A stretch of DNA of 64,000 nucleotides, from positions 1 to 64,000 of the forward strand of contig JBBISH010000013.1 of assembly GCA_037441385.1 (NCBI GenBank), read 5' to 3'. The notes below the pieces were generated by a model. It ran no database searches. It was not told where the DNA came from and was given only the letters and a program-made list of their open reading frames with translations. The DNA comes from Myxococcales bacterium (GTDB taxonomy: Bacteria > Myxococcota_A > UBA9042). The position numbers and the translations under genes were made by a program. Positions 1 to 64,000 of this stretch are shown piece after piece; positions within the stretch are counted from its first letter, which is position 1; each line of letters begins with the position of its first letter.

Positions 1-106
1 GCGTGGCCCAGCGGGGCGCGGGTGCCGGCTCCTGGCCCGGTGTGAGCGGGGTCTGCGCCACGCCCAGCTTGGGGCGGCGGGCGTCGAACACCCGCAGCGC
101 GCTGCC

Positions 107-1534
107 ATGGCCGCCCGCTCGAGCGCCCCGCAGATGCCGCCGCCGCCGCTCCACGACGACAGTCAGGCCCTGATCGATGGCTTGCGCGGCGATCTGGCTC
201 AACGCGACGCGCGGATCCAAGAGCTGAAGGTCGAAGTCGAGTCGCTGAACCGCCGGCTGGAAGATGCGCGCAACGACACGCAAAAGGCCCAACTGCAAAC
301 CGACCTGGACAACGCCCGCCGCGCCGCCAACGACGCGATCACGCAGGGCGATGCCGCCAAGGCCGAAGCGGCCGGTCTGCATGGCCAACTCGCCGCCCTG
401 CGGAGTGAACTCGACCACGCACGCGTCCAGCTGGCCGAGGCGGGCAGTGGCTCGCGGGCCGAGGACGAGCGCCATATCGAAGCCCTGCAGAACGAGCTGC
501 AGGTGCTGCGCGAAAGCCTGGCCGCGGCGCAGGAGAAATTCGAGGAAGCCCGCGCGGGACGCCGCAACGCCGAGGAGTTGGCGGGTTTGCAGCGCATGCG
601 CGCGGACGCCAACGAAGGCACCTTGGCCGCCCTCAAGGCCGAAGTGGCGCGCCTGCAACAAGCTGCGCAAAGCCACGTGGACGCGGGCGAAACCGTGAGC
701 GCCGCCGAGTACGACGCTCAGGTCGAGGCCCGCGAAGAGGCCGAGAACCGCGCCCACGCCGCCGAGCGCGAGTTGGCCCAGTTCAAGCGCGCCCAAGCCG
801 CGCAAAAGGACCCGGCGGCGCTAGAGGCGCAGATCGCCGATCTGCAGGCTCGTCTGGCTCAGGCCGAAGCCAAACCGGCACCGGCCGCCCAAGAGTCGCC
901 CGATGCGACCGAGCTGGCACGCCTGCGGTTGCAGCTCAAGGCCGAAAAGGCCCGCACCACGCAGCTGGAAGCCGATCTGGCAGCCCAGCCCGCCGCGGCG
1001 CCGGCCGACGACGCCGCGCTGGTGGCAGCGCAGAGTGAAATCGCCCAGCTTCGCAGCGAGTTGAACGCGGCCAAGACGGCGAGCAGCGGCGGCGGCGACT
1101 CGGCCGAACTCCGCAGTCAGCTCGAGAAGCTGACCGCGGCCAACCGCGAGCTGCAAGAGACCATCAGCGCCAACCTGAAGCGGATTCAGCGCTTGACGGC
1201 CCAATCGGCCACGGCTGGCGACACAGAGGGTCTTACGCGGCAGATCGCCAAGCTGCAGGCTGACTTGGCGGCTGCCCAGGCGCGGCCGAGCGGCGGCGGC
1301 CTGGCCGACCCCAAGGTGGTGCGGCTGGTCCAAGACCTCAACGGCTTGTCCAAGAGCTTCATCAACGAATTCGACGCGGTCGCCGATGCGATCGACCGCA
1401 TGCGCGGCGAAGACGCGGCCGAGCGGGACGAGGCGGCCGCCGAGTTGCCCGAGTCGCTGGAGAAGTGCCAGAACCTTAGCCAAGAAATCAAGAACCTGGT
1501 CCGCGACCTGCGCGCGGCAGTCGAAGCTGGTTGA
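107..1534 (+). CDS. Long coiled-coil protein (may extend 5' beyond the window)
   Basis: 475 aa Ala/Glu/Gln/Leu heptad-rich ORF; frame is also open upstream to the window edge; stop overlaps next start (TTGA). Confidence 0.75.
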   Translation: MAARSSAPQMPPPPLHDDSQALIDGLRGDLAQRDARIQELKVEVESLNRRLEDARNDTQKAQLQTDLDNARRAANDAITQGDAAKAEAAGLHGQLAALRSELDHARVQLAEAGSGSRAEDERHIEALQNELQVLRESLAAAQEKFEEARAGRRNAEELAGLQRMRADANEGTLAALKAEVARLQQAAQSHVDAGETVSAAEYDAQVEAREEAENRAHAAERELAQFKRAQAAQKDPAALEAQIADLQARLAQAEAKPAPAAQESPDATELARLRLQLKAEKARTTQLEADLAAQPAAAPADDAALVAAQSEIAQLRSELNAAKTASSGGGDSAELRSQLEKLTAANRELQETISANLKRIQRLTAQSATAGDTEGLTRQIAKLQADLAAAQARPSGGGLADPKVVRLVQDLNGLSKSFINEFDAVADAIDRMRGEDAAERDEAAAELPESLEKCQNLSQEIKNLVRDLRAAVEAG

Positions 1535-2235
1535 TCGTCATGGGCGCCACCCCCAACGCCGCCCAACCGGCCGTTGTCCTGCCCAGCGAAGGCGCCGAAG
1601 TCACCGTACTGGTTGAACGCGACGGCGCCCCGCTCAGCCAGCGCGCGCGCGTCGGCAAGGTGGGGGCTGCCAGCCTGCTCTTGCAGCGTGCGACGGGCGC
1701 TCCGGCCCATCTGGCGCCCTTTGGCCACGGGCCGCGGTCCCCGCTGCACGCCTACGACCATGTCACGGTGATGTTCGAAGTCGCCGGGCGGCTGCACCTG
1801 TGGCCAATGATGGTGGAAGAAGTGCTGCCGTCGAGTTGCTACCTAGTGGCCGAGCACACGCCAACTGTGGGCGAACGCAGGCAATTCGTCCGGGCCCGCG
1901 TGCACGCCAGCCTGGGCGTTGGCCGGGTGGGCGGGGCTCAGCCGATCGTGCGGCCCTGCGCGTTTGACTTGTCGGCCTCGGGCCTGAGCGCTGTGGTCCC
2001 GGATTCGTGGGACCCGGGCACGCATGTGGTGGTGGCGATCGTCGAGGGGCCGGATTTGTTGCCCATCGTGGCTACCAGCGAAGTGGTGCGCTGCACGGTA
2101 GCCAAGGGCGGCTATCAACTAGCCGTCATTTTTGACGAACTGACCTCGCAAGACGAGAAGCGGCTCGCCCACTTGGTCCACACGGCGCGCGAGCAAGCGC
2201 TGGTGGAGCGATTGGGGCGGCGCCGCGCGATCTAG
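1531..2235 (+). CDS. PilZ-domain protein
   Basis: C-terminal ERRQFVR...DLSASG (RxxxR and DxSxxG c-di-GMP motifs). Confidence 0.75.
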   Translation: MIVMGATPNAAQPAVVLPSEGAEVTVLVERDGAPLSQRARVGKVGAASLLLQRATGAPAHLAPFGHGPRSPLHAYDHVTVMFEVAGRLHLWPMMVEEVLPSSCYLVAEHTPTVGERRQFVRARVHASLGVGRVGGAQPIVRPCAFDLSASGLSAVVPDSWDPGTHVVVAIVEGPDLLPIVATSEVVRCTVAKGGYQLAVIFDELTSQDEKRLAHLVHTAREQALVERLGRRRAI

Positions 2236-2262
2236 AGTTGCGGCCAAGTCCTGCACACTCGT

Positions 2263-2561
2263 CTAGGGCACCGATCAGAAACCCGACCCTGCGGCCAAAC
2301 GTCGCGGCGGGTCGCGGCCGTGTGGGCATCTTGGGGCCCGCTTGCGACCCTCTGATACCAGTTCCGTCCGAATCGGATCGAAAACTCGGGCAATTCTTCG
2401 GGCCCGAACCGGGGTCCCCGCCTGATTCTCGCCGGTTGCAGACCGGGCCAGAGAAGCCGTACAGGCGCGAATCAGGTGGGGTGCGTATGAGCAGCAACGA
2501 GTTCTCGTCTGCGAGTGGTCGCGTTGCTCTGAACCTCGGAGATTTGTGATTGGCGTTCTAG
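2263..2561 (+). mobile_element. CTAG-flanked ~156-bp MITE-like element (family B, copy 1), interrupted by a family-A element
   Basis: CTAG at 2263-2266 and 2558-2561; imperfect terminal IR (ggcaccgatcagaaa / tttgtgattggcgtt); right half matches the reverse complement of 42489-42575 once 135 bp are removed. Confidence 0.7.
2356..2487 (+). mobile_element. 132-bp MITE (family A) copy 1
   Basis: TACCAGTTCCG...GGGGTGCGTA flanked by TGA on both sides (2353-2355, 2488-2490). Confidence 0.9.
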
Positions 2562-3598
2562 CTTGCCAAACCGCCGCTGCCTGGGCCACCTTCGGACGGG
2601 CGGCGACGCACGACTTTGCCTGGCGCCGACGATGGGGCGAGCGCCTCGGCCCGGCGAATGTACATCTCGTTGTTGCCGTCGACCGAGCGGATGAACAGTT
2701 CGCGCTCGCGGCTCATGCACATGTTGAACACGCGCTTGGCGTCGTCGGCATTGAGCCAGCCCGCGTCGATGCTGACTTGGATGAGTTCGTCGCGGTTGCG
2801 CGGTCCGGGGTTGGCCTTCATCCAGCCGTCGAGTTGATCGACGAGGCGGCCGGTTCGCACCTTGGGCGCCGGCTGGGCCGGAACCTTGGTCACCGGCTTG
2901 GCCGCGGCGACCGGGGGCTCTGCGGCCGCGAGAGGGGCGGCAGGGGCAGCCGAGGGCGCGGACACTGCGCCAACGGGATGGGTGCGCGGGCGACCAGGCA
3001 GCGCCGGTTTGTGCGGTTGGCTCGGGGCGGCTGCGCTGGCGGCCGTGGCGGCCTCGGTCGCGGTTGCCGGGATGGTCGCTGCTGCTGCCAGGGGCGTCGT
3101 GCGCGGACGGCCGGGGGAGCCCTCTTGCCGCGGCTGCGGTCCGCCAATGGGTCGACCTGGCTTCTTGACCTCGCCTGCCGGTGCGGCGAGCGCCACGCTA
3201 GGCGCGGCCGCCGGAGTCGCGGGCAGCGCGACGGTAGCGGCGCGCGGCACGACTTGCGCTGAAGCGGCCGCCGTTTCAGGCAGGACTTTGTGGTCGCCGG
3301 CCGCGGGCTGGGCTGGGACGTACGAGGCGGCCCCAGTGCGCGCCGGGACCACCTGACCGTGGCCATCGGGCTCGCGGCTCGTCCAACGCACATCCGCACT
3401 TGCAGTGGCACTGCTCGCGGCGCGAGCGAGCTCGGGGGCCTTGGCCGCGTGCGCGCGCGACAGGGCCTCCAAGAACTGGGCTATGGCGTACAATTCCGCC
3501 ACCGAAGTCGTTGCCCCCGGTTCAGTTTGGAGGTGGAATCGATCCCCTTCGGCCGCAGTGACCAAGAGACCGCCAAAACGCAATTCGAGCTTCATCAC
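2558..3598 (-). CDS. Hypothetical Ala/Pro-rich protein with GRP(R) motifs and a possible C-terminal winged-helix domain
   Basis: 346 aa ORF, GTGA overlap with the upstream ABC ATPase; low-complexity linker and compact C-terminal domain. Confidence 0.6.
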   Translation of the reverse strand: MMKLELRFGGLLVTAAEGDRFHLQTEPGATTSVAELYAIAQFLEALSRAHAAKAPELARAASSATASADVRWTSREPDGHGQVVPARTGAASYVPAQPAAGDHKVLPETAAASAQVVPRAATVALPATPAAAPSVALAAPAGEVKKPGRPIGGPQPRQEGSPGRPRTTPLAAAATIPATATEAATAASAAAPSQPHKPALPGRPRTHPVGAVSAPSAAPAAPLAAAEPPVAAAKPVTKVPAQPAPKVRTGRLVDQLDGWMKANPGPRNRDELIQVSIDAGWLNADDAKRVFNMCMSRERELFIRSVDGNNEMYIRRAEALAPSSAPGKVVRRRPSEGGPGSGGLAS

Positions 3599-4359
3599 GC
3601 TACTCCTGAGGCAGCCAAGGCGGCGACCTCGCTAGTTTGCAGCAAACCTGCCGGTGCGGCCGCCGCTTGTGGGGCAGGGCCTTGCAGGCGTTCGTCGCAC
3701 TGAATGGCGCCATCCCGGATCACCAACAGGCGGGTACCGACACGAGCGGCCTGTTCATCGTGGGTGACCATGACCACGGTGGCTCCGTGTTCGCTGGCCT
3801 GGCGGCGCAACAGCTGCAGGACTTCGCGGCCCGAGGCCGAGTCCAAATTCCCAGTGGGTTCATCCGCCAAAATGATCGGCGGCGCAGTTACAAAAGCGCG
3901 GGCGATCGCCACACGCTGCATCTCGCCGCCGCTAAGTTGGCCGGGCTTGTGGTCCAACCGGTGCCCAAGGCCAACGTGCTCGAGCAGCGCGCGGGCGCGG
4001 CCGCGGTCCTCGCCCGAGGCGGCCCGCCCCATCAGCACCGGCAGCAGCACATTCTCCATGGCGGTCAACGTGGGCAGCAAGTTGAAGAACTGGAAAATCA
4101 GGCCGATACGATTTCGACGGAACAGAGTGACTTCGTCGTCGCTGAGCGCGGCGATCGGCCGACCGTCCAGGATGATGGACCCGCTAGAGGGGCGATCAAG
4201 GGCGCTCAAAAGGTTGAGCAGGGTCGACTTGCCGCTGCCGGAAGGACCCATGATCGAGACGAATTCGCCGGGCGCAATCGCCAAGTTGACATCGCGCAGC
4301 GCCTCGACAGGCACGTCGCCGTGATCATAGCGTTTGCTGACGTGTTGAAGTTCAATCAT
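3595..4359 (-). CDS. ABC transporter ATP-binding protein (LolD/MacB type)
   Basis: GPSGSGKST Walker A, LSGGEMQRVAIARA signature, ILADEPTGNLD, VTHD. Confidence 0.93.
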   Translation of the reverse strand: MIELQHVSKRYDHGDVPVEALRDVNLAIAPGEFVSIMGPSGSGKSTLLNLLSALDRPSSGSIILDGRPIAALSDDEVTLFRRNRIGLIFQFFNLLPTLTAMENVLLPVLMGRAASGEDRGRARALLEHVGLGHRLDHKPGQLSGGEMQRVAIARAFVTAPPIILADEPTGNLDSASGREVLQLLRRQASEHGATVVMVTHDEQAARVGTRLLVIRDGAIQCDERLQGPAPQAAAAPAGLLQTSEVAALAASGVA

Positions 4360-4385
4360 AGATGACGCGCCACTACCCAGGCCTC

Positions 4386-4414
4386 ATCGTGCACGCGCGC
4401 GATCGGCCAGTCAA
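4386..4414 (-). promoter_or_regulatory. Putative sigma70 promoter for the ABC ATPase operon
   Basis: Minus strand TTGACT-N17-CACGAT, 26 nt before the start codon. Confidence 0.35.
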
Positions 4415-4581
4415 GACCCCACCGTTGTGGCACGCGCACATAAGTGTTTGCACAGTCTTGGGTGCGCCGTGGCCCGAGCCGCGCGCGAGGGTTGCAGGGG
4501 GCGGCGTGGCCTTTGACCAAGAGTCCAAAGAGTTGCCGGATATTCCGAGCCGATTCCAACAGATTCCAGATCGCATGACGG

Positions 4582-7314
4582 TCAGGCTGCGGGGCCAGCG
4601 GCGGCCACGCGCTCGACGCGGACTGCGCAGACCTTGTACTCCGCAGTCCCGGTGATCGGGTCGCCCTTGTCGATAGTGAGCAAGTTGGTTCGCGTAGCTG
4701 TGGCAAAGTTGTGCATCGGCATCCAAACCAGCCCGTGCCGCACGCGCGGGCTGACGAGAACTGGCACCTCGACCTCGCCGCGACGCGACACGACTCGCAC
4801 CAGTTCGCCGTCGACCACGCCCAAATCCTTGGCATCGCGACGCGACATCTCTACGAAATTGCTAGAAAACTTCATGTTTGGCCCGCGATCACGGCGGGTT
4901 TGGTTGCCGGCGTTGTAGTGGTACAGGACGCGGCCCGTCGACAATACCAACGGATACTCGCTGCTGGTGGGCTCGACCGGCGGGCGGTAGGCCACGGCGT
5001 GCAACAACACCTTGCCGCGCATCGGCGCCCCCACGTGCAGCGTGGCCGTCCCGCCGTGGTCGGGCGCCGGGCAGGGCCACTGCAGGCCACCATCGCGGTC
5101 CAAGCGCTGATGCGAAATGCCGGCCAACTTGGGACTTTGCCGGGCCATCTCGGCCCAGATGTCGGCCGGCGTCGCATAGGCTGGCATCGGATAGCCACAC
5201 GCGCGCGCCAGATCGGCCAGGATCTGCCAGTCGGGTCGCGCTTGACCGGGCGGAGCGACGGCACGCCGGACGCGCTGGACCCGCCGATCGGTGTTGGTAA
5301 AGGTGCCGTCCTTTTCGGCAAAGCAGGCCGCGGGCAACACCACATGCGCAAAGCGCGCCGTCTCGCTGGGGAAAATCTCTTGTACGACGACAAAGTCGAG
5401 CTCGTTCAGCCCGCGCTCCAGGCGCGCCGCGTTGGGCTCGGACACCACGATGTCTTCGCCCATGACGAACAGGCCGCGGATCGTGCCCTCTTCGATGCCG
5501 TGCATGATCTCGTTGAGGTTCAGGCCGCGTTCGGTCGGCAGGGTTGCGCCCCACTCGGCCTCGAAGCGGGCGCGCGCCGTCGCGTCGGCCACCTTCTGCA
5601 CCCCCGGCAAGTTGTCGGGATGGGCGCCCACGTCGCCAGCACCTTGGACATTGTTCTGCCCACGCAAGGGGTTGAGGCCCGCCGAGCGGACGCCCAGGTG
5701 CCCGGTGATCGCCACCAGATTGGCCAGGGCAAACACGTTGTCCGTGCCGTGGGTGTGCTCGGTAATGCCCAAGGTATAGAAGATCGCAGCTTTCTTGGTG
5801 GTCGCATAGGCGCGCGCCAGCTGGCGGATTTGCTCGGCCGGCACGCCCGTGATGCTCTCGGACCGCTCGGGCGTGTACTCGGCGACCAATGCGGCGAATT
5901 CTGTAAAATTCTCGGTATATTGCTCAACGTAGGCTTTGTCGTACAAGTCCTCGGCCACGATGACGTGGGCCAGGGCGTTGATCAGCCAGACGTCGGTTCC
6001 AGGCCGGTGCTGCAGGTGCTGCTCGGCCATCTGGGTCAGCCAAATCGCCCGCGGATCGGCGACGAACAGCCGCGCCCCGCGGTGCAGCGCCCGCTTCATC
6101 TCCATCGCGATGACCGGATGGGCCTCGGTGGTGTTGCTGCCGATCACGAACAGCAAGTCGCAGTCCCGGATTTCCGGAACCGAGTTGGTCATCGCACCCG
6201 CGCCGAAGGTGGCCGCCAGACCGGCGACCGTGGGATCGTGTCAAGTTGCCGCGCATTGGTGGACGTTGTTGGTCTGGAACACCGCGCGCGCCAGCTTCTG
6301 CACCAGGTAGTTCTCTTCGTTGGTGCAGCGCGACGACGAGACGAAGCCCAGCGCGTTGGGGCCGTGGCGGTCCCGCACGCCCAGTAGACCTTTGGCCGCG
6401 TAGTGCAGCGCTTCGTCCCAGGTGGCATCGTGCAACTGCCCATCAGCGCCGCGGATCTGCGGTTGGCGCAAGCGGTCTTCGTGGTGGACAAAGCCGTAGG
6501 CGAAGCGGCCTTTGACGCACAGGTTGCCGTCGTTGACCGTCTCGCCCGGCGGCGGCGCGGTGACCTGGATGATCTTGCCGTTCTGCACGTTCAAGTCGAG
6601 CTGGCAGCCCACGCCGCAGAAATTGCAGGTGCTGCGGACTTTTTGCACGCTGCCCGGCTGCTCGAAGCGGGGCGCCTGCTTGGCGTGCATGGCGCCGGTG
6701 GGGCACACATCGACGCAGCCGCCGCAAAGCTCGCAGGTCGTGTCGAGCAGCCCCCGGCCGCCGGCGGTGGCGATGCTCGTTTCGGCACCGCGCCAGGCCA
6801 GCTGGATGGCGCTGACGGCCTCGACCTCGTCGCAATAGCGGGTGCAGCGCGCACACAAGATGCACAGGTCGGGATCGTAGGCCACGTAGGGGTTGGTGTC
6901 GGGACCGCGCGGGTGGCGCGGCGAATCGATGGCCAGTAGCCGCTTGAAGTCCGCAGTTTGCGCCCAGGTTCGCAGTTCGTTGCCTTGCGTGGTGTGCACG
7001 GGCAGGCCCTGTGCGTCGACGCGGTGGTCGGCCACGTACAACCCCAAGAGGGTCGCGCGGTGGCGCTCGACGCGTGCCGAGTGGGTCGATACGCGCAAGT
7101 CGTTGGAGACCGGCCAATTGCACGCCGGCTGCAGGCGTCGCTGACCCTCGATCTCGACGAGGCAGGCCCGACAGCAGCCTGCCGCGTCCAGGCGCTCGTC
7201 GTGGCAGAGCGTAGGGATGGCGATGTGGTTGCGCTTGGCGACTTGCAGGACCGTTTCGCCCGGTTGCGCGGCAAGGGCCTGACCGTCGATGTGAACGACG
7301 AGCGAATCAGCCAT
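4582..7314 (-). CDS. fdhF: Selenocysteine-containing formate dehydrogenase alpha subunit (FdhF/FdsA type, N-terminal Fe-S domains), 910 aa
   Basis: ORFs 6241..7347 and 4582..6192 are one frame split by TGA at 6243-6241 in NNVHQCAAT-U-HDPTVAGL (Mo/W ligand position); CNFCGVGC, LRGQNNVQG, 2Fe-2S and 2x4Fe-4S motifs; AGGAG RBS before ATG 7314. Confidence 0.93.
6211..6243 (-). promoter_or_regulatory. UGA-Sec codon and bacterial SECIS hairpin
   Basis: UGA CACGAUCCCAC GGUCGCC-GGUCU-GGCGGCC: 7-bp stem after an 11-nt spacer with a GU-containing loop, resembling the E. coli fdhF SECIS. Confidence 0.85.
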
Positions 7315-8851
7315 GGTGGTGCTCCTGGGAGTGCGGCCGGCGGCCAAAATGATGGGGAAAATGCTGCAGTGCGCTGGTCAGCGGCAACGCCGCCACCTGG
7401 CCCAAGCCGCAGATCGAGCCTTCGACCATTTCCCACGCGACGTCGCGGACATCGTTGAGTTCGGCGGGATCGCCGCTGGCCAAGTAGCGATCCAGGGCCT
7501 GACGCATCCAGCGGCTGCCCAAACGGCAGGGCGCACACTGGCCACAGCTTTCGTGTTCAAAAAAGCCCAGTTGCCAGTGCACGGCCAGCGGCAGGTCCAC
7601 GCTATCGTTCAGCACGACGGCGCCGGCGCTGCCTAGCATCGAGCCGACTTGGCCAAGGCTGGCAAAATCGAGGGGTCGACTGCGCTCGCTCATGGGCAGG
7701 AAGCCGGACGACGCGCCACCAGGCGAAAAGGCAAGCGGAGTGCCTACATAACCGCCGGCACAAGCGACCAGCTCGTCCAAGGTGACGCCCAGCGGCAGCT
7801 CGTATACGCCAGGGCGCGCCACGTGGCCCGAGATGCAGTACAGCTTGGCCCCCGGCTCGCGGCGGCCCAGGCTGGCAAAGCGGGCGCCGCCGCGCAAGAC
7901 GATGTCGGGTACGCAAGCCAACGTCTCGACGTTGTGGATCAGCGTGGGTTGATTGCGAAAACCGCGCTCGGTGGGGAACGGCGGCTTGAGGCGGGGCATG
8001 CCGCGGCGGCCTTCCAGGCTTTCCAGCAAAGCCGTCTCTTCGCCGCAGATGTAGGCGCCCTGGCCGCGCACGATGTGGACTTCCAGGCCAGCTAGCGGGC
8101 CCAAAAGCGCCGTATCGATGGCGTCTTGCAGGATGCGGCGCTCGCGCTCGAATTCACCGCGCAGGTAGATGTAGATCTGGGTCGCACCCACGACGTGGGC
8201 GGCAATCGCCAGGCCTTCCAGCAGCTTGTCGGGTTGGCGGCGAATCACCTCGCGGTCCTTGAAGGTGCCGGGCTCGCCTTCGTCGGCGTTGCACACAACG
8301 TAACGCGTAGGGCTGGGCTGGTTCCGCACGCTGCGCCACTTGAAATGAGCGGCAAACCCAGCGCCGCCGCGGCCTTGCAAGCCGGAGGCCTGCAGCTCGC
8401 TCAGCACCGCCTCGGGCCCCAGCTTGAGCGCCGCGCCCAAGCCCCGGTAGCGGCGATCGCGCGGCCCACCCAGGTCGATCGGCAGATTGGAGTCGGCGGG
8501 CAGCACGTGCGCGGGTTGGTCGTTGGCCGCAAGAGGCAGCAAGGTCGGCCCCACGGCCGCCGGGGCAACGTCGCACAGGCCTAGACAAGCGACCGAATCT
8601 GTCGCCACACCTTGCGCGACCAGTTGGTGGTGCAGCCGGTCGGCGCCGTGCAGCTGACACGACAAGCCGTTGCACACCAAGGTTTTCTGCGGATCGCGGC
8701 GCAACAGCCCGTAAAAGGTCCCGGCGCCCCACACATCGGCCTCGGGCACGCCGCTCAGACGCGCAACCTGGGCCACCGCCGCCGCCGAAGCGCCGCCCCG
8801 GTCGGCCAGTTGCTGCAAGATGCCTTCGCGCTGCGCTGACTTGCTCTGCAT
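7307..8851 (-). CDS. NuoE-NuoF-like fused diaphorase subunit of NAD-dependent formate dehydrogenase
   Basis: CNGLSC...CLGLC (2Fe-2S), GRGGAGF, NADEGEPGTFKDR, GAYICGEETALLESLEG, CGQCAPC...CGLG. Confidence 0.9.
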   Translation of the reverse strand: MQSKSAQREGILQQLADRGGASAAAVAQVARLSGVPEADVWGAGTFYGLLRRDPQKTLVCNGLSCQLHGADRLHHQLVAQGVATDSVACLGLCDVAPAAVGPTLLPLAANDQPAHVLPADSNLPIDLGGPRDRRYRGLGAALKLGPEAVLSELQASGLQGRGGAGFAAHFKWRSVRNQPSPTRYVVCNADEGEPGTFKDREVIRRQPDKLLEGLAIAAHVVGATQIYIYLRGEFERERRILQDAIDTALLGPLAGLEVHIVRGQGAYICGEETALLESLEGRRGMPRLKPPFPTERGFRNQPTLIHNVETLACVPDIVLRGGARFASLGRREPGAKLYCISGHVARPGVYELPLGVTLDELVACAGGYVGTPLAFSPGGASSGFLPMSERSRPLDFASLGQVGSMLGSAGAVVLNDSVDLPLAVHWQLGFFEHESCGQCAPCRLGSRWMRQALDRYLASGDPAELNDVRDVAWEMVEGSICGLGQVAALPLTSALQHFPHHFGRRPHSQEHHHG

Positions 8852-8864
8852 CCTCGGCCCCTTA

Positions 8865-8996
8865 TACCAGATCCGTCCAAATCAGATCGAAAACTCGGGC
8901 AATTTTTCGGGCCCGAACCGGGGTCCCCGCCTGATTCTCGCCAGTTGCAGAACGGGTCAGAAATGCCGTACAGGCGCGAATCAGGTGGGGTGCGTA
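8865..8996 (+). mobile_element. 132-bp MITE (family A) copy 2
   Basis: Flanked by TTA on both sides (8862-8864, 8997-8999); this TTA is the TAA stop of the permease gene. Confidence 0.9.
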
Positions 8997-10952
8997 TTAG
9001 TGGTGGTGGTCGTGCTCGCCGTGGTGGTGGTGATGGTGACCACCGGCACCGTGATGGTGGTGGTGGCCAGCCGGAGTCCGCACTTTCAACACCGACCCGG
9101 CAGGATGGCCGGGAGCGGCGGGGCGGTGGTGGTGACCGTCGTGGTCCCCATGGTGATGCCCCGCGTGCCGATGCGGCGAGGCACCGCCCGCAAATTCCAT
9201 GATCTGCGCCAGGAATCCGCGCGGACCCTGGCGCATCCAACTGGCCAGAAACAGCAGGCCCAGGGCCGCCAAGGCGATCGGCGCCAGCGGCCCGTGATCG
9301 TGGCCATGGACCGTGGCCGCCGCTGCAGGCACCTGAACGCCCAGCACCGCGTTCGCCAAGTAGCCGGCGCCCACGGCCAACAGCGTCATGCCGCCCATGT
9401 ACGCAGCCGCCGCCGTGCGCCCGTGCAGACGGCCGAGCATCCCCACCGTGGCGAGATTGGTCGCGGGACCAGTAAGCAAGAAAGCCAGGCCCGCGCCTGG
9501 CGAAACGCCCGCCCCAAGCAGCACGGCGACCAGCGGCGTGGCCCCCGACGCGCAGACGTACGTGGGCATGCCGGCCAGACCCCATAGGGGCACCTGCAAA
9601 GCGGGCGGCAGGCCCAGCAGCGCGCTGCCGCCCAGCCACGGCTGCACCGCGGCGGCCAGCACCAGGCCAAGCAGGATCCAAGGCCCCGTGTGATCGACCA
9701 TCTCGACCAGGCCGACCGTCAAAGCCGTGCGCAACCGCTCGCTCCTGCTGGCATCTGCCGGCTTGGCCAACTCGCCCAACTCGCCGCGCTCTGGGTTGCT
9801 CGCGTGGCGGTCGTCCAAGAAACCGCCCAGGACCACACCCATCGTCAGCGCCAGAGCAAACGCCGCGACTAGCCGCGCCACCGTCATGGCCGTGCCGAGC
9901 AGCGGCAAGGACAGTAACACCGCATCCAGGCCCAGCTCGGGGGTCGCCACCAAGAACGCCATCGCCGCGGCCGAGGGCACGCCCTGCACCACCAGCGAGC
10001 GATACACCGGCACCACCCCGCACGAACAGATCGGCAGCGGCAAGCCAAAGGCCGCGCCCCGGCAGGCACGGCTCAGCCGCGAACCGCGCGCCATCCAGCG
10101 CACGCCCGCCGCCGGCAAGTAGGCCTGCACGGCGCCCGCCGCCGCATAGGCCAAGAGCAGCGCAGGTGCCGAATCCACCGCCAGATCGACAAAGACCCGG
10201 ATGCGGCTGGCGAATTCGGGCTCGTCGGTCGGCAACGATCCCACCAAGAGCGCCAAGCCGGCCAGGCCGCCCAAGCCGGCCGCCCAGCGCCAACTGCCCG
10301 GACCGCGTTGCTTTTCGTGTTGACGCTCGGCGACCAGCGGGTGCGGCCGGTGGACGATGACGTGCAGCAACGAACCCGCAACGAGTGCTTCGGTCCAGCC
10401 CATACCACCCGACGTGTGCAAGAACGCCAGGGAATCGGCGGCAATCATCCCTCCGCCCGTGGCCACGGCCACGCTGGCCAGCACCGCCGCGGCAAAGGTG
10501 GTCCCGTAGCCGGGCGCCAGCAGCCACCAGATGGTCAGCCCCTCTGGCAAGCGGTGGAGCAGCACGGCCGTGGCCAGGTTCGCCGCCGCGTCGCCCTGTG
10601 CGTGCCCGAGCACGACCCCGTCCAGGCCGGCGTGCAGGCACAGACCGAGCAACCCCAGGCCCAGGGCGGCGGTGTGCACGGCCCGCGCGGCGCGGTGCAG
10701 CCACACCTCGAGCAGCGTCGGCCCCACAAAGCCCAGAACCGCCAGCAAAACCACCGGCCAGCCGCCCTTGTGCACGGCTTCGGGCAACGCATCGGTGGCG
10801 ACCAGACCGCCCACCGCCACCAGCACAAAAGCATCGACCGCGTCGAGCAAATGCCGCCAGCGCGCCGCCAACCACACCACCGCCGGGCCCAGCAGCAACA
10901 CCGCCGACGAAGCGGCCAACCACTGCCAGCCGTGCAGGCCCGTGCTCAGCAC
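8997..10952 (-). CDS. Metal permease (ZIP-like N-half plus ArsP/SO_0444-type permease) with poly-His tail
   Basis: Many TM helices; HAGLDG and HRLPEG (ZIP-like), PICSCGV and YVCASGATP (permease family); very His-rich C-terminus. Confidence 0.8.
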   Translation of the reverse strand: MLSTGLHGWQWLAASSAVLLLGPAVVWLAARWRHLLDAVDAFVLVAVGGLVATDALPEAVHKGGWPVVLLAVLGFVGPTLLEVWLHRAARAVHTAALGLGLLGLCLHAGLDGVVLGHAQGDAAANLATAVLLHRLPEGLTIWWLLAPGYGTTFAAAVLASVAVATGGGMIAADSLAFLHTSGGMGWTEALVAGSLLHVIVHRPHPLVAERQHEKQRGPGSWRWAAGLGGLAGLALLVGSLPTDEPEFASRIRVFVDLAVDSAPALLLAYAAAGAVQAYLPAAGVRWMARGSRLSRACRGAAFGLPLPICSCGVVPVYRSLVVQGVPSAAAMAFLVATPELGLDAVLLSLPLLGTAMTVARLVAAFALALTMGVVLGGFLDDRHASNPERGELGELAKPADASRSERLRTALTVGLVEMVDHTGPWILLGLVLAAAVQPWLGGSALLGLPPALQVPLWGLAGMPTYVCASGATPLVAVLLGAGVSPGAGLAFLLTGPATNLATVGMLGRLHGRTAAAAYMGGMTLLAVGAGYLANAVLGVQVPAAAATVHGHDHGPLAPIALAALGLLFLASWMRQGPRGFLAQIMEFAGGASPHRHAGHHHGDHDGHHHRPAAPGHPAGSVLKVRTPAGHHHHHGAGGHHHHHHGEHDHHH

Positions 10953-11036
10953 TCTAACCTCTTGGTTCGCAAACGGGCCTGGCTCTCCAAAACCGGGCCT
11001 CGCGGTACGCGGCGCATCCCTGCTGCCGGCGTGACC

Positions 11037-12014
11037 CTACGCCTTCAGCCAACGCGCGGCCGCACGGGCATAGTAGGTCAGGATCAGGTCGGCGCCCGCG
11101 CGGCGAATGGCCAACAGACTCTCTAGCACCACGCGCTTCTCGTCAATCCAGCCGTTTTGCGCGGCGGCCTTGATCATCGCGTACTCGCCCGAGACTTGGT
11201 AGGCCGCGACCGGTAGGGTCGTGTTTTCGCGGACCAAGCGGATCACGTCCAGATAGGGGCCGGCGGGCTTGACCATCACCATGTCGGCGCCCTCGCCCTC
11301 GTCCAGCGCCAGCTCGCGCAGGGACTCGCGGGCATTGGCCGGGTCCATCTGGTAGGTCTTCTTGTCGCCGAACTTGGGCGCCGAGTCCAGCGCGTCGCGG
11401 AACGGCCCGTAGAAGGCCGAGGCGTACTTGGCGGTGTACGACAGGATCGACACGCCGGTAAAGCCTTCGCTATCCAGAGCTTCGCGGATCGCCGCGACCC
11501 GGCCGTCCATCATGTCCGACGGCGCGACGATGTCGACTCCAGCGCGGGCGTGGCAAAGCGCTTGCTGACAGAGGACTTCCACGGTCTCGTCGTTCAGGAT
11601 CTTGCCGTCTTGCACGATGCCGTCGTGGCCGTCGCTGTTGTACGGGTCCAGGGCGACGTCGCTCAGCACGATGAGCTCGGGCCACTGGCGCTTCAGCTCG
11701 GTGATTAGCGTCGGCACCAGCCCCTTAGGATTGAAACACTCGCGTCCATCCGAGGTTTTGAGGCCTTCGTCGATCTTGGGGAACAGGATGACGGCGCGAA
11801 TTCCCTCGTCCCAGGCGCCCTGCACTTCTTGCAGCAAGGCGGCGCGGTCCAAGCGCAGGCAGCCCGGCATCGACCCGATCGGCTCGGTGCCCGTGCCGGC
11901 GTGGACGAACAGCGGCAAAATGAAGTGTTGCGGCGCCAGCCAGGTCTCAGCGATGGCGGCGCGGATGGCCGGCGACTTGCGGTTGCGGCGGGGACGGTAG
12001 GGCAGATCGAGCAT
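11037..12014 (-). CDS. hemB: Porphobilinogen synthase (delta-aminolevulinate dehydratase), Asp-rich non-Zn type
   Basis: RPRRNR, DVALDPYNSDGHDG, APSDMMDGRV, KYASAFYGPFRDA, MVKP, AYQVSGEYAM. Confidence 0.96.
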   Translation of the reverse strand: MLDLPYRPRRNRKSPAIRAAIAETWLAPQHFILPLFVHAGTGTEPIGSMPGCLRLDRAALLQEVQGAWDEGIRAVILFPKIDEGLKTSDGRECFNPKGLVPTLITELKRQWPELIVLSDVALDPYNSDGHDGIVQDGKILNDETVEVLCQQALCHARAGVDIVAPSDMMDGRVAAIREALDSEGFTGVSILSYTAKYASAFYGPFRDALDSAPKFGDKKTYQMDPANARESLRELALDEGEGADMVMVKPAGPYLDVIRLVRENTTLPVAAYQVSGEYAMIKAAAQNGWIDEKRVVLESLLAIRRAGADLILTYYARAAARWLKA

Positions 12015-12106
12015 GTCGGCACACGGGCGCGCATCGGTGCGCGCGGCAAGGATAGCAGAGCGCAGCCCCAGAGGGGATTGGCCCACGCGGCGGCGTGAGA
12101 CGCCTG

Positions 12107-12194
12107 TGACGAGAAGACCTGGGGGTGACGGGAAGACCTGGGGGTGACGGGAAAACCTGGGGGTGACGGTAAAAACTTGGGGGGTGACGCGAAG
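12107..12194. repeat. ~4.5 tandem copies of a 19-bp G-tract unit (TGACGGGAAGACCTGGGGG)
   Basis: Units start at 12107, 12126, 12145, 12164 (21 bp) and 12185 (partial), in the ugd-hemB intergenic region. Confidence 0.85.
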
Positions 12195-12208
12195 CGGACG
12201 GATCGGAC

Positions 12209-13522
12209 TCAGCGGCGGCCGATGCCGTGGTACTCGAAGCCGGCTTCAGAGAACTCTTTGGGATCCCAGATGTTGCGGCCGTCATAGACCAAGCGGCAGC
12301 GGGTGGCGCCCGCGAGGTCGGCCGCCGAAAGACCGCGGAATTCGGACCACTCGGTGACGAGCAAGACTGCGTCGGCGCCCGCCACCGCCTCTTGCCAGGT
12401 GGCGGCGTAGGTGATGCTGTCGCCTAGTTCGACACGAGCAGTGTGCTGCGCCACTGGGTCGTAACCCACGATCTTGGCGCCAGCTTTGCCCAACTTGCGG
12501 GCGATGGTCAGGCTGGGCGCTTCGCGCATGTCGTCGGTGTCGGGCTTGAAGGCCAGGCCCAGCAGCGCCACGGTCTTGCCGCGCAGGTCTTCGCCCAGAC
12601 GCTTCAAAACCCGGCGAGCCAACAAACCTTTTTGCTGATCGTTGACCGACTCGACCGCCGACAGGATCTCCATCGCGCAGCCGGCGTCGCGGCCGGTAGA
12701 CATGAGCGCCTTGACATCCTTGGGGAAGCACGAGCCGCCATAGCCGATGCCGGCGTTGAGGAAGAGCGCGCCGATGCGGGCGTCCAGGCCGATGCCGCGC
12801 TGCACCGCCTTGACGTTGGCGCCGACCTTGTCACACAACGCCGCGACTTCGTTCATGAACGAAATACGGGTCGCCAGCATGGCGTTGGCGGCATACTTGG
12901 TCATCTCGCTGGAGCGGACGTCGACGTGGATCATCTGCTCGGGGCCGCGGACGAACGGTGCGTAGAGCTGGTCCATCAGATGGCGAGCCCGCTCCGAGCG
13001 CGCGCCGACCACGACGCGGTCGGGGTGGATGAAGTCCTCGATCGCCGCACCTTCCTTAAGGAATTCGGGATTCGACACCACCTCAGCTTCCACGCCAGGG
13101 CGCTGCGCCAAGCGCTCGTCCAAGATGGCCTGGACCTTGTCGCAGGTGCCGATCGGCACGGTACTTTTTACGACAACGGCCGTGTATCCGGTCAGGTGGT
13201 CGGCCATGCTGCGCGCCACGTTGAGCACATGGCTCAGGTCGGCCGAGCCGTCTTCTTGCGGTGGCGTGCCCACGGCGATGAACACCGCGTCGGCTTGGCT
13301 GATCGGGCCGCTGCCATCGGTGGTGAACTGCAGACGCCCGGCGGCGGCGTTTTCGCGGACCATCTGCTCCAGGCCCGGTTCCCAAATCGGAATGATGCCT
13401 TCGCGCAGACGCTCGACCTTGCCGGCGTCGATGTCGACGCAGGTGACCGCAAAGCCGCCGCTTGCGAAACACGCGCCCGCGACCAGACCGACATAGCCCG
13501 AACCGATGACCACAACCTGCAT
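12209..13522 (-). CDS. ugd: UDP-glucose 6-dehydrogenase
   Basis: GSGYVG, VVKSTVP, SNPEFLKEG, GYGGSCFPKD, GLAFKPDTDDMRE. Confidence 0.95.
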   Translation of the reverse strand: MQVVVIGSGYVGLVAGACFASGGFAVTCVDIDAGKVERLREGIIPIWEPGLEQMVRENAAAGRLQFTTDGSGPISQADAVFIAVGTPPQEDGSADLSHVLNVARSMADHLTGYTAVVVKSTVPIGTCDKVQAILDERLAQRPGVEAEVVSNPEFLKEGAAIEDFIHPDRVVVGARSERARHLMDQLYAPFVRGPEQMIHVDVRSSEMTKYAANAMLATRISFMNEVAALCDKVGANVKAVQRGIGLDARIGALFLNAGIGYGGSCFPKDVKALMSTGRDAGCAMEILSAVESVNDQQKGLLARRVLKRLGEDLRGKTVALLGLAFKPDTDDMREAPSLTIARKLGKAGAKIVGYDPVAQHTARVELGDSITYAATWQEAVAGADAVLLVTEWSEFRGLSAADLAGATRCRLVYDGRNIWDPKEFSEAGFEYHGIGRR

Positions 13523-13639
13523 GGGACCCTCGAACGCTGCACGACCGCCAGGGCGGCGGGGCGCGAAAGTGTACGTCAGGGCCGCGCTTGTGTCGATCGC
13601 GAGGCCGGGGCCGCTCGTGTGGATGTCACGGCAACGTCG

Positions 13640-14488
13640 TCACGCTTGTTCCAAACGGGCCAGGGAGGGCACGAGCAGCTGTTGCAGCGCCTGCGGCTGG
13701 TCGACATGCAGCCAATGCCCGGCGTCGGCCAGAGTATGCAACCGCACGTCGCGACTCTGGATCTGGGCCAGACGCTGCAGGACCCCGGGTGTCCAGCGCG
13801 ACGAGCGTCCGCCGCGCACCACGTCGATGCGCAGCCCCGGCGGCGGCCGCTCGAGCACGGGCCAACTGTCGGTCGCAAAATACGACGCCAACATCTGATC
13901 CACCGCGGCCAGGTCAAAGCGCCAGTACAGCCCGCCGTCGCGCTCGCTCAGGTTGGTGGTCATCCACTGCGCCACGCCGCCATCGACCCCGGCTTGGGCG
14001 AACCGGTCGAGCAACTGCGCGCGACTGGCCAGAGGCTGCGGAACTTCCCGCAAAAGCTGCAGAATCAGGGCCAGCGAGTCCGGATCGCCCGCGGCCGCCC
14101 ATTCCTCGGCCAGCGTCAGGTGCGGCAGCGTGTCGAGCACCCACACCTGCCGCAGCCCCAAAGGCGGCCGCTTGGCCAGCTCCATCGCCACTTTGCCGCC
14201 GTACGAGTGGCCGATCACCACCTGCGCCGGCACTTGCCACTCGGCGAACAGGCCCTGCACATCGCGCACGCAGGCGTCCAGGTCGTGCGGCGGCGGCGCG
14301 CCCAGCGAATCTCCGTGGTTGCGCAGGTCCGCCACGGCGACGCGCCAAGACGGCCGCGACCGCTGCAGCTGCACCGCCACGCTGCGCAGGTTGCGGGCCG
14401 AGCCCAGGATACCGTGCAGCAGCAGAGCCACTCGGTCGGGCTGCGACGCCGGGCCTTCGACCCAGATGACTTTTGGCAACCACGGCAT
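13640..14488 (-). CDS. Alpha/beta hydrolase (YbfF/ABHD11-like)
   Basis: LLHGILGS, DLRNHG, GHSYGG, GHWLH; start chosen at ATG 14488 with GAGG RBS. Confidence 0.88.
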   Translation of the reverse strand: MPWLPKVIWVEGPASQPDRVALLLHGILGSARNLRSVAVQLQRSRPSWRVAVADLRNHGDSLGAPPPHDLDACVRDVQGLFAEWQVPAQVVIGHSYGGKVAMELAKRPPLGLRQVWVLDTLPHLTLAEEWAAAGDPDSLALILQLLREVPQPLASRAQLLDRFAQAGVDGGVAQWMTTNLSERDGGLYWRFDLAAVDQMLASYFATDSWPVLERPPPGLRIDVVRGGRSSRWTPGVLQRLAQIQSRDVRLHTLADAGHWLHVDQPQALQQLLVPSLARLEQA

Positions 14489-14558
14489 GCCCCACCTCGC
14501 GCGGCGGCAGCTTGTCAAAAATCGCGCTTCGGTCAAGCTGGGCGGGCGGAGGTGAGCC

Positions 14559-15224
14559 ATGGCTGCACCGTGGACGACGCGAATCCTTGGGCTGCTCTGC
14601 CTGTGTTTGCCGGCGCTTGCCCTGGCCGAGCCGTGGCAGCGCGTGGGCGTGGAAGACGGCGTCACGCTAGAGATGCGCGACGTGCCCGGCAGCGATCTCC
14701 CCGAGTTTCGCGGGACCGCGATCCTGCCCGCGGGTTTGTACGAGGTGGCGGGGGTCGTGGACGATCTGGACCACTTTTGCGACTGGAACGCCCGCTGCGT
14801 CAAGAACCGCGAGTACGTGCATATCAGCGACACGGAACGGATTTTCTATATGCGGACCGGCGCGCCCTGGCCGCTCGACGACCGCGACGCGCTGCTCCAC
14901 GGCAGCGTGACGGGCCTGGGCACGTCCGAAATTACCGTTCGATTTCGTGCGATTGCCGACGCGCGCTGGCCGCCGGTCGACGGCTGCGTGCGGATGCCCA
15001 TGGTGGTGGGCTCGTGGAAGATGACCCGCTTGAGCGACCAGCAGACGCGCGTGGAGTACCAAGTGCGCGCGGATCCGGGCGGCCATGTGCCGGCGTGGGC
15101 GGCGCGGCTGACGGCCAAGCAGGTCCCGCGCGATACGATTGCGGGACTGCGGCGCCACTTGCCCAGGGTCCGGGGCCGCTACCAGTCGTTTGCGGACAAG
15201 TGGGACAAGCCGAGCACTCCGTAG
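14559..15224 (+). CDS. START-domain lipid-binding protein, secreted
   Basis: Signal peptide; APWPLDDRD and DPGGHVPAW motifs. Confidence 0.8.
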   Translation: MAAPWTTRILGLLCLCLPALALAEPWQRVGVEDGVTLEMRDVPGSDLPEFRGTAILPAGLYEVAGVVDDLDHFCDWNARCVKNREYVHISDTERIFYMRTGAPWPLDDRDALLHGSVTGLGTSEITVRFRAIADARWPPVDGCVRMPMVVGSWKMTRLSDQQTRVEYQVRADPGGHVPAWAARLTAKQVPRDTIAGLRRHLPRVRGRYQSFADKWDKPSTP

Positions 15225-15230
15225 TTTCGA

Positions 15231-17678
15231 CTACTTGAGCGTGCTCTCCAGCAGCGATTCCGCCGTCGCCGGGATGGCGTCGATGCCTACGCCCAGCGCC
15301 ATCGACAGGGCGTTGCACACAGCCGGCGCCGGCCCGTCCATGGGCAGCTCGCCGATGCCCTTGGCCCCAAAGGGGCCGTAGGCGTACGGGTTTTCGTCGA
15401 ACAGCACCCGGATCGTCGGCACGTCGGCCATGGTGGGAATGACGTAGCTAGTCAAATTGGCATTCCACATGCCGCCTTGCGCGTCCAGACGCACCTGCTC
15501 CCACAGCGCCCAGCCCAGCGCCTGCACCACGCCGCCCGCGATCTGTCCCACCGCCAGCGTGGGATTCAGCACGCGGCCGATCTCTTGAAAGGCCACAAAG
15601 TCCAGGACTTTGACCTCCATCGTGGTGGTATCGACCTCGATGTCGGCGCCGTAGGCCGCCCAGGCGTAGGTGCCGTAGGCGACGCCCTTGTAGACCGTAT
15701 CGTCCCAGATCACGCCGGGCGGCGGGGCGTAGCGGCTCCAGCCTTCGTTGACCGCCGGGCCCATTTCCGCCGCCTTCTTCAAGGCATTGCGCAGGGCGTC
15801 CGGCTGCCAGGTGGCGCCGCGGGCCACGCTGAGGGCCGAAGGAGCGGGGACGGGCCCCTTGGCGGCCATGTCGGGCGTCAGCAGGCCGGCCTTTTCCAGG
15901 TTCAAGACCAAGTCGTCGCAGGCGCGGGCGACCAAGTGTCCCACTACCATCGACGTTCGCGAGGCCACCGTGGGCCCCGAGTTGGGCACTTCCTTGGTGT
16001 CGGGCCGCGCCACACACACGTCACCCAGGCCCAGACCCAGCGCGTCGGCGGCGATCTGGGCAAAGATAGTGATGGCGCCCTGTCCGATTTCGGTATTGGC
16101 CACGCAGACTTCGACTTGGCCCAGGGGCGTGACGCGCACCTTGCAGCGCGAGTCGAGCATCACTTCGCCCGAACCCGTGAAGCCGCAGCCGTGCATAAAA
16201 GTGGCAAGGCCCAGGCCGCGGCGCAGCATGCCGCCGGTGCGGGCCTGCTCGGCATTGAACGCCTGATACTGCTTGTGCTTATCGGCCCAACCCAGCTCAG
16301 CTTGCACCTTGGCCATCCAGGCCGGATAGTCCACTTCCTCGGTGATCACCTGCCCGGTCGACAGCGTGCCGCCCGGTCGCACGAAGTTGCGGTTGCGCAG
16401 GGTGTCGCTGCCGATCCCCAAGGCGTGCGCGGCCTTGTCCAGGTGCCGCTCCATGGCGAAGATGGTCTGCGGCGCGCCAAATCCACGAAACGCCCCGTTG
16501 GGCGCGGTGTTGGTCAGCACCGCCTTGGACTCGATGCGGACGTGCGGGATCTCGTACGGCCCGGCAATGTGCAGGGTGCCGCGCGACAAAACCACAGGTG
16601 ACAGCGTGAGATACGCGCCACCGTCCATGCGCACCTGCGCTTGCAGGGCCAGCAGCGAGCCGTCCTGAGCGTGGGCGGTGCGGATGCGCGTCTCGCAGGG
16701 GTGGCGCTTGGTGGTCGCCTGCATGTCTTCGACGCGGTCGTAGATGATCTTGATGGGCCGGCGCGCCTTCATGGCGAGCAAGGTGGCGTGGCCGGCGATG
16801 ATCGACGGATAGTCTTCTTTGCCGCCAAAGCCGCCGCCCGTCGCGGTCTGGGCAATCTCCACGGCGTCGTCGGGCAGGTTGCACAGATGCTTGATGGCGG
16901 TATGCACGTAGTACGGGCACTGCATCGACCCTTCGATGCGGACCTTGAACGGCTGCTTGGGCCAATGCGGGTGCATCTGATCGTGCGGATGTAGGTCAAC
17001 GCGGGCGATCATCCCCTGCGGCTCGATGTAGGCCTGCTCTTGCGCACCGGTGTGGTACACACCCTCTACGACCTTGTAGGCACTGGCAAAAACTGCCGCG
17101 AGCGCCGCGTCGTCTTCGCCCGCACCTTTGCACAGGCGCAGGTTCTTCAGCGAATTGTCTTTGCCGCGCTGGATCTGCTCGGCGGTCGGCAGTTGGGTGT
17201 AGTCGATGTAGGCGGGCAGCGGCTCGCACTCCACATGCACGCGGGTGGCGGCCCAGCGCACCACCTCGGGATCCGGGTGGGCCAGCAGCACCACCGCCTC
17301 GTGCTTGTGGCGGAATTCGCTGCGCACCAGATACGGTTGGTCGCGCTCGATGAGCTGCACCATGTTCAGGTCGACCAAGTTCGAGGCGGCCGCGTCGCTG
17401 GCACCGTGCGACGTGTCGGGCGCATGCACCGACGCCACGCTGGCCGGAATGTCCTTGGCGGTGACGATCACGAACTCGCGCCAGTCCGGCCCTTCCAAGA
17501 AGCGCACGGCCTTGACCCTGCCGCGGGCGATCGGCGTGCGCACCGTGGCGCCATGCCAGCCGTCAAAGGGCAAGTCGTCGACATAGCGAATCGTTCCGCG
17601 AACCTTGGCCTCGGCGTCCAGACGGACCGGGCTTTGGCCAACATGGGGCAGCTTGGGCGGAAAAGCAGGTGCGTTCAT
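15231..17678 (-). CDS. Xanthine dehydrogenase family molybdopterin-binding subunit
   Basis: QAYIEP, GGGFGGK, AFRGFGAPQ, EIGQG, GAKGIGE; start at ATG 17678 inferred. Confidence 0.92.
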   Translation of the reverse strand: MNAPAFPPKLPHVGQSPVRLDAEAKVRGTIRYVDDLPFDGWHGATVRTPIARGRVKAVRFLEGPDWREFVIVTAKDIPASVASVHAPDTSHGASDAAASNLVDLNMVQLIERDQPYLVRSEFRHKHEAVVLLAHPDPEVVRWAATRVHVECEPLPAYIDYTQLPTAEQIQRGKDNSLKNLRLCKGAGEDDAALAAVFASAYKVVEGVYHTGAQEQAYIEPQGMIARVDLHPHDQMHPHWPKQPFKVRIEGSMQCPYYVHTAIKHLCNLPDDAVEIAQTATGGGFGGKEDYPSIIAGHATLLAMKARRPIKIIYDRVEDMQATTKRHPCETRIRTAHAQDGSLLALQAQVRMDGGAYLTLSPVVLSRGTLHIAGPYEIPHVRIESKAVLTNTAPNGAFRGFGAPQTIFAMERHLDKAAHALGIGSDTLRNRNFVRPGGTLSTGQVITEEVDYPAWMAKVQAELGWADKHKQYQAFNAEQARTGGMLRRGLGLATFMHGCGFTGSGEVMLDSRCKVRVTPLGQVEVCVANTEIGQGAITIFAQIAADALGLGLGDVCVARPDTKEVPNSGPTVASRTSMVVGHLVARACDDLVLNLEKAGLLTPDMAAKGPVPAPSALSVARGATWQPDALRNALKKAAEMGPAVNEGWSRYAPPPGVIWDDTVYKGVAYGTYAWAAYGADIEVDTTTMEVKVLDFVAFQEIGRVLNPTLAVGQIAGGVVQALGWALWEQVRLDAQGGMWNANLTSYVIPTMADVPTIRVLFDENPYAYGPFGAKGIGELPMDGPAPAVCNALSMALGVGIDAIPATAESLLESTLK

Positions 17679-17739
17679 GCGCGGGCCTAGAGTGCCTGAT
17701 CGCAGGCGCTGCGAGTGTAGCCCGGCTGACGGCAGGCGG

Positions 17740-18321
17740 CTATGGGCGCGGGGCGGCGAACTTGTCGGCGCGATAGGTCCAGACACGCGCGTCGGCCTGC
17801 CAATGCCGCGGCGCCAACCCGGCCTTACGCCACAGATGATCCAGGAACGCCGCGCGATCGGGCAGATCCTCCCACACAGCGGGCAGGAACGTGGCGCCGC
17901 GGCCGCCCATCCGCACCAGCAACCCGTCGCGGCCCGGCTGCAGCGCGTCGTGCAGGGCCTGCCACGAGTCGACCGGCAGCGGCTGCATGGGCGACAAGAT
18001 GCTGATCTCCATGGTCACTTGCGCCAACTCGTGCGCGCGGACCGGGGCAAAACGCGGGTCGCGCAAGGCGGCACTGACCGCATTGTCGGCCAGCGACTGG
18101 GCGAGTGGCTTGTTGGGCTCCAAATTGCCAATGCAGCCGCGCAATTGGCCTGCCTCTTCCAAGGTGACAAAGGTGGCCGCGGGCCCTGCCAGCCAGCGGT
18201 ATTCGTCCACGATCGCCGCTAGTTCCAGCTCCAAGCCGCCCAGCACAGCCCTCTCCAAGGCCGACCAAGCCAACGCCGCCATGACCCGCTGCTGCGTCGC
18301 TGACCAAGGCCCAGCGCTCAC
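17740..18321 (-). CDS. amrA: AmmeMemoRadiSam system protein A (AMMECR1 domain)
   Basis: ATFVTL...LRGCIG...DPRF...ATFLP.VW...KAGL; GTG start overlaps the amrB stop (GTGA). Confidence 0.88.
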   Translation of the reverse strand: MSAGPWSATQQRVMAALAWSALERAVLGGLELELAAIVDEYRWLAGPAATFVTLEEAGQLRGCIGNLEPNKPLAQSLADNAVSAALRDPRFAPVRAHELAQVTMEISILSPMQPLPVDSWQALHDALQPGRDGLLVRMGGRGATFLPAVWEDLPDRAAFLDHLWRKAGLAPRHWQADARVWTYRADKFAAPRP

Positions 18322-19136
18322 TGCGCAACCTCGGATTCCCAGAAGGCAAACGCGCCGTACCCCACGACGCGGTTGGTGTCGCCGCTGGCGGCAGCCGAGG
18401 TGCGCGCGTCCAGTTGCTCGCAGCGCAGGTGGTGGGCGCGGGCGGCGCTGAGCAATCCCGCCACGGCGTAGCAGCCGCAAGCCATGTCGCCGCGCCAGCC
18501 GGTGGGGTCCATTGCCAAGACTTTGCGGCAGGTTTCGCCGTCCACCTCGGTGCAGGCGGCTTGGGTCAAGTAGTGCGACAAGTCGCTGCTGACTACGATC
18601 AAGGTCTCGGATTCGCCCCACAATTCGGCCAGAAGGCCCGCCACTTGCGGTGGCGGAACCGCGCCGACCAGCACCGGCACCAGCTCCCAGCGATGGGGCA
18701 GGACCCGCTGCAAGAACGGCAGCTGCACCTCCAGGCTGTGCTCGCGTTCGTGAACCCGCTCGCTGACCAGCATGTCGGGCCGCTCGCCCAAAGTCGCCAT
18801 GTCGCGGACGCCCAGGCCAACCAGCCCCAGCGGCGTGGACCACACCGAAGATTCGGGAAGGGCAAACCGATCCAGGGCGAAGTGGTGCGAGGGCCCCAAC
18901 ACCACCACCCGGCGGATGTGCTCGGCGCCCTGCAAGAGCGCGTAGGCAGAGGCCGCAACGGCGCCACTGTAGAAGTAGCCAGCGTGGGGCGCGATCAGCG
19001 CCTTGGGGACCGGCCACCGCCGGGACACGCGCGCCTCCCAGGCCTGGTCGAGTTGGGCGTTCAGCGCCGGGCGCTGGTCTGCGTAAAAGCTGCCCGCCAC
19101 GGCCGGTTTGCGGATTCGGATGGTCGGATCGGTCAT
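18318..19136 (-). CDS. amrB: AmmeMemoRadiSam system protein B (MEMO1 family)
   Basis: PAVAGSFY, PHAGY, GPSH, EHSLEVQLPFLQ, SSDLSHY, VVGY. Confidence 0.92.
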   Translation of the reverse strand: MTDPTIRIRKPAVAGSFYADQRPALNAQLDQAWEARVSRRWPVPKALIAPHAGYFYSGAVAASAYALLQGAEHIRRVVVLGPSHHFALDRFALPESSVWSTPLGLVGLGVRDMATLGERPDMLVSERVHEREHSLEVQLPFLQRVLPHRWELVPVLVGAVPPPQVAGLLAELWGESETLIVVSSDLSHYLTQAACTEVDGETCRKVLAMDPTGWRGDMACGCYAVAGLLSAARAHHLRCEQLDARTSAAASGDTNRVVGYGAFAFWESEVAQ

Positions 19137-19270
19137 GCACCCTCCGGCGACTGCTCTGCGCATCATGCGACCGCCGCGTCGGCGGCACAAGGGCCGCGCC
19201 GGGGTTGCGCAAAGGCCCACCGCGCAATACCTTGCGGCCTTGCGGACCGGCCGCGAGCGGAGAAACGGCG

Positions 19271-21277
19271 ATGCAGGGCAGGATGATGCGCGACGAGCGC
19301 CGCTGGCAACCGGCGCTGCTGGCAGCGATGGTAGGTTGGGCCGGCTGCAGCGACGGCGGCGAGGCCACCCAAGAGCCCAGCCATACCCCGGTGCCGATCC
19401 ACGCCGACGGCAAAGTCCCCGAGGGTTGCCAACCCCTGGCCGAGGACTGGGACTGCATGACGCCCTGGCCCTCGGACTGGTACCGCCAGGGCGACGGTTC
19501 CTTGCGCTTGCCGGCGGCGGCGGCGCCCAAGCACATCGGCAGCGGCGGCAAGGGCGAACCGCTGGACTTCTTTGGCATGTTCCCGCAAGACGGCGCGCCG
19601 ATCCTGCCGCAACTGGCGATTCACCTGCCCGGTGGCGTGGATCCCGCAGGGTTGCTGCCGCCCTACGATGGCCAAAACCTGCGCGTCGACTACTCGCCGT
19701 CGCAAAAGCCGACCTCGACCACGCTGCTTTTGGATGCCGACACCGGCGAGGCCATCCCGCACATTGCCGAAGTGGACGCCCGCCCTGCGGTGCCGGCTGA
19801 ACGGCTGCTGATGCTGAGGCCCATGACGGTGCTGAAGCCGGGCCATCGCTACGTGGCGGCGCTGCGCAAGGGCTTGAAGGACCTGACGGGCAAGGCCCAT
19901 ACAGCCCCAGCGGTTTTTGCGGCGCTGCGCGACAAGAAGGCCCTGGCCAAGGCCGAGCCGTTGCGCGGGCACTGGGAGGCACAAATCTTCCCCGTTTTGA
20001 CCAAGTTCGGCGTGCAACGCGCTGACTTGCTGCTGGCCTGGGACGTGACCACGCGCAGCGAAGGGGTGGCCACCGGCGATCTGCTCGCAGTGCGCAGTCA
20101 GGCCTTGCAAGCCCTTGAAAGCATGGCTTTGGACGCTACCGTGACCCAGGTCTACGAAAACCCGCGCCCCGACCTCGCCCGCCGGGTCGAGGGCGAGCTG
20201 AGCGTGCCCAACTTCATGGCCAGTGATGGGCCCGGCACCCAGGTCGTGCGCGACGCGGGCGGCAAGCCGCTGCAAAAGGGCACGACCAAGGCGGTGTTCT
20301 CGCTGCTCATTCCGCCCAGCGTGTGGACCGGCAAGTTCCCCGGTCCGGTGCGGGTGATCCAGTTCGGCCACGGCTTCTTTGGTACCCAGGCCGAGGCGTA
20401 CGAAGGCTTCTTGCCCGAACTACTCAACGAATACGGGATTGTGGCCATGGCGGTGGATTGGGTGGGCATGTCCAAGCCCGACGCCGGCCAGCTAGTGACC
20501 GACCTCATCTTGAACCCCAACCAGGGGGCACGGTTCATCGAGCGCACCTACCAGGGCTTGATCAATCAGCTTTCGCTGACCTGGGCCGCCAAGCACGGCC
20601 TGTGGCAGCTGCCGCAGGCACATCCCGGCGCGGCCAGCCTGGCCGACCCCGAGCAAGTGTATTTCTACGGCATTTCAATGGGTCACATCTTGGGCGGCAC
20701 CGAACTTGCCATCAACCCGTGGCTGGATCGGGCGGTTTTGTCGAACGGCGGCGCCAGCTTTGGACTGATGATGTCGCGGGCGGCGCCGTTCGGCCCGTTC
20801 CTGGGCATCTTGGAGAACGCCGCCGGCAGCCAAGACGGCGCGGCGCGGCTGGCGCTCTTGCTGCACGGTCCGCTTGAGCGCATCGATCCCGTGAGCTACG
20901 CCGGCCACGTCGTCAGCGACACCTATCCGGGCAGTCCGGCGACGCGCAAGATCCTGATGCACTGTGGACTTTCGGACACCAGCGTGCCCAACCTGGCGAC
21001 CCACCTGCACGCGCGCCTGTTAGGGCTGCCGCTGCTCCAGCCCTCGCCGCGGCAGGTGTTCGGCCTGCAGCAAGTGGCGGCGCCGGCGCCCGCGGCGCTG
21101 AACGAATTCGATTTGAAGACGCCGCCCTTGGACTTGTTGGCTCAGCCGGCCGAGGTCGAAAACTTTGTGCACAACACCCAGCGCACCCTGGCCGCCTCCA
21201 AGAAGCAGGTCGACCTGTTCCTGCGCAAGGACGGCACCGTTCAGCACACCTGCGACGGTGTCTGCGATCCTGAATGA
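19271..21277 (+). CDS. Lipoprotein with Ig-like N-region and alpha/beta hydrolase (lipase-like) domain
   Basis: Lipobox-like WAGC; PWPSD; GHGFFG and GISMG nucleophile elbow. Confidence 0.75.
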   Translation: MQGRMMRDERRWQPALLAAMVGWAGCSDGGEATQEPSHTPVPIHADGKVPEGCQPLAEDWDCMTPWPSDWYRQGDGSLRLPAAAAPKHIGSGGKGEPLDFFGMFPQDGAPILPQLAIHLPGGVDPAGLLPPYDGQNLRVDYSPSQKPTSTTLLLDADTGEAIPHIAEVDARPAVPAERLLMLRPMTVLKPGHRYVAALRKGLKDLTGKAHTAPAVFAALRDKKALAKAEPLRGHWEAQIFPVLTKFGVQRADLLLAWDVTTRSEGVATGDLLAVRSQALQALESMALDATVTQVYENPRPDLARRVEGELSVPNFMASDGPGTQVVRDAGGKPLQKGTTKAVFSLLIPPSVWTGKFPGPVRVIQFGHGFFGTQAEAYEGFLPELLNEYGIVAMAVDWVGMSKPDAGQLVTDLILNPNQGARFIERTYQGLINQLSLTWAAKHGLWQLPQAHPGAASLADPEQVYFYGISMGHILGGTELAINPWLDRAVLSNGGASFGLMMSRAAPFGPFLGILENAAGSQDGAARLALLLHGPLERIDPVSYAGHVVSDTYPGSPATRKILMHCGLSDTSVPNLATHLHARLLGLPLLQPSPRQVFGLQQVAAPAPAALNEFDLKTPPLDLLAQPAEVENFVHNTQRTLAASKKQVDLFLRKDGTVQHTCDGVCDPE

Positions 21278-21284
21278 TAGCGCC

Positions 21285-22112
21285 ATGAACGATACCTTCT
21301 TCTTGTACGGTGCCGGCCCAACGCCGGGCGACCTAGCGCGTGCCTGCCGCGTCTGGCAGCTGCAACCGGGCGCGCTGGAGAGTCTGGGCCCTGCGTACTT
21401 GCCCGATTGCACACCGGTTTGGGCCGACGATGGCCGCGGCGCGGCGCGCCTGTCCGCCACCGCCCACCCGGCCCACTTGCTGCCCGGCCTTTTGCTGCAG
21501 GCGAGCGCGGCTGGCGCCACCCACCTGCGCGGCAGCGGCGACTGGAGCGAAGTGGCCACGTTGCGGAACGACGGTCGCGTGGTCTGGGCCTGGACCTGCG
21601 GCGTGTGCCGCGAGGCGTGGCCGGTGCGCCCAGACCCGGTGCAGGTCGACCGGGTTCGCACGTTCCTGAACGTGTGGGGAATCGACGCGACCCCAGTGCT
21701 GCACGCCGCCGCTGGCGAGCCAGTGCCCCCCCTGAGCGACGTGTTTGCCTACGGGACCCTGCGCCACGGCGAGCCCAACGCGCCCCTGCTGGAGCCGGCG
21801 AGCGTTGAGCCTGGCTACATGAGTGGACGATTATGGAGCCTGGGCGCCTACCCGGTGCTGACTCCGGCGGCCGAGCCCGACCGGGTCCTTGGCGAGCTGC
21901 GGCATTGTCCAGACCTGCCGCGGCGCCTGCAAAAACTGGATGAATTGGAAGATTTTACCGGCTACCACGCCCAGTCGATGTACTGGCGGGTGCTCGGCCA
22001 AGTGCACACCCACGCCGGCGATCGGCTGGCCTGGCTGTGGCAGATGAACGACGTGCCCGCGGGCGCCGTGGCGATTCCCAGCGGCGACTGGCGCGATCGT
22101 AACCTGGCTTGA
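21285..22112 (+). CDS. Gamma-glutamylcyclotransferase family protein
   Basis: VFAYGTLR...LDELE...SGDW in the C-terminal half. Confidence 0.75.
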   Translation: MNDTFFLYGAGPTPGDLARACRVWQLQPGALESLGPAYLPDCTPVWADDGRGAARLSATAHPAHLLPGLLLQASAAGATHLRGSGDWSEVATLRNDGRVVWAWTCGVCREAWPVRPDPVQVDRVRTFLNVWGIDATPVLHAAAGEPVPPLSDVFAYGTLRHGEPNAPLLEPASVEPGYMSGRLWSLGAYPVLTPAAEPDRVLGELRHCPDLPRRLQKLDELEDFTGYHAQSMYWRVLGQVHTHAGDRLAWLWQMNDVPAGAVAIPSGDWRDRNLA

Positions 22113-22124
22113 TTTTGCGAGAAT

Positions 22125-22754
22125 CTATCGACGCCGGCGGCGGCGGCGCTTGCCTGTGGGGGCGTTGGCATCGCCCTCGTCGCCGTCTTCGTCCCCGTCG
22201 CCCTCTTCGCCGCGCACCGCAACGGGCGCGACGACCAGACGGCGGCTGTCGTGGCTGCCGTGAACTTGCGCTTGCACGCCGGCCACTTTGCCCACCTGGT
22301 GCGACAGAATCCGCAGGTCCATCTGATTGAGCGGCCCCAGGGCGATGGCCTTGCCCAGTAGCAGCGCTTTTTGCGCCAGGGCTTCGGCGACTTTGTCGAT
22401 CCCCTCGGGCCGGCGCCGGCGAAAGCCCTCGGCGTCCAGCGATAAGCGGGTGCGCTGCAGGGCCATCTTGTTGACGGCCTTGTTCAAGATGAATTGCAGG
22501 GCTTCCAGCACCCGCGTGTCGCCCTGTGGCTGCAGCTGCGGGTGGATGTCGGCCAGGTGCACCACGATTTGCTCGTCTTCTACGGCCACATCGATGCGGG
22601 GCTGACCGGCGCCGAGCAGCTCGAACATGCGGGCGGCGGTGTCGCGGGCGATCGTGACCTTTTCGTCCAAAGAGACGTGCAGCCGCAAGCCACCGCCCTC
22701 TTCGTCGTCGGCATCAGGGCTGGGCGCAGTTTCGAGCTCGGGCGCGGTCGTCAT
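22125..22754 (-). CDS. jag: Jag/KhpB (EloR)-like RNA-binding protein, degenerate KH plus R3H
   Basis: LEALQFIL, LDAEGFRRRR, RILSH, RRLVV; canonical position after yidC. Confidence 0.75.
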   Translation of the reverse strand: MTTAPELETAPSPDADDEEGGGLRLHVSLDEKVTIARDTAARMFELLGAGQPRIDVAVEDEQIVVHLADIHPQLQPQGDTRVLEALQFILNKAVNKMALQRTRLSLDAEGFRRRRPEGIDKVAEALAQKALLLGKAIALGPLNQMDLRILSHQVGKVAGVQAQVHGSHDSRRLVVAPVAVRGEEGDGDEDGDEGDANAPTGKRRRRRRR

Positions 22755-22795
22755 GAATTCCCCCTATGGAACAAACTACGGAAGGGCACTCAAGT

Positions 22796-24694
22796 TTAGG
22801 TGGCGGGCTTGCCGGCGGGCACATCGCTGCGCTGCATGACCAGGGTCTGGACCACGGACAGCGCCGTGTTGATCAGGATGTACAGAGTCAGGCCAGAGGG
22901 CAACCCCAGCATCATCGCGGTGAACAGCACCGGCATGAAGTACAGCATCATCTTCTGCTGCGCCGGATCGCCGCCCGCCGCCTGCGGCGTCCACTTCTGC
23001 TGCAGGAACATCACCACGCCCAGCACCAGCGGCAGCACGTAGTACGGATCCTTTTGCGTCATGTCGCCGATCCACAGGAACAGCGGCTGGTTGAACAGCG
23101 AGACCGAGGCGTTGATGCTGCGATACAGCGCGATGTAGATCGGCATCTGCAGCAGCAGCGGGAAGCAGCCGCCCACCGGGTTGACGCCGTGCTGCTTGTA
23201 CAGGTCAAACGTCACGCGGTTGAGCTCGTTGGGGTCCACCGGCTTGCCCAGCTTCTTGGCGCGGGCTTCCAAGTCGGCGCGCGCCTTGTCGATTTCGGGC
23301 TTGAGCTGGCTCATCTTCTTCATCGATTTCATCGAGCGCATGGTGATCGGCCACAGCAGCGCCTTGACCAGCACCGTCAGGATCAGGATGGCCACTGGCC
23401 AGCTGCCCGACACCGAGAAACCCCAGCCCAGCACCGCCAACATCGGCCGGGCGATGGTGCCGAACCAGCCAAAATCAATGGCTTCGACCAGCTCGGCCTT
23501 GGCGGGGCGCAGCAAGTCCACGTCCTTGGGGCCGGTGTACAGGCTCCAGTGCCAGCTTTGGCCGTGGGCGATCTTCTGATCTTTGCCACAAGCCGGGTGG
23601 CCGGTCGCAGCAGCCAACGCCGGGTCCACACAGGCGTTTTGCGCCACACCCAGCGTCGCCGGCGCCAGCTTCAGCCGGGCCACCAGCACGCCATTGCCTA
23701 CGGCTTGCAGGCGCGCGTCGTTCTGGGCGGCAAAGCCGCGCTCGGGCGCCGAAGCCAGCAAGAAGTAACGGCTATCTACGCCCAGCCACGCCGGCAGTCC
23801 CACGCGGGTGCGGTCGGCCAGCTCGGCCGAGGCCAGCGCGTTGGCGTCGAAACGGACGGTCTTGTCGCCCACCAGCATCGCCGCGCTTTTCAGGTCCGGC
23901 GGCGCCGAGAACATGGCCATCAGGCCGCTGGCGTGCTCCGTGCCGTGAAAGGTGGTCAAGTCGTGGGCCAGCGTCACCGTCGCCTGGGCGTTGCCCACGT
24001 TGTAGACGGCGACTTCCAGCTGCAAGCTGTGCGGCAAGTCTGGACCCGCCATCGAGAAACGCTTGATCAGGTAGATCGGGCTGGCCACGCGCTGCGGGTC
24101 GGGCCAGGCCAAGGCCACGCTGCGATCGGTCTTTTCGACCACGCCCCACAGCGGGTCGAGCAACGTGTAATCTTTCAAGCGCTTGGCCAGCAGGGCGCCA
24201 TCCGACTTGGCCGTGATCGGCTGGTCGCCGGCGTCGACGCTGTCAAAGAAGTCGCGGAAGGGATCCCACTTGGCGTCCCACGAGTCGACCAGCTCCAGCG
24301 GCCCCGCCTCGAACTTGGCGGCAGCCCAGGCGGGCGGATTGGCGACCGGCGGGGTGCGGGCGGCGAGCTTGAACTGGGGGTCCAGCAAGCGGATCGACTC
24401 GATGCCGCCGTAGCAGGGCGACACGGTCCACTGCACCTTGGCCGACTTGAGCACTTGGCCGGGCGTACCGGGGCGGCACGGTCCGGCCGGCGGCAACATC
24501 ACCTTGACGATCGCGGCGTTACTTGGCGTCGGCGCGGCAGGGGCCGCCACCACCGCGCTGGCAGGGGCGGGGGCCGCCACAGGCGTCGCCGTGTCCGCGG
24601 CGGGCACCTGAGCCAGCGCTGGCGTGGCGCTGAATACGGCGGCGATCAAGCCCAGATAGCCAATGGTTCTATACGATTCCTGCATCAGATTCAT
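22796..24694 (-). CDS. yidC: Membrane protein insertase YidC
   Basis: GVNPVGGCFPLLLQMPI, DPYYVLP, LPSGLTLY; large periplasmic domain. Confidence 0.95.
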   Translation of the reverse strand: MNLMQESYRTIGYLGLIAAVFSATPALAQVPAADTATPVAAPAPASAVVAAPAAPTPSNAAIVKVMLPPAGPCRPGTPGQVLKSAKVQWTVSPCYGGIESIRLLDPQFKLAARTPPVANPPAWAAAKFEAGPLELVDSWDAKWDPFRDFFDSVDAGDQPITAKSDGALLAKRLKDYTLLDPLWGVVEKTDRSVALAWPDPQRVASPIYLIKRFSMAGPDLPHSLQLEVAVYNVGNAQATVTLAHDLTTFHGTEHASGLMAMFSAPPDLKSAAMLVGDKTVRFDANALASAELADRTRVGLPAWLGVDSRYFLLASAPERGFAAQNDARLQAVGNGVLVARLKLAPATLGVAQNACVDPALAAATGHPACGKDQKIAHGQSWHWSLYTGPKDVDLLRPAKAELVEAIDFGWFGTIARPMLAVLGWGFSVSGSWPVAILILTVLVKALLWPITMRSMKSMKKMSQLKPEIDKARADLEARAKKLGKPVDPNELNRVTFDLYKQHGVNPVGGCFPLLLQMPIYIALYRSINASVSLFNQPLFLWIGDMTQKDPYYVLPLVLGVVMFLQQKWTPQAAGGDPAQQKMMLYFMPVLFTAMMLGLPSGLTLYILINTALSVVQTLVMQRSDVPAGKPAT

Positions 24695-24712
24695 TCCAAG
24701 TGGCGGCAGACG

Positions 24713-25045
24713 TCACGGCACTGGGTGATGGGGATGGGCGTGCGGCGGCTGCAAGTCCGGGTCGCCATGGGTCGGCGCAAAGCGACCGGGAGGCGGAAAA
24801 TCCACCCCGCCAGCGCAGAGCGGCTGACAGCGCAGCAGGCGCCAGGCAATCAGCGGCAGAGCCCGGTAGACCGGGTGCCCGCTCAGGGCCAAGAGCGCGT
24901 ATTGCGAACAAGATGGGTGAAAGCGGCAGGCCGGTGGCAAAAGCGGCGACAGCACCCGGCGGTAGCCCGCCACCATGGCAGCCAGCAACCACGCCACGGG
25001 GCGGCGCGGCGGCGGCATCGGTGCCAAGGGATCGGCGGTCGTCAT
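24713..25045 (-). CDS. yidD: Membrane protein insertion efficiency factor YidD
   Basis: SPLLPPACRFHPSCSQYA...RLLRCQP...GGVD; ATGA overlap with rnpA. Confidence 0.9.
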   Translation of the reverse strand: MTTADPLAPMPPPRRPVAWLLAAMVAGYRRVLSPLLPPACRFHPSCSQYALLALSGHPVYRALPLIAWRLLRCQPLCAGGVDFPPPGRFAPTHGDPDLQPPHAHPHHPVP

Positions 25046-25710
25046 GGCGTGGCGCCCCGCTGGGGCCGGCGATCGCCCGGCGATCGGCTGCGGCGCTCGC
25101 GGTCGAGATTGCTGCATACATAGTCGAAAATTTTCGACATTTCTGCACTCACCTCGGCAAGGCCCGCCATCGGCCAGGGGATGCGCGCCAGGACCACCAC
25201 GTCGACTCCGGTCAGGGCTGGGACGCGAAGTGCACGGAATGCCTCGCGAATCAGCCGACGCATACGTGCCCGTGCCGGCGAATTTCCGGTCTGCTTCGAC
25301 ACCGACAGCCCCAGGCGCGCGCCGCCGGTGGGCTCTGCCGAACGCCGCTGGGCGACCACCTGCAGATGAGCCCCGCGGCCGCGCCAGCCGTGCTGCAAAA
25401 CCGCTTTGAATTCGCGCTGAAGGAGGATGCGGTCGCGGCGTCCAAAGCGCCCGGTCGGGCGGCCCGCCAGCGGTGCTGGTGCCCCAGTCGGCGACGCACG
25501 ATTCAGCGGCGCACGATTCAGCGGCGCGCTTTCCAGAGGCTCTCCGGCCAGTTGCCCACTTTGCAGCGGCGGCCTGGCGCAGGTTGGGCTCGCGGATGTG
25601 GCCGCGGACTCAGACAAAGCGGATGCGGGCGCATCGGAGTCGAGCGCAGGCTGGGTCAAACCCACTGCCAACGACCCCCGGTCAGGACCCAGCGGACCCG
25701 AAACGGTCAC
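25042..25710 (-). CDS. rnpA: Ribonuclease P protein component with long N-terminal extension (start uncertain)
   Basis: RLGLSVSKQTGNSPARARMRRLIREAFR and DVVVLAR; lies between rpmH and yidD. Confidence 0.85.
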   Translation of the reverse strand: MTVSGPLGPDRGSLAVGLTQPALDSDAPASALSESAATSASPTCARPPLQSGQLAGEPLESAPLNRAPLNRASPTGAPAPLAGRPTGRFGRRDRILLQREFKAVLQHGWRGRGAHLQVVAQRRSAEPTGGARLGLSVSKQTGNSPARARMRRLIREAFRALRVPALTGVDVVVLARIPWPMAGLAEVSAEMSKIFDYVCSNLDRERRSRSPGDRRPQRGATP

Positions 25711-25722
25711 GACGGGTGCCGA

Positions 25723-25869
25723 CTAGTGGGTCGAGACCGACAGACGCAGGCGGCCCTTGGCGCGGCGACGGTTGATCACGGCGCGGCCGTTCTTGGTCGC
25801 CATACGGGCGCGGTAACCGTGGGTGCGCACTCGGCTGGTGGCGCTGGGATTACGAAGTCCTTTCTTCAC
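25723..25869 (-). CDS. rpmH: 50S ribosomal protein L34 (not in ORF track), 48 aa
   Basis: GTG start with [55 protein letters not shown]. Confidence 0.93.
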
Positions 25870-25944
25870 GATACGTTCCTCGGTTGGGGCACCGACCGGA
25901 TGTCGGCACAGGGGGCAGTAATGTAGCAGGCTTCGCGGCCGTTG

Positions 25945-27072
25945 TCACGCCTTCGTTTCAGTCAGCTTGCGCCGGCCCAGCTCGGGCGGTCGCGGCGGCA
26001 GCGGCGGCCAACTCGCCGGCAGGGCCAGTCCGGCCTGCGCGCCAAGTGTGCCAAGTGCCCGTAACCAGGTGTATTGTGCCAGCCAGGTCGCCCGCCACGG
26101 GTCCTGACAGCCCGCCACCAGGCAAGCACTGTGCAGGGCAAACCGGCGCACGGTCTTGTGCGGCATCGGACGCAAGCGGTCGCGGGCGCGCTCTAGGCTG
26201 CGCTCCCAGGCGCTGGCGGCCGGCAGCTGTTGCTCCAAGTCGCCGTCGCCCAGTTGGCGAGCCGCCGTGCGCAGCGCGTGCACGATGGGCCGCTGCAGGT
26301 GCCAACGCTGCGCCCGCAGCCACAGGGCCGGCCAGTCGAGCTCGCCGATCTGCGCGGCCAACAGGCCGATGTCCAAGGTCCAAAGCGGCCGCTCAAAATT
26401 GTGCGCTGCAGCGTGGCCGGCCAGGTAAAGGAGTTCGTCGGCCGGGTCCAGCAACAGTCCCGTCCACGTGCCGTGCGGCAGCGTCACCGTCGCGGTTTGC
26501 GCCGCCTGCAGCAGTTCGTCGCCGGGCATGACGGTGCCAAAGGCGTGCAGGGCGTCAAAGTGCAGCTCCAGCGGCACTTGCGCCGGCCCCAGCAGCGTCA
26601 GGTGGTGGTGGTGCCGCAAGTCCGCGGCGTTCTTGGCCGGCGTCGGATCGCGATAGCCCAGTTGACCCAGCACGTCCAGAGCTGCCGCCAGATCGCGCCG
26701 CTCCACCAACAGGTCCACGTCCGTCGAACGCCGCACCAGGGGCGCCGGATACAAGCGCGCCGCCAGCAGCGGTCCTTTCAGCGGCACGGCCGCGATCCCC
26801 GCCTCGGCCAGGGCCTGCAAGCTGGTCAGCGCCGCCCGCCGCAAGGGCGCCTGCTCCGATTCGGCCACCAGCGCCTGCCCCACGGCTTGGCGCAGCAGCG
26901 GCTTGTCGACGGTCAGGCGATCGGCTTCGGCCAGGGCGACCACCAGCCCCTCTAGGCCCAGTTGCGCGCCCACTTGCAGCCAGTCCGAGGCGCTTTGCGG
27001 GCGACGGTGCTCCAAGGCCAAGTCTGGAGCGGCGGCGATACGCTGCAAGACCTCAAGATCGCTTGGCAACAT
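25945..27072 (-). CDS. Nucleotidyltransferase family protein (NTP_transf_5 type)
   Basis: LKGPLLAARLY...R.STDVDLLV...LELH...D motif series. Confidence 0.8.
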   Translation of the reverse strand: MLPSDLEVLQRIAAAPDLALEHRRPQSASDWLQVGAQLGLEGLVVALAEADRLTVDKPLLRQAVGQALVAESEQAPLRRAALTSLQALAEAGIAAVPLKGPLLAARLYPAPLVRRSTDVDLLVERRDLAAALDVLGQLGYRDPTPAKNAADLRHHHHLTLLGPAQVPLELHFDALHAFGTVMPGDELLQAAQTATVTLPHGTWTGLLLDPADELLYLAGHAAAHNFERPLWTLDIGLLAAQIGELDWPALWLRAQRWHLQRPIVHALRTAARQLGDGDLEQQLPAASAWERSLERARDRLRPMPHKTVRRFALHSACLVAGCQDPWRATWLAQYTWLRALGTLGAQAGLALPASWPPLPPRPPELGRRKLTETKA

Positions 27073-27215
27073 CGCCACCTGCTGCGGGCGCCGGCCTAGC
27101 CCCCTTGTCACACGATACTGCCGCCCCGCCCGTGCCGCCAATGCCCGGTCTGTCTCCACCCCAGCGGTGACGCGATCTTTCTTGCCCTGGCGTGCGCAAT
27201 GCGGCATGGTGGACG

Positions 27216-28625
27216 ATGGGGTCGCAAGCCCCGCCGGAGGTCAGCGTGGGCATCACCTTGGTCGAGAAAGGCGATCGGTCGCGGCCGCGGCCCCATGCCA
27301 AAGTTGGACTGGTCTTGGCGGGTGGCGCAATCTCGGGCGGCGCCTTCAAAATCGGCGGTCTCATCGCGCTGAACACCTACCTGGGCAACCGCTCGGTGGT
27401 CGACTTTGACATGTACCTGGGCCTATCGGCCGGCGCGTTCCTGGCAGCGCCCATGGCGGCGGGGATCGGCCCCGAAGAGCTGCTCAAGTCGATCGATGGC
27501 AGGTCTAAGAAGATCAGTCAGTTCCGCCCCACGGACTTCTATCGTCCCAACTACGAAGAATTCCTGACCCGGCCGTTCCGGCTCTTGCGCGACAGCTCGG
27601 TGGTCGTGCCCTCGTTCTGGCACTCGGTGGGCCACCACTTGCGCCACCACCGGCCCGAATTGATCACGGCCATCCGCGACTTCATGCAGCGCCCTGGCGC
27701 GCGCACGGCCGAGGCTGTGGTGGCGCCGCTCATCGAGGACACGGTCTTGCGCACCGGTCTGGCTTCGGGCCGCAGCTATTTGCCGTCGGGCCTCTGCGAC
27801 AACCGCGGCATCGAGCGCTTCATCCGCGAGAACCTGAAAGCCAATGGCGTGCCCAATGATTTTCGCCTGATGCACCTAGAGCGCGGCAACTCGCTGTACA
27901 TCGCGGCGACTCACCTGGACACCGGCGGCGACGTGCTGTTTGGCCACGATGCCGAAACCGGGGCGACGATTAGCGAGGCGGTTCAAGCCTCTACCGCGAT
28001 TCCGGGCTTCTACCGGCCGCCGATGATCCGCGGTCAGCACTACTTGGACGGCGGCGTCCGCCGCACGGCCCACATGAGCCAGGCGGTGGATCGAGGCGCG
28101 CAATTGCTGTTCGTTTACAACCCGTTCCGTCCATTCGTCAACTATCGCACCGATCAACTGCTCAACGGCAAAGCCTCGCTGGCCGACATGGGCTTTGCCA
28201 CCGTCATCAACCAGGCGTTTCGCACCCTTTTGCACACCCGCTTGATGCTGGGCGTAGAAAAGCTGCAGGTCAATCCAGACTTCCACGGCGATGTGATCGT
28301 GCTGGAGCCCAGCGAGACGGACGTGAAGTTCTTCAACACAAATCCCCTCAACTTTTGGGAGCGCGCCGAGTCGGCTCTGCACGGCTACCTGAGCGCGACC
28401 GAGGCCTTGGAGCGCTACCACGATCGCATCAAGGTCATCCTGGAAAGCTACGGGATCAAGACCGATATCGGCCGAATGCGCGAGCGCGTGGAACGCATCC
28501 GCCGCAGCGACTACGACAGCCGCGCCATAATGAAAGAGCTGAGCCGCGAGGTGCACGTGGCGCCCACGGACCGCCGCCGCGAGCAAGGGCCCAACCTGCG
28601 GGTCGTGCGCGGTGCCGGCGGCTAG
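27216..28625 (+). CDS. Patatin-like phospholipase
   Basis: LAGGAISG, GLSAG, ASTAIPG, DGG. Confidence 0.88.
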   Translation: MGSQAPPEVSVGITLVEKGDRSRPRPHAKVGLVLAGGAISGGAFKIGGLIALNTYLGNRSVVDFDMYLGLSAGAFLAAPMAAGIGPEELLKSIDGRSKKISQFRPTDFYRPNYEEFLTRPFRLLRDSSVVVPSFWHSVGHHLRHHRPELITAIRDFMQRPGARTAEAVVAPLIEDTVLRTGLASGRSYLPSGLCDNRGIERFIRENLKANGVPNDFRLMHLERGNSLYIAATHLDTGGDVLFGHDAETGATISEAVQASTAIPGFYRPPMIRGQHYLDGGVRRTAHMSQAVDRGAQLLFVYNPFRPFVNYRTDQLLNGKASLADMGFATVINQAFRTLLHTRLMLGVEKLQVNPDFHGDVIVLEPSETDVKFFNTNPLNFWERAESALHGYLSATEALERYHDRIKVILESYGIKTDIGRMRERVERIRRSDYDSRAIMKELSREVHVAPTDRRREQGPNLRVVRGAGG

Positions 28626-28832
28626 ATTCGGACGATTCGCGCCCTCCCCTACCTTCGCGCAAAGCGGTGACGTCTGCCGGATCCGCGCCGGGGCCGCCGC
28701 GGCATGGCTGTACAAGCCCTCGGGCTCGACCTAGACTTTAGCCATGGTTGGGTACTTTCCGCCCGCCGCCACCCCGCCGCGCATCCCAGGGCGGTGGGGC
28801 GGCATCTATGCCAGACGTGGCATCGGGGCCCG

Positions 28833-31463
28833 ATGGTGATGGTGCGCCTGCGCTTGCCCTCCAGCCCGCTGCACTGGCTCAGCGTAACCGCGCCCGTGCT
28901 GGGGCTGGTATTTACGGCACTGCTGTTTGCCGTGGGGCGCCAGTCGCAAGAACACCAAGCGGCACTGCGGTTTGCGGCCACCGCGACCGAGGTGCGGGCG
29001 CAACTGCACTCGCAACTGCGCATCTACACCGACTTGCTGCAGGCCGTGCGGGGCATCGCCGAGGCCCAGGGCGGCGACCTGCATCAAGACCAGCTGCAGC
29101 GGTTCTTGGCCAGCGTGGACTTGCAGCACCGCTATGCGGGGCTACTGGGCGTCACCTATGGCATTCCGGTCGCGCCCGAGCAGCGCGAAGAGGCCCTGAG
29201 ACGGCTGCGCAGTGAGCAGGGCAATCCGCAGCTAAACGTGCACCCGGCCTGGGGAACTGGCCCAGATGCCCTGGTGATCCTTGCCGGACCGCTAGAGGGA
29301 AACCGGCTGGCGCTGGGCTTCAATTCGGCGCTCACCGCCGATCAACGCGCGTCGCTGTGGGCGGCCCGCGACCTGGGCACCCTGCAGGGCAGCCAGCCAA
29401 CGCGAGTGGCGCAGGCGCCCGAAGACGGCCCTGGGCTGGTGCTGCGCCTGCCCGTATACCGCCAGCCGTCGGCAACCCTGGCCGAGCGGCGTCAGCACTT
29501 TGTTGGCTACGTCAACGCCGTGATGTTGCTGCGGCATTTGGCGGCGCAAGCGGCCCAGAGGGCCCAAGCCGTGGCGGTGGGCCTGACCTTGGCCGACGTG
29601 ACAGAAGATCAAGCCGCTACTCCATTTTTTGAGGTTGCGCGTCCAACCGTCGGCGCCGTGCGGCGGCTGGCCGCGCCGGCGGGTTTCGTCGACAGCAGCC
29701 AACTGGAGGTGGGCGGGCGGCGCTGGCGCCTGGAACTGCGGGCCGACGAAGCGTTCTACCTGCCCAGCGAGGTCGTGTGGCCCTGGAGTTTGGCGGTGCC
29801 CAGCCTGCTGATCGTGTGGCTGCTCGCCGGTTTGGCCAGCGCGCGCATGACGATGATGCGGCGGGCCCAGGCGCTGGCGGCCGAGATGACCGAGCGACTC
29901 CAGGCCAGCGAGTCGCACATGCGGGCGATCGTCGAGGTGACGCCGGACAAGATCTTTGTGGTGGCGAGCACGGGCGAATTTCTAGAGGTGTGGTCCAAGG
30001 ATCCGCAACCCCTGGCTGCTTCGGCGGCGGCGCTGCTCGGGCACCACTTGCGCGACTTCTTGCCGACCGAGGCCGCCGAGCTGGCCGTGAGCAGCATCGC
30101 CGCTGCGCTGACGACGCGGTCGCTGCGGAGCTTTGAATACACGTTGGCGGGCCGTAGCGGCGCCCGGCAGTTCGAGGCGCTGGTGCTCCCCCTCGACACG
30201 CAAGTGCAGACGCAGACCGCGGCGTTGTGGGTGGCGCGCGACATCACCGAACGCCGGGCCCAAGAGGCGGCCCTGCTACAGACGCAAAAGCTGGACGGAC
30301 TTGGGTTGCTGGCAGGGGGAATTGCTCATGACTTCAACAATCTGCTCGGTGCGGTGCAGGGTCACCTGAGCCTGGCCCGCCTGGCAGTGGCCGACCAGCA
30401 GGACCCCCAGCCACACTTTGACCACATGGGCCAAGCGGTTCGGCGCGCCGCGGACTTGGCGCGGCAGCTTTTGGCCTACGCCGGGCGAGCGCGGGTAGTG
30501 GTCGAGCCGGTGGACCTGAACCGGCTGATTGCCGACATGGGCTCGCTGCTGGCCGTTTCGGTGCCCAAGAAGATCGAGGTGGTGCGGCATCCGGCCACCG
30601 ACCTGCCGCTGATCCAGGCCAATCCTGCGCAACTGCAGCAAGTGGTGATGAACTTGGTCAGCAACGCGGGCGAAGCGATCGGCGACGCGCCGGGGCGCCT
30701 AGAGCTTGCGACCTCGCTTTGTACCTTGAGCGCTGCGGACATCGAGCGGCGCCTGCCTGGTCAAAGCCTGGAGCCGGGCCCCTATGTCTGCCTGATGGCT
30801 CGCGACACCGGCCAGGGCATGCCGGCCGAAGTCCTGGCGCGCCTGTTCGACCCCTTCTTTACGACCAAGCCCTCTGGGCGCGGACTGGGCCTGTCGGTTG
30901 TGCTGGGCGTCATGCGCTCGCACCGTGGTGGCGTGCAGGTGGAATCGCAACCGGGCAGGGGCACCACCTTCTACCTGTTCTTCAATGCCGACTTCCGCGC
31001 CGCCGAAGCAGTCGCCGCCGTCGCCCCGCTCGCCCCGCCGCGCCGCACCGACACCGCGCCGCTGGCCGGTACCCTGCTGGTGGCCGACGACGAAGAGATC
31101 CTGCGCGAAGTCGCCCAGCGCATGGGTGAGCGGCTGGGTCTGCGGGTGCAAGTGGCGGCCGATGGCTTGCAGGCTTGGAGTCGTTTTTGCGAGTTGCAGG
31201 GCGGCGACTTGCGGGCACTGCTGCTGGATCTGACCATGCCCGGCCTGAGCGGGCTGGAGGTATACCGGCGCGTGCGCGAAGTGGCGCCCACCCTGCCCGT
31301 GGTGCTGAGCAGTGGCTACAGCCGCGACGAACTGCCGACCGAGCCGACCGGCACGCCCACCGCCTTCTTGCAGAAGCCTTTTACGTACACTGAGTTTTCG
31401 GCAGCACTCCGGTCGGTGTGGCCGGCTGACCCGCAGCCCCCAGCGCCCCAGCCGCAAAATTGA
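28833..31463 (+). CDS. Hybrid sensor histidine kinase (CHASE-PAS-HisKA-HATPase-REC)
   Basis: Two TM helices around a CHASE-like domain; AGGIAHDFNNLL, NLVSNA, DTGQG, FDPFFTTK, LLDLTMP, KPF. Confidence 0.92.
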   Translation: MVMVRLRLPSSPLHWLSVTAPVLGLVFTALLFAVGRQSQEHQAALRFAATATEVRAQLHSQLRIYTDLLQAVRGIAEAQGGDLHQDQLQRFLASVDLQHRYAGLLGVTYGIPVAPEQREEALRRLRSEQGNPQLNVHPAWGTGPDALVILAGPLEGNRLALGFNSALTADQRASLWAARDLGTLQGSQPTRVAQAPEDGPGLVLRLPVYRQPSATLAERRQHFVGYVNAVMLLRHLAAQAAQRAQAVAVGLTLADVTEDQAATPFFEVARPTVGAVRRLAAPAGFVDSSQLEVGGRRWRLELRADEAFYLPSEVVWPWSLAVPSLLIVWLLAGLASARMTMMRRAQALAAEMTERLQASESHMRAIVEVTPDKIFVVASTGEFLEVWSKDPQPLAASAAALLGHHLRDFLPTEAAELAVSSIAAALTTRSLRSFEYTLAGRSGARQFEALVLPLDTQVQTQTAALWVARDITERRAQEAALLQTQKLDGLGLLAGGIAHDFNNLLGAVQGHLSLARLAVADQQDPQPHFDHMGQAVRRAADLARQLLAYAGRARVVVEPVDLNRLIADMGSLLAVSVPKKIEVVRHPATDLPLIQANPAQLQQVVMNLVSNAGEAIGDAPGRLELATSLCTLSAADIERRLPGQSLEPGPYVCLMARDTGQGMPAEVLARLFDPFFTTKPSGRGLGLSVVLGVMRSHRGGVQVESQPGRGTTFYLFFNADFRAAEAVAAVAPLAPPRRTDTAPLAGTLLVADDEEILREVAQRMGERLGLRVQVAADGLQAWSRFCELQGGDLRALLLDLTMPGLSGLEVYRRVREVAPTLPVVLSSGYSRDELPTEPTGTPTAFLQKPFTYTEFSAALRSVWPADPQPPAPQPQN

Positions 31464-31481
31464 CCCAGACGAATTATCCTG

Positions 31482-31518
31482 TTGCGTGAGCAAAAAGGAA
31501 TACTGTATACATACGGTA
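31482..31518 (+). promoter_or_regulatory. Putative promoter with 18-bp near-palindromic operator abutting the start codon
   Basis: TTGCGT-N18-TATACA; TACTGTAT-AC-ATACGGTA (31501-31518) ends on the A of the ATG. Confidence 0.4.
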
Positions 31519-33494
31519 TGGCGACGAACCAAGCTCAATCCGCTCCTGCTCAAGCAACCCCCTCTGCGGCCAAGCCGGCGGCGCGGCCCACCGCCAATCC
31601 AGGCGGATTGCAGACGATGAGTTACGCCCAAGGCAAGGCGGCCACCGCCCCGTCGGGCGCGGGTGCACCGCCAGACCCGGCCGCGCTCAACTACGCCCAG
31701 GGCCGGGCCCAAGTCGCACCGCCGCCCGCCGATCCCGAAGCGGCGCGCATGCAGGCGGCCCAGGCCAGCTATCAGCAGTTGCTGGGGCAAGCGCTGGGCG
31801 ACAAGCTGTTTGCCCTGGTGACCAAGGATTTGTCCAGCGCCAAGCTGTTGGAGATGGGCGATCAGGGGTTGCAGGCCGCCGCCGCGGCTGCCGTGGGCGC
31901 GATCGGACCGATCGCCGGCAACCAGGCGCTGGACACGGCCGAAGAGGCGGATGCCGCCAAGCAATTTGCCGGGGCGCTGGCGGATTGGTCGCGGGGGGCG
32001 GCCGCGCAGTGGTTGCAGGGTCCCGAAGGCCAGGCGTTGGCCACCAAGATCGCCCAATTCGCCCAGGGACACCCGGAAGCGGTGGTCGCGGCTGCCTTGG
32101 TGGCAGCGGCCGGCGCGGCGGCGGCCAATGCAAGCATTCCCAAGCTGGCCAAGGACTTCCAGATCAGCGACAGCGTCACGGTGTCGGCCGGCGTCGATCT
32201 GGGCAAGCTGCGGCAGATCGCCGTCAACGCCGCCGACCTGGGCATCCGCTACCAGCGCGGCGAGGTCGAGGCGGCCTTGACGTGGTCGACGACCAAGGGC
32301 GCCGACGGCAACCCCGACACGCAGAAACTGGCGGCCAAGGTGGGCAACAAGACCACCTCGCTCAGCGGCGACATGACCGTCACGGGCAACGAAGTGGTCA
32401 TCAACACGGCCGCCAGCCACCAGGGCGACGGCTACAACGTCAGCGGCGGCACCCAGACCACCAAGACCGCCGACGGCAGCCGCACCACGGTGGCCAACGC
32501 CACGGTATCGATCGGCGGCCAAGAGAAGAACCTGACCGCCAACGCCAAGTACGACAGCTCGAGCGGCGAATTGCGCTTGGACGCCAACGCCGTCCGCGAC
32601 TTTGGCAACGGCCTGAAGATGCAGGGCGGGGTCGCCGGCACCCGCGACGCCAGCGGCACCACCAGCGCCACCGCCAACGGCGCGTTGAACTACCAGGGCA
32701 ACGGCAACACGCTGGATCTCGGCGCCAACGCCGACCTGATGGGCGGGGCAATGGGCGTCAACGCCGCGGCCTCGCACACGTTCGACAAGGGCAGCGTCAG
32801 CGGCAAGCTGGGCATGGACGCGCAAAATGGCCTGAGCGCGGAGCTGGCCGGCAGCCGCCAGTTCGACAAGGGCTCGGTGTCGGGTTCGGTGGCCTATTCC
32901 GACCAGGGTGGCACCTCGGCCAAGGTCGCGGCGGACACCACCTTGGACAACGGCCTGAAGATGCAGCTGACGGCCCTGCTGGACCAAGCTGGCGTGGTCA
33001 AGGCTTCCGCTTCGGCCGAGGGCAGTTGGGGCGACTTTACCGGCAAGGCCTCGGCCGACTTGAACCTGAGCACCGGCCAGGTCGAAGCGCTGGCGGTGCA
33101 GCTGGGCTACAAGGATCCGAACAACCTGCGCAGCGCGCTGCTGGACTTCAAGCGCAGCTACGCGGGCGGCGTGGCCGAAGACCAGTTCGACCTGCAACTG
33201 CAGATGGCGTTGGACAAGCTCACGTTGCGCGGCTCGAACCAGTCCCACCTGATCGACGGCAAGCTGCAGAGCAACGTGGCCCACGTGGAAGCGGGCTACA
33301 AGCTGAGCGAGGACGTGACCGCCATCGCCGGCGTGCGTCACGGCTTTGAGGATCCGCAAGCGTCGAGCGTGCTCGTCGACCGCAACAAGGGCACGTGGCT
33401 CGAGGCCGGCGTGCAGGTCAAGGGCGTGCCGCTGGTGGTGGGTTACCGCCCCGAAGACGGCAGCGTCAGCGTGGGCGTGACGATCCCATTCTAA
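31518..33494 (+). CDS. Hypothetical protein: helical N-region plus long amphipathic beta-strand region ending in Phe
   Basis: Strong GC3 codon bias; alternating G/A/S/T-hydrophobic strands; ends SVGVTIPF; no evident signal peptide. Confidence 0.8.
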   Translation: MATNQAQSAPAQATPSAAKPAARPTANPGGLQTMSYAQGKAATAPSGAGAPPDPAALNYAQGRAQVAPPPADPEAARMQAAQASYQQLLGQALGDKLFALVTKDLSSAKLLEMGDQGLQAAAAAAVGAIGPIAGNQALDTAEEADAAKQFAGALADWSRGAAAQWLQGPEGQALATKIAQFAQGHPEAVVAAALVAAAGAAAANASIPKLAKDFQISDSVTVSAGVDLGKLRQIAVNAADLGIRYQRGEVEAALTWSTTKGADGNPDTQKLAAKVGNKTTSLSGDMTVTGNEVVINTAASHQGDGYNVSGGTQTTKTADGSRTTVANATVSIGGQEKNLTANAKYDSSSGELRLDANAVRDFGNGLKMQGGVAGTRDASGTTSATANGALNYQGNGNTLDLGANADLMGGAMGVNAAASHTFDKGSVSGKLGMDAQNGLSAELAGSRQFDKGSVSGSVAYSDQGGTSAKVAADTTLDNGLKMQLTALLDQAGVVKASASAEGSWGDFTGKASADLNLSTGQVEALAVQLGYKDPNNLRSALLDFKRSYAGGVAEDQFDLQLQMALDKLTLRGSNQSHLIDGKLQSNVAHVEAGYKLSEDVTAIAGVRHGFEDPQASSVLVDRNKGTWLEAGVQVKGVPLVVGYRPEDGSVSVGVTIPF

Positions 33495-33502
33495 CCGCCT
33501 GA

Positions 33503-33634
33503 TACCAGTTCCGTCCAAATCGGCTCGAAAACTTCGGCAATTCTTCGGGCCCGAATCGGGGTCCCCGCCTGATTCTCGCCGGTTGCAGACCAGGTCAGCG
33601 GAACCGTACACGCGTGAATCAGACGGGGTTCGTA
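33503..33634 (+). mobile_element. 132-bp MITE (family A) copy 3
   Basis: Flanked by TGA on both sides (33500-33502, 33635-33637); between convergent genes. Confidence 0.88.
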
Positions 33635-33710
33635 TGATCAACCCCAACTCACAGCCGCCGGACGCAGCACCGCACGCCAAGCCGGCCATGCGGTGCGCGC
33701 CAGACGCGGA

Positions 33711-34040
33711 CTACTTCACGTTGGCCGGGCCTTTGGCCTTCAGGCACGCGGACATGTACTTCTTCTGATCGTCGCCCTTGAGCCCCTTCTCTTTGGCGGC
33801 CTTGGCGCAAGCACCCATGGCTTCCTTGGGCGGCAGCTCCTTCTTGTCGCCGGCGGGGGCGTCAGCGGGCTTGGTCTTGAGGCACTCGGACATGAACTTC
33901 TTGCGCTCGTCGCCCTTGAGTGCCTTGTCGGTCGCCTGCTTGTTGCAGTCCTTCATCTTGTCTTGCTGGGCGCCGGCATAAGCCGAGGCAGCGGCGAGCG
34001 ACAACGAAGCGACGATCGCCGCCGAAAGAAGCTTGTGCAT
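33711..34040 (-). CDS. psiF: PsiF-repeat secreted protein
   Basis: Signal peptide; QQDKMKDCNKQA...LKGDERKKFMSECLK and a second repeat. Confidence 0.85.
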   Translation of the reverse strand: MHKLLSAAIVASLSLAAASAYAGAQQDKMKDCNKQATDKALKGDERKKFMSECLKTKPADAPAGDKKELPPKEAMGACAKAAKEKGLKGDDQKKYMSACLKAKGPANVK

Positions 34041-34215
34041 GGATAGTTCCTTGGTTTGAAAGGGTATGCTTGAAAGCGTAGATGCCAACAACGCGCAGCA
34101 CCGGCAGCCGCCGGCCTGCGTTGCGCCGCGTTTGGGCGTCACTGCCAGAGTGTAGCGCCGCGAACCGCCTATGCAAGCGCCAGCGACTCGGCTAACGTGA
34201 CCGCCGGAGGAGCCG

Positions 34216-34584
34216 ATGCGCTGGACGACGAGCGAGTGCCACTGGCGCGATACCCTGCTGGCCGGGATCCTGCCGGCAGGAGAGCGCCACGGCGGGGTCG
34301 TGTCGCTCGATCTTGAGGAGTTTTGGTCGACTTTTGCCGAACGTGCGCCCCGCGACCTGCGTCTGGTCTGGCGCCTCAGCGTGTGGCTACTGACGTGGTG
34401 GGCGGTGGTCCAGGCCGGGCGGCCGCTGCATGCCTTGCAAGCGCCACAGCGCGAACGGCTGCTGCAGAGCTGGGCCGACTCGCCCAACTACTTGCTACGG
34501 CAAATGGTGATGCTGGCCAAGACTATCGCCGCATGGGCGCTGCTGGCCGACGGCGGAACGCGCCAGCGACTGCAGATTCGCTGA
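34216..34584 (+). CDS. Hypothetical protein (resembles small partners of GMC oxidoreductases)
   Basis: GGAGG RBS; RERLLQSWADSPNYLLRQ...K pattern. Confidence 0.5.
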   Translation: MRWTTSECHWRDTLLAGILPAGERHGGVVSLDLEEFWSTFAERAPRDLRLVWRLSVWLLTWWAVVQAGRPLHALQAPQRERLLQSWADSPNYLLRQMVMLAKTIAAWALLADGGTRQRLQIR

Positions 34585-34602
34585 ATTAGCAAGAGTTTGC
34601 AG

Positions 34603-36093
34603 CTACTTGGGCAGCAACGCTTCGAACACGTCTTGCTCGCAACGCGTCGTGGCTTGGCTCATGGCGCTGCGCAAGCGGTCGCCGAACTCGGGCTCGCGGG
34701 GAATGGACTCGTCGATGAACGAGAGCAATTCTTCGGCAGGGATGCCGCGGCTACACACCACGCCGACCAAGCTGCCCAGGCAGCGGCGACCGTGAGGCAG
34801 CGAGACCACCATCGCCATCAGCTCGTGCGAAGCGTAGTTCGACACGGCGGCCGAGAGCATGTCGCAATCGTCGTTCTTGGCCACCAACCAGCGCGCCAGC
34901 GCCAAGTCGACGATGGTGCGGTTTTTCAGGGACCAAAAGCCGTCGGTAAAGCTCGGGTGCACCAGCGGCGACGACAGCAGCGCGCCGCACGCCGCCTCGG
35001 GACTGCCCGTGGCCGGCCGCGCGGCCGCCACACAACGGTCGATGGTGATCTGCATGTCGGGTTCGGTGGCCTCGGTGGCGCTGGCCAGGACCAGGCGGTC
35101 GACCCAGCTCATGCCCGACTCGGCGTTGGCGACCACGGGAGCCACGCGATGGCCGACCCAGGTGCTCCACAATTCGGCCCGCGTGGGGTGAGCGCCAAAC
35201 GGCTCCATGCCTCTAGCAGCATCCTCTGCCAGGTCGGCGACCATCTCGGCGTCGCGCCAGGTGGCCATGTGCACATAGCGGCACTGGTCGATGCCCGTGC
35301 GCTTGCGGTCCAGCGAGGTCAGCGCCAGCCATTTCTTGGCCGCCGCCAGCTCGGCGGGGTCTTTGAAGCGGCGGGCAAACACGCCGTCGACCTGGTCGCA
35401 GGCCAGCTCGGCAACCCGCGCCGTCGCCGCAGGTTTCAGGCCGTCGCGGCCCAGGTTGAAGCCTGGGCGCTCAAACCGCACCAAGTGCGGACGCGCGACG
35501 CCACTGCGGGCAAGCCAGTCCATGTCGCGGCGCAGGCGGATCTGGTCGCGCGGCGTCAGTTCGTCGCCGCCGTCGATGATGAGGATCCAATCAGGTCCCA
35601 GGGCTTCTTGCAGCTGGCGTGCTGGGTCGTCGCCGGGCGGTGTGCCGACGGCTTCCAAGAGCACCGCCGCGATCGCCGGCAGCTTGGCCGTGGCCGTGGC
35701 GAAGTGGGGCGCCAAGTCCAGCTCGCAGTCAACGCGCACGGTCAGGGCCTTGCCGCAGATCTTGCTTTGCACCGAGTCGGCCAAGCGGCTTTTGCCCGAA
35801 CCGCCGCGACCAAGCACCCACGTCTCTTGGCCCGACTCGCCGGCCAAGATCTTGACCGCCAAGCTCTCTTCGCTGACGGTCTCGACCGCATCGCCTTGTT
35901 TCCAGGTGACCTGGATTGGCACATGCCGCCCCGACTCGACTTTGGCATTGAAGCTGCGCACCAACCGATCGCAGCCATACGCCAGTTTTTCGGGGATGGG
36001 AGCCGGGACACGCGCGGCACCGCTGCAGGCCGCCAAGCCAAACGCCGCCAACACCGGGACCAGACCATGAGCGAAGTGCGAGATCCGTTTCAT
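34603..36093 (-). CDS. Lipoprotein with NACHT-like P-loop NTPase motifs
   Basis: Lipobox LAAC; GRGGSGKS Walker A; LIIDGGDE Walker B. Confidence 0.7.
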   Translation of the reverse strand: MKRISHFAHGLVPVLAAFGLAACSGAARVPAPIPEKLAYGCDRLVRSFNAKVESGRHVPIQVTWKQGDAVETVSEESLAVKILAGESGQETWVLGRGGSGKSRLADSVQSKICGKALTVRVDCELDLAPHFATATAKLPAIAAVLLEAVGTPPGDDPARQLQEALGPDWILIIDGGDELTPRDQIRLRRDMDWLARSGVARPHLVRFERPGFNLGRDGLKPAATARVAELACDQVDGVFARRFKDPAELAAAKKWLALTSLDRKRTGIDQCRYVHMATWRDAEMVADLAEDAARGMEPFGAHPTRAELWSTWVGHRVAPVVANAESGMSWVDRLVLASATEATEPDMQITIDRCVAAARPATGSPEAACGALLSSPLVHPSFTDGFWSLKNRTIVDLALARWLVAKNDDCDMLSAAVSNYASHELMAMVVSLPHGRRCLGSLVGVVCSRGIPAEELLSFIDESIPREPEFGDRLRSAMSQATTRCEQDVFEALLPK

Positions 36094-36146
36094 GCGGCTA
36101 GGGTAGCAGCGCACCCCAGGCGGCACAAGACCGGCCGTGGGCGCGG

Positions 36147-36175
36147 TTGCCGTCTGGTGCGGGGGTGCGTATGCT
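36147..36175 (+). promoter_or_regulatory. Putative sigma70 promoter of the Cys-rich lipoprotein gene
   Basis: TTGCCG-N17-TATGCT in the divergent intergenic region. Confidence 0.45.
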
Positions 36176-36259
36176 GAGTGGGTGCGCCCTTGCAAAGGCG
36201 GCCGCCGCGCCGTTGGCAAGGTCCTTGGAACCTGCATTCGATCCAGGAGCTTTCCGCCC

Positions 36260-38224
36260 ATGCCCAGAGCAACTGTGCCCAGCGCCAAGAGCCCCTCGCA
36301 CGTCGGCCGCCGCACCGGGTCGCCGGTGGTTGTCGGCGTACTTCTTGCCTTGCTGGCGGGCCTGCTCGGCGGCTGCGGCGAAGAAACGGTGGGCGGCACG
36401 GTGGTCAAGTCGGACACCAACCTCTTTGGGGGGAGCGACAGCACCCTGGGCGACGACCTGCAGGTGTTCCCCGGCGGCGACACGGTGAGCGGCGACGGGG
36501 GCGGCAGCGGCGGCGACATCGCGATTGCGCCGGGCGAGTTCGGTTACAAGTGCGCCACCAACAACGAGTGCAACAGCGGCCTGTGCGTGGACAGCCCCAA
36601 CGGCAAGATCTGCACCAAGTACTGCACCGAGGCCTGCCCCAAGGGCTTTGCGTGCATCGAAGAGGTCATCCCCGGCACCACGGACAAGGGCTACTATTGT
36701 TCGCCCAAGTTCAAGTACGTCTGCGATCCGTGCAGCGGCAACGACACCTGCAACGACCAGGGCCAGGCCGGCGCGGTGTGCATGAAGCTCAAGACCAACG
36801 CGGGCATGCTCGGCGGTTTCTGCGGCGTGAAGTGCAATCCGCAAAATCCCGATTGCCCAAGCGGCTTTGACTGCCAGTCGTGGACCGACGAAGAGACGGG
36901 ATTGTCCACCTACCAGTGCATGCGCGTGGACGGAGCCGATTGCGATTGCTCCGGTCACGCCCAGGCCCTGGGCCTCAAGACCGCCTGCACGCGCAAGAAC
37001 GTGTACGGCAGTTGCAGCGGCTGGCGGCAGTGCACCGAGACGGGGCTGTCGTCGTGCACGGCCAAGTCGGCGAAGCCAGAGGAGTGCAACGGCCAGGACG
37101 ACGACTGCAACGGCAAGACCGACGACTTCCAGGCAGGCGCCAGCTGCGACATCAAGAACGAGTTCGGCACCTGCAAGGGTCAGGTCAAAGAATGCGTAGA
37201 CGGCCAGCCGATTTGCGATGGCACGCCCGCCAAGCCCGAGGCGTGCAACGGCGTGGACGACAACTGCGACGGCAAGACCGACGAGGGCCTGTGCGAGGAC
37301 GGCGACCCCTGCACGAGCGACAAATGCAACACCGACGGCTCGTGCCAGCACATTCAGCTGGGCGGCCTGCCGTGCGACGACGGCTCGATCTGCACCAAGA
37401 CCGACAAGTGCGTGTCCGGCAAGTGCTTTGGCGGCGGCGAGCTGGACTGCGACGACAAAGACGCGTGCACGGCTGACTCGTGCAACCCGATCGACGGCTG
37501 CCAACACAAGCCCAGCAGCGATGCCGTTTGCCCGGACGATGGCATCGAGTGCACCCAGGACCTGTGCAAGGACGGCAAGTGCCAGCACCCGCAGGCCAGC
37601 GACGGCACCAAGTGCAGCGAAGATGGCCAGCCCTGCACCGCCGACATCTGCCAGGCGGGCAAGTGCGCGCACCCGGTCCAAGAGGGCAACCCGTGCGTCG
37701 ACGACGGCAAGGCCTGCACCACCGACCTGTGCGTCGCCGGAAAGTGCACCCACACGCCCGCCAGCGGCACGCCGTGCGACGACGGCAAGATCTGCACCGA
37801 GGGCGACGTCTGCCTGTCCGGCGCGTGCAAGGCCGGCAAGTTGAACCTGTGCGACGACGGCCAGCCCTGCACCAAAGACGCCTGCATCGAAGGCGCCGGC
37901 TGCAGTCACGACCCACAAGGCGCCAACGGGGCGTCGTGCACCGCGCCGTCGGCCGACTGCCCGGCGGGCCAGTGCGTCGGCGGCTCGTGCCTGTCGGTCC
38001 CCAGCAAGCTGTGCTTCTACGAGTACGACCCCGGCCTGTGCGGCGACCCGGTGCAGTTGCCCGGCTACTGCGCGTCGAGCGGCAAGTGCACCCCCGACAA
38101 GAATGCTGCGCAACAGGCCCAGAACAAGGTCACTTGCACGATCCCCTGCAAGTCGGTGTGTGTCGCCTGCAGCCTTGGCGGCTTCCCGATTCAGCTATGC
38201 CTGGACGGCCTGTTCGGCTTCTGA
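36260..38224 (+). CDS. Cys-rich repeat surface lipoprotein (MopE-like PExCNGxDDxC and CDDGxxCTxD repeats)
   Basis: Lipobox LGGC; two PE.CNG.DD.C units and about ten C.DDG..CT.D.C units; AGGAG upstream. Confidence 0.85.
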   Translation: MPRATVPSAKSPSHVGRRTGSPVVVGVLLALLAGLLGGCGEETVGGTVVKSDTNLFGGSDSTLGDDLQVFPGGDTVSGDGGGSGGDIAIAPGEFGYKCATNNECNSGLCVDSPNGKICTKYCTEACPKGFACIEEVIPGTTDKGYYCSPKFKYVCDPCSGNDTCNDQGQAGAVCMKLKTNAGMLGGFCGVKCNPQNPDCPSGFDCQSWTDEETGLSTYQCMRVDGADCDCSGHAQALGLKTACTRKNVYGSCSGWRQCTETGLSSCTAKSAKPEECNGQDDDCNGKTDDFQAGASCDIKNEFGTCKGQVKECVDGQPICDGTPAKPEACNGVDDNCDGKTDEGLCEDGDPCTSDKCNTDGSCQHIQLGGLPCDDGSICTKTDKCVSGKCFGGGELDCDDKDACTADSCNPIDGCQHKPSSDAVCPDDGIECTQDLCKDGKCQHPQASDGTKCSEDGQPCTADICQAGKCAHPVQEGNPCVDDGKACTTDLCVAGKCTHTPASGTPCDDGKICTEGDVCLSGACKAGKLNLCDDGQPCTKDACIEGAGCSHDPQGANGASCTAPSADCPAGQCVGGSCLSVPSKLCFYEYDPGLCGDPVQLPGYCASSGKCTPDKNAAQQAQNKVTCTIPCKSVCVACSLGGFPIQLCLDGLFGF

Positions 38225-38253
38225 TCGTTCGCTGAATTTCCCTGGAGTTTCGC

Positions 38254-40317
38254 ATGAATCGCACCTGGACCCTGGGGCCGCTGGCGGCCCTGGCGCTGCT
38301 CAACACCGCTTGTGGGGCGCCCGCCGAGCAGCAAAAATCGGACCAAGCCAAGACCGAAGCGACGGCCGCGGCGGCGCAAAAGCCCGCGGAACCGCCCAAG
38401 CATCCGCTGACGATCCGTTGCGAGCAGCGCCTGACCACGGCCAAGTCGCAGCGCGACGCCCTGGTCCAGTTGGGCAAAGGAGGGCCGCGCAACAACCCGA
38501 ACACGGCCGGTGCAGCCCTGAACGCCCTGAACGAGCTGGGGATTGCCTTGGACGCGGCGGCCAACGAGGCGGCGCTGCTGTTCGTGGTGCACCCCGACAA
38601 AGCGGTGCGCGAGGCCGCGGCGCAGTGCGAGCAGCAGACCGAGGCACTGAAGACCGAGATCGTGCTGGATCGCCGCATCTACGACGTGCTGGCGGGCCTG
38701 GACCTGAGCAGCCAGGATGCCGACGGTAAGCGAGTGGTCGAGTTGACCTTGCGCGACTTTCGCCTGGCCGGCGTGGACAAGGACGAGGCGACCCGCAAGA
38801 AGATCGCTGCCCTGCAAGAGCAGTTGGTGCAAGCGGGCCAAGCCTTTGAGAAGAACATCGCCAGCGACGTCCGCAAGGTGCGCTTGGAACCCGCGCGCCT
38901 CAAGGGCCTGCCGCAAGACTGGATCGACGCCCACAAGCCGGCCGCCGATGGCAAAGTCGAGGTGAGCACCGACTACCCCGACTACATCCCGATGATGCAG
39001 TACGCCGACGATGATGCCGCCCGCAAGGAGCTGTACACGATCTACCGCCAGCGCGGCTGGCCGGACAACCAGGCGATTCTGCAAAAGATCCTGGAACTGC
39101 GCTTTGAACTGGCGACGCTGACGGGCTTTGCGAATTGGGCCGAGCGCATCACCGCCGACAAGATGACCAAGAACGGCAAGACCGTGGCGGACTTCATCGA
39201 GCATGTGACGCAGGCGTCCGATGCCAAGGCCAAGGAGGACTACAAGCTGCTGTTGGCCGAGCTGAAGAAAGGCGACGCCAAGGCCACCGAAGTCGGCGAT
39301 TGGCAACAGGGCTACCTGCTGGGCCGGCTGAAGAAAGAGAAGGTCCACTTCGACGCCCAAGCCGCCCGGCAGTACTTCGCCTACGACAAAGTGCGCGACG
39401 GCCTGCTGGATCTGACCAGCAAGCTATTCGGCATCACCTACAAGCGCAACACCACGGCGGAAACCTGGCACCCCGACGTGGAGACCTACGACGTCTACCA
39501 GGGCGACAAGCTCTATGGCCGCATTTTCTTGGACATGCACCCGCGCGAGGGCAAGTACAAGCACGCCGCCCAGTTCCCGCTGATTTCGGGCATCGAGGGC
39601 CGCCAGTTGCCCGAGGGCGTGCTGGTCTGCAACTTCCCGGACCCCAAGAAGGGCCCGGCGCTGATGGAGCCCAAAGAAGTCCAGACGTTCTTTCACGAAT
39701 TCGGCCACCTGATCCACCACACCTTTGGCGGGCACGTGGCGTGGCTGCGGTTCTCGGGCGTGGCGACCGAGTGGGATTTTGTCGAGGCGCCCAGCCAGAT
39801 CTTCGAAGAGTGGGCCAAGGACTACGACACGCTCAAGGCCTTTGCGAAGAACGACAAGGGCGAGGTCATGCCCAAGGATCTGGGCGACAAGATCCGCAAA
39901 GCCGACGATTTTGGCCGGGGCCTGTGGGTGCGCCACCAGATGTTCTACGCCGGGCTGTCGCTGAACCTGCATGACCGCGACCCCAAGGGCCTGGACGCCG
40001 ACAAGATGGTGGAGCAGATCCAAGCCAAGTACAGCCCGTACAAGATGGTGGAAGGGACGCACATGCAGGCGAGCTTTGGCCATTTGAACGGCTACTCGGC
40101 CATCTACTACACCTACATGTGGTCGATGGTCATCGCCAAGGACCTGTTCTCGCGCTTCCAGAAAGACGGCATCTTGAATCCGGCCGTTGCGATGCGCTAC
40201 CGGCAGAAGGTCCTGGAAATGGGTGGGCGCAAGGACGCGGCCGATCTGGTGGCCGACTTCTTGGAGCGTCCCTACTCGCTGAAGTCGTGGGAATCCTGGT
40301 TGAACAAGAAGGACTAG
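38254..40317 (+). CDS. M3 family metallopeptidase (thimet/oligopeptidase A type), lipoprotein
   Basis: FHEFGH, DFVEAPSQ, YYTYMWS; N-terminal lipobox-like NTAC. Confidence 0.93.
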   Translation: MNRTWTLGPLAALALLNTACGAPAEQQKSDQAKTEATAAAAQKPAEPPKHPLTIRCEQRLTTAKSQRDALVQLGKGGPRNNPNTAGAALNALNELGIALDAAANEAALLFVVHPDKAVREAAAQCEQQTEALKTEIVLDRRIYDVLAGLDLSSQDADGKRVVELTLRDFRLAGVDKDEATRKKIAALQEQLVQAGQAFEKNIASDVRKVRLEPARLKGLPQDWIDAHKPAADGKVEVSTDYPDYIPMMQYADDDAARKELYTIYRQRGWPDNQAILQKILELRFELATLTGFANWAERITADKMTKNGKTVADFIEHVTQASDAKAKEDYKLLLAELKKGDAKATEVGDWQQGYLLGRLKKEKVHFDAQAARQYFAYDKVRDGLLDLTSKLFGITYKRNTTAETWHPDVETYDVYQGDKLYGRIFLDMHPREGKYKHAAQFPLISGIEGRQLPEGVLVCNFPDPKKGPALMEPKEVQTFFHEFGHLIHHTFGGHVAWLRFSGVATEWDFVEAPSQIFEEWAKDYDTLKAFAKNDKGEVMPKDLGDKIRKADDFGRGLWVRHQMFYAGLSLNLHDRDPKGLDADKMVEQIQAKYSPYKMVEGTHMQASFGHLNGYSAIYYTYMWSMVIAKDLFSRFQKDGILNPAVAMRYRQKVLEMGGRKDAADLVADFLERPYSLKSWESWLNKKD

Positions 40318-40323
40318 GCCACC

Positions 40324-40863
40324 GTGAACGGCGGACTGCGCAAGGCGATGCTGACGTTGGCCCTGGGCTCGGCGCTGGCCGGCTTGGCGGCGGCAATCGC
40401 TCTGCGCGAGCCTGGGCATCTGCGCACGGATCTGGGCGGCATGGCTGTGCCGATCTTGGCGCTGCCGGTGGTCCGTCCCGAGGGCAGGCCCACGCAGGCG
40501 CGGTTGAGCGCGAGCGATTTCAAGGGTCGGCCGTTACTGCTGCACTTTTGGGCGCCGAGTTGCCGACCGTGCGTCAAGGAACTGCCCCTGTGGCAAAAGC
40601 GCCACGAAGAGGCGGCGGCCCATGGCTATGCGGTGCTGGCGGTAGCTGGCGACGACGCCGAGGACGTGCGGAAATTCCTGAAAGAGGGCAACTACACCCT
40701 GCCGGTGGTGGTGGACGCGACCGGCCAGCTGTTCGAGGCCCTGCGCGTCACGGCGATTCCGGCGACAGCGGCGGTCAATCGGCAAGGCGTCGTCAGCGAG
40801 TACCGCGAGGGTGTCGTGGAGGATCGCGACTTTGCCTCGCTGCTGGCAGCGGCGCGCAAGTAG
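40324..40863 (+). CDS. TlpA/ResA-family thiol-disulfide oxidoreductase
   Basis: TM anchor; FWAPSCRPCVKELP; cis-Pro motif IP. Confidence 0.88.
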   Translation: MNGGLRKAMLTLALGSALAGLAAAIALREPGHLRTDLGGMAVPILALPVVRPEGRPTQARLSASDFKGRPLLLHFWAPSCRPCVKELPLWQKRHEEAAAHGYAVLAVAGDDAEDVRKFLKEGNYTLPVVVDATGQLFEALRVTAIPATAAVNRQGVVSEYREGVVEDRDFASLLAAARK

Positions 40864-41013
40864 GAGGCGGCCGTGGCGGTGGCGTGGGGGCCCAGCGCCC
40901 GCCGCGCCGCTGGCGTCGGCCAAGGCCACCGAACTAGCCAAAGCTCGCTGATTTAAGAACACTTTCACGAATCGCCCCGCCGACCGGGCGCCGGCGGTGG
41001 TCCTTTTTTGTAG

Positions 41014-41052
41014 TTGACGACGTGGTGTGTGTAGTACATACTACACACACCA
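41014..41052 (+). promoter_or_regulatory. sigma70 promoter overlapped by a perfect 14-bp inverted-repeat operator
   Basis: TTGACG(41014)-N17-CATACT(41037); TGGTGTGTGTAGTA-CA-TACTACACACACCA (41023-41052). Confidence 0.75.
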
Positions 41053-41420
41053 TGACCGAGTTTGGAAAATACCTGCGCGAGCTGCGCGAAACGACTGACC
41101 GCGAGGCCATCGAGTGCGGGTTGCCGCGCTATTCGCTGCGATGGCTGGCAGCGGAGGCGGGCCTGGAGCCGTCGTACCTGTCCAAGATCGAACGGGGTCT
41201 GGCGCCGCCGCCGTCGGAGGCCAAGATCCGCGCCATCGCCGCCGCGCTGGAGGAGGACCCTGACGTGCTGCTCGCGTTGGCCGGCAAGGTGTCTTCGGAT
41301 CTGCAAGAGGCGATTCGCAAGCGGCCGGAGCTATTTGCCGAGCTGATTCGTGTGTTGAAAGACATGCCCGACGAAGCGGTCTTGCGCGTGGTGCGCGAGG
41401 TCCGCGACGGGGAATGGTAG
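41052..41420 (+). CDS. XRE-family HTH transcriptional regulator
   Basis: FGKYLRELR...SLRWLA...SYLSKIERG...LLALAGK. Confidence 0.9.
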   Translation: MTEFGKYLRELRETTDREAIECGLPRYSLRWLAAEAGLEPSYLSKIERGLAPPPSEAKIRAIAAALEEDPDVLLALAGKVSSDLQEAIRKRPELFAELIRVLKDMPDEAVLRVVREVRDGEW

Positions 41421-41450
41421 CGCCAGGCTTGGCGCAGGCAGGGGGATCGG

Positions 41451-42488
41451 ATGCTGGAGTTGCGCCGCGACCAATTGCAGTTCACTTTCAACGAGGTGCA
41501 TCCGAGCGCCCAGCTCACCTTGAGCTTTCAGCGCACGTTGCGCATCCCCGACGACGACCGCAGCTACCCGTTGCCGCCCGGATTGGGCTGCTTTCCGCTG
41601 CGCCACGTCGACGATTTTGCCGCGCAACTGCCGGCGGACTGGCAAAGGCGCGGCGGGGTGATGCTGCCGATGTGGCAGGCCGAGGCGATGTGGCTGTCGA
41701 TCCGCGCCGGCTACGACAGCGACCGCGGCGTGGACTACCCGTTCGCCCTCAAAGTGGCGGCCGGCAAGCGCAGCGCGGTCACCGGCAAGGCCTGGCACAG
41801 CGGGCTGAATCGCGAGCCGCAGGACTACCTGGTCGCGCCGACCCAGCCCTGGCTAGACGGGTTCTGCGTCGAAAAGGGCTTGATTCGCCAGTTCGTCGCC
41901 ATGCCGCTGGGCCAGGGCTACAGCGTAGAGGAACAGCTGGATGGCAAGGCCGAGTTTGGTGGGCTACAGCTCGAAGTGTTCCCGATGAAACGATCCGTCT
42001 TCGAGCGGCGCTTCCCGGTGCGGCCGCCCAGGGACGAGTACTTCAGCGACCTGGCGGTTCCGTGCGCGCCCATGATGCCCTGTGCGGCGGCACCGGGGAT
42101 GGCGATGGGGTTGGCAGCGGGCGGCAAGATGCGGCAAGAAATCAGCGTCGATCCCTACGAGCTGGACGACTGGGATCTGGAGCACGGCCAGCGCTGCTTT
42201 GTGCACTTGTGCAACAGCGCCGTGTGGCAACAAGTGACCGGCACCGCGCCGCCCACCCTGCCGCCCAGCGCCAAAGACTACTCGCAAGCCGGGCTACCCT
42301 GGTTCGAATACTACAGCGATGCGCCCGCGGTCGAGGGCGGCAAGCTGCTGAGCGCCATCAAGTCCGTGTTCCAGCTGGGCAAAGACAAGGGCCAGACCCC
42401 ACTGCCAGAAAACGCACCGGCGGTGCCCAAAGTAGTTGTCGGCCTTGAGCCGCGCAAGAGCGACCAGGTGCGAGTGGGCGAATTCTAG
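41451..42488 (+). CDS. Conserved hypothetical protein (FQRTLRIPDD / QPWLDG family)
   Basis: 345 aa with conserved-looking motifs YPLPPGLG.FPL, QDY, RQFVAMPLG.GY.VE.Q, GLPWF.YY. Confidence 0.8.
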   Translation: MLELRRDQLQFTFNEVHPSAQLTLSFQRTLRIPDDDRSYPLPPGLGCFPLRHVDDFAAQLPADWQRRGGVMLPMWQAEAMWLSIRAGYDSDRGVDYPFALKVAAGKRSAVTGKAWHSGLNREPQDYLVAPTQPWLDGFCVEKGLIRQFVAMPLGQGYSVEEQLDGKAEFGGLQLEVFPMKRSVFERRFPVRPPRDEYFSDLAVPCAPMMPCAAAPGMAMGLAAGGKMRQEISVDPYELDDWDLEHGQRCFVHLCNSAVWQQVTGTAPPTLPPSAKDYSQAGLPWFEYYSDAPAVEGGKLLSAIKSVFQLGKDKGQTPLPENAPAVPKVVVGLEPRKSDQVRVGEF

Positions 42489-42649
42489 ACCACCAATCAC
42501 AAATCTCCGAGGTTCAGAGCAACGCAACCACTCGCTGACGAAAACTCGTTGATGCCCAGTGGGGCGCAAGCGAGCGCCTGCGGCGACTCACCGCGCCGAT
42601 TTCGAAGGCTCGGATGCGCGGAGAAAGTCTAAACTGATCCGCTCTCTAG
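42485..42649 (-). mobile_element. CTAG-flanked 157-bp MITE-like element (family B, copy 2, uninterrupted)
   Basis: CTAG at 42485-42488 (contains the stop of the upstream gene) and 42646-42649; homologous to 2263-2561 in inverse orientation. Confidence 0.7.
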
Positions 42650-42671
42650 CGCGCGTCGCGCCGACCATCGC

Positions 42672-42860
42672 CTACATGTCCATGCCGCCCATGCTGTTGC
42701 CGTCGGTGTCGGCGGGCGCGTCGCTGCTGGAGCTGCCATCGGAGGTGCTGCCGTCCGTGGCGCTGGCATCGGCGGGATCCTCGTGCTTGGAGGCCTCGCA
42801 GCCCTGAGAAAGCCCCGCCACCAGCATCGCGGCAGCCAGCCAAAAAGCCATGTTCTTCAT
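42672..42860 (-). CDS. Small lipoprotein with acidic linker and MGGMDM tail
   Basis: GAGGG RBS, signal peptide ending SQGC, 62 aa. Confidence 0.65.
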   Translation of the reverse strand: MKNMAFWLAAAMLVAGLSQGCEASKHEDPADASATDGSTSDGSSSSDAPADTDGNSMGGMDM

Positions 42861-42875
42861 TATTCCCTCGCGTTA

Positions 42876-43007
42876 TACCGGTTCCGTGCGAATCGGATCG
42901 AAAACTCAGGCAATTCTTCGGGCCCGAACCGGGGTCCCCGCTTGATTCTCGCCAGTTGCAGATCGGGTCACCGAAACCGTACCAGCGTGAATCAGGTGGG
43001 GTGCGTA
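42876..43007 (+). mobile_element. 132-bp MITE (family A) copy 4
   Basis: Same length and ends as the other copies; flanks TTA/TGG (duplication not preserved). Confidence 0.85.
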
Positions 43008-43015
43008 TGGGCCGG

Positions 43016-44890
43016 TCAGGGCGCCTGGGGCGCCGGCAATCCCAGCACATAGGCCGCCACGGCCGCGGCCTGCTCGGCACTGAGCTGGATGCCGGCGTGG
43101 CGATTGGCCGGCACCAGCGCCGGTTGACTCAAAAGTGTTTGGACATAGCCCGGTTGCAGCCGACGGGCGCTACCGTCAAGGGTTGGCCCCTTCATGGTGC
43201 CGGCCCCAGCGGCCATGTGGCAAGTCGGGCAGCCAAGCTGAGCATACAAGTTGGCGCCATGACTCATCGCTTCGGCCGACGCCGTCGCTGGCTCGGCCAG
43301 GGGCACCCGATCGTCGCCCAGAGCGCCTTGCAGCCACGCGGCCAGCTGCTGAGCCTCGGCCGCCGTCATCCCCAGGATGGGCATGCGCTCGGCCTGATCC
43401 ATGCGCACGGTCACGGGCGACTGCAAGAAATCCTCTAGCCAGGCTCGGTTCAAACGGGCGCCGGCGCCGTCCAAGGCGATACGTGCGACATCGCCGCCGT
43501 GACCGCCGATGCTGTGGCAGACCAGACAGCGGAAGCGGTCGATCAGTCGGCCGGTTTGTCCGGCGGGCAGCCGCAGCTCGGGCGGGTCGTGGTCGCGCAG
43601 CAAGGTGGCGGGCAGTGGAACGGCGCGGAGGCTCGCCAGCGCCGTGCCGACCGCCAGGGCGTCGGCAGCAGTCAGGCCTGGCAGAGTGGGCATCCGCGCT
43701 GGCGCTCCGCCCTTCTGGTCAAAGGCCGTGGGGAGTTGCACCTTGCGGGCGACCCAGCTGGGCAGATCCGGCAGCGCCTCGCCCGTGGCGGTGTGCGGCA
43801 AGTCGACCACGTGGCGATCGCCCAGTCGATCCAGCGCGGGGGCGATCTGGGCGCCCAGTTGGCCCGCCACGCGATGGCAACCCGCGCAGCCCAGATCCGC
43901 AAAGAGCTTCTTGCCTTGCACGGCCTTGGTCGGCTCCACCGGCGCTTCGTACGCCTTCCACGGCGGCTCGCCCGAATCGGCCAGCCACTCCTCGCCGGCG
44001 TAGGTGGCGATGTCCAGCGCTTCTTGGGGGGCAAGGCGGAAGCCAGGCATGCGCGTGTGGGGTCGCAGGCGGTGGGTGTCAACGAGCAGCGTGAAGATCC
44101 AGGCCGGCTGCAGCTTCATGCCGGCCAGGGCCAAGTCGGGCCCCACGTCGCCGCCGCGGCCGTCGATCTTGTGACAGGTGGCACAGCGCCTGGTCGCCAC
44201 AGCCTTTTTGCCGCGCTCGCCGTCGCCGGTCAGGTCCGCAGGCAGCGGCGCCAGGGCCGGACCCGGGACACTCCAAAGGTAGGCGACCAAGGCCTCGATC
44301 TCTTCGGAATTCAGGCGAAACGTTGGCATGCGGTGGCTCGCCTGGAGCTTGCCAGGGTCGGCCAACCAGGCGCGCACAAAGCCCGGCGACACCGCGTCGC
44401 GCAAACCGTCGAGCTCTGGGGCAAAGTCGGGCCGGGGAACGCCAGGGATGGCATGGCAACCGGCGCAGCCTTTGTCGGCCAAAAGCTGGCGACCTTTCGC
44501 CACTTGCGGCACCGGTGCCTGGGCGCCCAGGTGGCAGCGACCGCAGGCGGCGGCCTGCTCGGCTGGTGAGAACAGCGGGCGCTCCCAGTCCATGCTGACC
44601 AAGTGCGCGGCTTCTTTGCGCGTCGCAAAGCCCTGGCCGCCGTGGCAGACGGTGCAGCCAAAGCGTTCGGGCGGATGGGCGTCGTCCAATCCCGCGTGGT
44701 GCTTTGGGTTTTCGTGGCAGAGCTCGCAGCGGTCCACCGCGCCCAAGGCCGGGACAAGCCGCTGCTGAACTTGGGCTGGCCGGCCGGCATCCACGACCAC
44801 CGCATAGCCAAACAGCAGCGCACAGGCCAAGGCCGTCAAAGCGAAAGCCCAATGCAGCCGGTCACTTTGAAGGGCTGAATTGCTGCTCAT
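43016..44890 (-). CDS. Membrane-anchored 8-heme cytochrome c
   Basis: CELCH, CTVCH, CGRCH, CAGCH, CATCH, CAGCH, CLVCH, CPTCH; N-terminal TM; ATGA overlap with cytochrome b. Confidence 0.9.
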   Translation of the reverse strand: MSSNSALQSDRLHWAFALTALACALLFGYAVVVDAGRPAQVQQRLVPALGAVDRCELCHENPKHHAGLDDAHPPERFGCTVCHGGQGFATRKEAAHLVSMDWERPLFSPAEQAAACGRCHLGAQAPVPQVAKGRQLLADKGCAGCHAIPGVPRPDFAPELDGLRDAVSPGFVRAWLADPGKLQASHRMPTFRLNSEEIEALVAYLWSVPGPALAPLPADLTGDGERGKKAVATRRCATCHKIDGRGGDVGPDLALAGMKLQPAWIFTLLVDTHRLRPHTRMPGFRLAPQEALDIATYAGEEWLADSGEPPWKAYEAPVEPTKAVQGKKLFADLGCAGCHRVAGQLGAQIAPALDRLGDRHVVDLPHTATGEALPDLPSWVARKVQLPTAFDQKGGAPARMPTLPGLTAADALAVGTALASLRAVPLPATLLRDHDPPELRLPAGQTGRLIDRFRCLVCHSIGGHGGDVARIALDGAGARLNRAWLEDFLQSPVTVRMDQAERMPILGMTAAEAQQLAAWLQGALGDDRVPLAEPATASAEAMSHGANLYAQLGCPTCHMAAGAGTMKGPTLDGSARRLQPGYVQTLLSQPALVPANRHAGIQLSAEQAAAVAAYVLGLPAPQAP

Positions 44891-46038
44891 TGCGGCCACC
44901 ACATCAGCGCCCAGCCTGGGCCGCGGAACAGCGTGCCGATCACGGTCGTCACCGCCATGAACAGCAACAGCAGGCCAAATAACGCTTGGGCAATCCGGCG
45001 CTCTTTGGGCAGGTACTGACCCACACCCAAAGCATGGGTGTCCATGTAGGGCAGTAGGCACAGACCTAGCACGGTGGCGGCCGGAACGAAGACGCCGCCC
45101 CAAAACGCCGAATAGTGCGCAAGCTCTTGAACACCCAGGAAATACCACGGCGCTTTGGCCGGGTTGGGCGTGCGCGAGGGATCGGCTTCGGGTTCGAGCG
45201 GCGCTTGCAGCCACAGCGCCAGCGCCAACAGTACCGCGGTCGCGGCCAGCGCCACGATCAATTCGCGGTAGACCAAGTGCGGCCACGCCGGCACCAACTT
45301 GTGGCCCTCTTCGCCGCGACCGCCGCCAGGAGCGTTTTCGCTGACGACTAACCCGCCGTCTTTGCGCACGCGGAACAAATGGAAGCCCACGACCAGAAAC
45401 AGGATCGCCGGCAACGCTACGCAGTGCAGCACATAGAAGCGCAAGAGCGCCGACTCGCCCACACTGCGGTCGCCCAGGATCAACTGACGAAAATCGTCAC
45501 CTACGAACGGAACGGCGGCGGCCATGTTGGATCCCACCGTAACCGCCCAATACGCCAACTGATCCCAGGGCAGCAGGTAGCCCGTGAAGCTGAGGGCCAA
45601 GGTCAGGAACCACAGGCCTACGCCCGCCACCCAGTTGGCCTGGCGAGCGCCCTTGTAGCCGCTGACCAGGTAGACGCGGACCATGTGGAGCGTGACCATC
45701 GCCACCATGGCGTGGGCCGCCCAACGGTGGGCGTTGCGGGTCAGCGTGCCCAGCGGCACCACAAAGGCCAGATCCTTCATCGTGCGCCAGGCCGCGTCCG
45801 GGTGGGGAATGTAATAGAACATCAGGTAGATGCCTGTTGCCGTCAGCTGCAAAGCCAGCACCAGCGAGATCAGACCAGCCGCCCAACTGGCGCGGAACTT
45901 CAGACTCTCTGGCCGGATTTTTGGCGCATGCACGTGCAGCACCAGCGACGAGAGCATGGCCTTGACGGCCGAGCGCTCGTCCTGTGGCCAGCCGATGCGC
46001 CACACGGACTTCCAGATGCCCTGCAGCCACTTGCCCAT
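44887..46038 (-). CDS. qcrB: Cytochrome b of a Rieske/cytb complex (b6 plus subunit IV fused)
   Basis: RNAHRW...HMVRV, TGYLLPWDQLAYWA, RFYVLH...H, PAKAPWYF (PEWY equivalent). Confidence 0.93.
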   Translation of the reverse strand: MGKWLQGIWKSVWRIGWPQDERSAVKAMLSSLVLHVHAPKIRPESLKFRASWAAGLISLVLALQLTATGIYLMFYYIPHPDAAWRTMKDLAFVVPLGTLTRNAHRWAAHAMVAMVTLHMVRVYLVSGYKGARQANWVAGVGLWFLTLALSFTGYLLPWDQLAYWAVTVGSNMAAAVPFVGDDFRQLILGDRSVGESALLRFYVLHCVALPAILFLVVGFHLFRVRKDGGLVVSENAPGGGRGEEGHKLVPAWPHLVYRELIVALAATAVLLALALWLQAPLEPEADPSRTPNPAKAPWYFLGVQELAHYSAFWGGVFVPAATVLGLCLLPYMDTHALGVGQYLPKERRIAQALFGLLLLFMAVTTVIGTLFRGPGWALMWWPQ

Positions 46039-46041
46039 GAG

Positions 46042-46500
46042 TTACCCCACTTGCAGGCGCGTATCGCCCGCAACCGTCTGCGCCAGGTCGGCGATGACGT
46101 TGCCGCGGGCGTCGCGGATCAGGCGCACGAAACTCAGGTCGCGGGGCGCCGGTCCACCCGTGACATGGCCCTGGTCGTCGTAGGTGCTACCGTGGCAGGG
46201 GCAGACGAAGCCGCCGCCGGCCGCCTCGCGCACCGTGCAGCCCAAGTGGGTGCAGGTCGACGACATCGCCGACAGCCCCTTGGGATCGTGGCGCACGAAC
46301 AGCCCGGCGTCGTCGACATAGACGCGGCCCCCGGCGAACCGCCCGACTTGCCCCAGGTTGCGGCGCTGCGACGGCCCGTAGCTGACCGGCGCTTTGGCAA
46401 ACCGCAGGCTGGCCCAGGCGGCCTCAGCGCTGAGCGCCACCAAGGCCGCGCCGCCGATCTGACCCAAGAACTTGCGACGACTGGTGTTTTGCTGTTCCAT
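46042..46500 (-). CDS. qcrA: Rieske 2Fe-2S protein with Tat signal
   Basis: SRRKFL, CTHLGC, CPCHGS, GPAPRDL. Confidence 0.93.
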
Positions 46501-46519
46501 TCGACTCAGCCCTCCAACT

Positions 46520-47116
46520 TTACTTGGCTTTCAAGGTGACGGCGACCGCGGCTGGCGCGCCTGCGGCGACCGTGACTTGGATGTCAGCGGCGCCCAGCTT
46601 TTCGTGCCACACGCCCAAGGTGTAGTTGCCCGGAGCCAGGCTACTCAGGGTGAACTTGCCCTCCTTGTCGCTGACGGCGAACTGGGCGGTGTCCAGCACC
46701 ACCACGTAGGCGATCATGTCGTCGTGGACCTTGCAGAGCTGGCGGTAGATGCCCGACTTGGCAAAAACGTGGGACTTCTTCTGCCCTTGCGGCCAGGTGC
46801 CCAGGTCGTACTTGTCGCCGTCGATGGTGTAGACGTTGTGGGCCACCGGGTCCGAGTTCAAGAACTCCACCGTCCAGCCGCGGGCGATCGGCAGGATCCG
46901 CGGCAAGAACACCATGCCTTTTTGGTCCAGCGTCACGGTCTTGGCGCCCAGCGGCGCGGCCGGGCCCTGCTTGACGTAGACGATGGCGCCCGCGCGGTGC
47001 TTGGGGATCGGCGCGGCCACGGTGCCCGCGATCGAGCCGGTATCGGCCAGGGCGGTCGGGCCCCAGAAAAGAGTAGTCGAAATCAGCGAAATCAGGGTCA
47101 ACAGACGAGCCAGCAT
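46520..47116 (-). CDS. Secreted cupredoxin-domain protein with carboxypeptidase-regulatory-like domain
   Basis: Signal peptide; NSDPVAHNV and CKVHDDM (His, Cys, His, Met type-1 Cu ligands); VWHE. Confidence 0.8.
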
Positions 47117-47146
47117 GGCGTCCTCCAGGGTCCGTAGAACAGGGGG

Positions 47147-48466
47147 TTAGAAAGCGGCCGAAAAACCAGCCGAGACCGCGCGCAAGTCCGCCTTGGTGCC
47201 GGGATCCGCACCCACGCCGACATCGGCGCGGAGCAGCAGGTTCGGCCGCAGGATCCAAGTGCCTTGCAGCGAGGCAAGATAGCGCTGATCGGGCTTGCCC
47301 TCGCCGTAGTCCAGGCTGCTGCCCTCGAAGCGGATCGTGGGCACCACCACCGCGTTGACCATGTAGGTCAGCTCGGCAAACAGCATGTCCATCGTCATCT
47401 TCTGCCCGGCGGTGGCGGTGGGCTGGCTATGGCTTTGGCGCACGCCCACCACGTCCAGCAGCAAGTCGTCGAATACGCCGTGCAAGTCCACGCCGATGCG
47501 CAGGAAATCGTCGTCATGGATGGCCATGCCGTTGGCGGCTAGCAGACCGCTGCGGCCCGACCAGGCCGAAAAGCCCAAGGAGAGACTGCGCTCGCTCCAA
47601 GCTGCCGCGCCCGCCGCCGCGTCGGCGCCGTCCAAACGCATACCGCCCAGCTTGTACTCCAGCCGGCCGTAGAAGTTCTTGTGCGCGTCGGTGCTGGCCG
47701 GCACCGTTTCGGCGACGCCCAGGGCCCACGCCGCCCGGCCAAAGGCCACGCCGGACAGTTCAAGGCCAGTCGAGCTCATTTCGGGCGAGAAGCCGTTGAG
47801 TTGCACGGTGTTGGTGGTCAAACGCAGTTGGTGATTGAAGATGCCGCGGTGGATCGACACGCCATGCAGCTCGGGCTCGAAGCGGCCCACCCGCACATGC
47901 AGCGCCGTGGGCCCGGCCGGCGTCAGCACCGCAAAGGCGCGCTCGACGCTAATGGGCTCGTGACCGCCCACGTCGATCGAGCCAAAGTAACCGCCGATTT
48001 CGCCAAGCGTTCCGCCCGAGCGCAGGCCGATGTGCCCGCCCAGACCGCCCAGGGCCAGCGCGTTTTCGTTGTGGCCTTCGGGCATCTCCATCCCGGCCAT
48101 CGCGGCACCCTCGTGGTGCCCCTCGGGCTCGGGGCCAAAGGTCATCTTGCCGTCGACCAGCAGCGACAGCGGCAGCTGACGGGCGACCTGACCGGGCCAA
48201 ACCGCAGCTGGGTAGCGGTCTTTCATCGCGTCGTTGCCCAGCGGCAGCGGCTCTTCCTTTTCGGCCGTCGCGTCACCGCCACCCGGGAAGCGGTAGGCAT
48301 TGCGGCGGAAGGCCTCGCCAAATGGCGTGAGCTTGGGGAAGGCGACGTGGCAGGTCTGACAGCTGGTCTCGTAGCGGCGGGCAAAGGCCGGAATAGCCTG
48401 CGCCTGACCGGCCAGCAACAGCACGGTCATGGCCGCACACAGGGCGGCGATACGCTGAAAAAGCAT
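47147..48466 (-). CDS. Cyc2-like cytochrome c-porin fusion
   Basis: Signal peptide ending AQA, then IPAFARRYETSCQTCH...PKLTPFG..F...Y; beta-strand body; C-terminal Phe; AGGAG RBS. Confidence 0.8.
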   Translation of the reverse strand: MLFQRIAALCAAMTVLLLAGQAQAIPAFARRYETSCQTCHVAFPKLTPFGEAFRRNAYRFPGGGDATAEKEEPLPLGNDAMKDRYPAAVWPGQVARQLPLSLLVDGKMTFGPEPEGHHEGAAMAGMEMPEGHNENALALGGLGGHIGLRSGGTLGEIGGYFGSIDVGGHEPISVERAFAVLTPAGPTALHVRVGRFEPELHGVSIHRGIFNHQLRLTTNTVQLNGFSPEMSSTGLELSGVAFGRAAWALGVAETVPASTDAHKNFYGRLEYKLGGMRLDGADAAAGAAAWSERSLSLGFSAWSGRSGLLAANGMAIHDDDFLRIGVDLHGVFDDLLLDVVGVRQSHSQPTATAGQKMTMDMLFAELTYMVNAVVVPTIRFEGSSLDYGEGKPDQRYLASLQGTWILRPNLLLRADVGVGADPGTKADLRAVSAGFSAAF

Positions 48467-48550
48467 AGGAAACTCCTGAATTGTGAACACAAGGCCAGGG
48501 CCGCGGCAGAGTCAGCCGGCAGCCGACGATCCAAGGGCGATCGCGCGGGC

Positions 48551-48994
48551 CTAGATGCGCAAACTCAGGGTAAGCAAGTAGGTGGGGGTGTCAGGATCGG
48601 GCGGGGCGCGGGCGCGCACCACCTGCGACTGCGCGGCCGACTGCACCAGCAGCAGGGCTTGCGGCTGCGGCGTGGCCACCGCGCCGGGCGGCGTGGCCAA
48701 GTGCTGGGCAGTGGCGTCGGGCGCAAGCTCGGCGTCGGGATGGTGGGGACTGTGGTCGCCGCAGTCGCACGATCCCTCGTCGTGCCAACCGGGGGACTGG
48801 CGAAGCTTGGCGCAGCAAGCGTGTTCAGGCTCGGCGCCGGTGAGGATCTTGCTGACCGCGCAAGAACCGCACAAGCACAGGTGTTCCACGCCGGAGAACT
48901 GCACCAGAGCCATGACGAGCATGACCAGGGCGGTCCAAAGGTGACGAACGCGCTTGAGCACCACAGCCAACCGACGCCGGCCAAATGCCGACAT
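48551..48994 (-). CDS. DUF2946/CruR-like leader protein with Cys/His cluster and RAPP motif
   Basis: Hydrophobic N-segment, CLCGSC, HACC, CDCGDHSPHH, VVRARAPP near the C-terminus; start uncertain. Confidence 0.65.
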   Translation of the reverse strand: MSAFGRRRLAVVLKRVRHLWTALVMLVMALVQFSGVEHLCLCGSCAVSKILTGAEPEHACCAKLRQSPGWHDEGSCDCGDHSPHHPDAELAPDATAQHLATPPGAVATPQPQALLLVQSAAQSQVVRARAPPDPDTPTYLLTLSLRI

Positions 48995-49213
48995 TTCTAC
49001 CCTGGCAGAGTCGCCGGCCGATTGCAAGAAGTTTCTTAGATAGGCAGGCTTGGCTGTCATGCGGCCGTCACGCAAGGTACGAAGACAACATAGCTAAATG
49101 GTCATACTGCCGTTGCATCCGGCGTGCGCAGCTGCTGTAGCTTGGCCCTCGCCTCCGTTCCATGGCACGCTGCGCAGCCGGCGGCCAGCGACTGGCCGCA
49201 AGGGGCCGAGCGC

Positions 49214-49903
49214 ATGTCCGGCGACCTCATTCTTTCCAGCGGCTTTCTGGCCTTTGCCCGCCACTTGGGCGTGGTGCAGGCGCTGCGCGACGCGGGCGAG
49301 CGGCCCGACGCCCTGGTCGGGACCTCGTCGGGCGCAGTGGTCGCGGCGCTCACGGCGGCTGGCGTGCAACCCGAGACCGTTCTTGCTGATTTGGACGGCC
49401 TGGTGCCGTGGCGCGGGCTGCGGCTACACCGGCGGCCGTGGCGCGGGCTGTGCGAGGCCCCAGCGCTGCAAGCCCTGCTCGAACGCTATCTGCCTGCGAG
49501 GTTTGAGGATCTGCCACTGCCGCTTGCGGTGGGGGTCGTCGCGCCGGGCAAGGTCCACCGGCTGCTGACGGCGGGGCCGCTGGTGCCGGCGGTGCTGGCG
49601 TCGTGCGCAATGCCGGGTGTCTTTGCGCCGGTTGTGGTCGAGGGCATTCCGTTGGCCGATGGCGGCGCCGTGGACCGGGTCGCCGTGGACCCGTGGCGGC
49701 TGTGGCGGCCCGGCCGGCTGGCGTGGGTGCATCAGGTCATGCGCACAGCCGGCGTGGATCGCGGCGAGGATCGCACCGGCACCGTGTGGATCGAAACCCC
49801 GCGTTCCGGCGCCAGCTTCTTGAGCTTGGGCGACGTACGCGGTCAAGCCGAGCTGGCGCGGCAACTGGCGGCGGTAGCGCTGGCGAGCTGGGAGCAGACA
49901 TAG
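49214..49903 (+). CDS. Patatin-like phospholipase
   Basis: GTSSG, ASCAMPG, DGG. Confidence 0.85.
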   Translation: MSGDLILSSGFLAFARHLGVVQALRDAGERPDALVGTSSGAVVAALTAAGVQPETVLADLDGLVPWRGLRLHRRPWRGLCEAPALQALLERYLPARFEDLPLPLAVGVVAPGKVHRLLTAGPLVPAVLASCAMPGVFAPVVVEGIPLADGGAVDRVAVDPWRLWRPGRLAWVHQVMRTAGVDRGEDRTGTVWIETPRSGASFLSLGDVRGQAELARQLAAVALASWEQT

Positions 49904-49906
49904 GTC

Positions 49907-51019
49907 ATGGCAAAAACTGGAAGAATTTGCGTTCTGTGGACTGCCGCGTTGCTGCTGGGCGCGTGTGGCGGCGCCGAGGTGAGCGACGACCCGGGGTCAG
50001 GCCACGTGCCGCCGCTGCTCTGGACCACGCCGCAGACGGTGCTGAAGGTGCGGCCCGCTAGCGGCGAGGGTCAGCCGGTCAATACCGCCTGGCCGGGGAG
50101 CGAAAAACCCCTGAAACCGCTGTGGACAGCGCCGTTCGGCGGCTGGCTGGCCGTGCAGTTCGACAGTGCCGTGCAGGTGCGAGCCCTAGCGGAACCCGCG
50201 CAGTTGGCCGTGATGGTGTGTACGCCGGGGCCGCTGAGCGAGCACCTATATGCAGGAAAGGGCAACCTTTTGCACCTGAGCCCAGAGGGGACGGGCGCGC
50301 CTTTGGCCGTCACGGCGCACGTGGTGGTGCAAGACCAGCCCTACGGCCCTGGCGTCAGCTATGCCCAACAATACAAGCACCTGCAACTGTCCGCGACGAT
50401 CGACCGCGCCCGCCTCTGCCGCCGGCCGCCGCCGCCGCGCCATGCTGGGACAGACGACGATCCGCAGATTGCCCGGGTGGTGGGCGAAGTGGACATCGAG
50501 GACTTTCCAGCCGACGCCCGCGAGATCGACATTCCCGGCGGCGTGACGCTGACGCTGCTGGATCGGCCCGCTGGCGTGCCGCAGTGGCGGCGGCCCGCGG
50601 CCACCTACGGTTTTGTCGTGGTGCGGGTGGCGCAGGCCCAGCACGACGGCGAAAGCTGGGATCGCGTGGCCATCGGCAGCGGACCCTATCTCATGGGTTG
50701 GATGCGTTCGCGGCCGCCGATGGGACCGCGCGGTGGCGGCGGGATTGGATGCGTCCTGGGCGCGCTGGGTGGAGACCCCAACATCCCGTTTCGGCTGCAG
50801 GAAAACCACCTGGCTGCCCTGCCCTTGCACCGGCTGAAGGCCCAGACCGTGGTGCAGCAGTTCGGCGTGCCCGTAGCACTGTTCAAGCGCGCGGGCTTGG
50901 CTCGGCTGGGCAACACCCAAAATGGTTGGCGATGGGTGGTGGCGGCCGTAGACGGCGACGTGGTGGTGCAAGGTTGGGTGGCGCCGTCGCAAATCGGCGA
51001 GCTGTACAAAAGTCCGTAA
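49907..51019 (+). CDS. Hypothetical lipoprotein
   Basis: Lipobox LGAC; 370 aa ORF tightly packed in the operon. Confidence 0.65.
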   Translation: MAKTGRICVLWTAALLLGACGGAEVSDDPGSGHVPPLLWTTPQTVLKVRPASGEGQPVNTAWPGSEKPLKPLWTAPFGGWLAVQFDSAVQVRALAEPAQLAVMVCTPGPLSEHLYAGKGNLLHLSPEGTGAPLAVTAHVVVQDQPYGPGVSYAQQYKHLQLSATIDRARLCRRPPPPRHAGTDDDPQIARVVGEVDIEDFPADAREIDIPGGVTLTLLDRPAGVPQWRRPAATYGFVVVRVAQAQHDGESWDRVAIGSGPYLMGWMRSRPPMGPRGGGGIGCVLGALGGDPNIPFRLQENHLAALPLHRLKAQTVVQQFGVPVALFKRAGLARLGNTQNGWRWVVAAVDGDVVVQGWVAPSQIGELYKSP

Positions 51020-51103
51020 TTTCCGCCAGTAGAAAATGGCCGCCCAAGCCAGCACCGCGTTGCCAAGGCGGCAGCAGTGGCCCACAATGGCGGCGAGGAC
51101 CCC

Positions 51104-53401
51104 ATGGCCACGGCGAAACAACCCACCGCTTTGCGCAACTGGCCGCTGCTGGTGGCGGCGCTGGCCACGCTGCTGTGTACGGCGCTGCTGGCCGGGCACA
51201 AGGGCGGGCTGTACACGCTCGCCGCGCTGGACTCGTGGGAGTTGGACACCGTCGACGCTCGCTTTGCCGTGCGCGGACCGCTGCCGGCAGTGGGCGACGA
51301 CATCGTCATCGTGGGCTTTGACGACCAACTGCGGCGCGAGGCCCCGGACGTGCTGCAACAGCGCGCCGGCTGGGCGCGTTTCTTGGACGCCCTGGCCCGT
51401 TATCAGCCGCGCATGGTGGCGCTCGATGCCTTCTTTGCCGAGCCCGAGCAAGTGCTGCCGGCCGAGACCGTGACGCAGGTCAACGCAGCCCTGCAAGCTT
51501 TGGAATTGGCCCAGGAAAGCACCTCGACGGTGCACACGGCAGCGCTGCGGGCCTTGCGGGCGGTGCGCGAAGCCACCCGCGGGGACCAGAAGTTGACGGC
51601 GGCGCTGCAGCGCTCTGGCAACGTGCTCCTGGGGGCGCTGTTCTTTGTCGACGACGGCGAACGCAACCCAGCGCCCAGCAACCTACCTGAACCACCTGGG
51701 ATTCGCGGGGCGCGGGTCGGCGACGCGGCCGTGCTGGACCGCCCGGTGGGGCTGCGACCGCTGCGGGCCGAGCCCGACGTGTATGGCTCGCTGCCCGAGC
51801 TGGCCAAGGTGGCGGCGGGCGCTGGCGCGGTCAATGTGGTGCGCGACGAGGGCGGCGCGGTGCGCCGGGTCCCCCTGGTGGTCGAGCACGCCGGGCGCTA
51901 CTACCTGCCGTTGGGGTTGACACTGGCAGCGCGCTCGCAGGCCTTGGGTCCTAACCGGCCGGCAGCAGCGAGCTACGCGGCGGGGGCCCGCGAATTGACC
52001 CTGGGTAATCGGGTGTTGCCCGTGGACCCGCGCGGGATTGCCAATCTGGGCTGGCTGGGTCCCAGCGGCACATTTCCCTACTTTTCGGCCGCCGATGTGC
52101 TGGCCGGACGGGTGCCCCAGACCAAGCTGACCGGCAAGCTGGTGGTGGTGGGCTACACCGACGCGGCGCGCGACCGCGTGACGACTCCGTTCTCGCCGGC
52201 CCAGCCCGGCGTAGAAGTTCACGCGACCTTGGCGCACAACGCCATCTACGGCGGGCTGTTGCAGGGCACACCGGGCTGGTTGGGGCTGCTGGTCGTGCTG
52301 GGCAGTGGCGCGATCCTGACGCTGCTGCAGTTGCGGCGGGTGCGGCAAAAGCGCACCTGGCTGGTGGGCGTGGCGGGGGCCTTGCTGGCCGCGCTGTGGC
52401 TGGGTCTGGCGCAGTGGTTGTTCGTGCGCGGCTACATCGTCGAGTTGGCGGCGCCGCTCGTGTCGCTGGTGCTGGTGTCGCTGGCCTCGACCTCGACGGC
52501 GCTGGTCACCGAAGGCCGCGAAAAGGCGCACCTGCGCAAGGCTTTTGCCCATTACGTCTCGGGCCATCTGGTCGACCGCATCTTGGCGGATCCCGAGCGG
52601 GTGCGGCTGGGCGGCGAGCGGCGTGAGCTCAGCGTGCTGTTCTCGGACATACGCGGGTTTTCGCGCTTCTCGGAGCAGATGGAACCCGAGGCCCTGTCGG
52701 CCTTTTTGAACGAGTACCTGACGCCGATGACCCGCATCGTGCTGGACCAGGGCGGCATGCTCGACAAGTACATCGGCGATGCGGTGATGGCGGTGTTTGG
52801 TGCGCCCCTGGCCATGGACGACCATGCGGACGCGCTGTGCCGCACCGCGCTGCAGATGCAGGCGACTCTGGTGCAGCTGCGGTCGGTCTGGGCAGCGCGC
52901 GGCCTGCCGCCCCTCGAAATCGGCGTGGGTCTGAACGCTGGCCCCATGTCCGTGGGCAACATGGGTTCAGAGATGCGCTTTGATTACACGGTAATGGGCG
53001 ACGCAGTCAACCTGGCCTCGCGGCTGGAAGGCCTGACCAAAGAGTACCACTGCGCCATCTTGTGCGGGCCGCGGGTGCCCGAACTGGCCGGGCCGGAATT
53101 CGTGTTTCGCGAGCTAGACTTTGTGCGCGTCAAAGGCCGCGGCGGCGTGGTGCGGGTGTTCGAGCTTTTGGGCACCCAGACGGCTTGCCCGCTCGACGCC
53201 GAGGGCCGCGAACTGTATGCTGCAGGCTTGGTTGCCTACCGTGCTCGCCAGTGGGGCGAGGCCGATGCCGCCCTGGCCCGGTTGCTCGCCCGCGCTCCCG
53301 GAGATGGTCCAGCGGCAGTCCTGCGCGAGCGGGTGCGCGCGTTGGCGAGCGATCCGCCCCCCGGCGATTGGGATGGTGCCTATGAACAGCAAAACAAATA
53401 G
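51104..53401 (+). CDS. CHASE2-domain class III adenylate cyclase
   Basis: CHASE2 (PGVEVHA), 3 TM, FSDIRGFS, DKYIGDAVMA, DYTVMGDAVNLASRLE, VKG. Confidence 0.93.
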   Translation: MATAKQPTALRNWPLLVAALATLLCTALLAGHKGGLYTLAALDSWELDTVDARFAVRGPLPAVGDDIVIVGFDDQLRREAPDVLQQRAGWARFLDALARYQPRMVALDAFFAEPEQVLPAETVTQVNAALQALELAQESTSTVHTAALRALRAVREATRGDQKLTAALQRSGNVLLGALFFVDDGERNPAPSNLPEPPGIRGARVGDAAVLDRPVGLRPLRAEPDVYGSLPELAKVAAGAGAVNVVRDEGGAVRRVPLVVEHAGRYYLPLGLTLAARSQALGPNRPAAASYAAGARELTLGNRVLPVDPRGIANLGWLGPSGTFPYFSAADVLAGRVPQTKLTGKLVVVGYTDAARDRVTTPFSPAQPGVEVHATLAHNAIYGGLLQGTPGWLGLLVVLGSGAILTLLQLRRVRQKRTWLVGVAGALLAALWLGLAQWLFVRGYIVELAAPLVSLVLVSLASTSTALVTEGREKAHLRKAFAHYVSGHLVDRILADPERVRLGGERRELSVLFSDIRGFSRFSEQMEPEALSAFLNEYLTPMTRIVLDQGGMLDKYIGDAVMAVFGAPLAMDDHADALCRTALQMQATLVQLRSVWAARGLPPLEIGVGLNAGPMSVGNMGSEMRFDYTVMGDAVNLASRLEGLTKEYHCAILCGPRVPELAGPEFVFRELDFVRVKGRGGVVRVFELLGTQTACPLDAEGRELYAAGLVAYRARQWGEADAALARLLARAPGDGPAAVLRERVRALASDPPPGDWDGAYEQQNK

Positions 53402-54431
53402 ACCGTTGGCCGGTCTGCTCTCGCTTGTCCCGGTCGGCTCGCTGCTGCTGGTGGCGCTGATGGCGTGCGGCAAGAGCGAGGCACCAGCAGCCAGCGACTC
53501 GCCCGCGGGCGAAGTAGAGGCCGTAGAAGGCACGGTGACCGCTCAGCGCGCCGCCGCCCCGCAACCGCGCACCTTGACTGTGAAAGCGCCGGTCTTTGCC
53601 GACGACACCGTGACCACCCCCGCCAGCGGCAGCGTGACGATTCGCTTGCTCCACAATCTGGCGCAGTGGCACCTGGAGGGCGGCCTGAGCAAGCGCGTGG
53701 ATCAGAGCGCCGCCTTTGCCGCGCCGCGCGACGCTGCTCCACAACCCCTGGCGAGCAAAACGGAACCCACCGTGACCGCGTCGGCCGGCCGCCACAGCGA
53801 ACACGAAGCGGCGGGTTCGGCCGAAAGTGCCGTGCGCGCCCCCGCGCCCATGCCCGCCCCAGTCGCGGCGCCCTCGCCGACCCCAGCGGCCCAAGATCAG
53901 CCGGCCGAGCGCGCGGCGGAGCACAAACCCAGCCCGGCCAAGAAAGCCGCTCTGCGCGAAATGGCATCCAAAACCGGGGTCATCAAGGCCTTGGAAGTGG
54001 GAGGCGCCCCCTTGCAGGCGCCGTCACCGCCGGTGGGCAGCGGCGGCGGGAACGCGGACGCCAAGAAGGGCGACTCCGGCGGGCTGCGCAAGGCGGGTGG
54101 CGGCGGCGACGTGGAGGTGGTCAAGGCGCAGCTGCAGGTTGCCCAAGAGACCGTGCGCGCCGACCTGACCAACTGGATGAACCGGTTGCGCAGCGCCATG
54201 GCGAACTGTGCCGAGGTCGCGCTGCGCCAAGGCCTGGAATTGCCGCCGAGCGTCAGGATTGTCGCGACCTTGGGTACCGAGGGTGCGCTGGTGCAAGCCG
54301 AAGTCGAGGGCGTCAGCGGCGGTGCGGCCCAGTGCATGCGGTCGCGCTGGCAGGCGTTGCGCAACCTTCCGGCGGTCGAGTCGCCGGTGCCGTTCACGGT
54401 CGTATACACTCTGCGCCTGGCGGATATGTAG
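53382..54431 (+). CDS. Lipoprotein with FecR-like N-domain and AgmX/TonB-C-like C-domain
   Basis: Lipobox LMAC; GEV.AVEG.V...L...VF.DD.V.T pattern; Pro/Ala linker; C-terminal domain with two Cys. Confidence 0.6.
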   Translation: MNSKTNRPLAGLLSLVPVGSLLLVALMACGKSEAPAASDSPAGEVEAVEGTVTAQRAAAPQPRTLTVKAPVFADDTVTTPASGSVTIRLLHNLAQWHLEGGLSKRVDQSAAFAAPRDAAPQPLASKTEPTVTASAGRHSEHEAAGSAESAVRAPAPMPAPVAAPSPTPAAQDQPAERAAEHKPSPAKKAALREMASKTGVIKALEVGGAPLQAPSPPVGSGGGNADAKKGDSGGLRKAGGGGDVEVVKAQLQVAQETVRADLTNWMNRLRSAMANCAEVALRQGLELPPSVRIVATLGTEGALVQAEVEGVSGGAAQCMRSRWQALRNLPAVESPVPFTVVYTLRLADM

Positions 54432-54534
54432 ACTTGTAGCAAAACCGTCACGGTGTCCTGGACACGCCCCTGGGAATATGCCGGAATGCGCAATACGGGT
54501 CCCGTTGGACCACGCAGCCTGGCACGGGGGACCC

Positions 54535-56706
54535 ATGAGCCGAACACCGCTGGTATTCCTACTCGTCTTGGCCGGTTGGTTGGCGGCTTGCAGCGACGGA
54601 GCCGTGACCCCGGTCCTGGTTGCGGCCGACGGCAGCAGCGCAGGCAGCGACGCAAACCTGGGGGACAGCAGCCTGGGCGACAGCAGCTTGGGCGACACGA
54701 CGACCACCTGCTACTCGTGCCACGGCGACCCACAGAACGGCAACGAAGCGCCGCCGCTGGGCACCAAAGGCCAAGAGTTCCCTACCGATCCCGCTGTGGG
54801 CGCCCACCAGTACCACCTGGAGTCCAGCACCTGGCACCGCAGCGTGGCCTGCGCCGAGTGCCACACCGTCCCCACCGAGATGCAGCACAGCAATGGCAAG
54901 GTGGACACGGTGTTTTCGGGCGTGGCGATCGCCGCCGGCGCGACCCCCACCTTTGACGGCGCCGCCCTGTCCTGCAGCAACGCCTATTGCCACGGCGTCA
55001 CCCTGCGGCCCGCCAAGGCCGGCGCCAGCCAAGAGCGGACGCCCATCTGGAACGTGGTGGATGGCACCTACAACGCCTGCGGCTCGGCCTGCCACACCAC
55101 CCCGCCCGGCGGCAACCACCCGCAAGAAACGACGTGCGAAAAATGCCACGGCCAGGTGATCGCCAGCTTTGACCCCGTCAAGAACAAGGCCAAGTGGGTC
55201 GACGCCCAGCTGCACGTGAACGGCAAGGTCGACAGCGCGGTCACTTGCACGACCTGTCACGGCGACCCGGCCAACGGCAACGAGGCGCCGCCACTGGGCA
55301 CCAAGGGCGAGACCCTGACCAGCCAGGCGGCCGTGGGCGCACACCAGAACCACTTGGCGGCGTCGACCTGGCACAAGCAGGTCGGCTGCGAAGAGTGCCA
55401 CCAAAAGCCGACGCAGCTGCTCCACGCGAACGGCACGGTGGACATGCAGTTCGGTCCGATCGCCACGGCCAAGAGCGCCAAACCCTGGCTGGACAAAGAC
55501 AAGCTGAGTTGCAGCGGCACCTACTGCCACGGCACCACCTTGCTGCCGGCCAAGGCGGGCGCGAGCGCCGCCCAACAGCCCGTGTGGACGCAAGTCGACG
55601 GCACCTTCAACGCGTGCGGGACGGCCTGCCACACCACCCCGCCCGGCGGGACCCACCCCAAGGATGACAAGTGCGGCACCTGCCACGCGCCGGTCATCGC
55701 CAGCTTTGACCCCGCCACCGGCAAAGCCACCTGGAAGGATGCGAGCTTGCACATCGACGGCAAGGTCGAGGGGGGCGGCTACCACGGCCTGAGCGGCTGG
55801 GTGGGCAACCGCTTCAACCCCGATGGCACCGTGAGCAAAAACCACCACGGGGCCAGCTACTTCTTGGGCAATCAGCAGCGCGACGACAAGAACACCCCCT
55901 GCAGCCAATGCCACGGCGCGGACTACAGTGGCGGCACGGCGGGCGTGTCGTGCAACAACAATGGCGCTGGCTGCCACGGCAAGAACCCGGCCAACGGCAC
56001 CGGCGGCAACTGGCAGGCCTGCAATTTCTGCCACGGCGGCCCCAGCCAAAACAACCCGCCGATCGGCGTGGCCAACGAGCAGACCAGCGGCAGCCTGGCT
56101 GTAGGTCGCCATGGCCCGCACCTGACGGCGGGCGCCTCGCACGTGGCCTTTAGCTGCAACCAATGTCACGTGGTGCCACCGGCTGGCAACGTCGCGCACA
56201 CGCTGGAGTATGTGCCCAGCGCCGACCTGAGCAGCGCCGGCCACCACGGCGACGTGACCTTGGCCGCCGCGTCAACCGCCTACAACAGCACGGGCGGCAT
56301 GACCTGGAACGTCGCCGCCACGCAAGGCAATCCCGCCAGCGCCCGCGGCACCTGCAGCGGCGCCTGCCACAGCAACGGCCGCGGCGGCGCCCCCGCAGTC
56401 ACGCCCTACTGGGCCGGCGGCAGCTGGAACAGCGGCAACTGCGGCAACTGCCACGCCGCCGAGCCGATGACCAAGCACCACGGCGACCACCTGAGCGGCG
56501 AGAACTACGTGGCCTGCAGCAACTGCCACCCCGGCGCCAGCCAGGCCACCCACGTCAACGGAATCCGCGACGTCAAGGCCAGCATCTCGGGCGCGCCGTA
56601 TGCGGGCGGCGTGACGGTGACCTTTGGGCCCACCGCCGGCTGCAAGAACGGTGTGACCTGCTCGGGGACGTGCCACGACGAAGTGCACAACAGCCGGTGC
56701 TGGTAG
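54535..56706 (+). CDS. CxxxxCH/CxxCH multiheme cytochrome c lipoprotein (up to 18 heme motifs)
   Basis: Lipobox LAAC; 11 CxxCH, 4 CxxxCH, 2 CxxxxCH, 1 Cx6CH; internal 537-bp duplication. Confidence 0.9.
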   Translation: MSRTPLVFLLVLAGWLAACSDGAVTPVLVAADGSSAGSDANLGDSSLGDSSLGDTTTTCYSCHGDPQNGNEAPPLGTKGQEFPTDPAVGAHQYHLESSTWHRSVACAECHTVPTEMQHSNGKVDTVFSGVAIAAGATPTFDGAALSCSNAYCHGVTLRPAKAGASQERTPIWNVVDGTYNACGSACHTTPPGGNHPQETTCEKCHGQVIASFDPVKNKAKWVDAQLHVNGKVDSAVTCTTCHGDPANGNEAPPLGTKGETLTSQAAVGAHQNHLAASTWHKQVGCEECHQKPTQLLHANGTVDMQFGPIATAKSAKPWLDKDKLSCSGTYCHGTTLLPAKAGASAAQQPVWTQVDGTFNACGTACHTTPPGGTHPKDDKCGTCHAPVIASFDPATGKATWKDASLHIDGKVEGGGYHGLSGWVGNRFNPDGTVSKNHHGASYFLGNQQRDDKNTPCSQCHGADYSGGTAGVSCNNNGAGCHGKNPANGTGGNWQACNFCHGGPSQNNPPIGVANEQTSGSLAVGRHGPHLTAGASHVAFSCNQCHVVPPAGNVAHTLEYVPSADLSSAGHHGDVTLAAASTAYNSTGGMTWNVAATQGNPASARGTCSGACHSNGRGGAPAVTPYWAGGSWNSGNCGNCHAAEPMTKHHGDHLSGENYVACSNCHPGASQATHVNGIRDVKASISGAPYAGGVTVTFGPTAGCKNGVTCSGTCHDEVHNSRCW

Positions 56707-56714
56707 CGGGCTGG

Positions 56715-56742
56715 GATCTGTTGCCTTGAGGCAAGAGATCCG
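56715..56742. repeat. Hairpin containing TTGCCTTGAGGCAAGA, directly repeated at 63253-63268
   Basis: GGATCT-G-TTGCC-TTGA-GGCAA-G-AGATCC; 15/16 match to TTGCCTTGCGGCAAGA at 63253. Confidence 0.55.
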
Positions 56743-56816
56743 GCCGGACCGCGGCTTGCCGACTTGACCCGCCAGAGGCTACGCTCCGGTCGCACAAGCA
56801 CTTGGTGCGGCCCCGC

Positions 56817-57330
56817 ATGAACGAAGCCGATACGCGCAAGCAACTCGTCGATCAGCGCTTAGCGTTGGCGGGTTGGCATGTGGCCGACCTGGGCCAGGTT
56901 GTCCAGGAGTTCGCCATCGATCTGCGGGCGTGCGGGGGCCAGGGTCAGGAGTTTGCCGACTACGTGCTGCTCTTGCACGGCCAAGTGGTGGCGGTGGTCG
57001 AGGCGAAGAAGACCAGCGTGGATGCGCACTTGGGGCGGGAGCAAGCGCTGCAGTATGCCCAGCACATCCAGGCCCAGGAACCGGCAAGACGCGGGTGGCG
57101 GTCGCGCAGGTCGACGTGCCCCGCCGAGCCAAGTGGGTCCTACCAGTTCCGTCCGAATCGGATCGAAAACACGGGCAATCTTTCGGGCCCGAACCGGGGT
57201 CCCCGCCTGACTCTCGCCAGTTGCAGAACGGGTCAGAAAAGCCGTACAGGCGCGAATCAGGTGGGGTGCGTATCAAACGCATCCTGTTCCTGGTCGACCG
57301 CATCGCGCTGAGAGATCAGGCGCTCGAGCG
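56817..57330 (+). pseudogene. hsdR: Type I restriction subunit remnant (nuclease N-terminus, frameshifted Walker A fragment, MITE insertion)
   Basis: MNEADTR...ADYVL...VEAK...QALQYA, then in another frame GTGKTRVA...WV[MITE]KRILFLVDRIALRDQA; rest of the helicase missing. Confidence 0.85.
57141..57272 (+). mobile_element. 132-bp MITE (family A) copy 5, in frame within the hsdR remnant
   Basis: Flanks TCC/TCA; removing 135 bp restores TGG GTC AAA CGC (WVKR). Confidence 0.9.
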
Positions 57331-58261
57331 AATCGCGGCCCTGGTCAAGCAGAGTTCCGCGCCGCGCAACCGCTCGGAGCAGGAAATCGCCGGCTACCGC
57401 GATGCGCTGGCCCTGATCCACGAGTCGCACGCGCATATGCCCTTTGCAGTCAACGTGATCCTGCAGCTGCACACCATGCTGTTTCGCTATGTGGCGGGCG
57501 ATGGCGGGCGCTGGAAGCCGGCCGACAACGACATCATCGAGCGCGACGCGGCGGGCAACCTGTTGCGGGTGCGCTTTGCGGCGGTCCCGGCCGTGCAGAC
57601 GCCGCAGGCCATGGCGGATCTGGTCGCGGGCTATCGGCAGGCGGTCGAGCAGGACCTGTGCGAGCCGCTGGTGGCGGTGCCGCTCGCGATCCTCGACTTC
57701 TTGTGTGTGCATCCCTTTCGCGATGGCAATGGCCGGGTGGCGCGGCTGCTAACTCTGCTCCTGCTCTACCACTTCGACTACCAGGTCGGCCGCTACATTT
57801 CGCTCGAGCGCATCGTCGAAGAGTCGAACGAGACCTACTACGAGGCCCTGGAGCGGTCCTCGCAGGGCTGGCACCAAGGCGAACACCCGGCGCTGCCGTG
57901 GCTGCGCTACTTTTGGGGCGTGCTGGTCCGCGCCTACGGTGAGTTCGAAGAGCGGGTGGCCGTCCTCGGCAAGGGCCGGGGCAGCAAAGGCCAGCAAGTG
58001 CGCGATGCGGTGCAGAAACGTCTGGGGCCGTTTTCGCTGGGGGATATCGAAGCAGCTTGCCCGGGGGTCAGCCGCGACATGGTACGGGTGGTGCTGCGCG
58101 AACTGCGCGACGCAGGCGCCATCGAGCTGCAAGGCCAGGGCCGCGGGGCGCGCTGGCACAAGAAGCCTGCCTTACCGGTTGCTTACTCTGGCGCCGCGTC
58201 GAATGGCCCTCACCCCCGGCCTACGGCCGACCCCTCTCCCACTGAAGTGGGCGAGGGGTAA
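57326..58261 (+). pseudogene. Fic-family protein with C-terminal HTH, N-terminally truncated and fused to the hsdR remnant
   Basis: PRNRSEQEIAGYRD, intact HPFRDGNGRVAR motif; no own N-terminus; frame ends inside a palindromic repeat. Confidence 0.75.
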
Positions 58262-58390
58262 AGGGAAATTGCATTGCCCTTCGCCCAAAGCGTTGGGAGA
58301 GGAGGGGTCCCCGCGGTGAGCGAAGCGAGCGAGTGGCGCCAGCGGCGCCGGGAGAGCGGGGCAGATGCCGAAGGCGGCGGGGTGAGGGCC
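58205..58390. repeat. BoxC-like palindromic element (CCCTCACCCC...CCCTCTCCC...GGGAGAGG...GGGGTGAGGG)
   Basis: Perfect 12-bp outer IR (58205-58216 / 58379-58390) with internal hairpins. Confidence 0.75.
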
Positions 58391-58487
58391 AAGTGCCAAG
58401 GATCGCACAGGTTTCCAACGCATTCACGGCGCCAGTGGCTATGCGGTGAGGCTGGCACAAGAAGGGCCCAACAAGGGGTGAAGAGGG

Positions 58488-60035
58488 ATGCTGAGTCCGG
58501 CTATTTTGTCGAAGATCAATCAGTTGTGGGATCGGTTCTACTCGGGCGGCATCGCCAACACCCTATTGGCCATGGAGCAGATCAGCTACCTGCTGTTCAT
58601 GCGCCGGCTGGACGCCACCGACCGCGACCGCGCCGAGAACGCGGATTTTACGGGCATCCCCTACAAGACCGTGTTCACGGTGACGGACAAGGAAGGCAAC
58701 ACGCTGCCCGCCGACGACCTGCGCTGGAGCAGCTGGCGTCACCTGCCGGCCGAGGACATGCTGAACCACGTGCGCGACAAGGTGTTTCCGTTCATCAAGA
58801 ACCTGGGCGGCGAAGGGGCCAACTTCTCGGCGCGTATGCAAGACGCGGTGTTCCTCATCCCCAAGCCGTCGCTGCTGATCGAAGCGGTCGGCATCCTGGA
58901 CGCCATCTACCGCGACATCGACCGCGAGCGCGCCGAGCACGGCCAGGTCTTCCACGATACCCAAGGCGACATCTACGAGTACCTGCTGTCCGAAATTGCG
59001 ACCTCGGGCAAAAACGGCCAGTTCCGCACGCCGCGCCACCTGATCCAGCTGATCGTGGCGATGGTCGACCCCAAGCTGGGCGACGAGATCTGCGACCCGG
59101 CCTGCGGCACCGGCGGGTTCTTGCTGGGCAGCTACCAGCACATCGTGACCCAGCACACCAGCCCGGCCCAGCGCGTCACCGACGAAAATGGCTTTGCGTG
59201 TGGCCACTTGGGCGATCAGCTGACCGACGAGCGGCAATGGCAGGTGCTCCGTGAACAAACCCTGTACGGCTTTGACTTCGATACGACCATGGTGCGCATT
59301 GGCCTGATGAACCTGATGCTGCACGGCATCGACGCACCCAACCTGAGCTACCAAGACACGCTGGGCAAGCGCTACGACGAGCACGACCGCTACGACGTGG
59401 TGCTGGCCACCCCGCCGTTCAAGGGCAGCATCGACAAGGGCGACATCCACGAGGGCTTGAAGCTCAAGACCACCAAGACCGAGCTGCTGTTCGTGGCCAA
59501 GATCATCGCCCTTCTGCGCATGGGTGGCCGGGCCGGGGTGATCGTGCCCGACGGCGTCTTGTCCGGATCGTCGAACGCCCACCAAGACTTGCGGAAGCTC
59601 CTGGTCGACGAGTGCCAGCTGCAGGGCGTGCTGTCGATGCCGGCCGGGGTGTTCAAGCCGTACGCGGGCGTGTCGACCGGGGTGCTGTTCTTTGTGAAAG
59701 GCGGGCGGACCGACAAGGTCTGGTTCTACGACATGACGGCCGATGGGCGCTCGCTGGACGACAAACGCGAGAAGGTGAAAGAGAACGATATTCCGGATGT
59801 ACTGGCGCGGTGGCGCGGGCGGGATCCGGCGCGGGATACGGATCGGGCGGGGAAGGCGTTTTTTGTGGGTGTCGAGGAGATCCGGGCGGCGAAATATGAC
59901 TTGAGTATCAATCGGTACAAGCAGGTCCGGTACGAGGCGGTGGAGCATGAGGCGCCGGGGGTGATTTTGGCGAGGTTGCGGGATCTGGAGGCGGAGATTA
60001 GTCGGGAGATCGAGGAGTTGGGGGGGATGGTGTGA
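58488..60035 (+). CDS. hsdM: Type I R-M methyltransferase subunit (motif IV reads TPPF)
   Basis: GQFRTPRH, DPACGTGGFL, VLATPPF, IVPDGVL, YDLSINRY. Confidence 0.93.
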   Translation: MLSPAILSKINQLWDRFYSGGIANTLLAMEQISYLLFMRRLDATDRDRAENADFTGIPYKTVFTVTDKEGNTLPADDLRWSSWRHLPAEDMLNHVRDKVFPFIKNLGGEGANFSARMQDAVFLIPKPSLLIEAVGILDAIYRDIDRERAEHGQVFHDTQGDIYEYLLSEIATSGKNGQFRTPRHLIQLIVAMVDPKLGDEICDPACGTGGFLLGSYQHIVTQHTSPAQRVTDENGFACGHLGDQLTDERQWQVLREQTLYGFDFDTTMVRIGLMNLMLHGIDAPNLSYQDTLGKRYDEHDRYDVVLATPPFKGSIDKGDIHEGLKLKTTKTELLFVAKIIALLRMGGRAGVIVPDGVLSGSSNAHQDLRKLLVDECQLQGVLSMPAGVFKPYAGVSTGVLFFVKGGRTDKVWFYDMTADGRSLDDKREKVKENDIPDVLARWRGRDPARDTDRAGKAFFVGVEEIRAAKYDLSINRYKQVRYEAVEHEAPGVILARLRDLEAEISREIEELGGMV

Positions 60036-61255
60036 TGGGGACCACAGAAACTGTGCCAGGTTGGCGCCTGCTACGGCTTGATGAAGTCGCAGAGATCGGG
60101 TCCGGCGTGACCAAGGGGCGCAAACTCGGCGACCGGGGCACGGCGGTGGTGCCCTATCTCAGAGTGGCCAACGTGCAAGCTGGAAGGATCATCGTGGATG
60201 ACGTGGCCACAATGGCCGTGCCGATTGAGGAGGTTGCCAGATTCGCGCTGTGTGCGGGCGATGTGCTGATGACCGAAGGCGGAGATCCCGACAAGCTAGG
60301 TCGAGGGGCGGTTTGGGACGGGAGCATTGAACCTTGTGTCCACCAGAATCATGTGTTTCGGGTTCGCGCAGACCAGAGCCAGCTTCTGCCAAAATACCTT
60401 GAAGCCTACTTGGGGGCGCGGGATGCACGCACCTACTTTGCCCGTTGCGCGAAACAAACTACGGGCATCGCATCGATCAACAAGACCCAGTTGTCGGCCT
60501 TTCCAGTATTGCTCCCACCCCTCCCCGACCAACGCCGCATCGCCGCCATCCTCGACAAAGCCGACGGCATCCGCCGCAAGCGCCGCGAGGTGGTCCGGCT
60601 GGCCGATGAGTTCTTGAAGTCGGCGTTCTTGGAGATGTTTGGGGATCCTGTTGGGAATCCGCGGGGGTGGCGGATCCGGCAGATGGACGACCTAATCAGC
60701 GACATCCAGTACGGCACCGCCGACCCGGCCAAAGAGACCGGCGACGGGCTGCCGATCCTGCGCATGAACAACCTGACCTACGATGGCCGCATCGACTTGG
60801 CCAGTCTCAAGTGGTGTCCGATTGCGGAGCGCGAGTTCGAGCAGTACACGGTGCGGCGAGGCGATCTGCTGTTCAATCGGACCAATAGCCCGGAATTGGT
60901 GGGCAAGACGGCAGTGTGGAACCGCGAGGAGCGCTATGCGTTCGCCGGGTACCTTATCCGCGTTCGGTTTCACTCCAACCTGGCGACGCCCGAGTATGTG
61001 TCAGGCTGGCTCAACAGCGCCCAGGGCAAAGCCTACCTGTTCGCAAAAGCCAAGGCGTCGAACAACATGTCGAATTTCAGCGCTGGGATGTTTCGGACGA
61101 TTCCGATTGCCGTCCCGCCTGTCGATCAACAGCAGCGCTTTTCGCAAGTGGTGGCCGCGGTGGCCAAGCTCCGCGGGCGAGCGGAAGAGGCGGTGAGTGC
61201 CGCCGACCGGCTGTTCGAGTCGCTGGTGGATCGGGCGTTTTCGGGGGCGTTGTAG
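60032..61255 (+). CDS. hsdS: Type I R-M specificity subunit
   Basis: Two TRDs with conserved PPLPDQRRIAAILDKAD...FLEMFGDP..NPRGW and PPVDQQQRF...AFSGAL. Confidence 0.93.
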   Translation: MMGTTETVPGWRLLRLDEVAEIGSGVTKGRKLGDRGTAVVPYLRVANVQAGRIIVDDVATMAVPIEEVARFALCAGDVLMTEGGDPDKLGRGAVWDGSIEPCVHQNHVFRVRADQSQLLPKYLEAYLGARDARTYFARCAKQTTGIASINKTQLSAFPVLLPPLPDQRRIAAILDKADGIRRKRREVVRLADEFLKSAFLEMFGDPVGNPRGWRIRQMDDLISDIQYGTADPAKETGDGLPILRMNNLTYDGRIDLASLKWCPIAEREFEQYTVRRGDLLFNRTNSPELVGKTAVWNREERYAFAGYLIRVRFHSNLATPEYVSGWLNSAQGKAYLFAKAKASNNMSNFSAGMFRTIPIAVPPVDQQQRFSQVVAAVAKLRGRAEEAVSAADRLFESLVDRAFSGAL

Positions 61256-61286
61256 AGCACGTTGTCTGGAGCCCAGGGAGACGCAA

Positions 61287-62267
61287 ATGGCAAGAAATGG
61301 ACCACATCGACGGCGCAAGCGCAGCCAGCAGCGCGACGCTCCCGCAGGCAACCCCCTGGCAGGGCTCGACCCGGTAATAGCGGGTTACGCGACGGTCTTC
61401 GTGGACCTCCTCGGAATGTCCCAGGAACTGCGTCGCTTCGACGGTCTGGCTGGTGGGCCCAACCCAGACCGTGCCGTGGAGGTTGTGCGCCGGACAGCGA
61501 TGGCCATTGTGCTGTTCCGCAAGCACTTTCACCAATACCTGCAGTTCTTCTATGGTCGCGAAGTCCGCGCGCTGCCATCAGACCTGCCGGCCGGCGCCCA
61601 AGGGATTTGGCGCGAGTTCCACGGCGGCCCGCGGCCACTTGTCCAGGGCTTTGGCGACTCGGTAGCCATCTCGGTACGCCTAGACTACACGAACCGTCTC
61701 GCCATGGTTCGGGGAATCTACGCACAGTTCCACGCCACGGCCGGTGCCTCCTTGAACATGGCTTACACGCTGGGTCAGTTCTTACGCGGTGGGGTGGCCC
61801 TTGGATATGGCTGCGTTTTGGACGGCAAGGAAGTGATCGGCGCGGGAATCGCCAAAGCGGTCAAGCTGGAGAAGGACGCCTGCTTTCCGCGCGTACGAGT
61901 AGACCAAGAGGTGATAGATTTTCTAGGGACCCCTGTGCCGGTGCGCGGTGACGAGGAAGGTGACGACCGCATCAGGCTAGAACTCGAGATCTGGTTGCGT
62001 CAAAGGTGTTTCGGACTTTTGCAGAAGGAAGGCGCCGAGTGGTACATCGACATGCTGCACCCGGAGGCCTGTGAGGGTTGGTTGCCCATTGGGCAAGTGC
62101 TGGACGGCCTTGAAACACAGGCCCGCGATCAGCGCGCGAGAGCATTGCAGTCGGGCATGGCGCAGGAAGATCGGGAGAAAGTCGCGAAAAAGTACGATTG
62201 GGTGTTGGAGCAGGTCGACTTGGCACGAGGAAGGATGACAGTGGCAAAGGAGGTCCCAGCGCCATGA
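61287..62267 (+). CDS. Hypothetical protein with class III nucleotidyl-cyclase-like motifs
   Basis: VFVDLLG...FGDSV...LRGGVALG...IGAGIAKAVKLE...FPRV; GGAG RBS. Confidence 0.65.
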   Translation: MARNGPHRRRKRSQQRDAPAGNPLAGLDPVIAGYATVFVDLLGMSQELRRFDGLAGGPNPDRAVEVVRRTAMAIVLFRKHFHQYLQFFYGREVRALPSDLPAGAQGIWREFHGGPRPLVQGFGDSVAISVRLDYTNRLAMVRGIYAQFHATAGASLNMAYTLGQFLRGGVALGYGCVLDGKEVIGAGIAKAVKLEKDACFPRVRVDQEVIDFLGTPVPVRGDEEGDDRIRLELEIWLRQRCFGLLQKEGAEWYIDMLHPEACEGWLPIGQVLDGLETQARDQRARALQSGMAQEDREKVAKKYDWVLEQVDLARGRMTVAKEVPAP

Positions 62268-63238
62268 ACAACACTTCGGCGCGCGCGCCGGACCTTACCG
62301 CCCACGAGCAGAACAAGAGGCTTCAGCTGGGCGACATGACCGTCTACCTGGTCGAGCGACACAACTGGGCCCTGGTGCCATGGGCCCAGGTCAAGAGCGA
62401 GCACGAAGCGCAACCACTGGTCCTGCTCTCGCTGGACTACCATCAGGACAGCCTGCCGCCGTTCAACCGCCACTGCGGCTGCCATTGCGTCCTCGACGAA
62501 GTCACGGGGCCGGCCGTCGAGCGAGAGTTGGCTGCGATTGACCGCCGCTATCCAGTGTCCGTAGCGGCCGCAGCCGGCAAGCTGAACCACGACGAGCAGA
62601 CTGCGACGGCCGTGCGGCTGGGCATTTTTGAAGCGGCGTTTGTCGTCAGCTTCCAGCAAGGCTCCTGCGAAACACCGAAGTCCCACCAGCAGGAACGATA
62701 TATGGCCCAGTTCGAGCTGGACGCCATGATTGCGCGTGGCGGCCGTGCCCCAAGAGAGATGCCGCCCCGACCGCACACCTACCCTCGGTCCAAGGATGGA
62801 CTGTACCTCGTTGGCAGCAGTTGCACGCCGGGCTGTCGCAAACGCCCCCACGACGACGACTGCAATCAACGCGAGCACGACGCAGCGATCGATTCCGACT
62901 ACCTTGAATCCCGGCTCGGCACAGCGAACGAGATGGCCACGAGTGCCCTCGGCTGGTCCAGCTGGCGACAAAACCCGTACGTCCTCGACGTGGATCTGGA
63001 CTATTTCAACACGCGGAAGTCCGTTGCTCCGCCAGACCCGACCTTGTTTCACGCCTTGATCAAGGGCGCGGTGGCGATGACGATTGCGATGGAACGGAAC
63101 TGTGTACAGAACTGCGCGCTGAGCGGGGAGGAGCTGGACGCCGATTGGCTCCTGGAGCGGGTGCTGGAGCATGTGAAGGTCGCGCGCGGGCCGAGCATGA
63201 AAGGCGAGTCCAAGTCTCGCTCGGCGGCGCGGCGGTGA
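62264..63238 (+). CDS. UPF0489-family protein (arginase/deacetylase-like metal motifs)
   Basis: VERHNWAL, LSLDYHQD, LDVDLDYF, ITIA.E-like; ATGA overlap and AAGGAGGT RBS. Confidence 0.75.
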   Translation: MNNTSARAPDLTAHEQNKRLQLGDMTVYLVERHNWALVPWAQVKSEHEAQPLVLLSLDYHQDSLPPFNRHCGCHCVLDEVTGPAVERELAAIDRRYPVSVAAAAGKLNHDEQTATAVRLGIFEAAFVVSFQQGSCETPKSHQQERYMAQFELDAMIARGGRAPREMPPRPHTYPRSKDGLYLVGSSCTPGCRKRPHDDDCNQREHDAAIDSDYLESRLGTANEMATSALGWSSWRQNPYVLDVDLDYFNTRKSVAPPDPTLFHALIKGAVAMTIAMERNCVQNCALSGEELDADWLLERVLEHVKVARGPSMKGESKSRSAARR

Positions 63239-63370
63239 GCACAGATGGTCACTTGCCTTGCGGCAAGACATGCCGATCGCCTTGGCGGGGAGCCCTACAC
63301 CATTGACTTAGCAGCGCAACTCTGGCGCCCCCCCCCATCTCACACTTGCAGCACCGCGTCGAACTCGACT

Positions 63371-64000
63371 ATGCTCATCTCCGCGCAGCCCAGCCCCTGC
63401 GCCCACGGAAAAGCGGTGGAATTCGACAGCCCGGCCATCCAACTCGCGAACTGGGTTCAGCAAAACTACCCGTTCGCCAAGCTGGAGCCGCTGACTCACC
63501 TCAAGCTGCAGAAGCTGGCGTTCTACGTCTACGGCGCCGCCATGGCGTTTGACCAGGATCGCGTGCTGCCGGGCGTGACGTTTGAGGCATGGCAGCACGG
63601 CCCGGTATGCCGGCCGATTTGGCTGCACTACCGCGAAACGGGGCGCGACGCGTTGCCGCCGAGTACTTGTGCGCCGGTTGAGCTGCCGGTCAGCGCGGCG
63701 GAGCCGATGCTCGACGCCTTGGCGGTGTACGGCCTGCTGCGAACCTGGCCGCTCCGGCAGCAGAGCCACCTGGAAGATCCCTGGAAGACCAGCTATTCGG
63801 CCCAGGACCGCACGATCGATCCCGAGCTGATGCGCGAACACTTCCACCGCAAGTTCAACCGCGGCGCCGTGGCCTGGCCTGAGTACTTGGTTGGCGCGGG
63901 AAGCCTGCGGCTCGACGGCATTCCGGTGGCGCAGCACGCGAGCTTGCGGTCGCTGGCCGACGCTGTGCGGGCCACCGCCCGTCGGCTGGAAGCGGGCCGT
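63371..64000 (+). CDS. Panacea/SocA (DUF4065) antitoxin-domain protein, runs off the window (alternative start GTG 63416)
   Basis: Own translation: LTHLKLQKLAFY...FEAWQHGPV...YG...SHLEDPW; no stop before 64000. Confidence 0.85.
   Translation, partial: MLISAQPSPCAHGKAVEFDSPAIQLANWVQQNYPFAKLEPLTHLKLQKLAFYVYGAAMAFDQDRVLPGVTFEAWQHGPVCRPIWLHYRETGRDALPPSTCAPVELPVSAAEPMLDALAVYGLLRTWPLRQQSHLEDPWKTSYSAQDRTIDPELMREHFHRKFNRGAVAWPEYLVGAGSLRLDGIPVAQHASLRSLADAVRATARRLEAGR

Follow-up and report, generated by a model that had tools for sequence, protein, structure and literature searches.

A haem-porin, cupredoxin and Rieske/cytochrome b operon that is likely to link the quinone pool with the cell surface

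Five genes in the 64,000 nt stretch of DNA analysed here (the window), coding for a Cyc2-type haem-porin, a cupredoxin, a Rieske protein, cytochrome b and an octahaem cytochrome c, are likely to provide a route by which electrons move between the quinone pool and some dissolved redox partner, such as a metal, at the cell surface, judging from their sequences and conserved company. The reading of the operon as an outer-membrane-to-quinone electron conduit, made initially from the sequence alone, is borne out by conserved synteny, and is well supported because the pairing of porin and cupredoxin is retained with quinone-linked partner modules. We found no published description of the operon.

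Organization of the operon

The unit comprises seven ORFs at 42672-48994 on the minus strand, with plus-strand neighbours on both sides.

48551-48994, minus strand: Cys/His-rich protein of 147 aa with one hydrophobic helix; motifs CLCGSC, HACC and CDCG, and C-terminal RARAPP...LRI
47147-48466, minus strand: Cyc2-type fused cytochrome-porin of 439 aa; signal peptide, monohaem domain and predicted 16-strand beta-barrel ending in Phe
46520-47116, minus strand: type-1 copper protein, predicted to be periplasmic, with an Ig-like CarboxypepD_reg domain (from Pfam, alignment and model)
46042-46500, minus strand: Rieske [2Fe-2S] subunit; twin-arginine signal SRRKFL, with CTHLGC and CPCHGS
44887-46038, minus strand: cytochrome b; b6-like N-terminal and subunit-IV-like C-terminal parts fused
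43016-44890, minus strand: octahaem cytochrome c, predicted to be membrane-anchored; eight CxxCH motifs and a 4 nt overlap with the cytochrome b stop
42672-42860, minus strand: acidic low-complexity ORF of 62 aa; possible signal peptide and a Cys

The sequence-only reading had seven co-oriented genes here. Their strand and positions stand; six are real genes and the 62-aa ORF is doubtful. The identities assigned to the five central products agree with their motifs and Pfam profiles. Intergenic distances of 19, 3 and -4 nt in the core are as first given and indicate co-translation units. The 54 nt assigned between porin and cupredoxin becomes 30 nt if the cupredoxin begins at the ATG at 47116, which is the start that aligns with its relatives. 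The 147-aa ORF lies 84 nt upstream of the porin, and 155 nt precede the last small ORF.

The first ORF had been labelled a leader; it is better described as encoding a protein conserved in three close relatives. Homologues were located upstream of the porin by tblastn at loci L002 and L003 (65-68%), and a less stringent search added a weak match at L006. Identity with these homologues is 36-69%; all four sequences share the Cys motifs unchanged, and three of them have RAPP. The protein has no match in Pfam or NCBIfam. The last ORF, previously described as a small lipoprotein, is present as an ORF, but its status as a gene is doubtful and it may not be one. A search by tblastn matched part of its length at L002 alone (59%, 38 bits), it belongs to no family and gave just a weak N-terminal match in NCBIfam (19.8 bits against a cut-off of 400), and its pre-Cys sequence LSQGC deviates from what we take to be the usual lipobox.

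The haem-porin and the cupredoxin

After the signal peptide the porin sequence is IPAFARRYETSCQTCHVAFPKL, conforming to the pattern PAFARRY...CQTCH...PKL. The single CxxCH is at residue 36, and P44 and L46 are invariant among 37 aligned relatives. The haem domain is homologous to Cyc2-type ORFs of Ralstonia, Caballeronia and Methylocystis (hhalign probability 97.6%, E 3.6e-12, over 52 columns). In the AF2 model (pLDDT 75.5, pTM 0.78, with the haem domain below 50) the remainder is predicted to form a barrel of 16 strands, resembling 16-strand porins that include OprP and OprO. The proposed Cyc2 architecture is thus upheld, by homology for the haem domain and by prediction for the barrel. The gene has the sequence AGGAG 7 nt upstream of its ATG, and is present as a single copy in its own genome.

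The cupredoxin matches Copper-bind (PF00127) with 24.1 bits (cut-off 21.2) and CarboxypepD_reg (PF13620) with 40.9 bits. Across 32 sequences there is no variation at the putative copper ligands H93, C128, H131 and M134, and the loop has the amicyanin-like spacing C-x2-H-x2-M. Profile matches include amicyanin, plastocyanin, pseudoazurin and the cupredoxin domain of NirK. The model has a pLDDT of 93.0, and amicyanin superposes on it with an rmsd of 1.5-2.0 Å over about 86 columns. Type-1 copper proteins are high-potential carriers, at roughly +180 to +370 mV.

The Rieske/cytochrome b complex and octahaem cytochrome

Box II of the Rieske subunit is CPCHGSTY, so that both Ser and Tyr hydrogen bond donors are available there. 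Cytochrome b matches PF00033 with 139.8 bits and PF00032 with 24.7 bits; its best matches in the PDB are cytochrome b6, and the Qo-site motif is APWY. There is no Cys in the N-terminal region preceding the first hydrophobic stretch, which in b6 we take to be the location of the haem-cN-binding Cys. In the octahaem cytochrome the first four CxxCH motifs are tightly spaced in the manner of c7/c3 cytochromes, and a single N-terminal hydrophobic helix begins at about residues 12-18. Pfam gives Cytochrom_C (118.7 bits, in four class-I stretches) and Cytochrome_C7 (29.2 bits). The best NCBIfam families for the cytochrome b and c subunits are ExtP (228.7, cut-off 290), ExtQ (65.6, cut-off 150) and ExtS (83.9, cut-off 100), all scores being below the cut-off.

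Conservation of the gene combination

The gene combination is conserved far beyond chance, with the set of porin, cupredoxin and complex spanning Myxococcota, Ignavibacteriota, Bacteroidota, Acidobacteriota and others. The cupredoxin adjoins the porin in 70 of 79 related loci, and an octahaem cytochrome c lies downstream in 45. Where at least 6.5 kb of downstream sequence was available (57 loci), the partner is Rieske plus cytochrome b in 44, alternative complex III (genes for ActB, an NrfD-type ActC and ActD) in seven and something else in six; five of these six encode CuA/COX2-like cytochrome c proteins, three of them together with a NapH-like membrane FeS protein. Eight relatives have the porin next to alternative complex III. 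A quickly built tree of 78 porins required at least 18 changes of partner label, and within one well-supported clade of four rows some partners are alternative complex III and others Rieske/cytochrome b.

Other genes recur less often. A GltD-like NAD(P) FeS-flavoprotein gene lies between the cupredoxin and Rieske genes in 27 relatives, sigma-54 two-component regulators are found in 34 of the 79 loci, and multicopper oxidases are near the porin in six. Four loci, from three near-complete genomes and one MAG, and one of them being the L046 stretch, have a porin-cupredoxin pair with no quinol-oxidising module within about 9 kb.

Respiratory context of the carrier genomes

Eleven carrier genomes were searched. 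Neither the RuBisCO large subunit nor UbiG above its cut-off was found in any of them, and the latter suggests that the quinone is menaquinone. Haem-copper oxidases are present in all 11, so that a route from Fe(II) to O2 is available. ActD of alternative complex III is matched in ten. The genome of the window has alternative complex III on one contig (C25) and on another (C36) a paralogous module comprising a cupredoxin-like protein, a multihaem cytochrome c, Rieske and cytochrome b, without a porin. Together with the ActD matches these suggest that the complex of the operon is accessory, rather than housekeeping. In one carrier genome (G010) the porin-linked cytochrome b is the sole cytochrome b match, and ActD was not found.

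Direction of electron flow

We lean slightly, and tentatively, towards flow from quinol to the outside over uptake of electrons from Fe(II). Menaquinol would be oxidised by the Rieske/cytochrome b complex in forward mode, conserving energy, and the high-potential electron would reach the cupredoxin via the octahaem subunit. It would then exit by way of the porin's single haem to a soluble high-potential extracellular acceptor, for example Fe(III) or Mn(III) complexed by a ligand. The gene content, the motifs, the modelled folds and a synteny that is conserved and repeatedly reshuffled are observed; from them we infer where the proteins reside, which cofactors they carry, each transfer of an electron, the direction of flow and the final acceptor. 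If true, a heterotroph that has oxygen reductases would gain from the operon another outlet for respiration where oxic and anoxic zones meet.

Outward flow is favoured because characterised relatives of all three partner types oxidise quinol, and also because the link to the quinone pool is a dedicated one and the complex apparently accessory. Among NCBIfam families, those of the Geobacter ext cluster give the cytochrome b and c subunits their highest scores, and the operon would be self-contained, providing input enzyme, wire, shuttle and exit; both point the same way. So does the resemblance of the GltD-like flavoprotein in relatives to complexes of Kuenenia, for which the proposed bifurcation is described as requiring a high-potential sink at the cytochrome c side (PMC12954380). 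Flow in the reverse direction into a probable menaquinone pool, starting from copper and a Ser/Tyr-Rieske chain, would be steeply uphill and costly, and with neither RuBisCO nor UbiG above its cut-off found in the 11 carrier genomes it has no evident purpose.

Almost as likely is the opposite, in which the porin haem oxidises dissolved Fe(II) and hands the electron to the cupredoxin. Fe(II) oxidation is the activity reported for Cyc2 of A. ferrooxidans, Cyt572 of Leptospirillum and Cyc2 of Ghiorsea (PMC8406198, PMC7029218, PMC13692758) as well as Cyc2 of PV-1 (Keffer 2021), to whose family the haem domain of the present porin is related through its homology to Cyc2-type ORFs; within the portions of the literature used, all Cyc2 homologues with a reported activity oxidise Fe(II) and none is known to reduce anything, which argues against outward flow. 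For a cupredoxin in the accepting role, rusticyanin is the precedent (He 2017). The high potential of the cupredoxin would moreover limit an outward chain to unusually oxidising soluble acceptors, and if the haem here resembled the only neutrophilic Cyc2 haem reported as measured (-130 mV; PMC13692758), transfer to it from the cupredoxin would be strongly uphill. High-potential carriers (HiPIP and c-type cytochromes) beside cyc2 in Caballeronia and Methylocystis and the multicopper oxidases at six loci fit oxidation, and the haem-copper oxidases in all 11 genomes and the four loci that lack a quinol-oxidising module also count against outward flow.

Uptake could take two routes. The electron could pass from the cupredoxin to a haem-copper oxidase, with the Rieske/cytochrome b complex feeding the same cupredoxin hub from quinol in forward mode. 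All the parts would then run in their usual direction, the porin-free C36 module suggests that complexes of this kind normally pass their electrons to a cupredoxin, and in G010 the complex probably has a part in aerobic respiration as well. We nevertheless consider this route somewhat unlikely: the operon would have two inputs and no output, and the pairing with a dedicated quinol-oxidising module at >90% of loci with enough flank would be unexplained, despite ActD elsewhere in most of the genomes. Alternatively the complex could run in reverse, uphill into the quinone pool, like PetI of Acidithiobacillus. The analogy drawn with that uphill branch is not supported, given the RuBisCO and UbiG results, and we know of no means by which NapH-type partners could be driven uphill. 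Such reversal is quite unlikely.

A detoxifying role of a Cyc2-type porin is a further consideration. The complex, octahaem cytochrome and cupredoxin could constitute an alternative aerobic branch, with the haem-porin having a non-respiratory function in removal of Fe(II) or Cu(I) at the cell surface, iron sensing or entry of redox-active solutes. The existence of the C36 module is consistent with this, the predicted barrel resembles solute porins, the Cys/His-rich protein and the sigma-54 regulators hint at metal-responsive control, and an iron-sensing role has been raised for Cyc2 of Sideroxydans (PMC12016527). However, the haem motif is invariant, and no other gene accompanies the cupredoxin as constantly as the porin does from phylum to phylum and with three different partner complexes, which is hard to explain unless the two exchange electrons; we regard the proposal as unlikely. 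Incidental adjacency, or a binning or assembly artefact, is highly improbable. The source is a metagenome-assembled genome of 221 contigs, and a search of the operon for consensus promoters and terminators was negative, but the same order occurs on long contigs in many independent assemblies, 99% of the words sampled from the stretch are found in a DNA run, and the core genes are very closely spaced. The recurrent synteny brings this explanation near to refutation.

Comparison with known systems

Among the closest known systems, compared by description, is the A. ferrooxidans chain of Cyc2, rusticyanin, CycA1/Cyc1, PetI bc1 and aa3 oxidase, which likewise has an outer-membrane haem-porin, a periplasmic cupredoxin and a quinone-linkable Rieske/cytochrome b complex (He 2017; PMC10654088). 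Here, by contrast, all the parts are in one operon, without a dihaem c4 (Cyc1/CycA1) or cox genes. The octahaem subunit replaces cytochrome c1, an Ig-like domain is joined to the cupredoxin, and the hosts show neither RuBisCO nor the UbiG equivalog. Just the haem domain, of about 50 residues, is alignable to Cyc2-type proteins.

Neutrophilic iron oxidisers (Mariprofundus, Gallionellaceae) are RuBisCO autotrophs with ubiquinone. The model proposed for these organisms has Cyc2, a periplasmic high-potential carrier such as Cyc1 and a complex-III-type enzyme (alternative complex III or bc1) as the electron route into the quinone pool (He 2017; Tenderiales preprint). As presented in those sources, the link comes from genome co-occurrence, with no shared operon described, and the carriers are cytochromes rather than cupredoxins.

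Two complexes of Kuenenia stuttgartiensis (Kustd1480-1485 and Kuste4569-4574) are described as having a b6-like cytochrome b with subunit IV and, where other complexes have cytochrome f/c1, a cytochrome c with six or eight haems, with Rieske signatures of Ser/Tyr, as here, or Ser/Phe (PMC12954380). The GltD-like NAD(P) flavoprotein gene of the 27 relatives is a further likeness, whereas the operon in the window has no flavoprotein gene; cytochrome b here is fused, and the anammox complexes have no porin or cupredoxin linkage. In Chloroflexus a quinol-oxidising alternative complex III reduces the blue copper protein auracyanin. There is no outer-membrane haem-porin in that case, and an oxidase or a reaction centre receives the electron.

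The extHIJKLMNOPQS cluster of Geobacter sulfurreducens is an existing precedent for a porin gene beside Rieske and cytochrome b genes, with the OprP-like porin ExtI clustered with c-type cytochromes, Rieske ExtO, cytochrome b ExtP/ExtQ and ExtS (PMC5877670). The part of that account used here presents ExtI as a porin and makes no mention of a haem domain. The ext cluster lacks a cupredoxin and includes a rhodanese and cytochromes with five to 12 haems, and the phenotype reported from its testing is reduction of selenite and tellurite (PMC5877670).

The operon and its products

Seven co-oriented ORFs lie on the minus strand between 42672 and 48994 of the window, flanked on either side by genes on the plus strand.

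Features of the operon, in order of transcription

48551-48994 (-): Cys/His-rich protein of 147 aa with one hydrophobic helix, without a Pfam or NCBIfam family
47147-48466 (-): porin of 439 aa, with a good Shine-Dalgarno sequence, a signal peptide and IPAFARRYETSCQTCHVAFPKL, which includes the sole CxxCH of the protein
46520-47116 (-): cupredoxin, matching Copper-bind (PF00127) and CarboxypepD_reg above Pfam cut-offs
46042-46500 (-): Rieske protein with the motifs SRRKFL, CTHLGC and CPCHGSTY; PF00355 above cut-off
44887-46038 (-): cytochrome b, a b6-like part fused to a subunit-IV-like part; PF00033, PF13631 and PF00032 above cut-offs
43016-44890 (-): octahaem cytochrome c, the last large gene, with eight CxxCH and one N-terminal hydrophobic helix
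Operon end (-): 62-aa ORF, weakly supported as a gene

The intergenic gaps are 84, 30, 19, 3, -4 and 155 nt from the upstream ORF to the last small ORF. The sequence-only reading had given gaps of 54, 19, 3 and -4 nt within the five core genes; the last three stand, while that between porin and cupredoxin becomes 30 nt when the start codon backed by relatives is used. No sigma-70-like promoter site was found, and terminator-like sites were not commoner than in shuffled sequences. A sigma-54 consensus gave 104 matches where 107 were expected, none of them upstream of the operon. A search for sequencing runs returned three DNA runs from one study and no RNA run.

By tblastn, two close relatives encode the 147-aa protein upstream of their porin and a third gives a weak match; in alignment it is 36-69% identical to these three. 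An RARAPP stretch at its C-terminus is kept in three of the four aligned homologues, and is replaced by SGGPPS in the most distant, from locus L006.

Each of 32 aligned sequences keeps the type-1 copper ligands of the cupredoxin (H93, C128, H131 and M134). The model of the protein (pLDDT 93) contains an amicyanin-like domain that superimposes on amicyanin with a rmsd of 1.5-2.0 Å. The His/Cys/His/Met ligand set and the predicted cupredoxin fold are those of a type-1 (blue) copper protein. Together the next two genes would encode a Rieske/cytochrome b complex, judging by their motifs and domains. The Qo-site motif of the cytochrome b (residues about 290-300) is APWY, in place of PEWY, PDWY or PVWY; the same motif is present in all 47 sequences found, comprising the window protein and 46 relatives, a paralogue on contig C36 of the same genome included. 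We note that a plus-strand gene at 40324-40863 encodes a WAPSCRPC motif and, from its translation read by eye only, resembles TlpA/ResA-type periplasmic thiol-disulfide oxidoreductases. Such proteins are used in the maturation of cytochrome c or copper centres.

The porin as a Cyc2-type protein

The porin, of 439 aa, has a hydrophobic N-terminus ending in AQA and, after it, one CxxCH, at residue 36; its length exceeds the minimum of 365 aa for a Cyc2. The screen of Keffer et al. (2021) uses the motif PXFAR[Q/K][T/Y] upstream of CXXCH (PMC8406198, available in part). The corresponding sequence here is PAFARRY, in which P, F, A, R and Y agree with the motif and the sixth position is R rather than Q or K. 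A strict regular-expression screen would therefore drop the porin and its clade. The sixth position is K in 9/37 aligned relatives.

The sequence-only reading had proposed a Cyc2-like barrel, and structure prediction agrees with this. In an AlphaFold2 model built from an alignment of 37 sequences (pLDDT 75.5, pTM 0.78), 16 strands span residues 100-438 and run to the C-terminal Phe, and confidence in the haem domain is low. Foldseek matched the model to 16-strand porins, among them OprP (2o4v, rank 7) and OprO (4rjw, rank 26), both of which are named as structural relatives of Cyc2 in the part of Keffer et al. available to us (PMC8406198). The protein is thus predicted to have the OprO/OprP-like C-terminal barrel of 16 strands that is characteristic of Cyc2. 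It has no Pfam or NCBIfam match, and its sole sequence match in the PDB, to a nine-haem cytochrome, is at chance level (E 0.94).

When plasmid records were searched by tblastn, nine from Ralstonia, Caballeronia, Paraburkholderia and Methylocystis matched residues 2-76 of the porin only. The Ralstonia ORF has the sequence PAFARQT...CMACH...PEL and a C-terminal Phe. Alignment of the porin family profile with this ORF by hhalign gave a probability of 97.6% and an E value of 3.6e-12 over 52 columns, with nothing in the barrel. A match confined to the N-terminus is the pattern described for Cyc2 relatives, where a predicted barrel lies behind the homologous part (He 2017, PMC5566968, available in part). 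The haem domain thus appears homologous to Cyc2-type ORFs of Ralstonia and the related plasmid records, the comparison being with ORFs of these four genera.

Size and spread of the porin family

There were 666 homologues of the porin at E <= 0.001 among 7995 scored candidates. A library clustered at 50% identity yielded 4045 clusters at E <= 1e-3, 1632 at <= 1e-10 and 390 at <= 1e-30. The porin is matched in 36/401 sampled Myxococcota genomes, and in 13/28 within the window's own family. Where a name was given among the 120 homologues listed, it was 'hypothetical protein', and look-up of 10 representatives returned one name, also hypothetical. The ESM Atlas clusters were unnamed, apart from one in which 12% of the members carry Porin_O_P. 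The supplement of PMC12442345 contains no entry for Myxococcota or for locus tags of the porin relatives.

Whole-cluster copies occur on three separate contigs of one Myxococcota MAG (L017, L018 and L061). At L016:8001-11500 the gap between porin and cupredoxin is 1.7 kb, and two porin homologues have adjoining locus tags on the 110,891-base contig of this locus; it therefore probably carries two porin genes in tandem.

Genes associated with the porin in related loci

Scanning species-representative genomes gave 340 relatives; the 79 loci retained are all in metagenome-assembled genomes. They come from Myxococcota, Ignavibacteriota, Bacteroidota, Acidobacteriota, Eisenbacteria, Krumholzibacteriia and Calditrichaceae. 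Neighbours were counted by tblastn using the window proteins together with proteins taken from the loci. This synteny search upheld the conservation of the gene cluster expected from the sequence-only reading: a cupredoxin is encoded on the same strand as the porin in 70/79 loci, with a Rieske protein nearby in 52/79 and a cytochrome b in 51/79. A contig end cuts most of the loci that lack the cupredoxin.

Other genes near the porin in the 79 loci

Octahaem cytochrome c homologue: 45/79
Sigma-54 response regulator: 34/79
Sensor kinase: 32/79
GltD-like NAD(P) FeS-flavoprotein, between cupredoxin and Rieske: 27/79
ActB, a subunit of alternative complex III: 9/79
Multicopper oxidase: 6/79
CuA/COX2-like cytochrome c protein: 6/79

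The partner complex was scored in the 57 loci whose downstream flank is 6.5 kb or longer. It is Rieske plus cytochrome b in 44 of these and alternative complex III in seven (Pfam: Molybdopterin/FeS for ActB, NrfD for ActC, and ActD). Five of the remaining six encode CuA-type proteins, three of these five also having a membrane protein that is weakly NapH-like, and a multicopper oxidase lies just upstream in two of the six. Four loci with CuA-type proteins as a third kind of partner (L030:9238-14657, L056:5583-9970, L060:9292-14653 and L079:10571-13951) encode CuA/COX2- or NosZ-C-terminal-like proteins, one to three in each and some of them cytochrome c fusions, and a membrane protein of ~490-550 aa (669 aa in the fused form of L060) with weak similarity to NapH/MauN (25-29 bits). 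Recurrent neighbours of 445 aa were considered as ActC and rejected, most being sigma-54 response regulators.

The porin-cupredoxin pair also occurs alone. Four further loci of this kind were found, in three near-complete Myxococcota genomes and one MAG, one of them the same stretch as L046; their neighbours include sigma-54 regulators, a second cupredoxin or a dihaem cytochrome c. A quick maximum-likelihood tree was calculated for 78 porins, after removal of six of the 84 whose ORF was truncated or of insufficient length. The partner label changes at least 18 times on this tree, compared with a minimum of 5 and a mean of 42 for shuffled labels, and one well-supported clade of four mixes alternative complex III and Rieske/cytochrome b partners. 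From these changes and the neighbour counts, porin and cupredoxin are the constant core, repeatedly joined to differing quinone-pool enzymes.

The residues after the second Rieske box are Ser/Tyr in the window and 20 loci, with the flavoprotein in none, and Ser/Phe in 32 loci, with the flavoprotein in 26, the loci being related so that these counts are not independent. The Ser/Tyr signature and the APWY motif may bear on the energetics of the complex.

At L029:3472-7989 and in 33 other loci, the porin adjoins genes for a sigma-54-dependent response regulator and a sensor kinase of dCache/HAMP/PAS type. Neither adjoins the window operon, where the Cys/His-rich 147-aa protein occupies that place.

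The genomes that carry the operon

The window's own genome (6.6 Mb in 221 contigs, 90.9% complete) has the porin in one copy. It has two haem-copper oxidase genes on contig C1 and alternative complex III on contig C25; neither cytochrome bd nor the RuBisCO large subunit was found in it. A paralogous module without a porin lies outside the window at C36:3566-9450 (L088, minus strand). Its products are a 2x[4Fe-4S] ferredoxin, a longer cupredoxin-like protein that retains the copper ligands and carries CarboxypepD_reg, a multihaem cytochrome c of 756 aa, a Rieske protein (CPCHGSGF) and a split cytochrome b / subunit IV.

Markers were surveyed in this genome and ten other carriers from seven lineages, the ten being genomes that may be incomplete. 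Haem-copper oxidase was found in 11/11 and ActD in 10/11. The RuBisCO large subunit, the sole carbon-fixation marker searched, was found in 0/11. UbiG was above its cut-off in 0/11 and in 2/14 controls, and a futalosine-pathway domain was present in 6/11. Four of the ten carriers have no cytochrome b match other than the porin-linked one, and one of these four (G010) is also without an ActD match.

Direction of electron flow

Gene order points to a dedicated complex through which the porin-cupredoxin pair would exchange electrons with the quinone pool. We lean, tentatively, towards flow from quinol through this complex and the cupredoxin to the porin haem and the outside. Rieske/cytochrome b, alternative complex III and NapH-like partners are all quinol oxidisers in known relatives, and the operon is complete when read in this direction. 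The hosts look like menaquinone-using heterotrophs, in which reverse flow has no evident need. The flavoprotein-bearing relatives resemble the anammox complexes of Kuenenia, for which the proposed bifurcation requires a high-potential sink on the cytochrome c side (PMC12954380, available in part), and among NCBIfam models the closest belong to the Geobacter ext cluster, which is linked to selenite and tellurite reduction (PMC5877670, available in part).

Entry of Fe(II) electrons at the porin is nearly as probable a reading when its forms are taken together; as a hub model it seems unlikely, and as reverse flow more unlikely still. Every assayed Cyc2 oxidises Fe(II) in the parts of the literature available to us, and the sole measured haem of a neutrophilic Cyc2 is at -130 mV (PMC13692758, available in part). 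Cupredoxins are high-potential carriers, such carriers and multicopper oxidases are common neighbours of the porin, and oxidases are present in every carrier. The porin-less module on C36 suggests, moreover, that a cupredoxin is the normal acceptor of such complexes.

Following the outward direction, we put forward, as a possibility short of even, a widespread and undescribed respiratory branch in which electrons would pass from a quinol oxidase to a blue copper protein and on to a Cyc2-type haem-porin, letting non-autotrophs of several phyla respire soluble high-potential metal complexes outside the cell. The energy-conserving quinol oxidase would be Rieske/cytochrome b, replaced in other lineages by alternative complex III.

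Either direction has consequences for the use of Cyc2 as a marker. Surveys of the FeGenie type take Cyc2 in metagenomes to mark microbial iron oxidation, and Myxococcota matches have already been counted in this way (bioRxiv 2022.03.26.485925, available in part). The branch found here is large (390 clusters at 50% identity, E <= 1e-30) and shares its operon with a dedicated quinone-pool complex, in carriers that have oxygen reductases and no RuBisCO that could be seen. Uptake of electrons would make cryptic iron oxidisers of many heterotrophs living in lakes, peat, soils and groundwater. If electrons are exported, Cyc2 counts over-estimate iron oxidation, as Cyc2 would mark electron export too, and the operon would be a new copper-dependent, energy-conserving route of extracellular respiration.

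Comparison with known systems

A chain of Cyc2, cupredoxin and bc complex is already known in concept in Acidithiobacillus. The rus/petI system there combines Cyc2 and rusticyanin with dihaem c4 cytochromes (Cyc1, CycA1) and cox genes, whereas no dihaem c4 or cox gene is among the seven ORFs of the window operon, and the oxidase genes of its genome lie on contig C1, away from the operon.

A cluster of porin and Rieske/cytochrome b genes is likewise known in Geobacter (PMC5877670, available in part). In the NCBIfam equivalog test all the Ext scores were below cut-off (ExtP 228.7 bits against 290, ExtQ 65.6 against 150 and ExtS 83.9 against 100), and the Rieske protein had no ExtO match.

The GltD-like NAD(P) oxidoreductase gene of the anammox-type complexes is absent from the window operon, the GltD-like matches of its genome being on other contigs. 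The driving reaction is described as unknown for one of the two anammox-type complexes, and the flavoprotein-bearing relatives of the operon offer a candidate high-potential partner for complexes of this type (PMC12954380, available in part).

In the literature open without subscription we found no description of a Cyc2-cupredoxin-Rieske/cytochrome b cluster. Each part of the operon, by its sequence, is a member of a known family. Neither the operon itself, nor its spread over several phyla of non-autotrophs, nor the swapping of its quinone-pool partner was found in that literature.

Follow-up and report, generated by a model that had tools for sequence, protein, structure and literature searches.

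The switching-on of cyc2-type iron-oxidation operons is, to our knowledge, poorly understood, and a locus of a Myxococcales bacterium raises the question of whether a small upstream gene could act as the switch. The window, that is, the whole stretch of 64,000 nt analyzed here (positions 1 to 64,000 of contig JBBISH010000013.1), carries this gene on its minus strand, and an earlier note had taken it for a copper-sensing leader with a ribosome-arrest motif, RAPP. On balance, we lean toward reading it as a RAPP/RGPP arrest leader of the CruR/CutF kind, which would gate an operon of cyc2, cupredoxin, Rieske/cytochrome b and multiheme cytochrome genes by translational coupling.

The leader gene (48551-48994, minus strand) encodes a protein of 147 aa, counted from the ATG at 48994, and ends with a TAG codon (48551-48553). 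Translation at the exact coordinates returned every string that the earlier note had quoted: the hydrophobic segment RHLWTALVMLVMALVQFSGV (48887-48946), the Cys/His cluster CLCGSC...HACC...CDCGDH (residues 40-81, 48752-48877), a putative sensor containing C40, C42, G43, C45, H58, C60, C61, C76, C78 and H81, and RARAPP (residues 127-132, 48599-48616), 15 residues before the stop. The stop itself lies 84 nt upstream of the next gene (intergenic spacer, 48467-48550). The cluster and the motif are joined by a spacer (residues 82-126, 48617-48751), and the protein closes with the 15-aa tail DPDTPTYLLTLSLRI (48554-48598). The start codon is uncertain from the sequence. The longest frame begins at a TTG (48551-49075, 174 aa), the start chosen by the gene caller, at 49060, falls on a conserved -35-like hexamer, and the frame upstream of the leader start is closed in one of two orthologous loci, L002. 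The ATG of the orthologues aligns with two GTG codons of the window (48959-48964), which are the alternative start. The gene has a GC3 of 0.82 and is not preceded by a strong Shine-Dalgarno sequence of its own.

The genomic context was compared in three closely related loci, those of the window, L001 and L002. In all three, the leader opens its operon, located after a promoter-like element and divergent from a patatin gene, and the gap to the next gene measures 84-87 nt. The promoter-like element (49032-49060, minus strand; -35 ATGACA at 49055-49060, -10 AAGAAA at 49032-49037) overlaps the palindrome AAGAAnnTTCTT and reads GTGACA-17-AAGAAT in L001 and L002. A promoter scanner flags these two copies and leaves the window copy, with an A for T at the last -10 position, unflagged.

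The next gene (47147-48466, minus strand) had been labeled a porin in the earlier note. This label says too little, as the 439-aa product presents the motifs of a fused Cyc2 cytochrome-porin. Cyc2 proteins are recognized by AXPXFAR[Q/K][T/Y] upstream of a single CXXCH, with PXL four residues after it (Keffer 2021), and by a length of at least 365 aa with a signal peptide. The product reads AIPAFARRY-ETS-CQTCH-VAF-PKL in all three loci, with R instead of Q/K at one position; its N-terminus is MLFQRIAALCAAMTVLLLAGQAQA, and it ends in ...SAAF, with a terminal F. An AlphaFold2 model of this Cyc2-like, fused monoheme protein, built from the three-sequence alignment, has a mean pLDDT of 26, too low for use. 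A hint of the 16-stranded OprO/OprP-like beta-barrel of Cyc2 comes from the ESM Atlas clusters nearest to the protein, one of which has Porin_O_P in 12% of its members. The following genes, all on the minus strand, encode a 198-aa protein with cupredoxin and CarboxypepD_reg-like domains (46520-47116; Pfam Copper-bind 24.1 bits against a cutoff of 21.2, CarboxypepD_reg 40.9 bits), in which the type-1 copper ligand pattern H...C-x2-H-x2-M can be read, and, by family scans, a Rieske 2Fe-2S protein (46042-46500), a cytochrome b of the fused b6/subunit IV type (44887-46038) and a multiheme c-type cytochrome with eight CxxCH motifs (43016-44890), whose ATG overlaps the cytochrome b stop codon. This is probably an iron-oxidation electron-transfer operon.

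The leader ORF is a genuine gene under selection, as is apparent from its two orthologues, its more distant relatives and its substitution pattern. L001 and L002 keep it in the same operon, their two orthologues are 67-69% identical, and the whole-gene dN/dS is 0.29-0.40 at a dS of 0.67-0.81. By region, the Cys part has a dN/dS of 0.06-0.14, and RARAPP plus the tail one of 0.04-0.30, with a regional dS of 0.5-1.3. A profile search of 1.84 billion representatives yielded 16 proteins at E <= 1e-3; together with those from additional searches, at least 18 more distant relatives were found beyond the two orthologues. The family set considered below (n = 21, the window protein and both orthologues included) was found entirely with profiles covering the R[AG]PP region. 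Two candidates were dropped: L003, from an Aestuariivita metagenome-assembled genome (37% identity over 62 residues), is antisense to another gene, and a 14.6-bit match at 3610-4362 of the window is an antisense frame of an ABC ATPase gene, so no paralogue of the leader is present in the window. A tblastn search of the leader against plasmids gave no match.

A hydrophobic 17-mer precedes the Cys cluster across the family, as judged by hydropathy. In the window protein, AlphaFold2 places a helix at residues 3-33 (pLDDT 89-97), residues 17-36 are predicted to form a signal-anchor or transmembrane helix, and the basic residues R6, R7, R8, K14, R15 and R17 give the protein a positive N-terminus before the membrane helix. 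By the positive-inside rule, the predicted topology is N-in, C-out, which would put the cluster on the periplasmic side. The leader is best read as a member of a family without an earlier name, whose proteins are leaders with a membrane anchor and a Cys6His2 set.

The cluster itself is strictly kept: C40, C42, G43, C45, C60, C61, C76, C78 and H81 are invariant in 21/21 members, and H58 is conserved in at least 90% of them. Six invariant Cys and one invariant His, with a second His nearly so, would also suit a rather unlikely alternative, namely that the main role of the leader is that of a stable protein in the Cyc2 pathway, a periplasmic metalloprotein or thiol-redox protein held by its membrane anchor, in which R[AG]PP causes a translational pause at most. 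The protein could then, for example, supply the cupredoxin with copper as a chaperone or act together with the cytochrome-porin, and its conserved C-terminal decapeptide would serve the mature protein in docking or sorting. The size of the members (134-212 aa), that of a small protein rather than of a short leader, is in line with it, as is the cupredoxin of the same operon, which needs copper. On the other hand, the leader is only 66-71% identical between loci, whereas the Cyc2-like protein is 85-89% identical, and in the AlphaFold2 model, the tail is not part of any folded domain (pLDDT 47-55 over residues 81-130). No relative was found in the PDB, either by sequence profile (0 matches at E <= 1) or by Foldseek (0 matches at E <= 10, with a model confident for the membrane helix only). 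Both roles, in any case, are not mutually exclusive.

The RAPP motif is retained in the orthologous loci, as the earlier note's proposal demands: RARAPP is identical in 3/3, while its codons differ synonymously (GCC/GCG, CCG/CCC, CCC/CCT). Sixteen of the 21 family members have R[AG]PP at the aligned position, as RGPP in 11 and as RAPP in five. In the window, 38 likely coding frames with high GC3 (16,502 aa, the leader frame not among them) do not contain R[AG]PP, which occurs 16 times in the 80,676 aa of all long frames; its occurrence in the leader is more than chance. Proteomes reportedly avoid R[AG]PP strongly, the exception being the C-terminal part of small uORF products that are secreted or membrane-bound (Fujiwara 2025, PMC12992588). 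This avoidance, seen also in the window frames, speaks against the metalloprotein alternative. According to the same study, RAPP and RGPP are the most robustly arresting variants.

The distance between the cluster and the motif is constant. From C78 to the Arg, 47-53 residues are counted in 21/21 members (mean 50.4, sd 1.8), and other gaps between Cys residues vary more (sd 4.6 and 3.6). The sequence of the spacer, residues 82-126, nevertheless evolves neutrally, with a dN/dS of 0.72-1.20. A 45-aa neutral segment with a length fixed to +/- 3 residues in every member would be odd for a linker in a mature protein, but is expected for a ruler in a nascent chain, and this weighs against a stable metalloprotein as the main product.

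The tail is likewise constrained, with 15-17 aa after PP in 21/21 members and the consensus G-x-P-hydrophobic-[YWF]-L-x4-L-[L/R]-I-COOH. Counted from the C-terminus, an aromatic residue is found at -9 in 21/21, L at -8 in 20/21, L at -3 in 19/21 and I at -1 in 18/21. An account of the terminal L-[L/R]-I by RNA pairing alone, in which CUC-CGC would supply an anti-SD CUCC, was rejected, the codons in the three loci being UUG CGC, UUG CGG and AUG CUC. We know of no arrest model that explains the protein-level conservation of this post-RAPP tail. Its conservation across distant relatives agrees with the metalloprotein alternative and might reflect a role that the mature protein has.

At the RNA level, the tail codons have a second partner. 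A structure masking the ribosome-binding site, for which the earlier note had suggested folding the mRNA, is present and conserved: in 3/3 loci, both the Shine-Dalgarno sequence and the AUG of the next gene are base-paired to codons of the tail. In the window, the anti-RBS arm in codons T138-S144 (48563-48582, minus strand) pairs with the ribosome-binding region (48464-48481, minus strand), which contains the Shine-Dalgarno CAGGAG (48473-48478) and the ATG (48464-48466) and forms the 3' arm of the closing helices. The intergenic spacer holds the two inner hairpins of a three-way junction. The three loci fold independently into this same junction (z = -2.26, -3.59 and -4.36), while the fold of a 201-nt window reaches a z of only -1.67. 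Pairing over the 37 junction pairs amounts to 92.8%, compared with 26-43% for slid partners, and the 7-bp Shine-Dalgarno helix is 100% paired across the loci. Compensatory changes occur in three junction pairs, a number reached by 20-22 of 500 shuffles, and this covariation comes from three sequences only. One of these changes, in the Shine-Dalgarno helix, combines a synonymous AGU>AGC in S144 with an A>G in the spacer. With the 5' arm contributed by the tail left out, what remains of the RNA has no folding advantage over shuffled sequence (z = 0.15, -1.04 and 0.36); in these models, the ribosome-binding region is unstructured once the tail arm is absent. No Rfam family was detected in 48300-49300 (E <= 1). 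The gene, its motif, spacer length and tail, the RNA structure and the operon context are all conserved in the three loci.

The masking helix alone would explain coupling of the two genes, which leads to a quite improbable alternative without programmed arrest: an ordinary small gene, its 3' end coupled to the next gene through the helix, with RAPP as a conserved structural motif. Five of the 21 relatives have no Arg, or no motif at all, at the aligned site (HGPP, TGPP, GGPP, PLPP and GGGG) and would fit this account. Against it stand the fixed distance of the motif from both the Cys cluster and the C-terminus, and the finding that seven of seven tested Streptomyces lividans proteins with a C-terminal RAPP or RGPP arrested translation (Fujiwara 2025, PMC12992588).

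The arrest-leader reading preferred here can be put as a sequence of steps, with stalling at RAPP predicted from the motif and its context. The nascent leader would be inserted N-in, C-out, its Cys/His cluster emerging on the periplasmic side. The ribosome would stall at R129-A130-P131/P132, a register borrowed from published arrest peptides (Morici 2024, PMC10951233; Fujiwara 2025, PMC12992588) and predicted for the leader, with the last Cys/His motif then ~50 residues from the peptidyl-transferase center, a distance close to that spanned by exit tunnel and translocon together. The pulling force on the chain would change when the cluster binds metal or forms disulfides, with Cu(I), Fe(II) and the periplasmic redox state as candidates, and this force would set the duration of the stall. 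Copper as the ligand, the proposal of the earlier note, is a candidate suggested only by analogy and by the cupredoxin in the operon. The stalled ribosome would stand just 5' of the three-way junction, 22-35 nt upstream of the anti-RBS arm, leaving the arm outside its footprint. Only ribosomes released from RAPP would translate the 15-codon tail, unwind the arm and expose the ribosome-binding site. With the arrest relieved, the cyc2-like gene would thus begin to be translated, and by coupling and polarity, the cupredoxin, Rieske/cytochrome b and multiheme cytochrome genes would be switched on as well. We infer this direction of control, arrest relief being ON, from the geometry: opening of the hairpin by the stall itself, as in SecM or CutF, does not fit, since a stalled ribosome would not melt an arm 22-35 nt away.

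The opposite sign would follow from control of the CruR type, in which the RAPP-stalled ribosome shields a C-rich Rho-loading site, stall being ON, until a ligand relieves the stall and Rho terminates in the spacer. In 3/3 loci, the 60-nt segments of the leader mRNA that are richest in C and poor in G do cover RAPP and the tail (C 0.45-0.50, G 0.18-0.28), resembling the C>G bubble mapped as a rut site in cruR (Roy 2022, PMC9426467), and the long spacer is also that of cruR loci. Still, we consider such control unlikely. A stalled ribosome would cover only ~30 nt of the C-rich stretch, the C-richness is explained in part by Pro and Thr codons, and neither the conserved anti-RBS junction nor the 15-codon tail would have a role. 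Intrinsic terminators do not help: two overlapping, weak terminator-like sites (a hairpin with a T-run) were flagged in L001, but none in the window or L002, and a conserved attenuator-terminator is therefore not supported.

If the arrest-leader reading is correct, the leader would use a stalled ribosome to read the metal or redox state of the periplasm, which would make it a control point of a respiratory chain that is open to direct testing. RAPP/RGPP arrest peptides would then extend beyond secretion and copper homeostasis, and nascent-chain sensing of metal or redox would cover a cyc2-type iron-oxidation or extracellular electron-transfer chain. More tentatively, and with less confidence than for the arrest leader as such, the family may represent a new type of arrest peptide: a periplasm-facing Cys6His2 sensor, separated from an R[AG]PP gate by exactly the length of tunnel plus translocon, followed by a post-gate tail whose codons are the anti-RBS arm and whose terminal L-[L/R]-I has a second function, with sensing extended to a cyc2-type chain and relief being ON. 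The fixed spacer of 47-53 residues and the conserved tail offer clean experimental handles.

The pairing of a RAPP leader with respiratory genes, supposed undescribed in the earlier note, has a precedent: published source data already include uORFs with RAPP in front of porin and cytochrome oxidase genes. A literature search found no paper joining Cyc2 with DUF2946. As for the class, the features given for RAPP/RGPP leaders (fewer than 300 aa, secreted or membrane-bound, motif near the C-terminus, co-oriented next gene; Fujiwara 2025, PMC12992588) are all present in the leader, and the Cys motifs of the family were not found in the part of the uORF lists of that study that was searched.

Membership in DUF2946, the family to which the earlier note had pointed, is not borne out. 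Pfam and NCBIfam scans assigned the leader protein to no family, with 0 Pfam families at E <= 10, and none of the 21 members reached the DUF2946 (PF11162) gathering score of 23.7 bits. The best of them, P0017 (16.6 bits, E = 0.014), aligns collinearly to model positions 10-117 of 117, a weak link; used as a query for proteins with a DUF2946 domain, it retrieved just two sequences, itself and a relative at 56% identity, and both were free of Pfam domains. Nor did any of the 21 match Pfam DUF6153 (at E <= 10 for 18 members, those of the alignment, and at E <= 1 for the three remaining ones). What stands of the earlier proposal is a real first gene, the conserved RAPP, the RBS-masking RNA structure and the architecture of published arrest leaders, with an anchor, a Cys/His cluster, a fixed spacer and R[AG]PP. 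DUF2946 membership does not stand, and two defining features of that family, a CXXC-RAPP spacing of ~45 and RAPP three residues from the C-terminus, are absent.

Among known systems, arrest substrates of the ApdA/ApdP/SecM type share with the leader an R-A-P-P core and an N-terminal export signal, but they monitor Sec/YidC activity, lie upstream of sec or yidC genes and are without a Cys/His cluster (Morici 2024, PMC10951233).

Closer in several respects is CruR (Bp2923, DUF2946) of Bordetella pertussis, in which downstream expression needs RAPP (Roy 2022, PMC9426467). Both proteins have ~145 aa and an exported N-terminus (in the leader, the predicted N-in, C-out segment), both are encoded by the first gene of an operon, followed by a long spacer (for the leader, in 3/3 loci), and both have a C-rich region around the motif and a Cys motif fixed ~45-50 residues before RAPP. 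The motif in question is not the same, however. CruR has one CXXC, at 45 +/- 2 residues from RAPP, and an extension by five residues impaired regulation, whereas the leader has six Cys and two His; its only CXXC (C42-G-S-C45) lies 81-107 residues before the motif, and the equally constant spacing is that of C78, the Cys nearest to the RAPP site. RAPP is located three residues from the C-terminus in CruR and 15-17 in the leader family, in all 21 members. CruR is a match to Pfam DUF2946, acts via Rho termination and precedes genes for a TonB-dependent transporter and a PepSY protein, in contrast to the RBS-masking junction and the cyc2/bc-type respiratory set of the leader loci (PMC9426467).

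CutF (DUF2946) of Rhodobacter capsulatus is, like the leader in its predicted topology, a co-translationally exported Cys protein. Several of its Cys residues have been proposed to alternate between disulfides and metal binding, and stalling close to the C-terminus of CutF governs a stem-loop in the mRNA by which the Shine-Dalgarno sequence of the next gene is hidden (Ozturk 2025, 10.1101/2025.02.05.636593). In CutF, the stalled ribosome melts the stem-loop, and stall is ON, whereas in the leader, the masking arm would lie 22-35 nt beyond the P site; the target is a multicopper oxidase in the former and the cyc2-like protein in the latter.

The DUF6153 RAPP leaders of Actinomycetota, upstream of DUF305 and multicopper-oxidase genes, resemble the leader in their order of a transmembrane helix, a His/Cys cluster, a variable spacer and then RAPP (Fujiwara 2025, PMC12992588). 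Their Cys pattern differs, and their tail has 10 aa instead of 15-17. The tail of these leaders is nowhere discussed in the main text of that paper, which was searched for "tail" and related terms. By eye, it ends in L-R-I or L-L-I, as in ...RAPPSLAELQLLRI, and the window protein ends in ...RAPPDPDTPTYLLTLSLRI, so the terminal L-[L/R]-I appears to be common to the leader family and the actinobacterial leaders. By this likeness, a conserved post-RAPP tail would recur in metal-linked RAPP leaders and may be a general, but overlooked, part of the RAPP/RGPP class.

The longest leader frame extends over 48551..49075 on the minus strand and encodes 174 aa from a TTG; from the ATG at 48994, used in the earlier note and here for residue numbering, the product has 147 aa. 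Translation at exact coordinates confirmed every feature quoted in that note, all on the minus strand: the hydrophobic segment RHLWTALVMLVMALVQFSGV (48887-48946), with six basic residues before it, the Cys/His block CLCGSC...EHACC...CDCGDH (48752-48877), RARAPP (48599-48616), a tail of 15 residues, DPDTPTYLLTLSLRI, the TAG stop codon (48551-48553) and an 84-nt spacer to the next gene. The latter starts with an ATG at 48464-48466, six bases 3' of a strong Shine-Dalgarno (SD) sequence, CAGGAG (48473-48478). The G+C content of the window is 67.1%, and the GC3 of the leader frame is 0.82. The observation itself stands; the interpretation given to it is partly supported.

A word-indexed search through 5.8 billion proteins returned, apart from the protein of the window itself, two relatives of the leader, 69% and 67% identical. 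When genomes were scanned, one for each species, the two orthologous loci, L001 and L002, were located in MAGs with the titles Deltaproteobacteria bacterium and uncultured Myxococcales bacterium; a third match, L003, which lies antisense to a different gene, was discarded. Genomic context comes from three closely related loci, which share a divergent patatin-like gene, the leader, an outer-membrane protein of 439-442 aa, a cupredoxin-like protein of ~200 aa, Rieske and cytochrome b, in this order. A multihaem cytochrome c follows cytochrome b in the window and L002; the L001 sequence stops inside the cytochrome b gene. The leader is less conserved than the cyc2-like outer-membrane protein (66-71% vs. 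85-89% identity between the loci). At the large dS found among them (0.5-1.3), dN/dS differs sharply by region: 0.06-0.14 for the Cys block, 0.04-0.30 for RARAPP and the tail, 0.14-0.26 for the N-terminus and helix and 0.72-1.20 for the 45-residue segment from H81 to RARAPP. This difference indicates that the frame is translated and selected, except for the spacer segment, which drifts freely.

The start codon of the leader is uncertain. The ATG of both orthologues aligns with GTG GTG at 48959-48964 in the window, and the start chosen by the gene caller, at 49060, falls on the -35 hexamer of a conserved promoter-like element. Since, in addition, the frame upstream of the leader is closed in L002, the conservation 5' of the leader is at the DNA level and probably regulatory. 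Located between the leader and the divergent patatin gene (49025-49075, minus strand, in the window; 236-264 in L001; 9916-9944 in L002), the element reads GTGACA-17-AAGAAT in L001 and L002 and ATGACA-17-AAGAAA in the window. It is overlapped by a perfect palindrome, AAGAA-nn-TTCTT, which may serve as a transcriptional operator.

When a profile built from the three proteins was run against 1.84 billion representatives, 16 proteins scored at E<=1e-3, the only one at E<=1e-10 being the close orthologue; three further members came from another indexed search, for which the profile comprised 18 sequences. The resulting 21 sequences are a biased sample, gathered with profiles that contain the conserved regions. 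In their alignment, C40, C42, G43, C45, C60, C61, C76, C78 and H81 are invariant, and conservation is 90% or more at H58, P131, P132, L140 and L145. R[AG]PP occupies the aligned site in 16 members (11 RGPP, 5 RAPP), the other five having HGPP, TGPP, GGPP, PLPP and GGGG. Within the window, the motif is otherwise avoided: it is absent from the 16,502 aa of 38 likely coding frames, vs. 16 occurrences in the 80,676 aa of all long frames. C78 precedes the Arg by 47-53 residues in every one of the 21 sequences (mean 50.4, sd 1.8), and the two other inter-Cys gaps are more variable (sd 4.6 and 3.6). This spacer, fixed in length and free in sequence, is the strongest argument for an arrest leader.

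The RNA from RARAPP to the next start, folded separately for the three loci, gives one common three-way junction (z = -2.26, -3.59 and -4.36 against shuffles; a longer window of 201 nt reaches only -1.67). Its closing helices join an anti-RBS arm made of tail codons T138-S144 (48563-48582, minus strand) to a partner arm (48464-48481, minus strand) that holds the SD and AUG of the next gene, so that an RBS-masking fold, for which the earlier note had proposed to look, is predicted at all three loci. In the three-sequence alignment, the 37 junction pairs are 92.8% paired, vs. 26-43% with the partners slid by 1-3 columns, and three of them show compensatory changes, a number reached by 22 of 500 shuffles. 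The 7-bp SD helix is paired in all three sequences; it shows a single G-C/G-U change and a single compensatory one, where a synonymous AGU>AGC in S144 goes together with A>G on the spacer side. From so few sequences, this conservation is suggestive. When the tail arm is omitted, as if a ribosome occupied the stop codon, the remaining RNA is no more stable than its shuffled versions (z = 0.15, -1.04 and 0.36), and the SD is unpaired in the centroid structure of the window. Rfam contains no family matching the leader region RNA. A conserved attenuator in the spacer is not supported: a weak terminator-like hairpin with TTTTT is seen in L001 only (759-786), and hairpin and T-run are insufficiently conserved across the three loci. 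The T-run is also present in L002; the window reads CTGACTCTG at that place.

Under the published stall register, the P131 codon (48602-48604) is in the P site. Counted from the first base of this codon, the anti-RBS arm's first helix, a weak one, begins 22 nt further 3', and the SD helix 33-35 nt. As a ribosome covers ~15 nt 3' of the P-site codon, one stalled at RAPP would sit just before the junction, not opening it; the anti-RBS arm would be covered once a ribosome was translating the final six codons or was terminating. Most likely, the gene is a putative arrest-peptide leader gating translational coupling. Its basic N-terminus and a confidently modelled helix at residues 3-33 point to a chain anchored N-in, C-out. 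With the ribosome at RAPP, the last Cys/His motif would be ~50 residues from the catalytic center, which would be about the length of tunnel plus translocon. Metal binding or disulfide formation in the Cys cluster on the periplasmic face could then exert a pulling force that sets the dwell time, and only released ribosomes would unwind the anti-RBS arm. By this geometry, relief of arrest would turn the downstream genes on. A C-rich, G-poor stretch covers RAPP and the tail in all three loci and would also allow Rho-dependent control, whether positive or negative.

The next gene (47147-48466, minus strand), called a porin in the earlier note, encodes an outer-membrane protein but is more exactly a Cyc2-like fused monohaem cytochrome-porin of 439 aa by published motif criteria (PxFARxY, CxxCH, PxL). 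Keffer et al. 2021 define Cyc2 by AXPXFAR[Q/K][T/Y] upstream of a single CXXCH, PXL four residues later, a porin of 16 strands and a minimum length of 365 aa. These sequence features are found in all three loci, except for R in place of Q/K; the window protein has a signal peptide, then AIPAFARRY-ETS-CQTCH-VAF-PKL, and ends in F. No Pfam or NCBIfam family is above threshold for it, its model (pLDDT 26) is too poor to show a barrel, and Porin_O_P occurs in 12% of the members of one ESM Atlas neighbor cluster. Downstream lies a 198-aa protein (46520-47116, minus strand) with a plastocyanin/azurin-type copper site (C-x2-H-x2-M) and a carboxypeptidase-regulatory-like (transthyretin-like) domain, a pairing unusual next to cyc2; we take its place there to recall rusticyanin. 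The ATG of the multihaem cytochrome c, with eight CxxCH motifs (43016-44890, minus strand), overlaps the cytochrome b stop codon; its best NCBIfam matches, all sub-cutoff, are ExtS/ExtP/ExtQ-type proteins of Geobacter-like operons. The operon thus composed would be an iron-oxidation or extracellular electron-transfer module. Just past the divergent patatin gene, the plus strand carries a CHASE2-domain adenylate/guanylate cyclase (51077-53401) and another large multihaem cytochrome, which bears a Geobacter CxxxxCH...CxxCH motif (54208-56706), and farther on a type I restriction-modification methylase (HsdM-like, 58482-60035).

Copper is a tentative candidate for the ligand of the Cys cluster: the characterized relatives of the same logic (CruR, CutF and the S. 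lividans cases) are all copper-linked, and among the operon's products is a cupredoxin whose site has the pattern C-x2-H-x2-M (24.1 bits for Pfam Copper-bind). However, the downstream genes are respiratory, not homeostatic, and six periplasmic Cys could equally report the thiol-redox state or Fe(II). In a rough weighing, copper comes first and a redox/disulfide signal second, followed by iron and any other ligand with equal weight; none is likelier than not.

The arrest-leader class is already known. In Roy et al. (PMC9426467), the CXXC and RAPP of CruR, a DUF2946 uORF, act via Rho on the expression of a downstream transporter; over 2000 DUF2946 proteins share a constant CXXC-RAPP spacing (45 residues, give or take one or two), and five added residues impair copper control. 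The fixed C78-Arg spacing is of the same kind. The leader cannot be called a Pfam DUF2946 protein, as none of the 21 members reaches the cutoff and the family departs in two defining features, tail length and CXXC spacing; a single collinear match below the threshold (16.6 bits) hints that the two may be remotely related. In the DUF2946 protein CutF, stalling exposes the cutO ribosome-binding site, and the stall/stem-loop geometry described for it (10.1101/2025.02.05.636593) differs from the present one, where a RAPP-stalled ribosome would not open the junction.

According to Fujiwara et al. 2025 (PMC12992588), RAPP and RGPP are strongly excluded from proteomes and enriched close to the C-terminus of small proteins, secreted or membrane-bound, whose reading frames precede genes of many types, and all seven S. 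lividans cases tested arrest translation. The portion of their uORF lists examined does not contain the Cys motifs of the leader family. The pairing with porin or respiratory genes, believed undescribed, is in part present there: the source data include 54 cases in which a RAPP uORF precedes a 'carbohydrate porin' gene and 89 in which it precedes one for 'cytochrome ubiquinol oxidase subunit I'. A literature search found no paper naming both 'Cyc2' and 'DUF2946', and the leader would tie arrest-peptide sensing to a cyc2-type respiratory operon.

It also exposes a conserved, previously undescribed tail, synthesized only after the presumed arrest point and the least explained part of the leader. 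After PP, the tail has 15-17 residues in all 21 members. Counted from the C-terminus, it has an aromatic residue at -9 (21/21), L at -8 (20/21), L at -3 (19/21), L or R at -2 (21/21) and I at -1 (18/21); positions -7 to -4 are variable and preceded by a Pro/Gly-rich stretch. Judging from synonymous changes in the three loci and conserved residues in distant relatives, the tail is selected at the protein level. It packs against nothing in the AlphaFold2 model. Speculatively, it could be a spacer setting the anti-RBS arm just outside the stalled ribosome, cause a termination pause or serve as a C-terminal signal for recognition or degradation. The main text of Fujiwara et al. 2025 (PMC12992588) does not mention tails. 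In the portion of its source data examined, DUF305 and multicopper-oxidase genes are preceded by DUF6153 leaders in hundreds of cases ('DUF6153' occurs at least 321 times, 'LLRI' at least 216), with ends such as ...RAPP[S/D]L..LQLLRI or ...LSRLLI (supplement file 8). The conserved 10-residue post-RAPP tail of these Actinomycetota leaders, ending in LLRI, SLRI or RLLI, resembles by eye the C-terminus of the present family; hence, a post-RAPP tail ending in L-[L/R]-I recurs in metal-linked RAPP leaders of another phylum.
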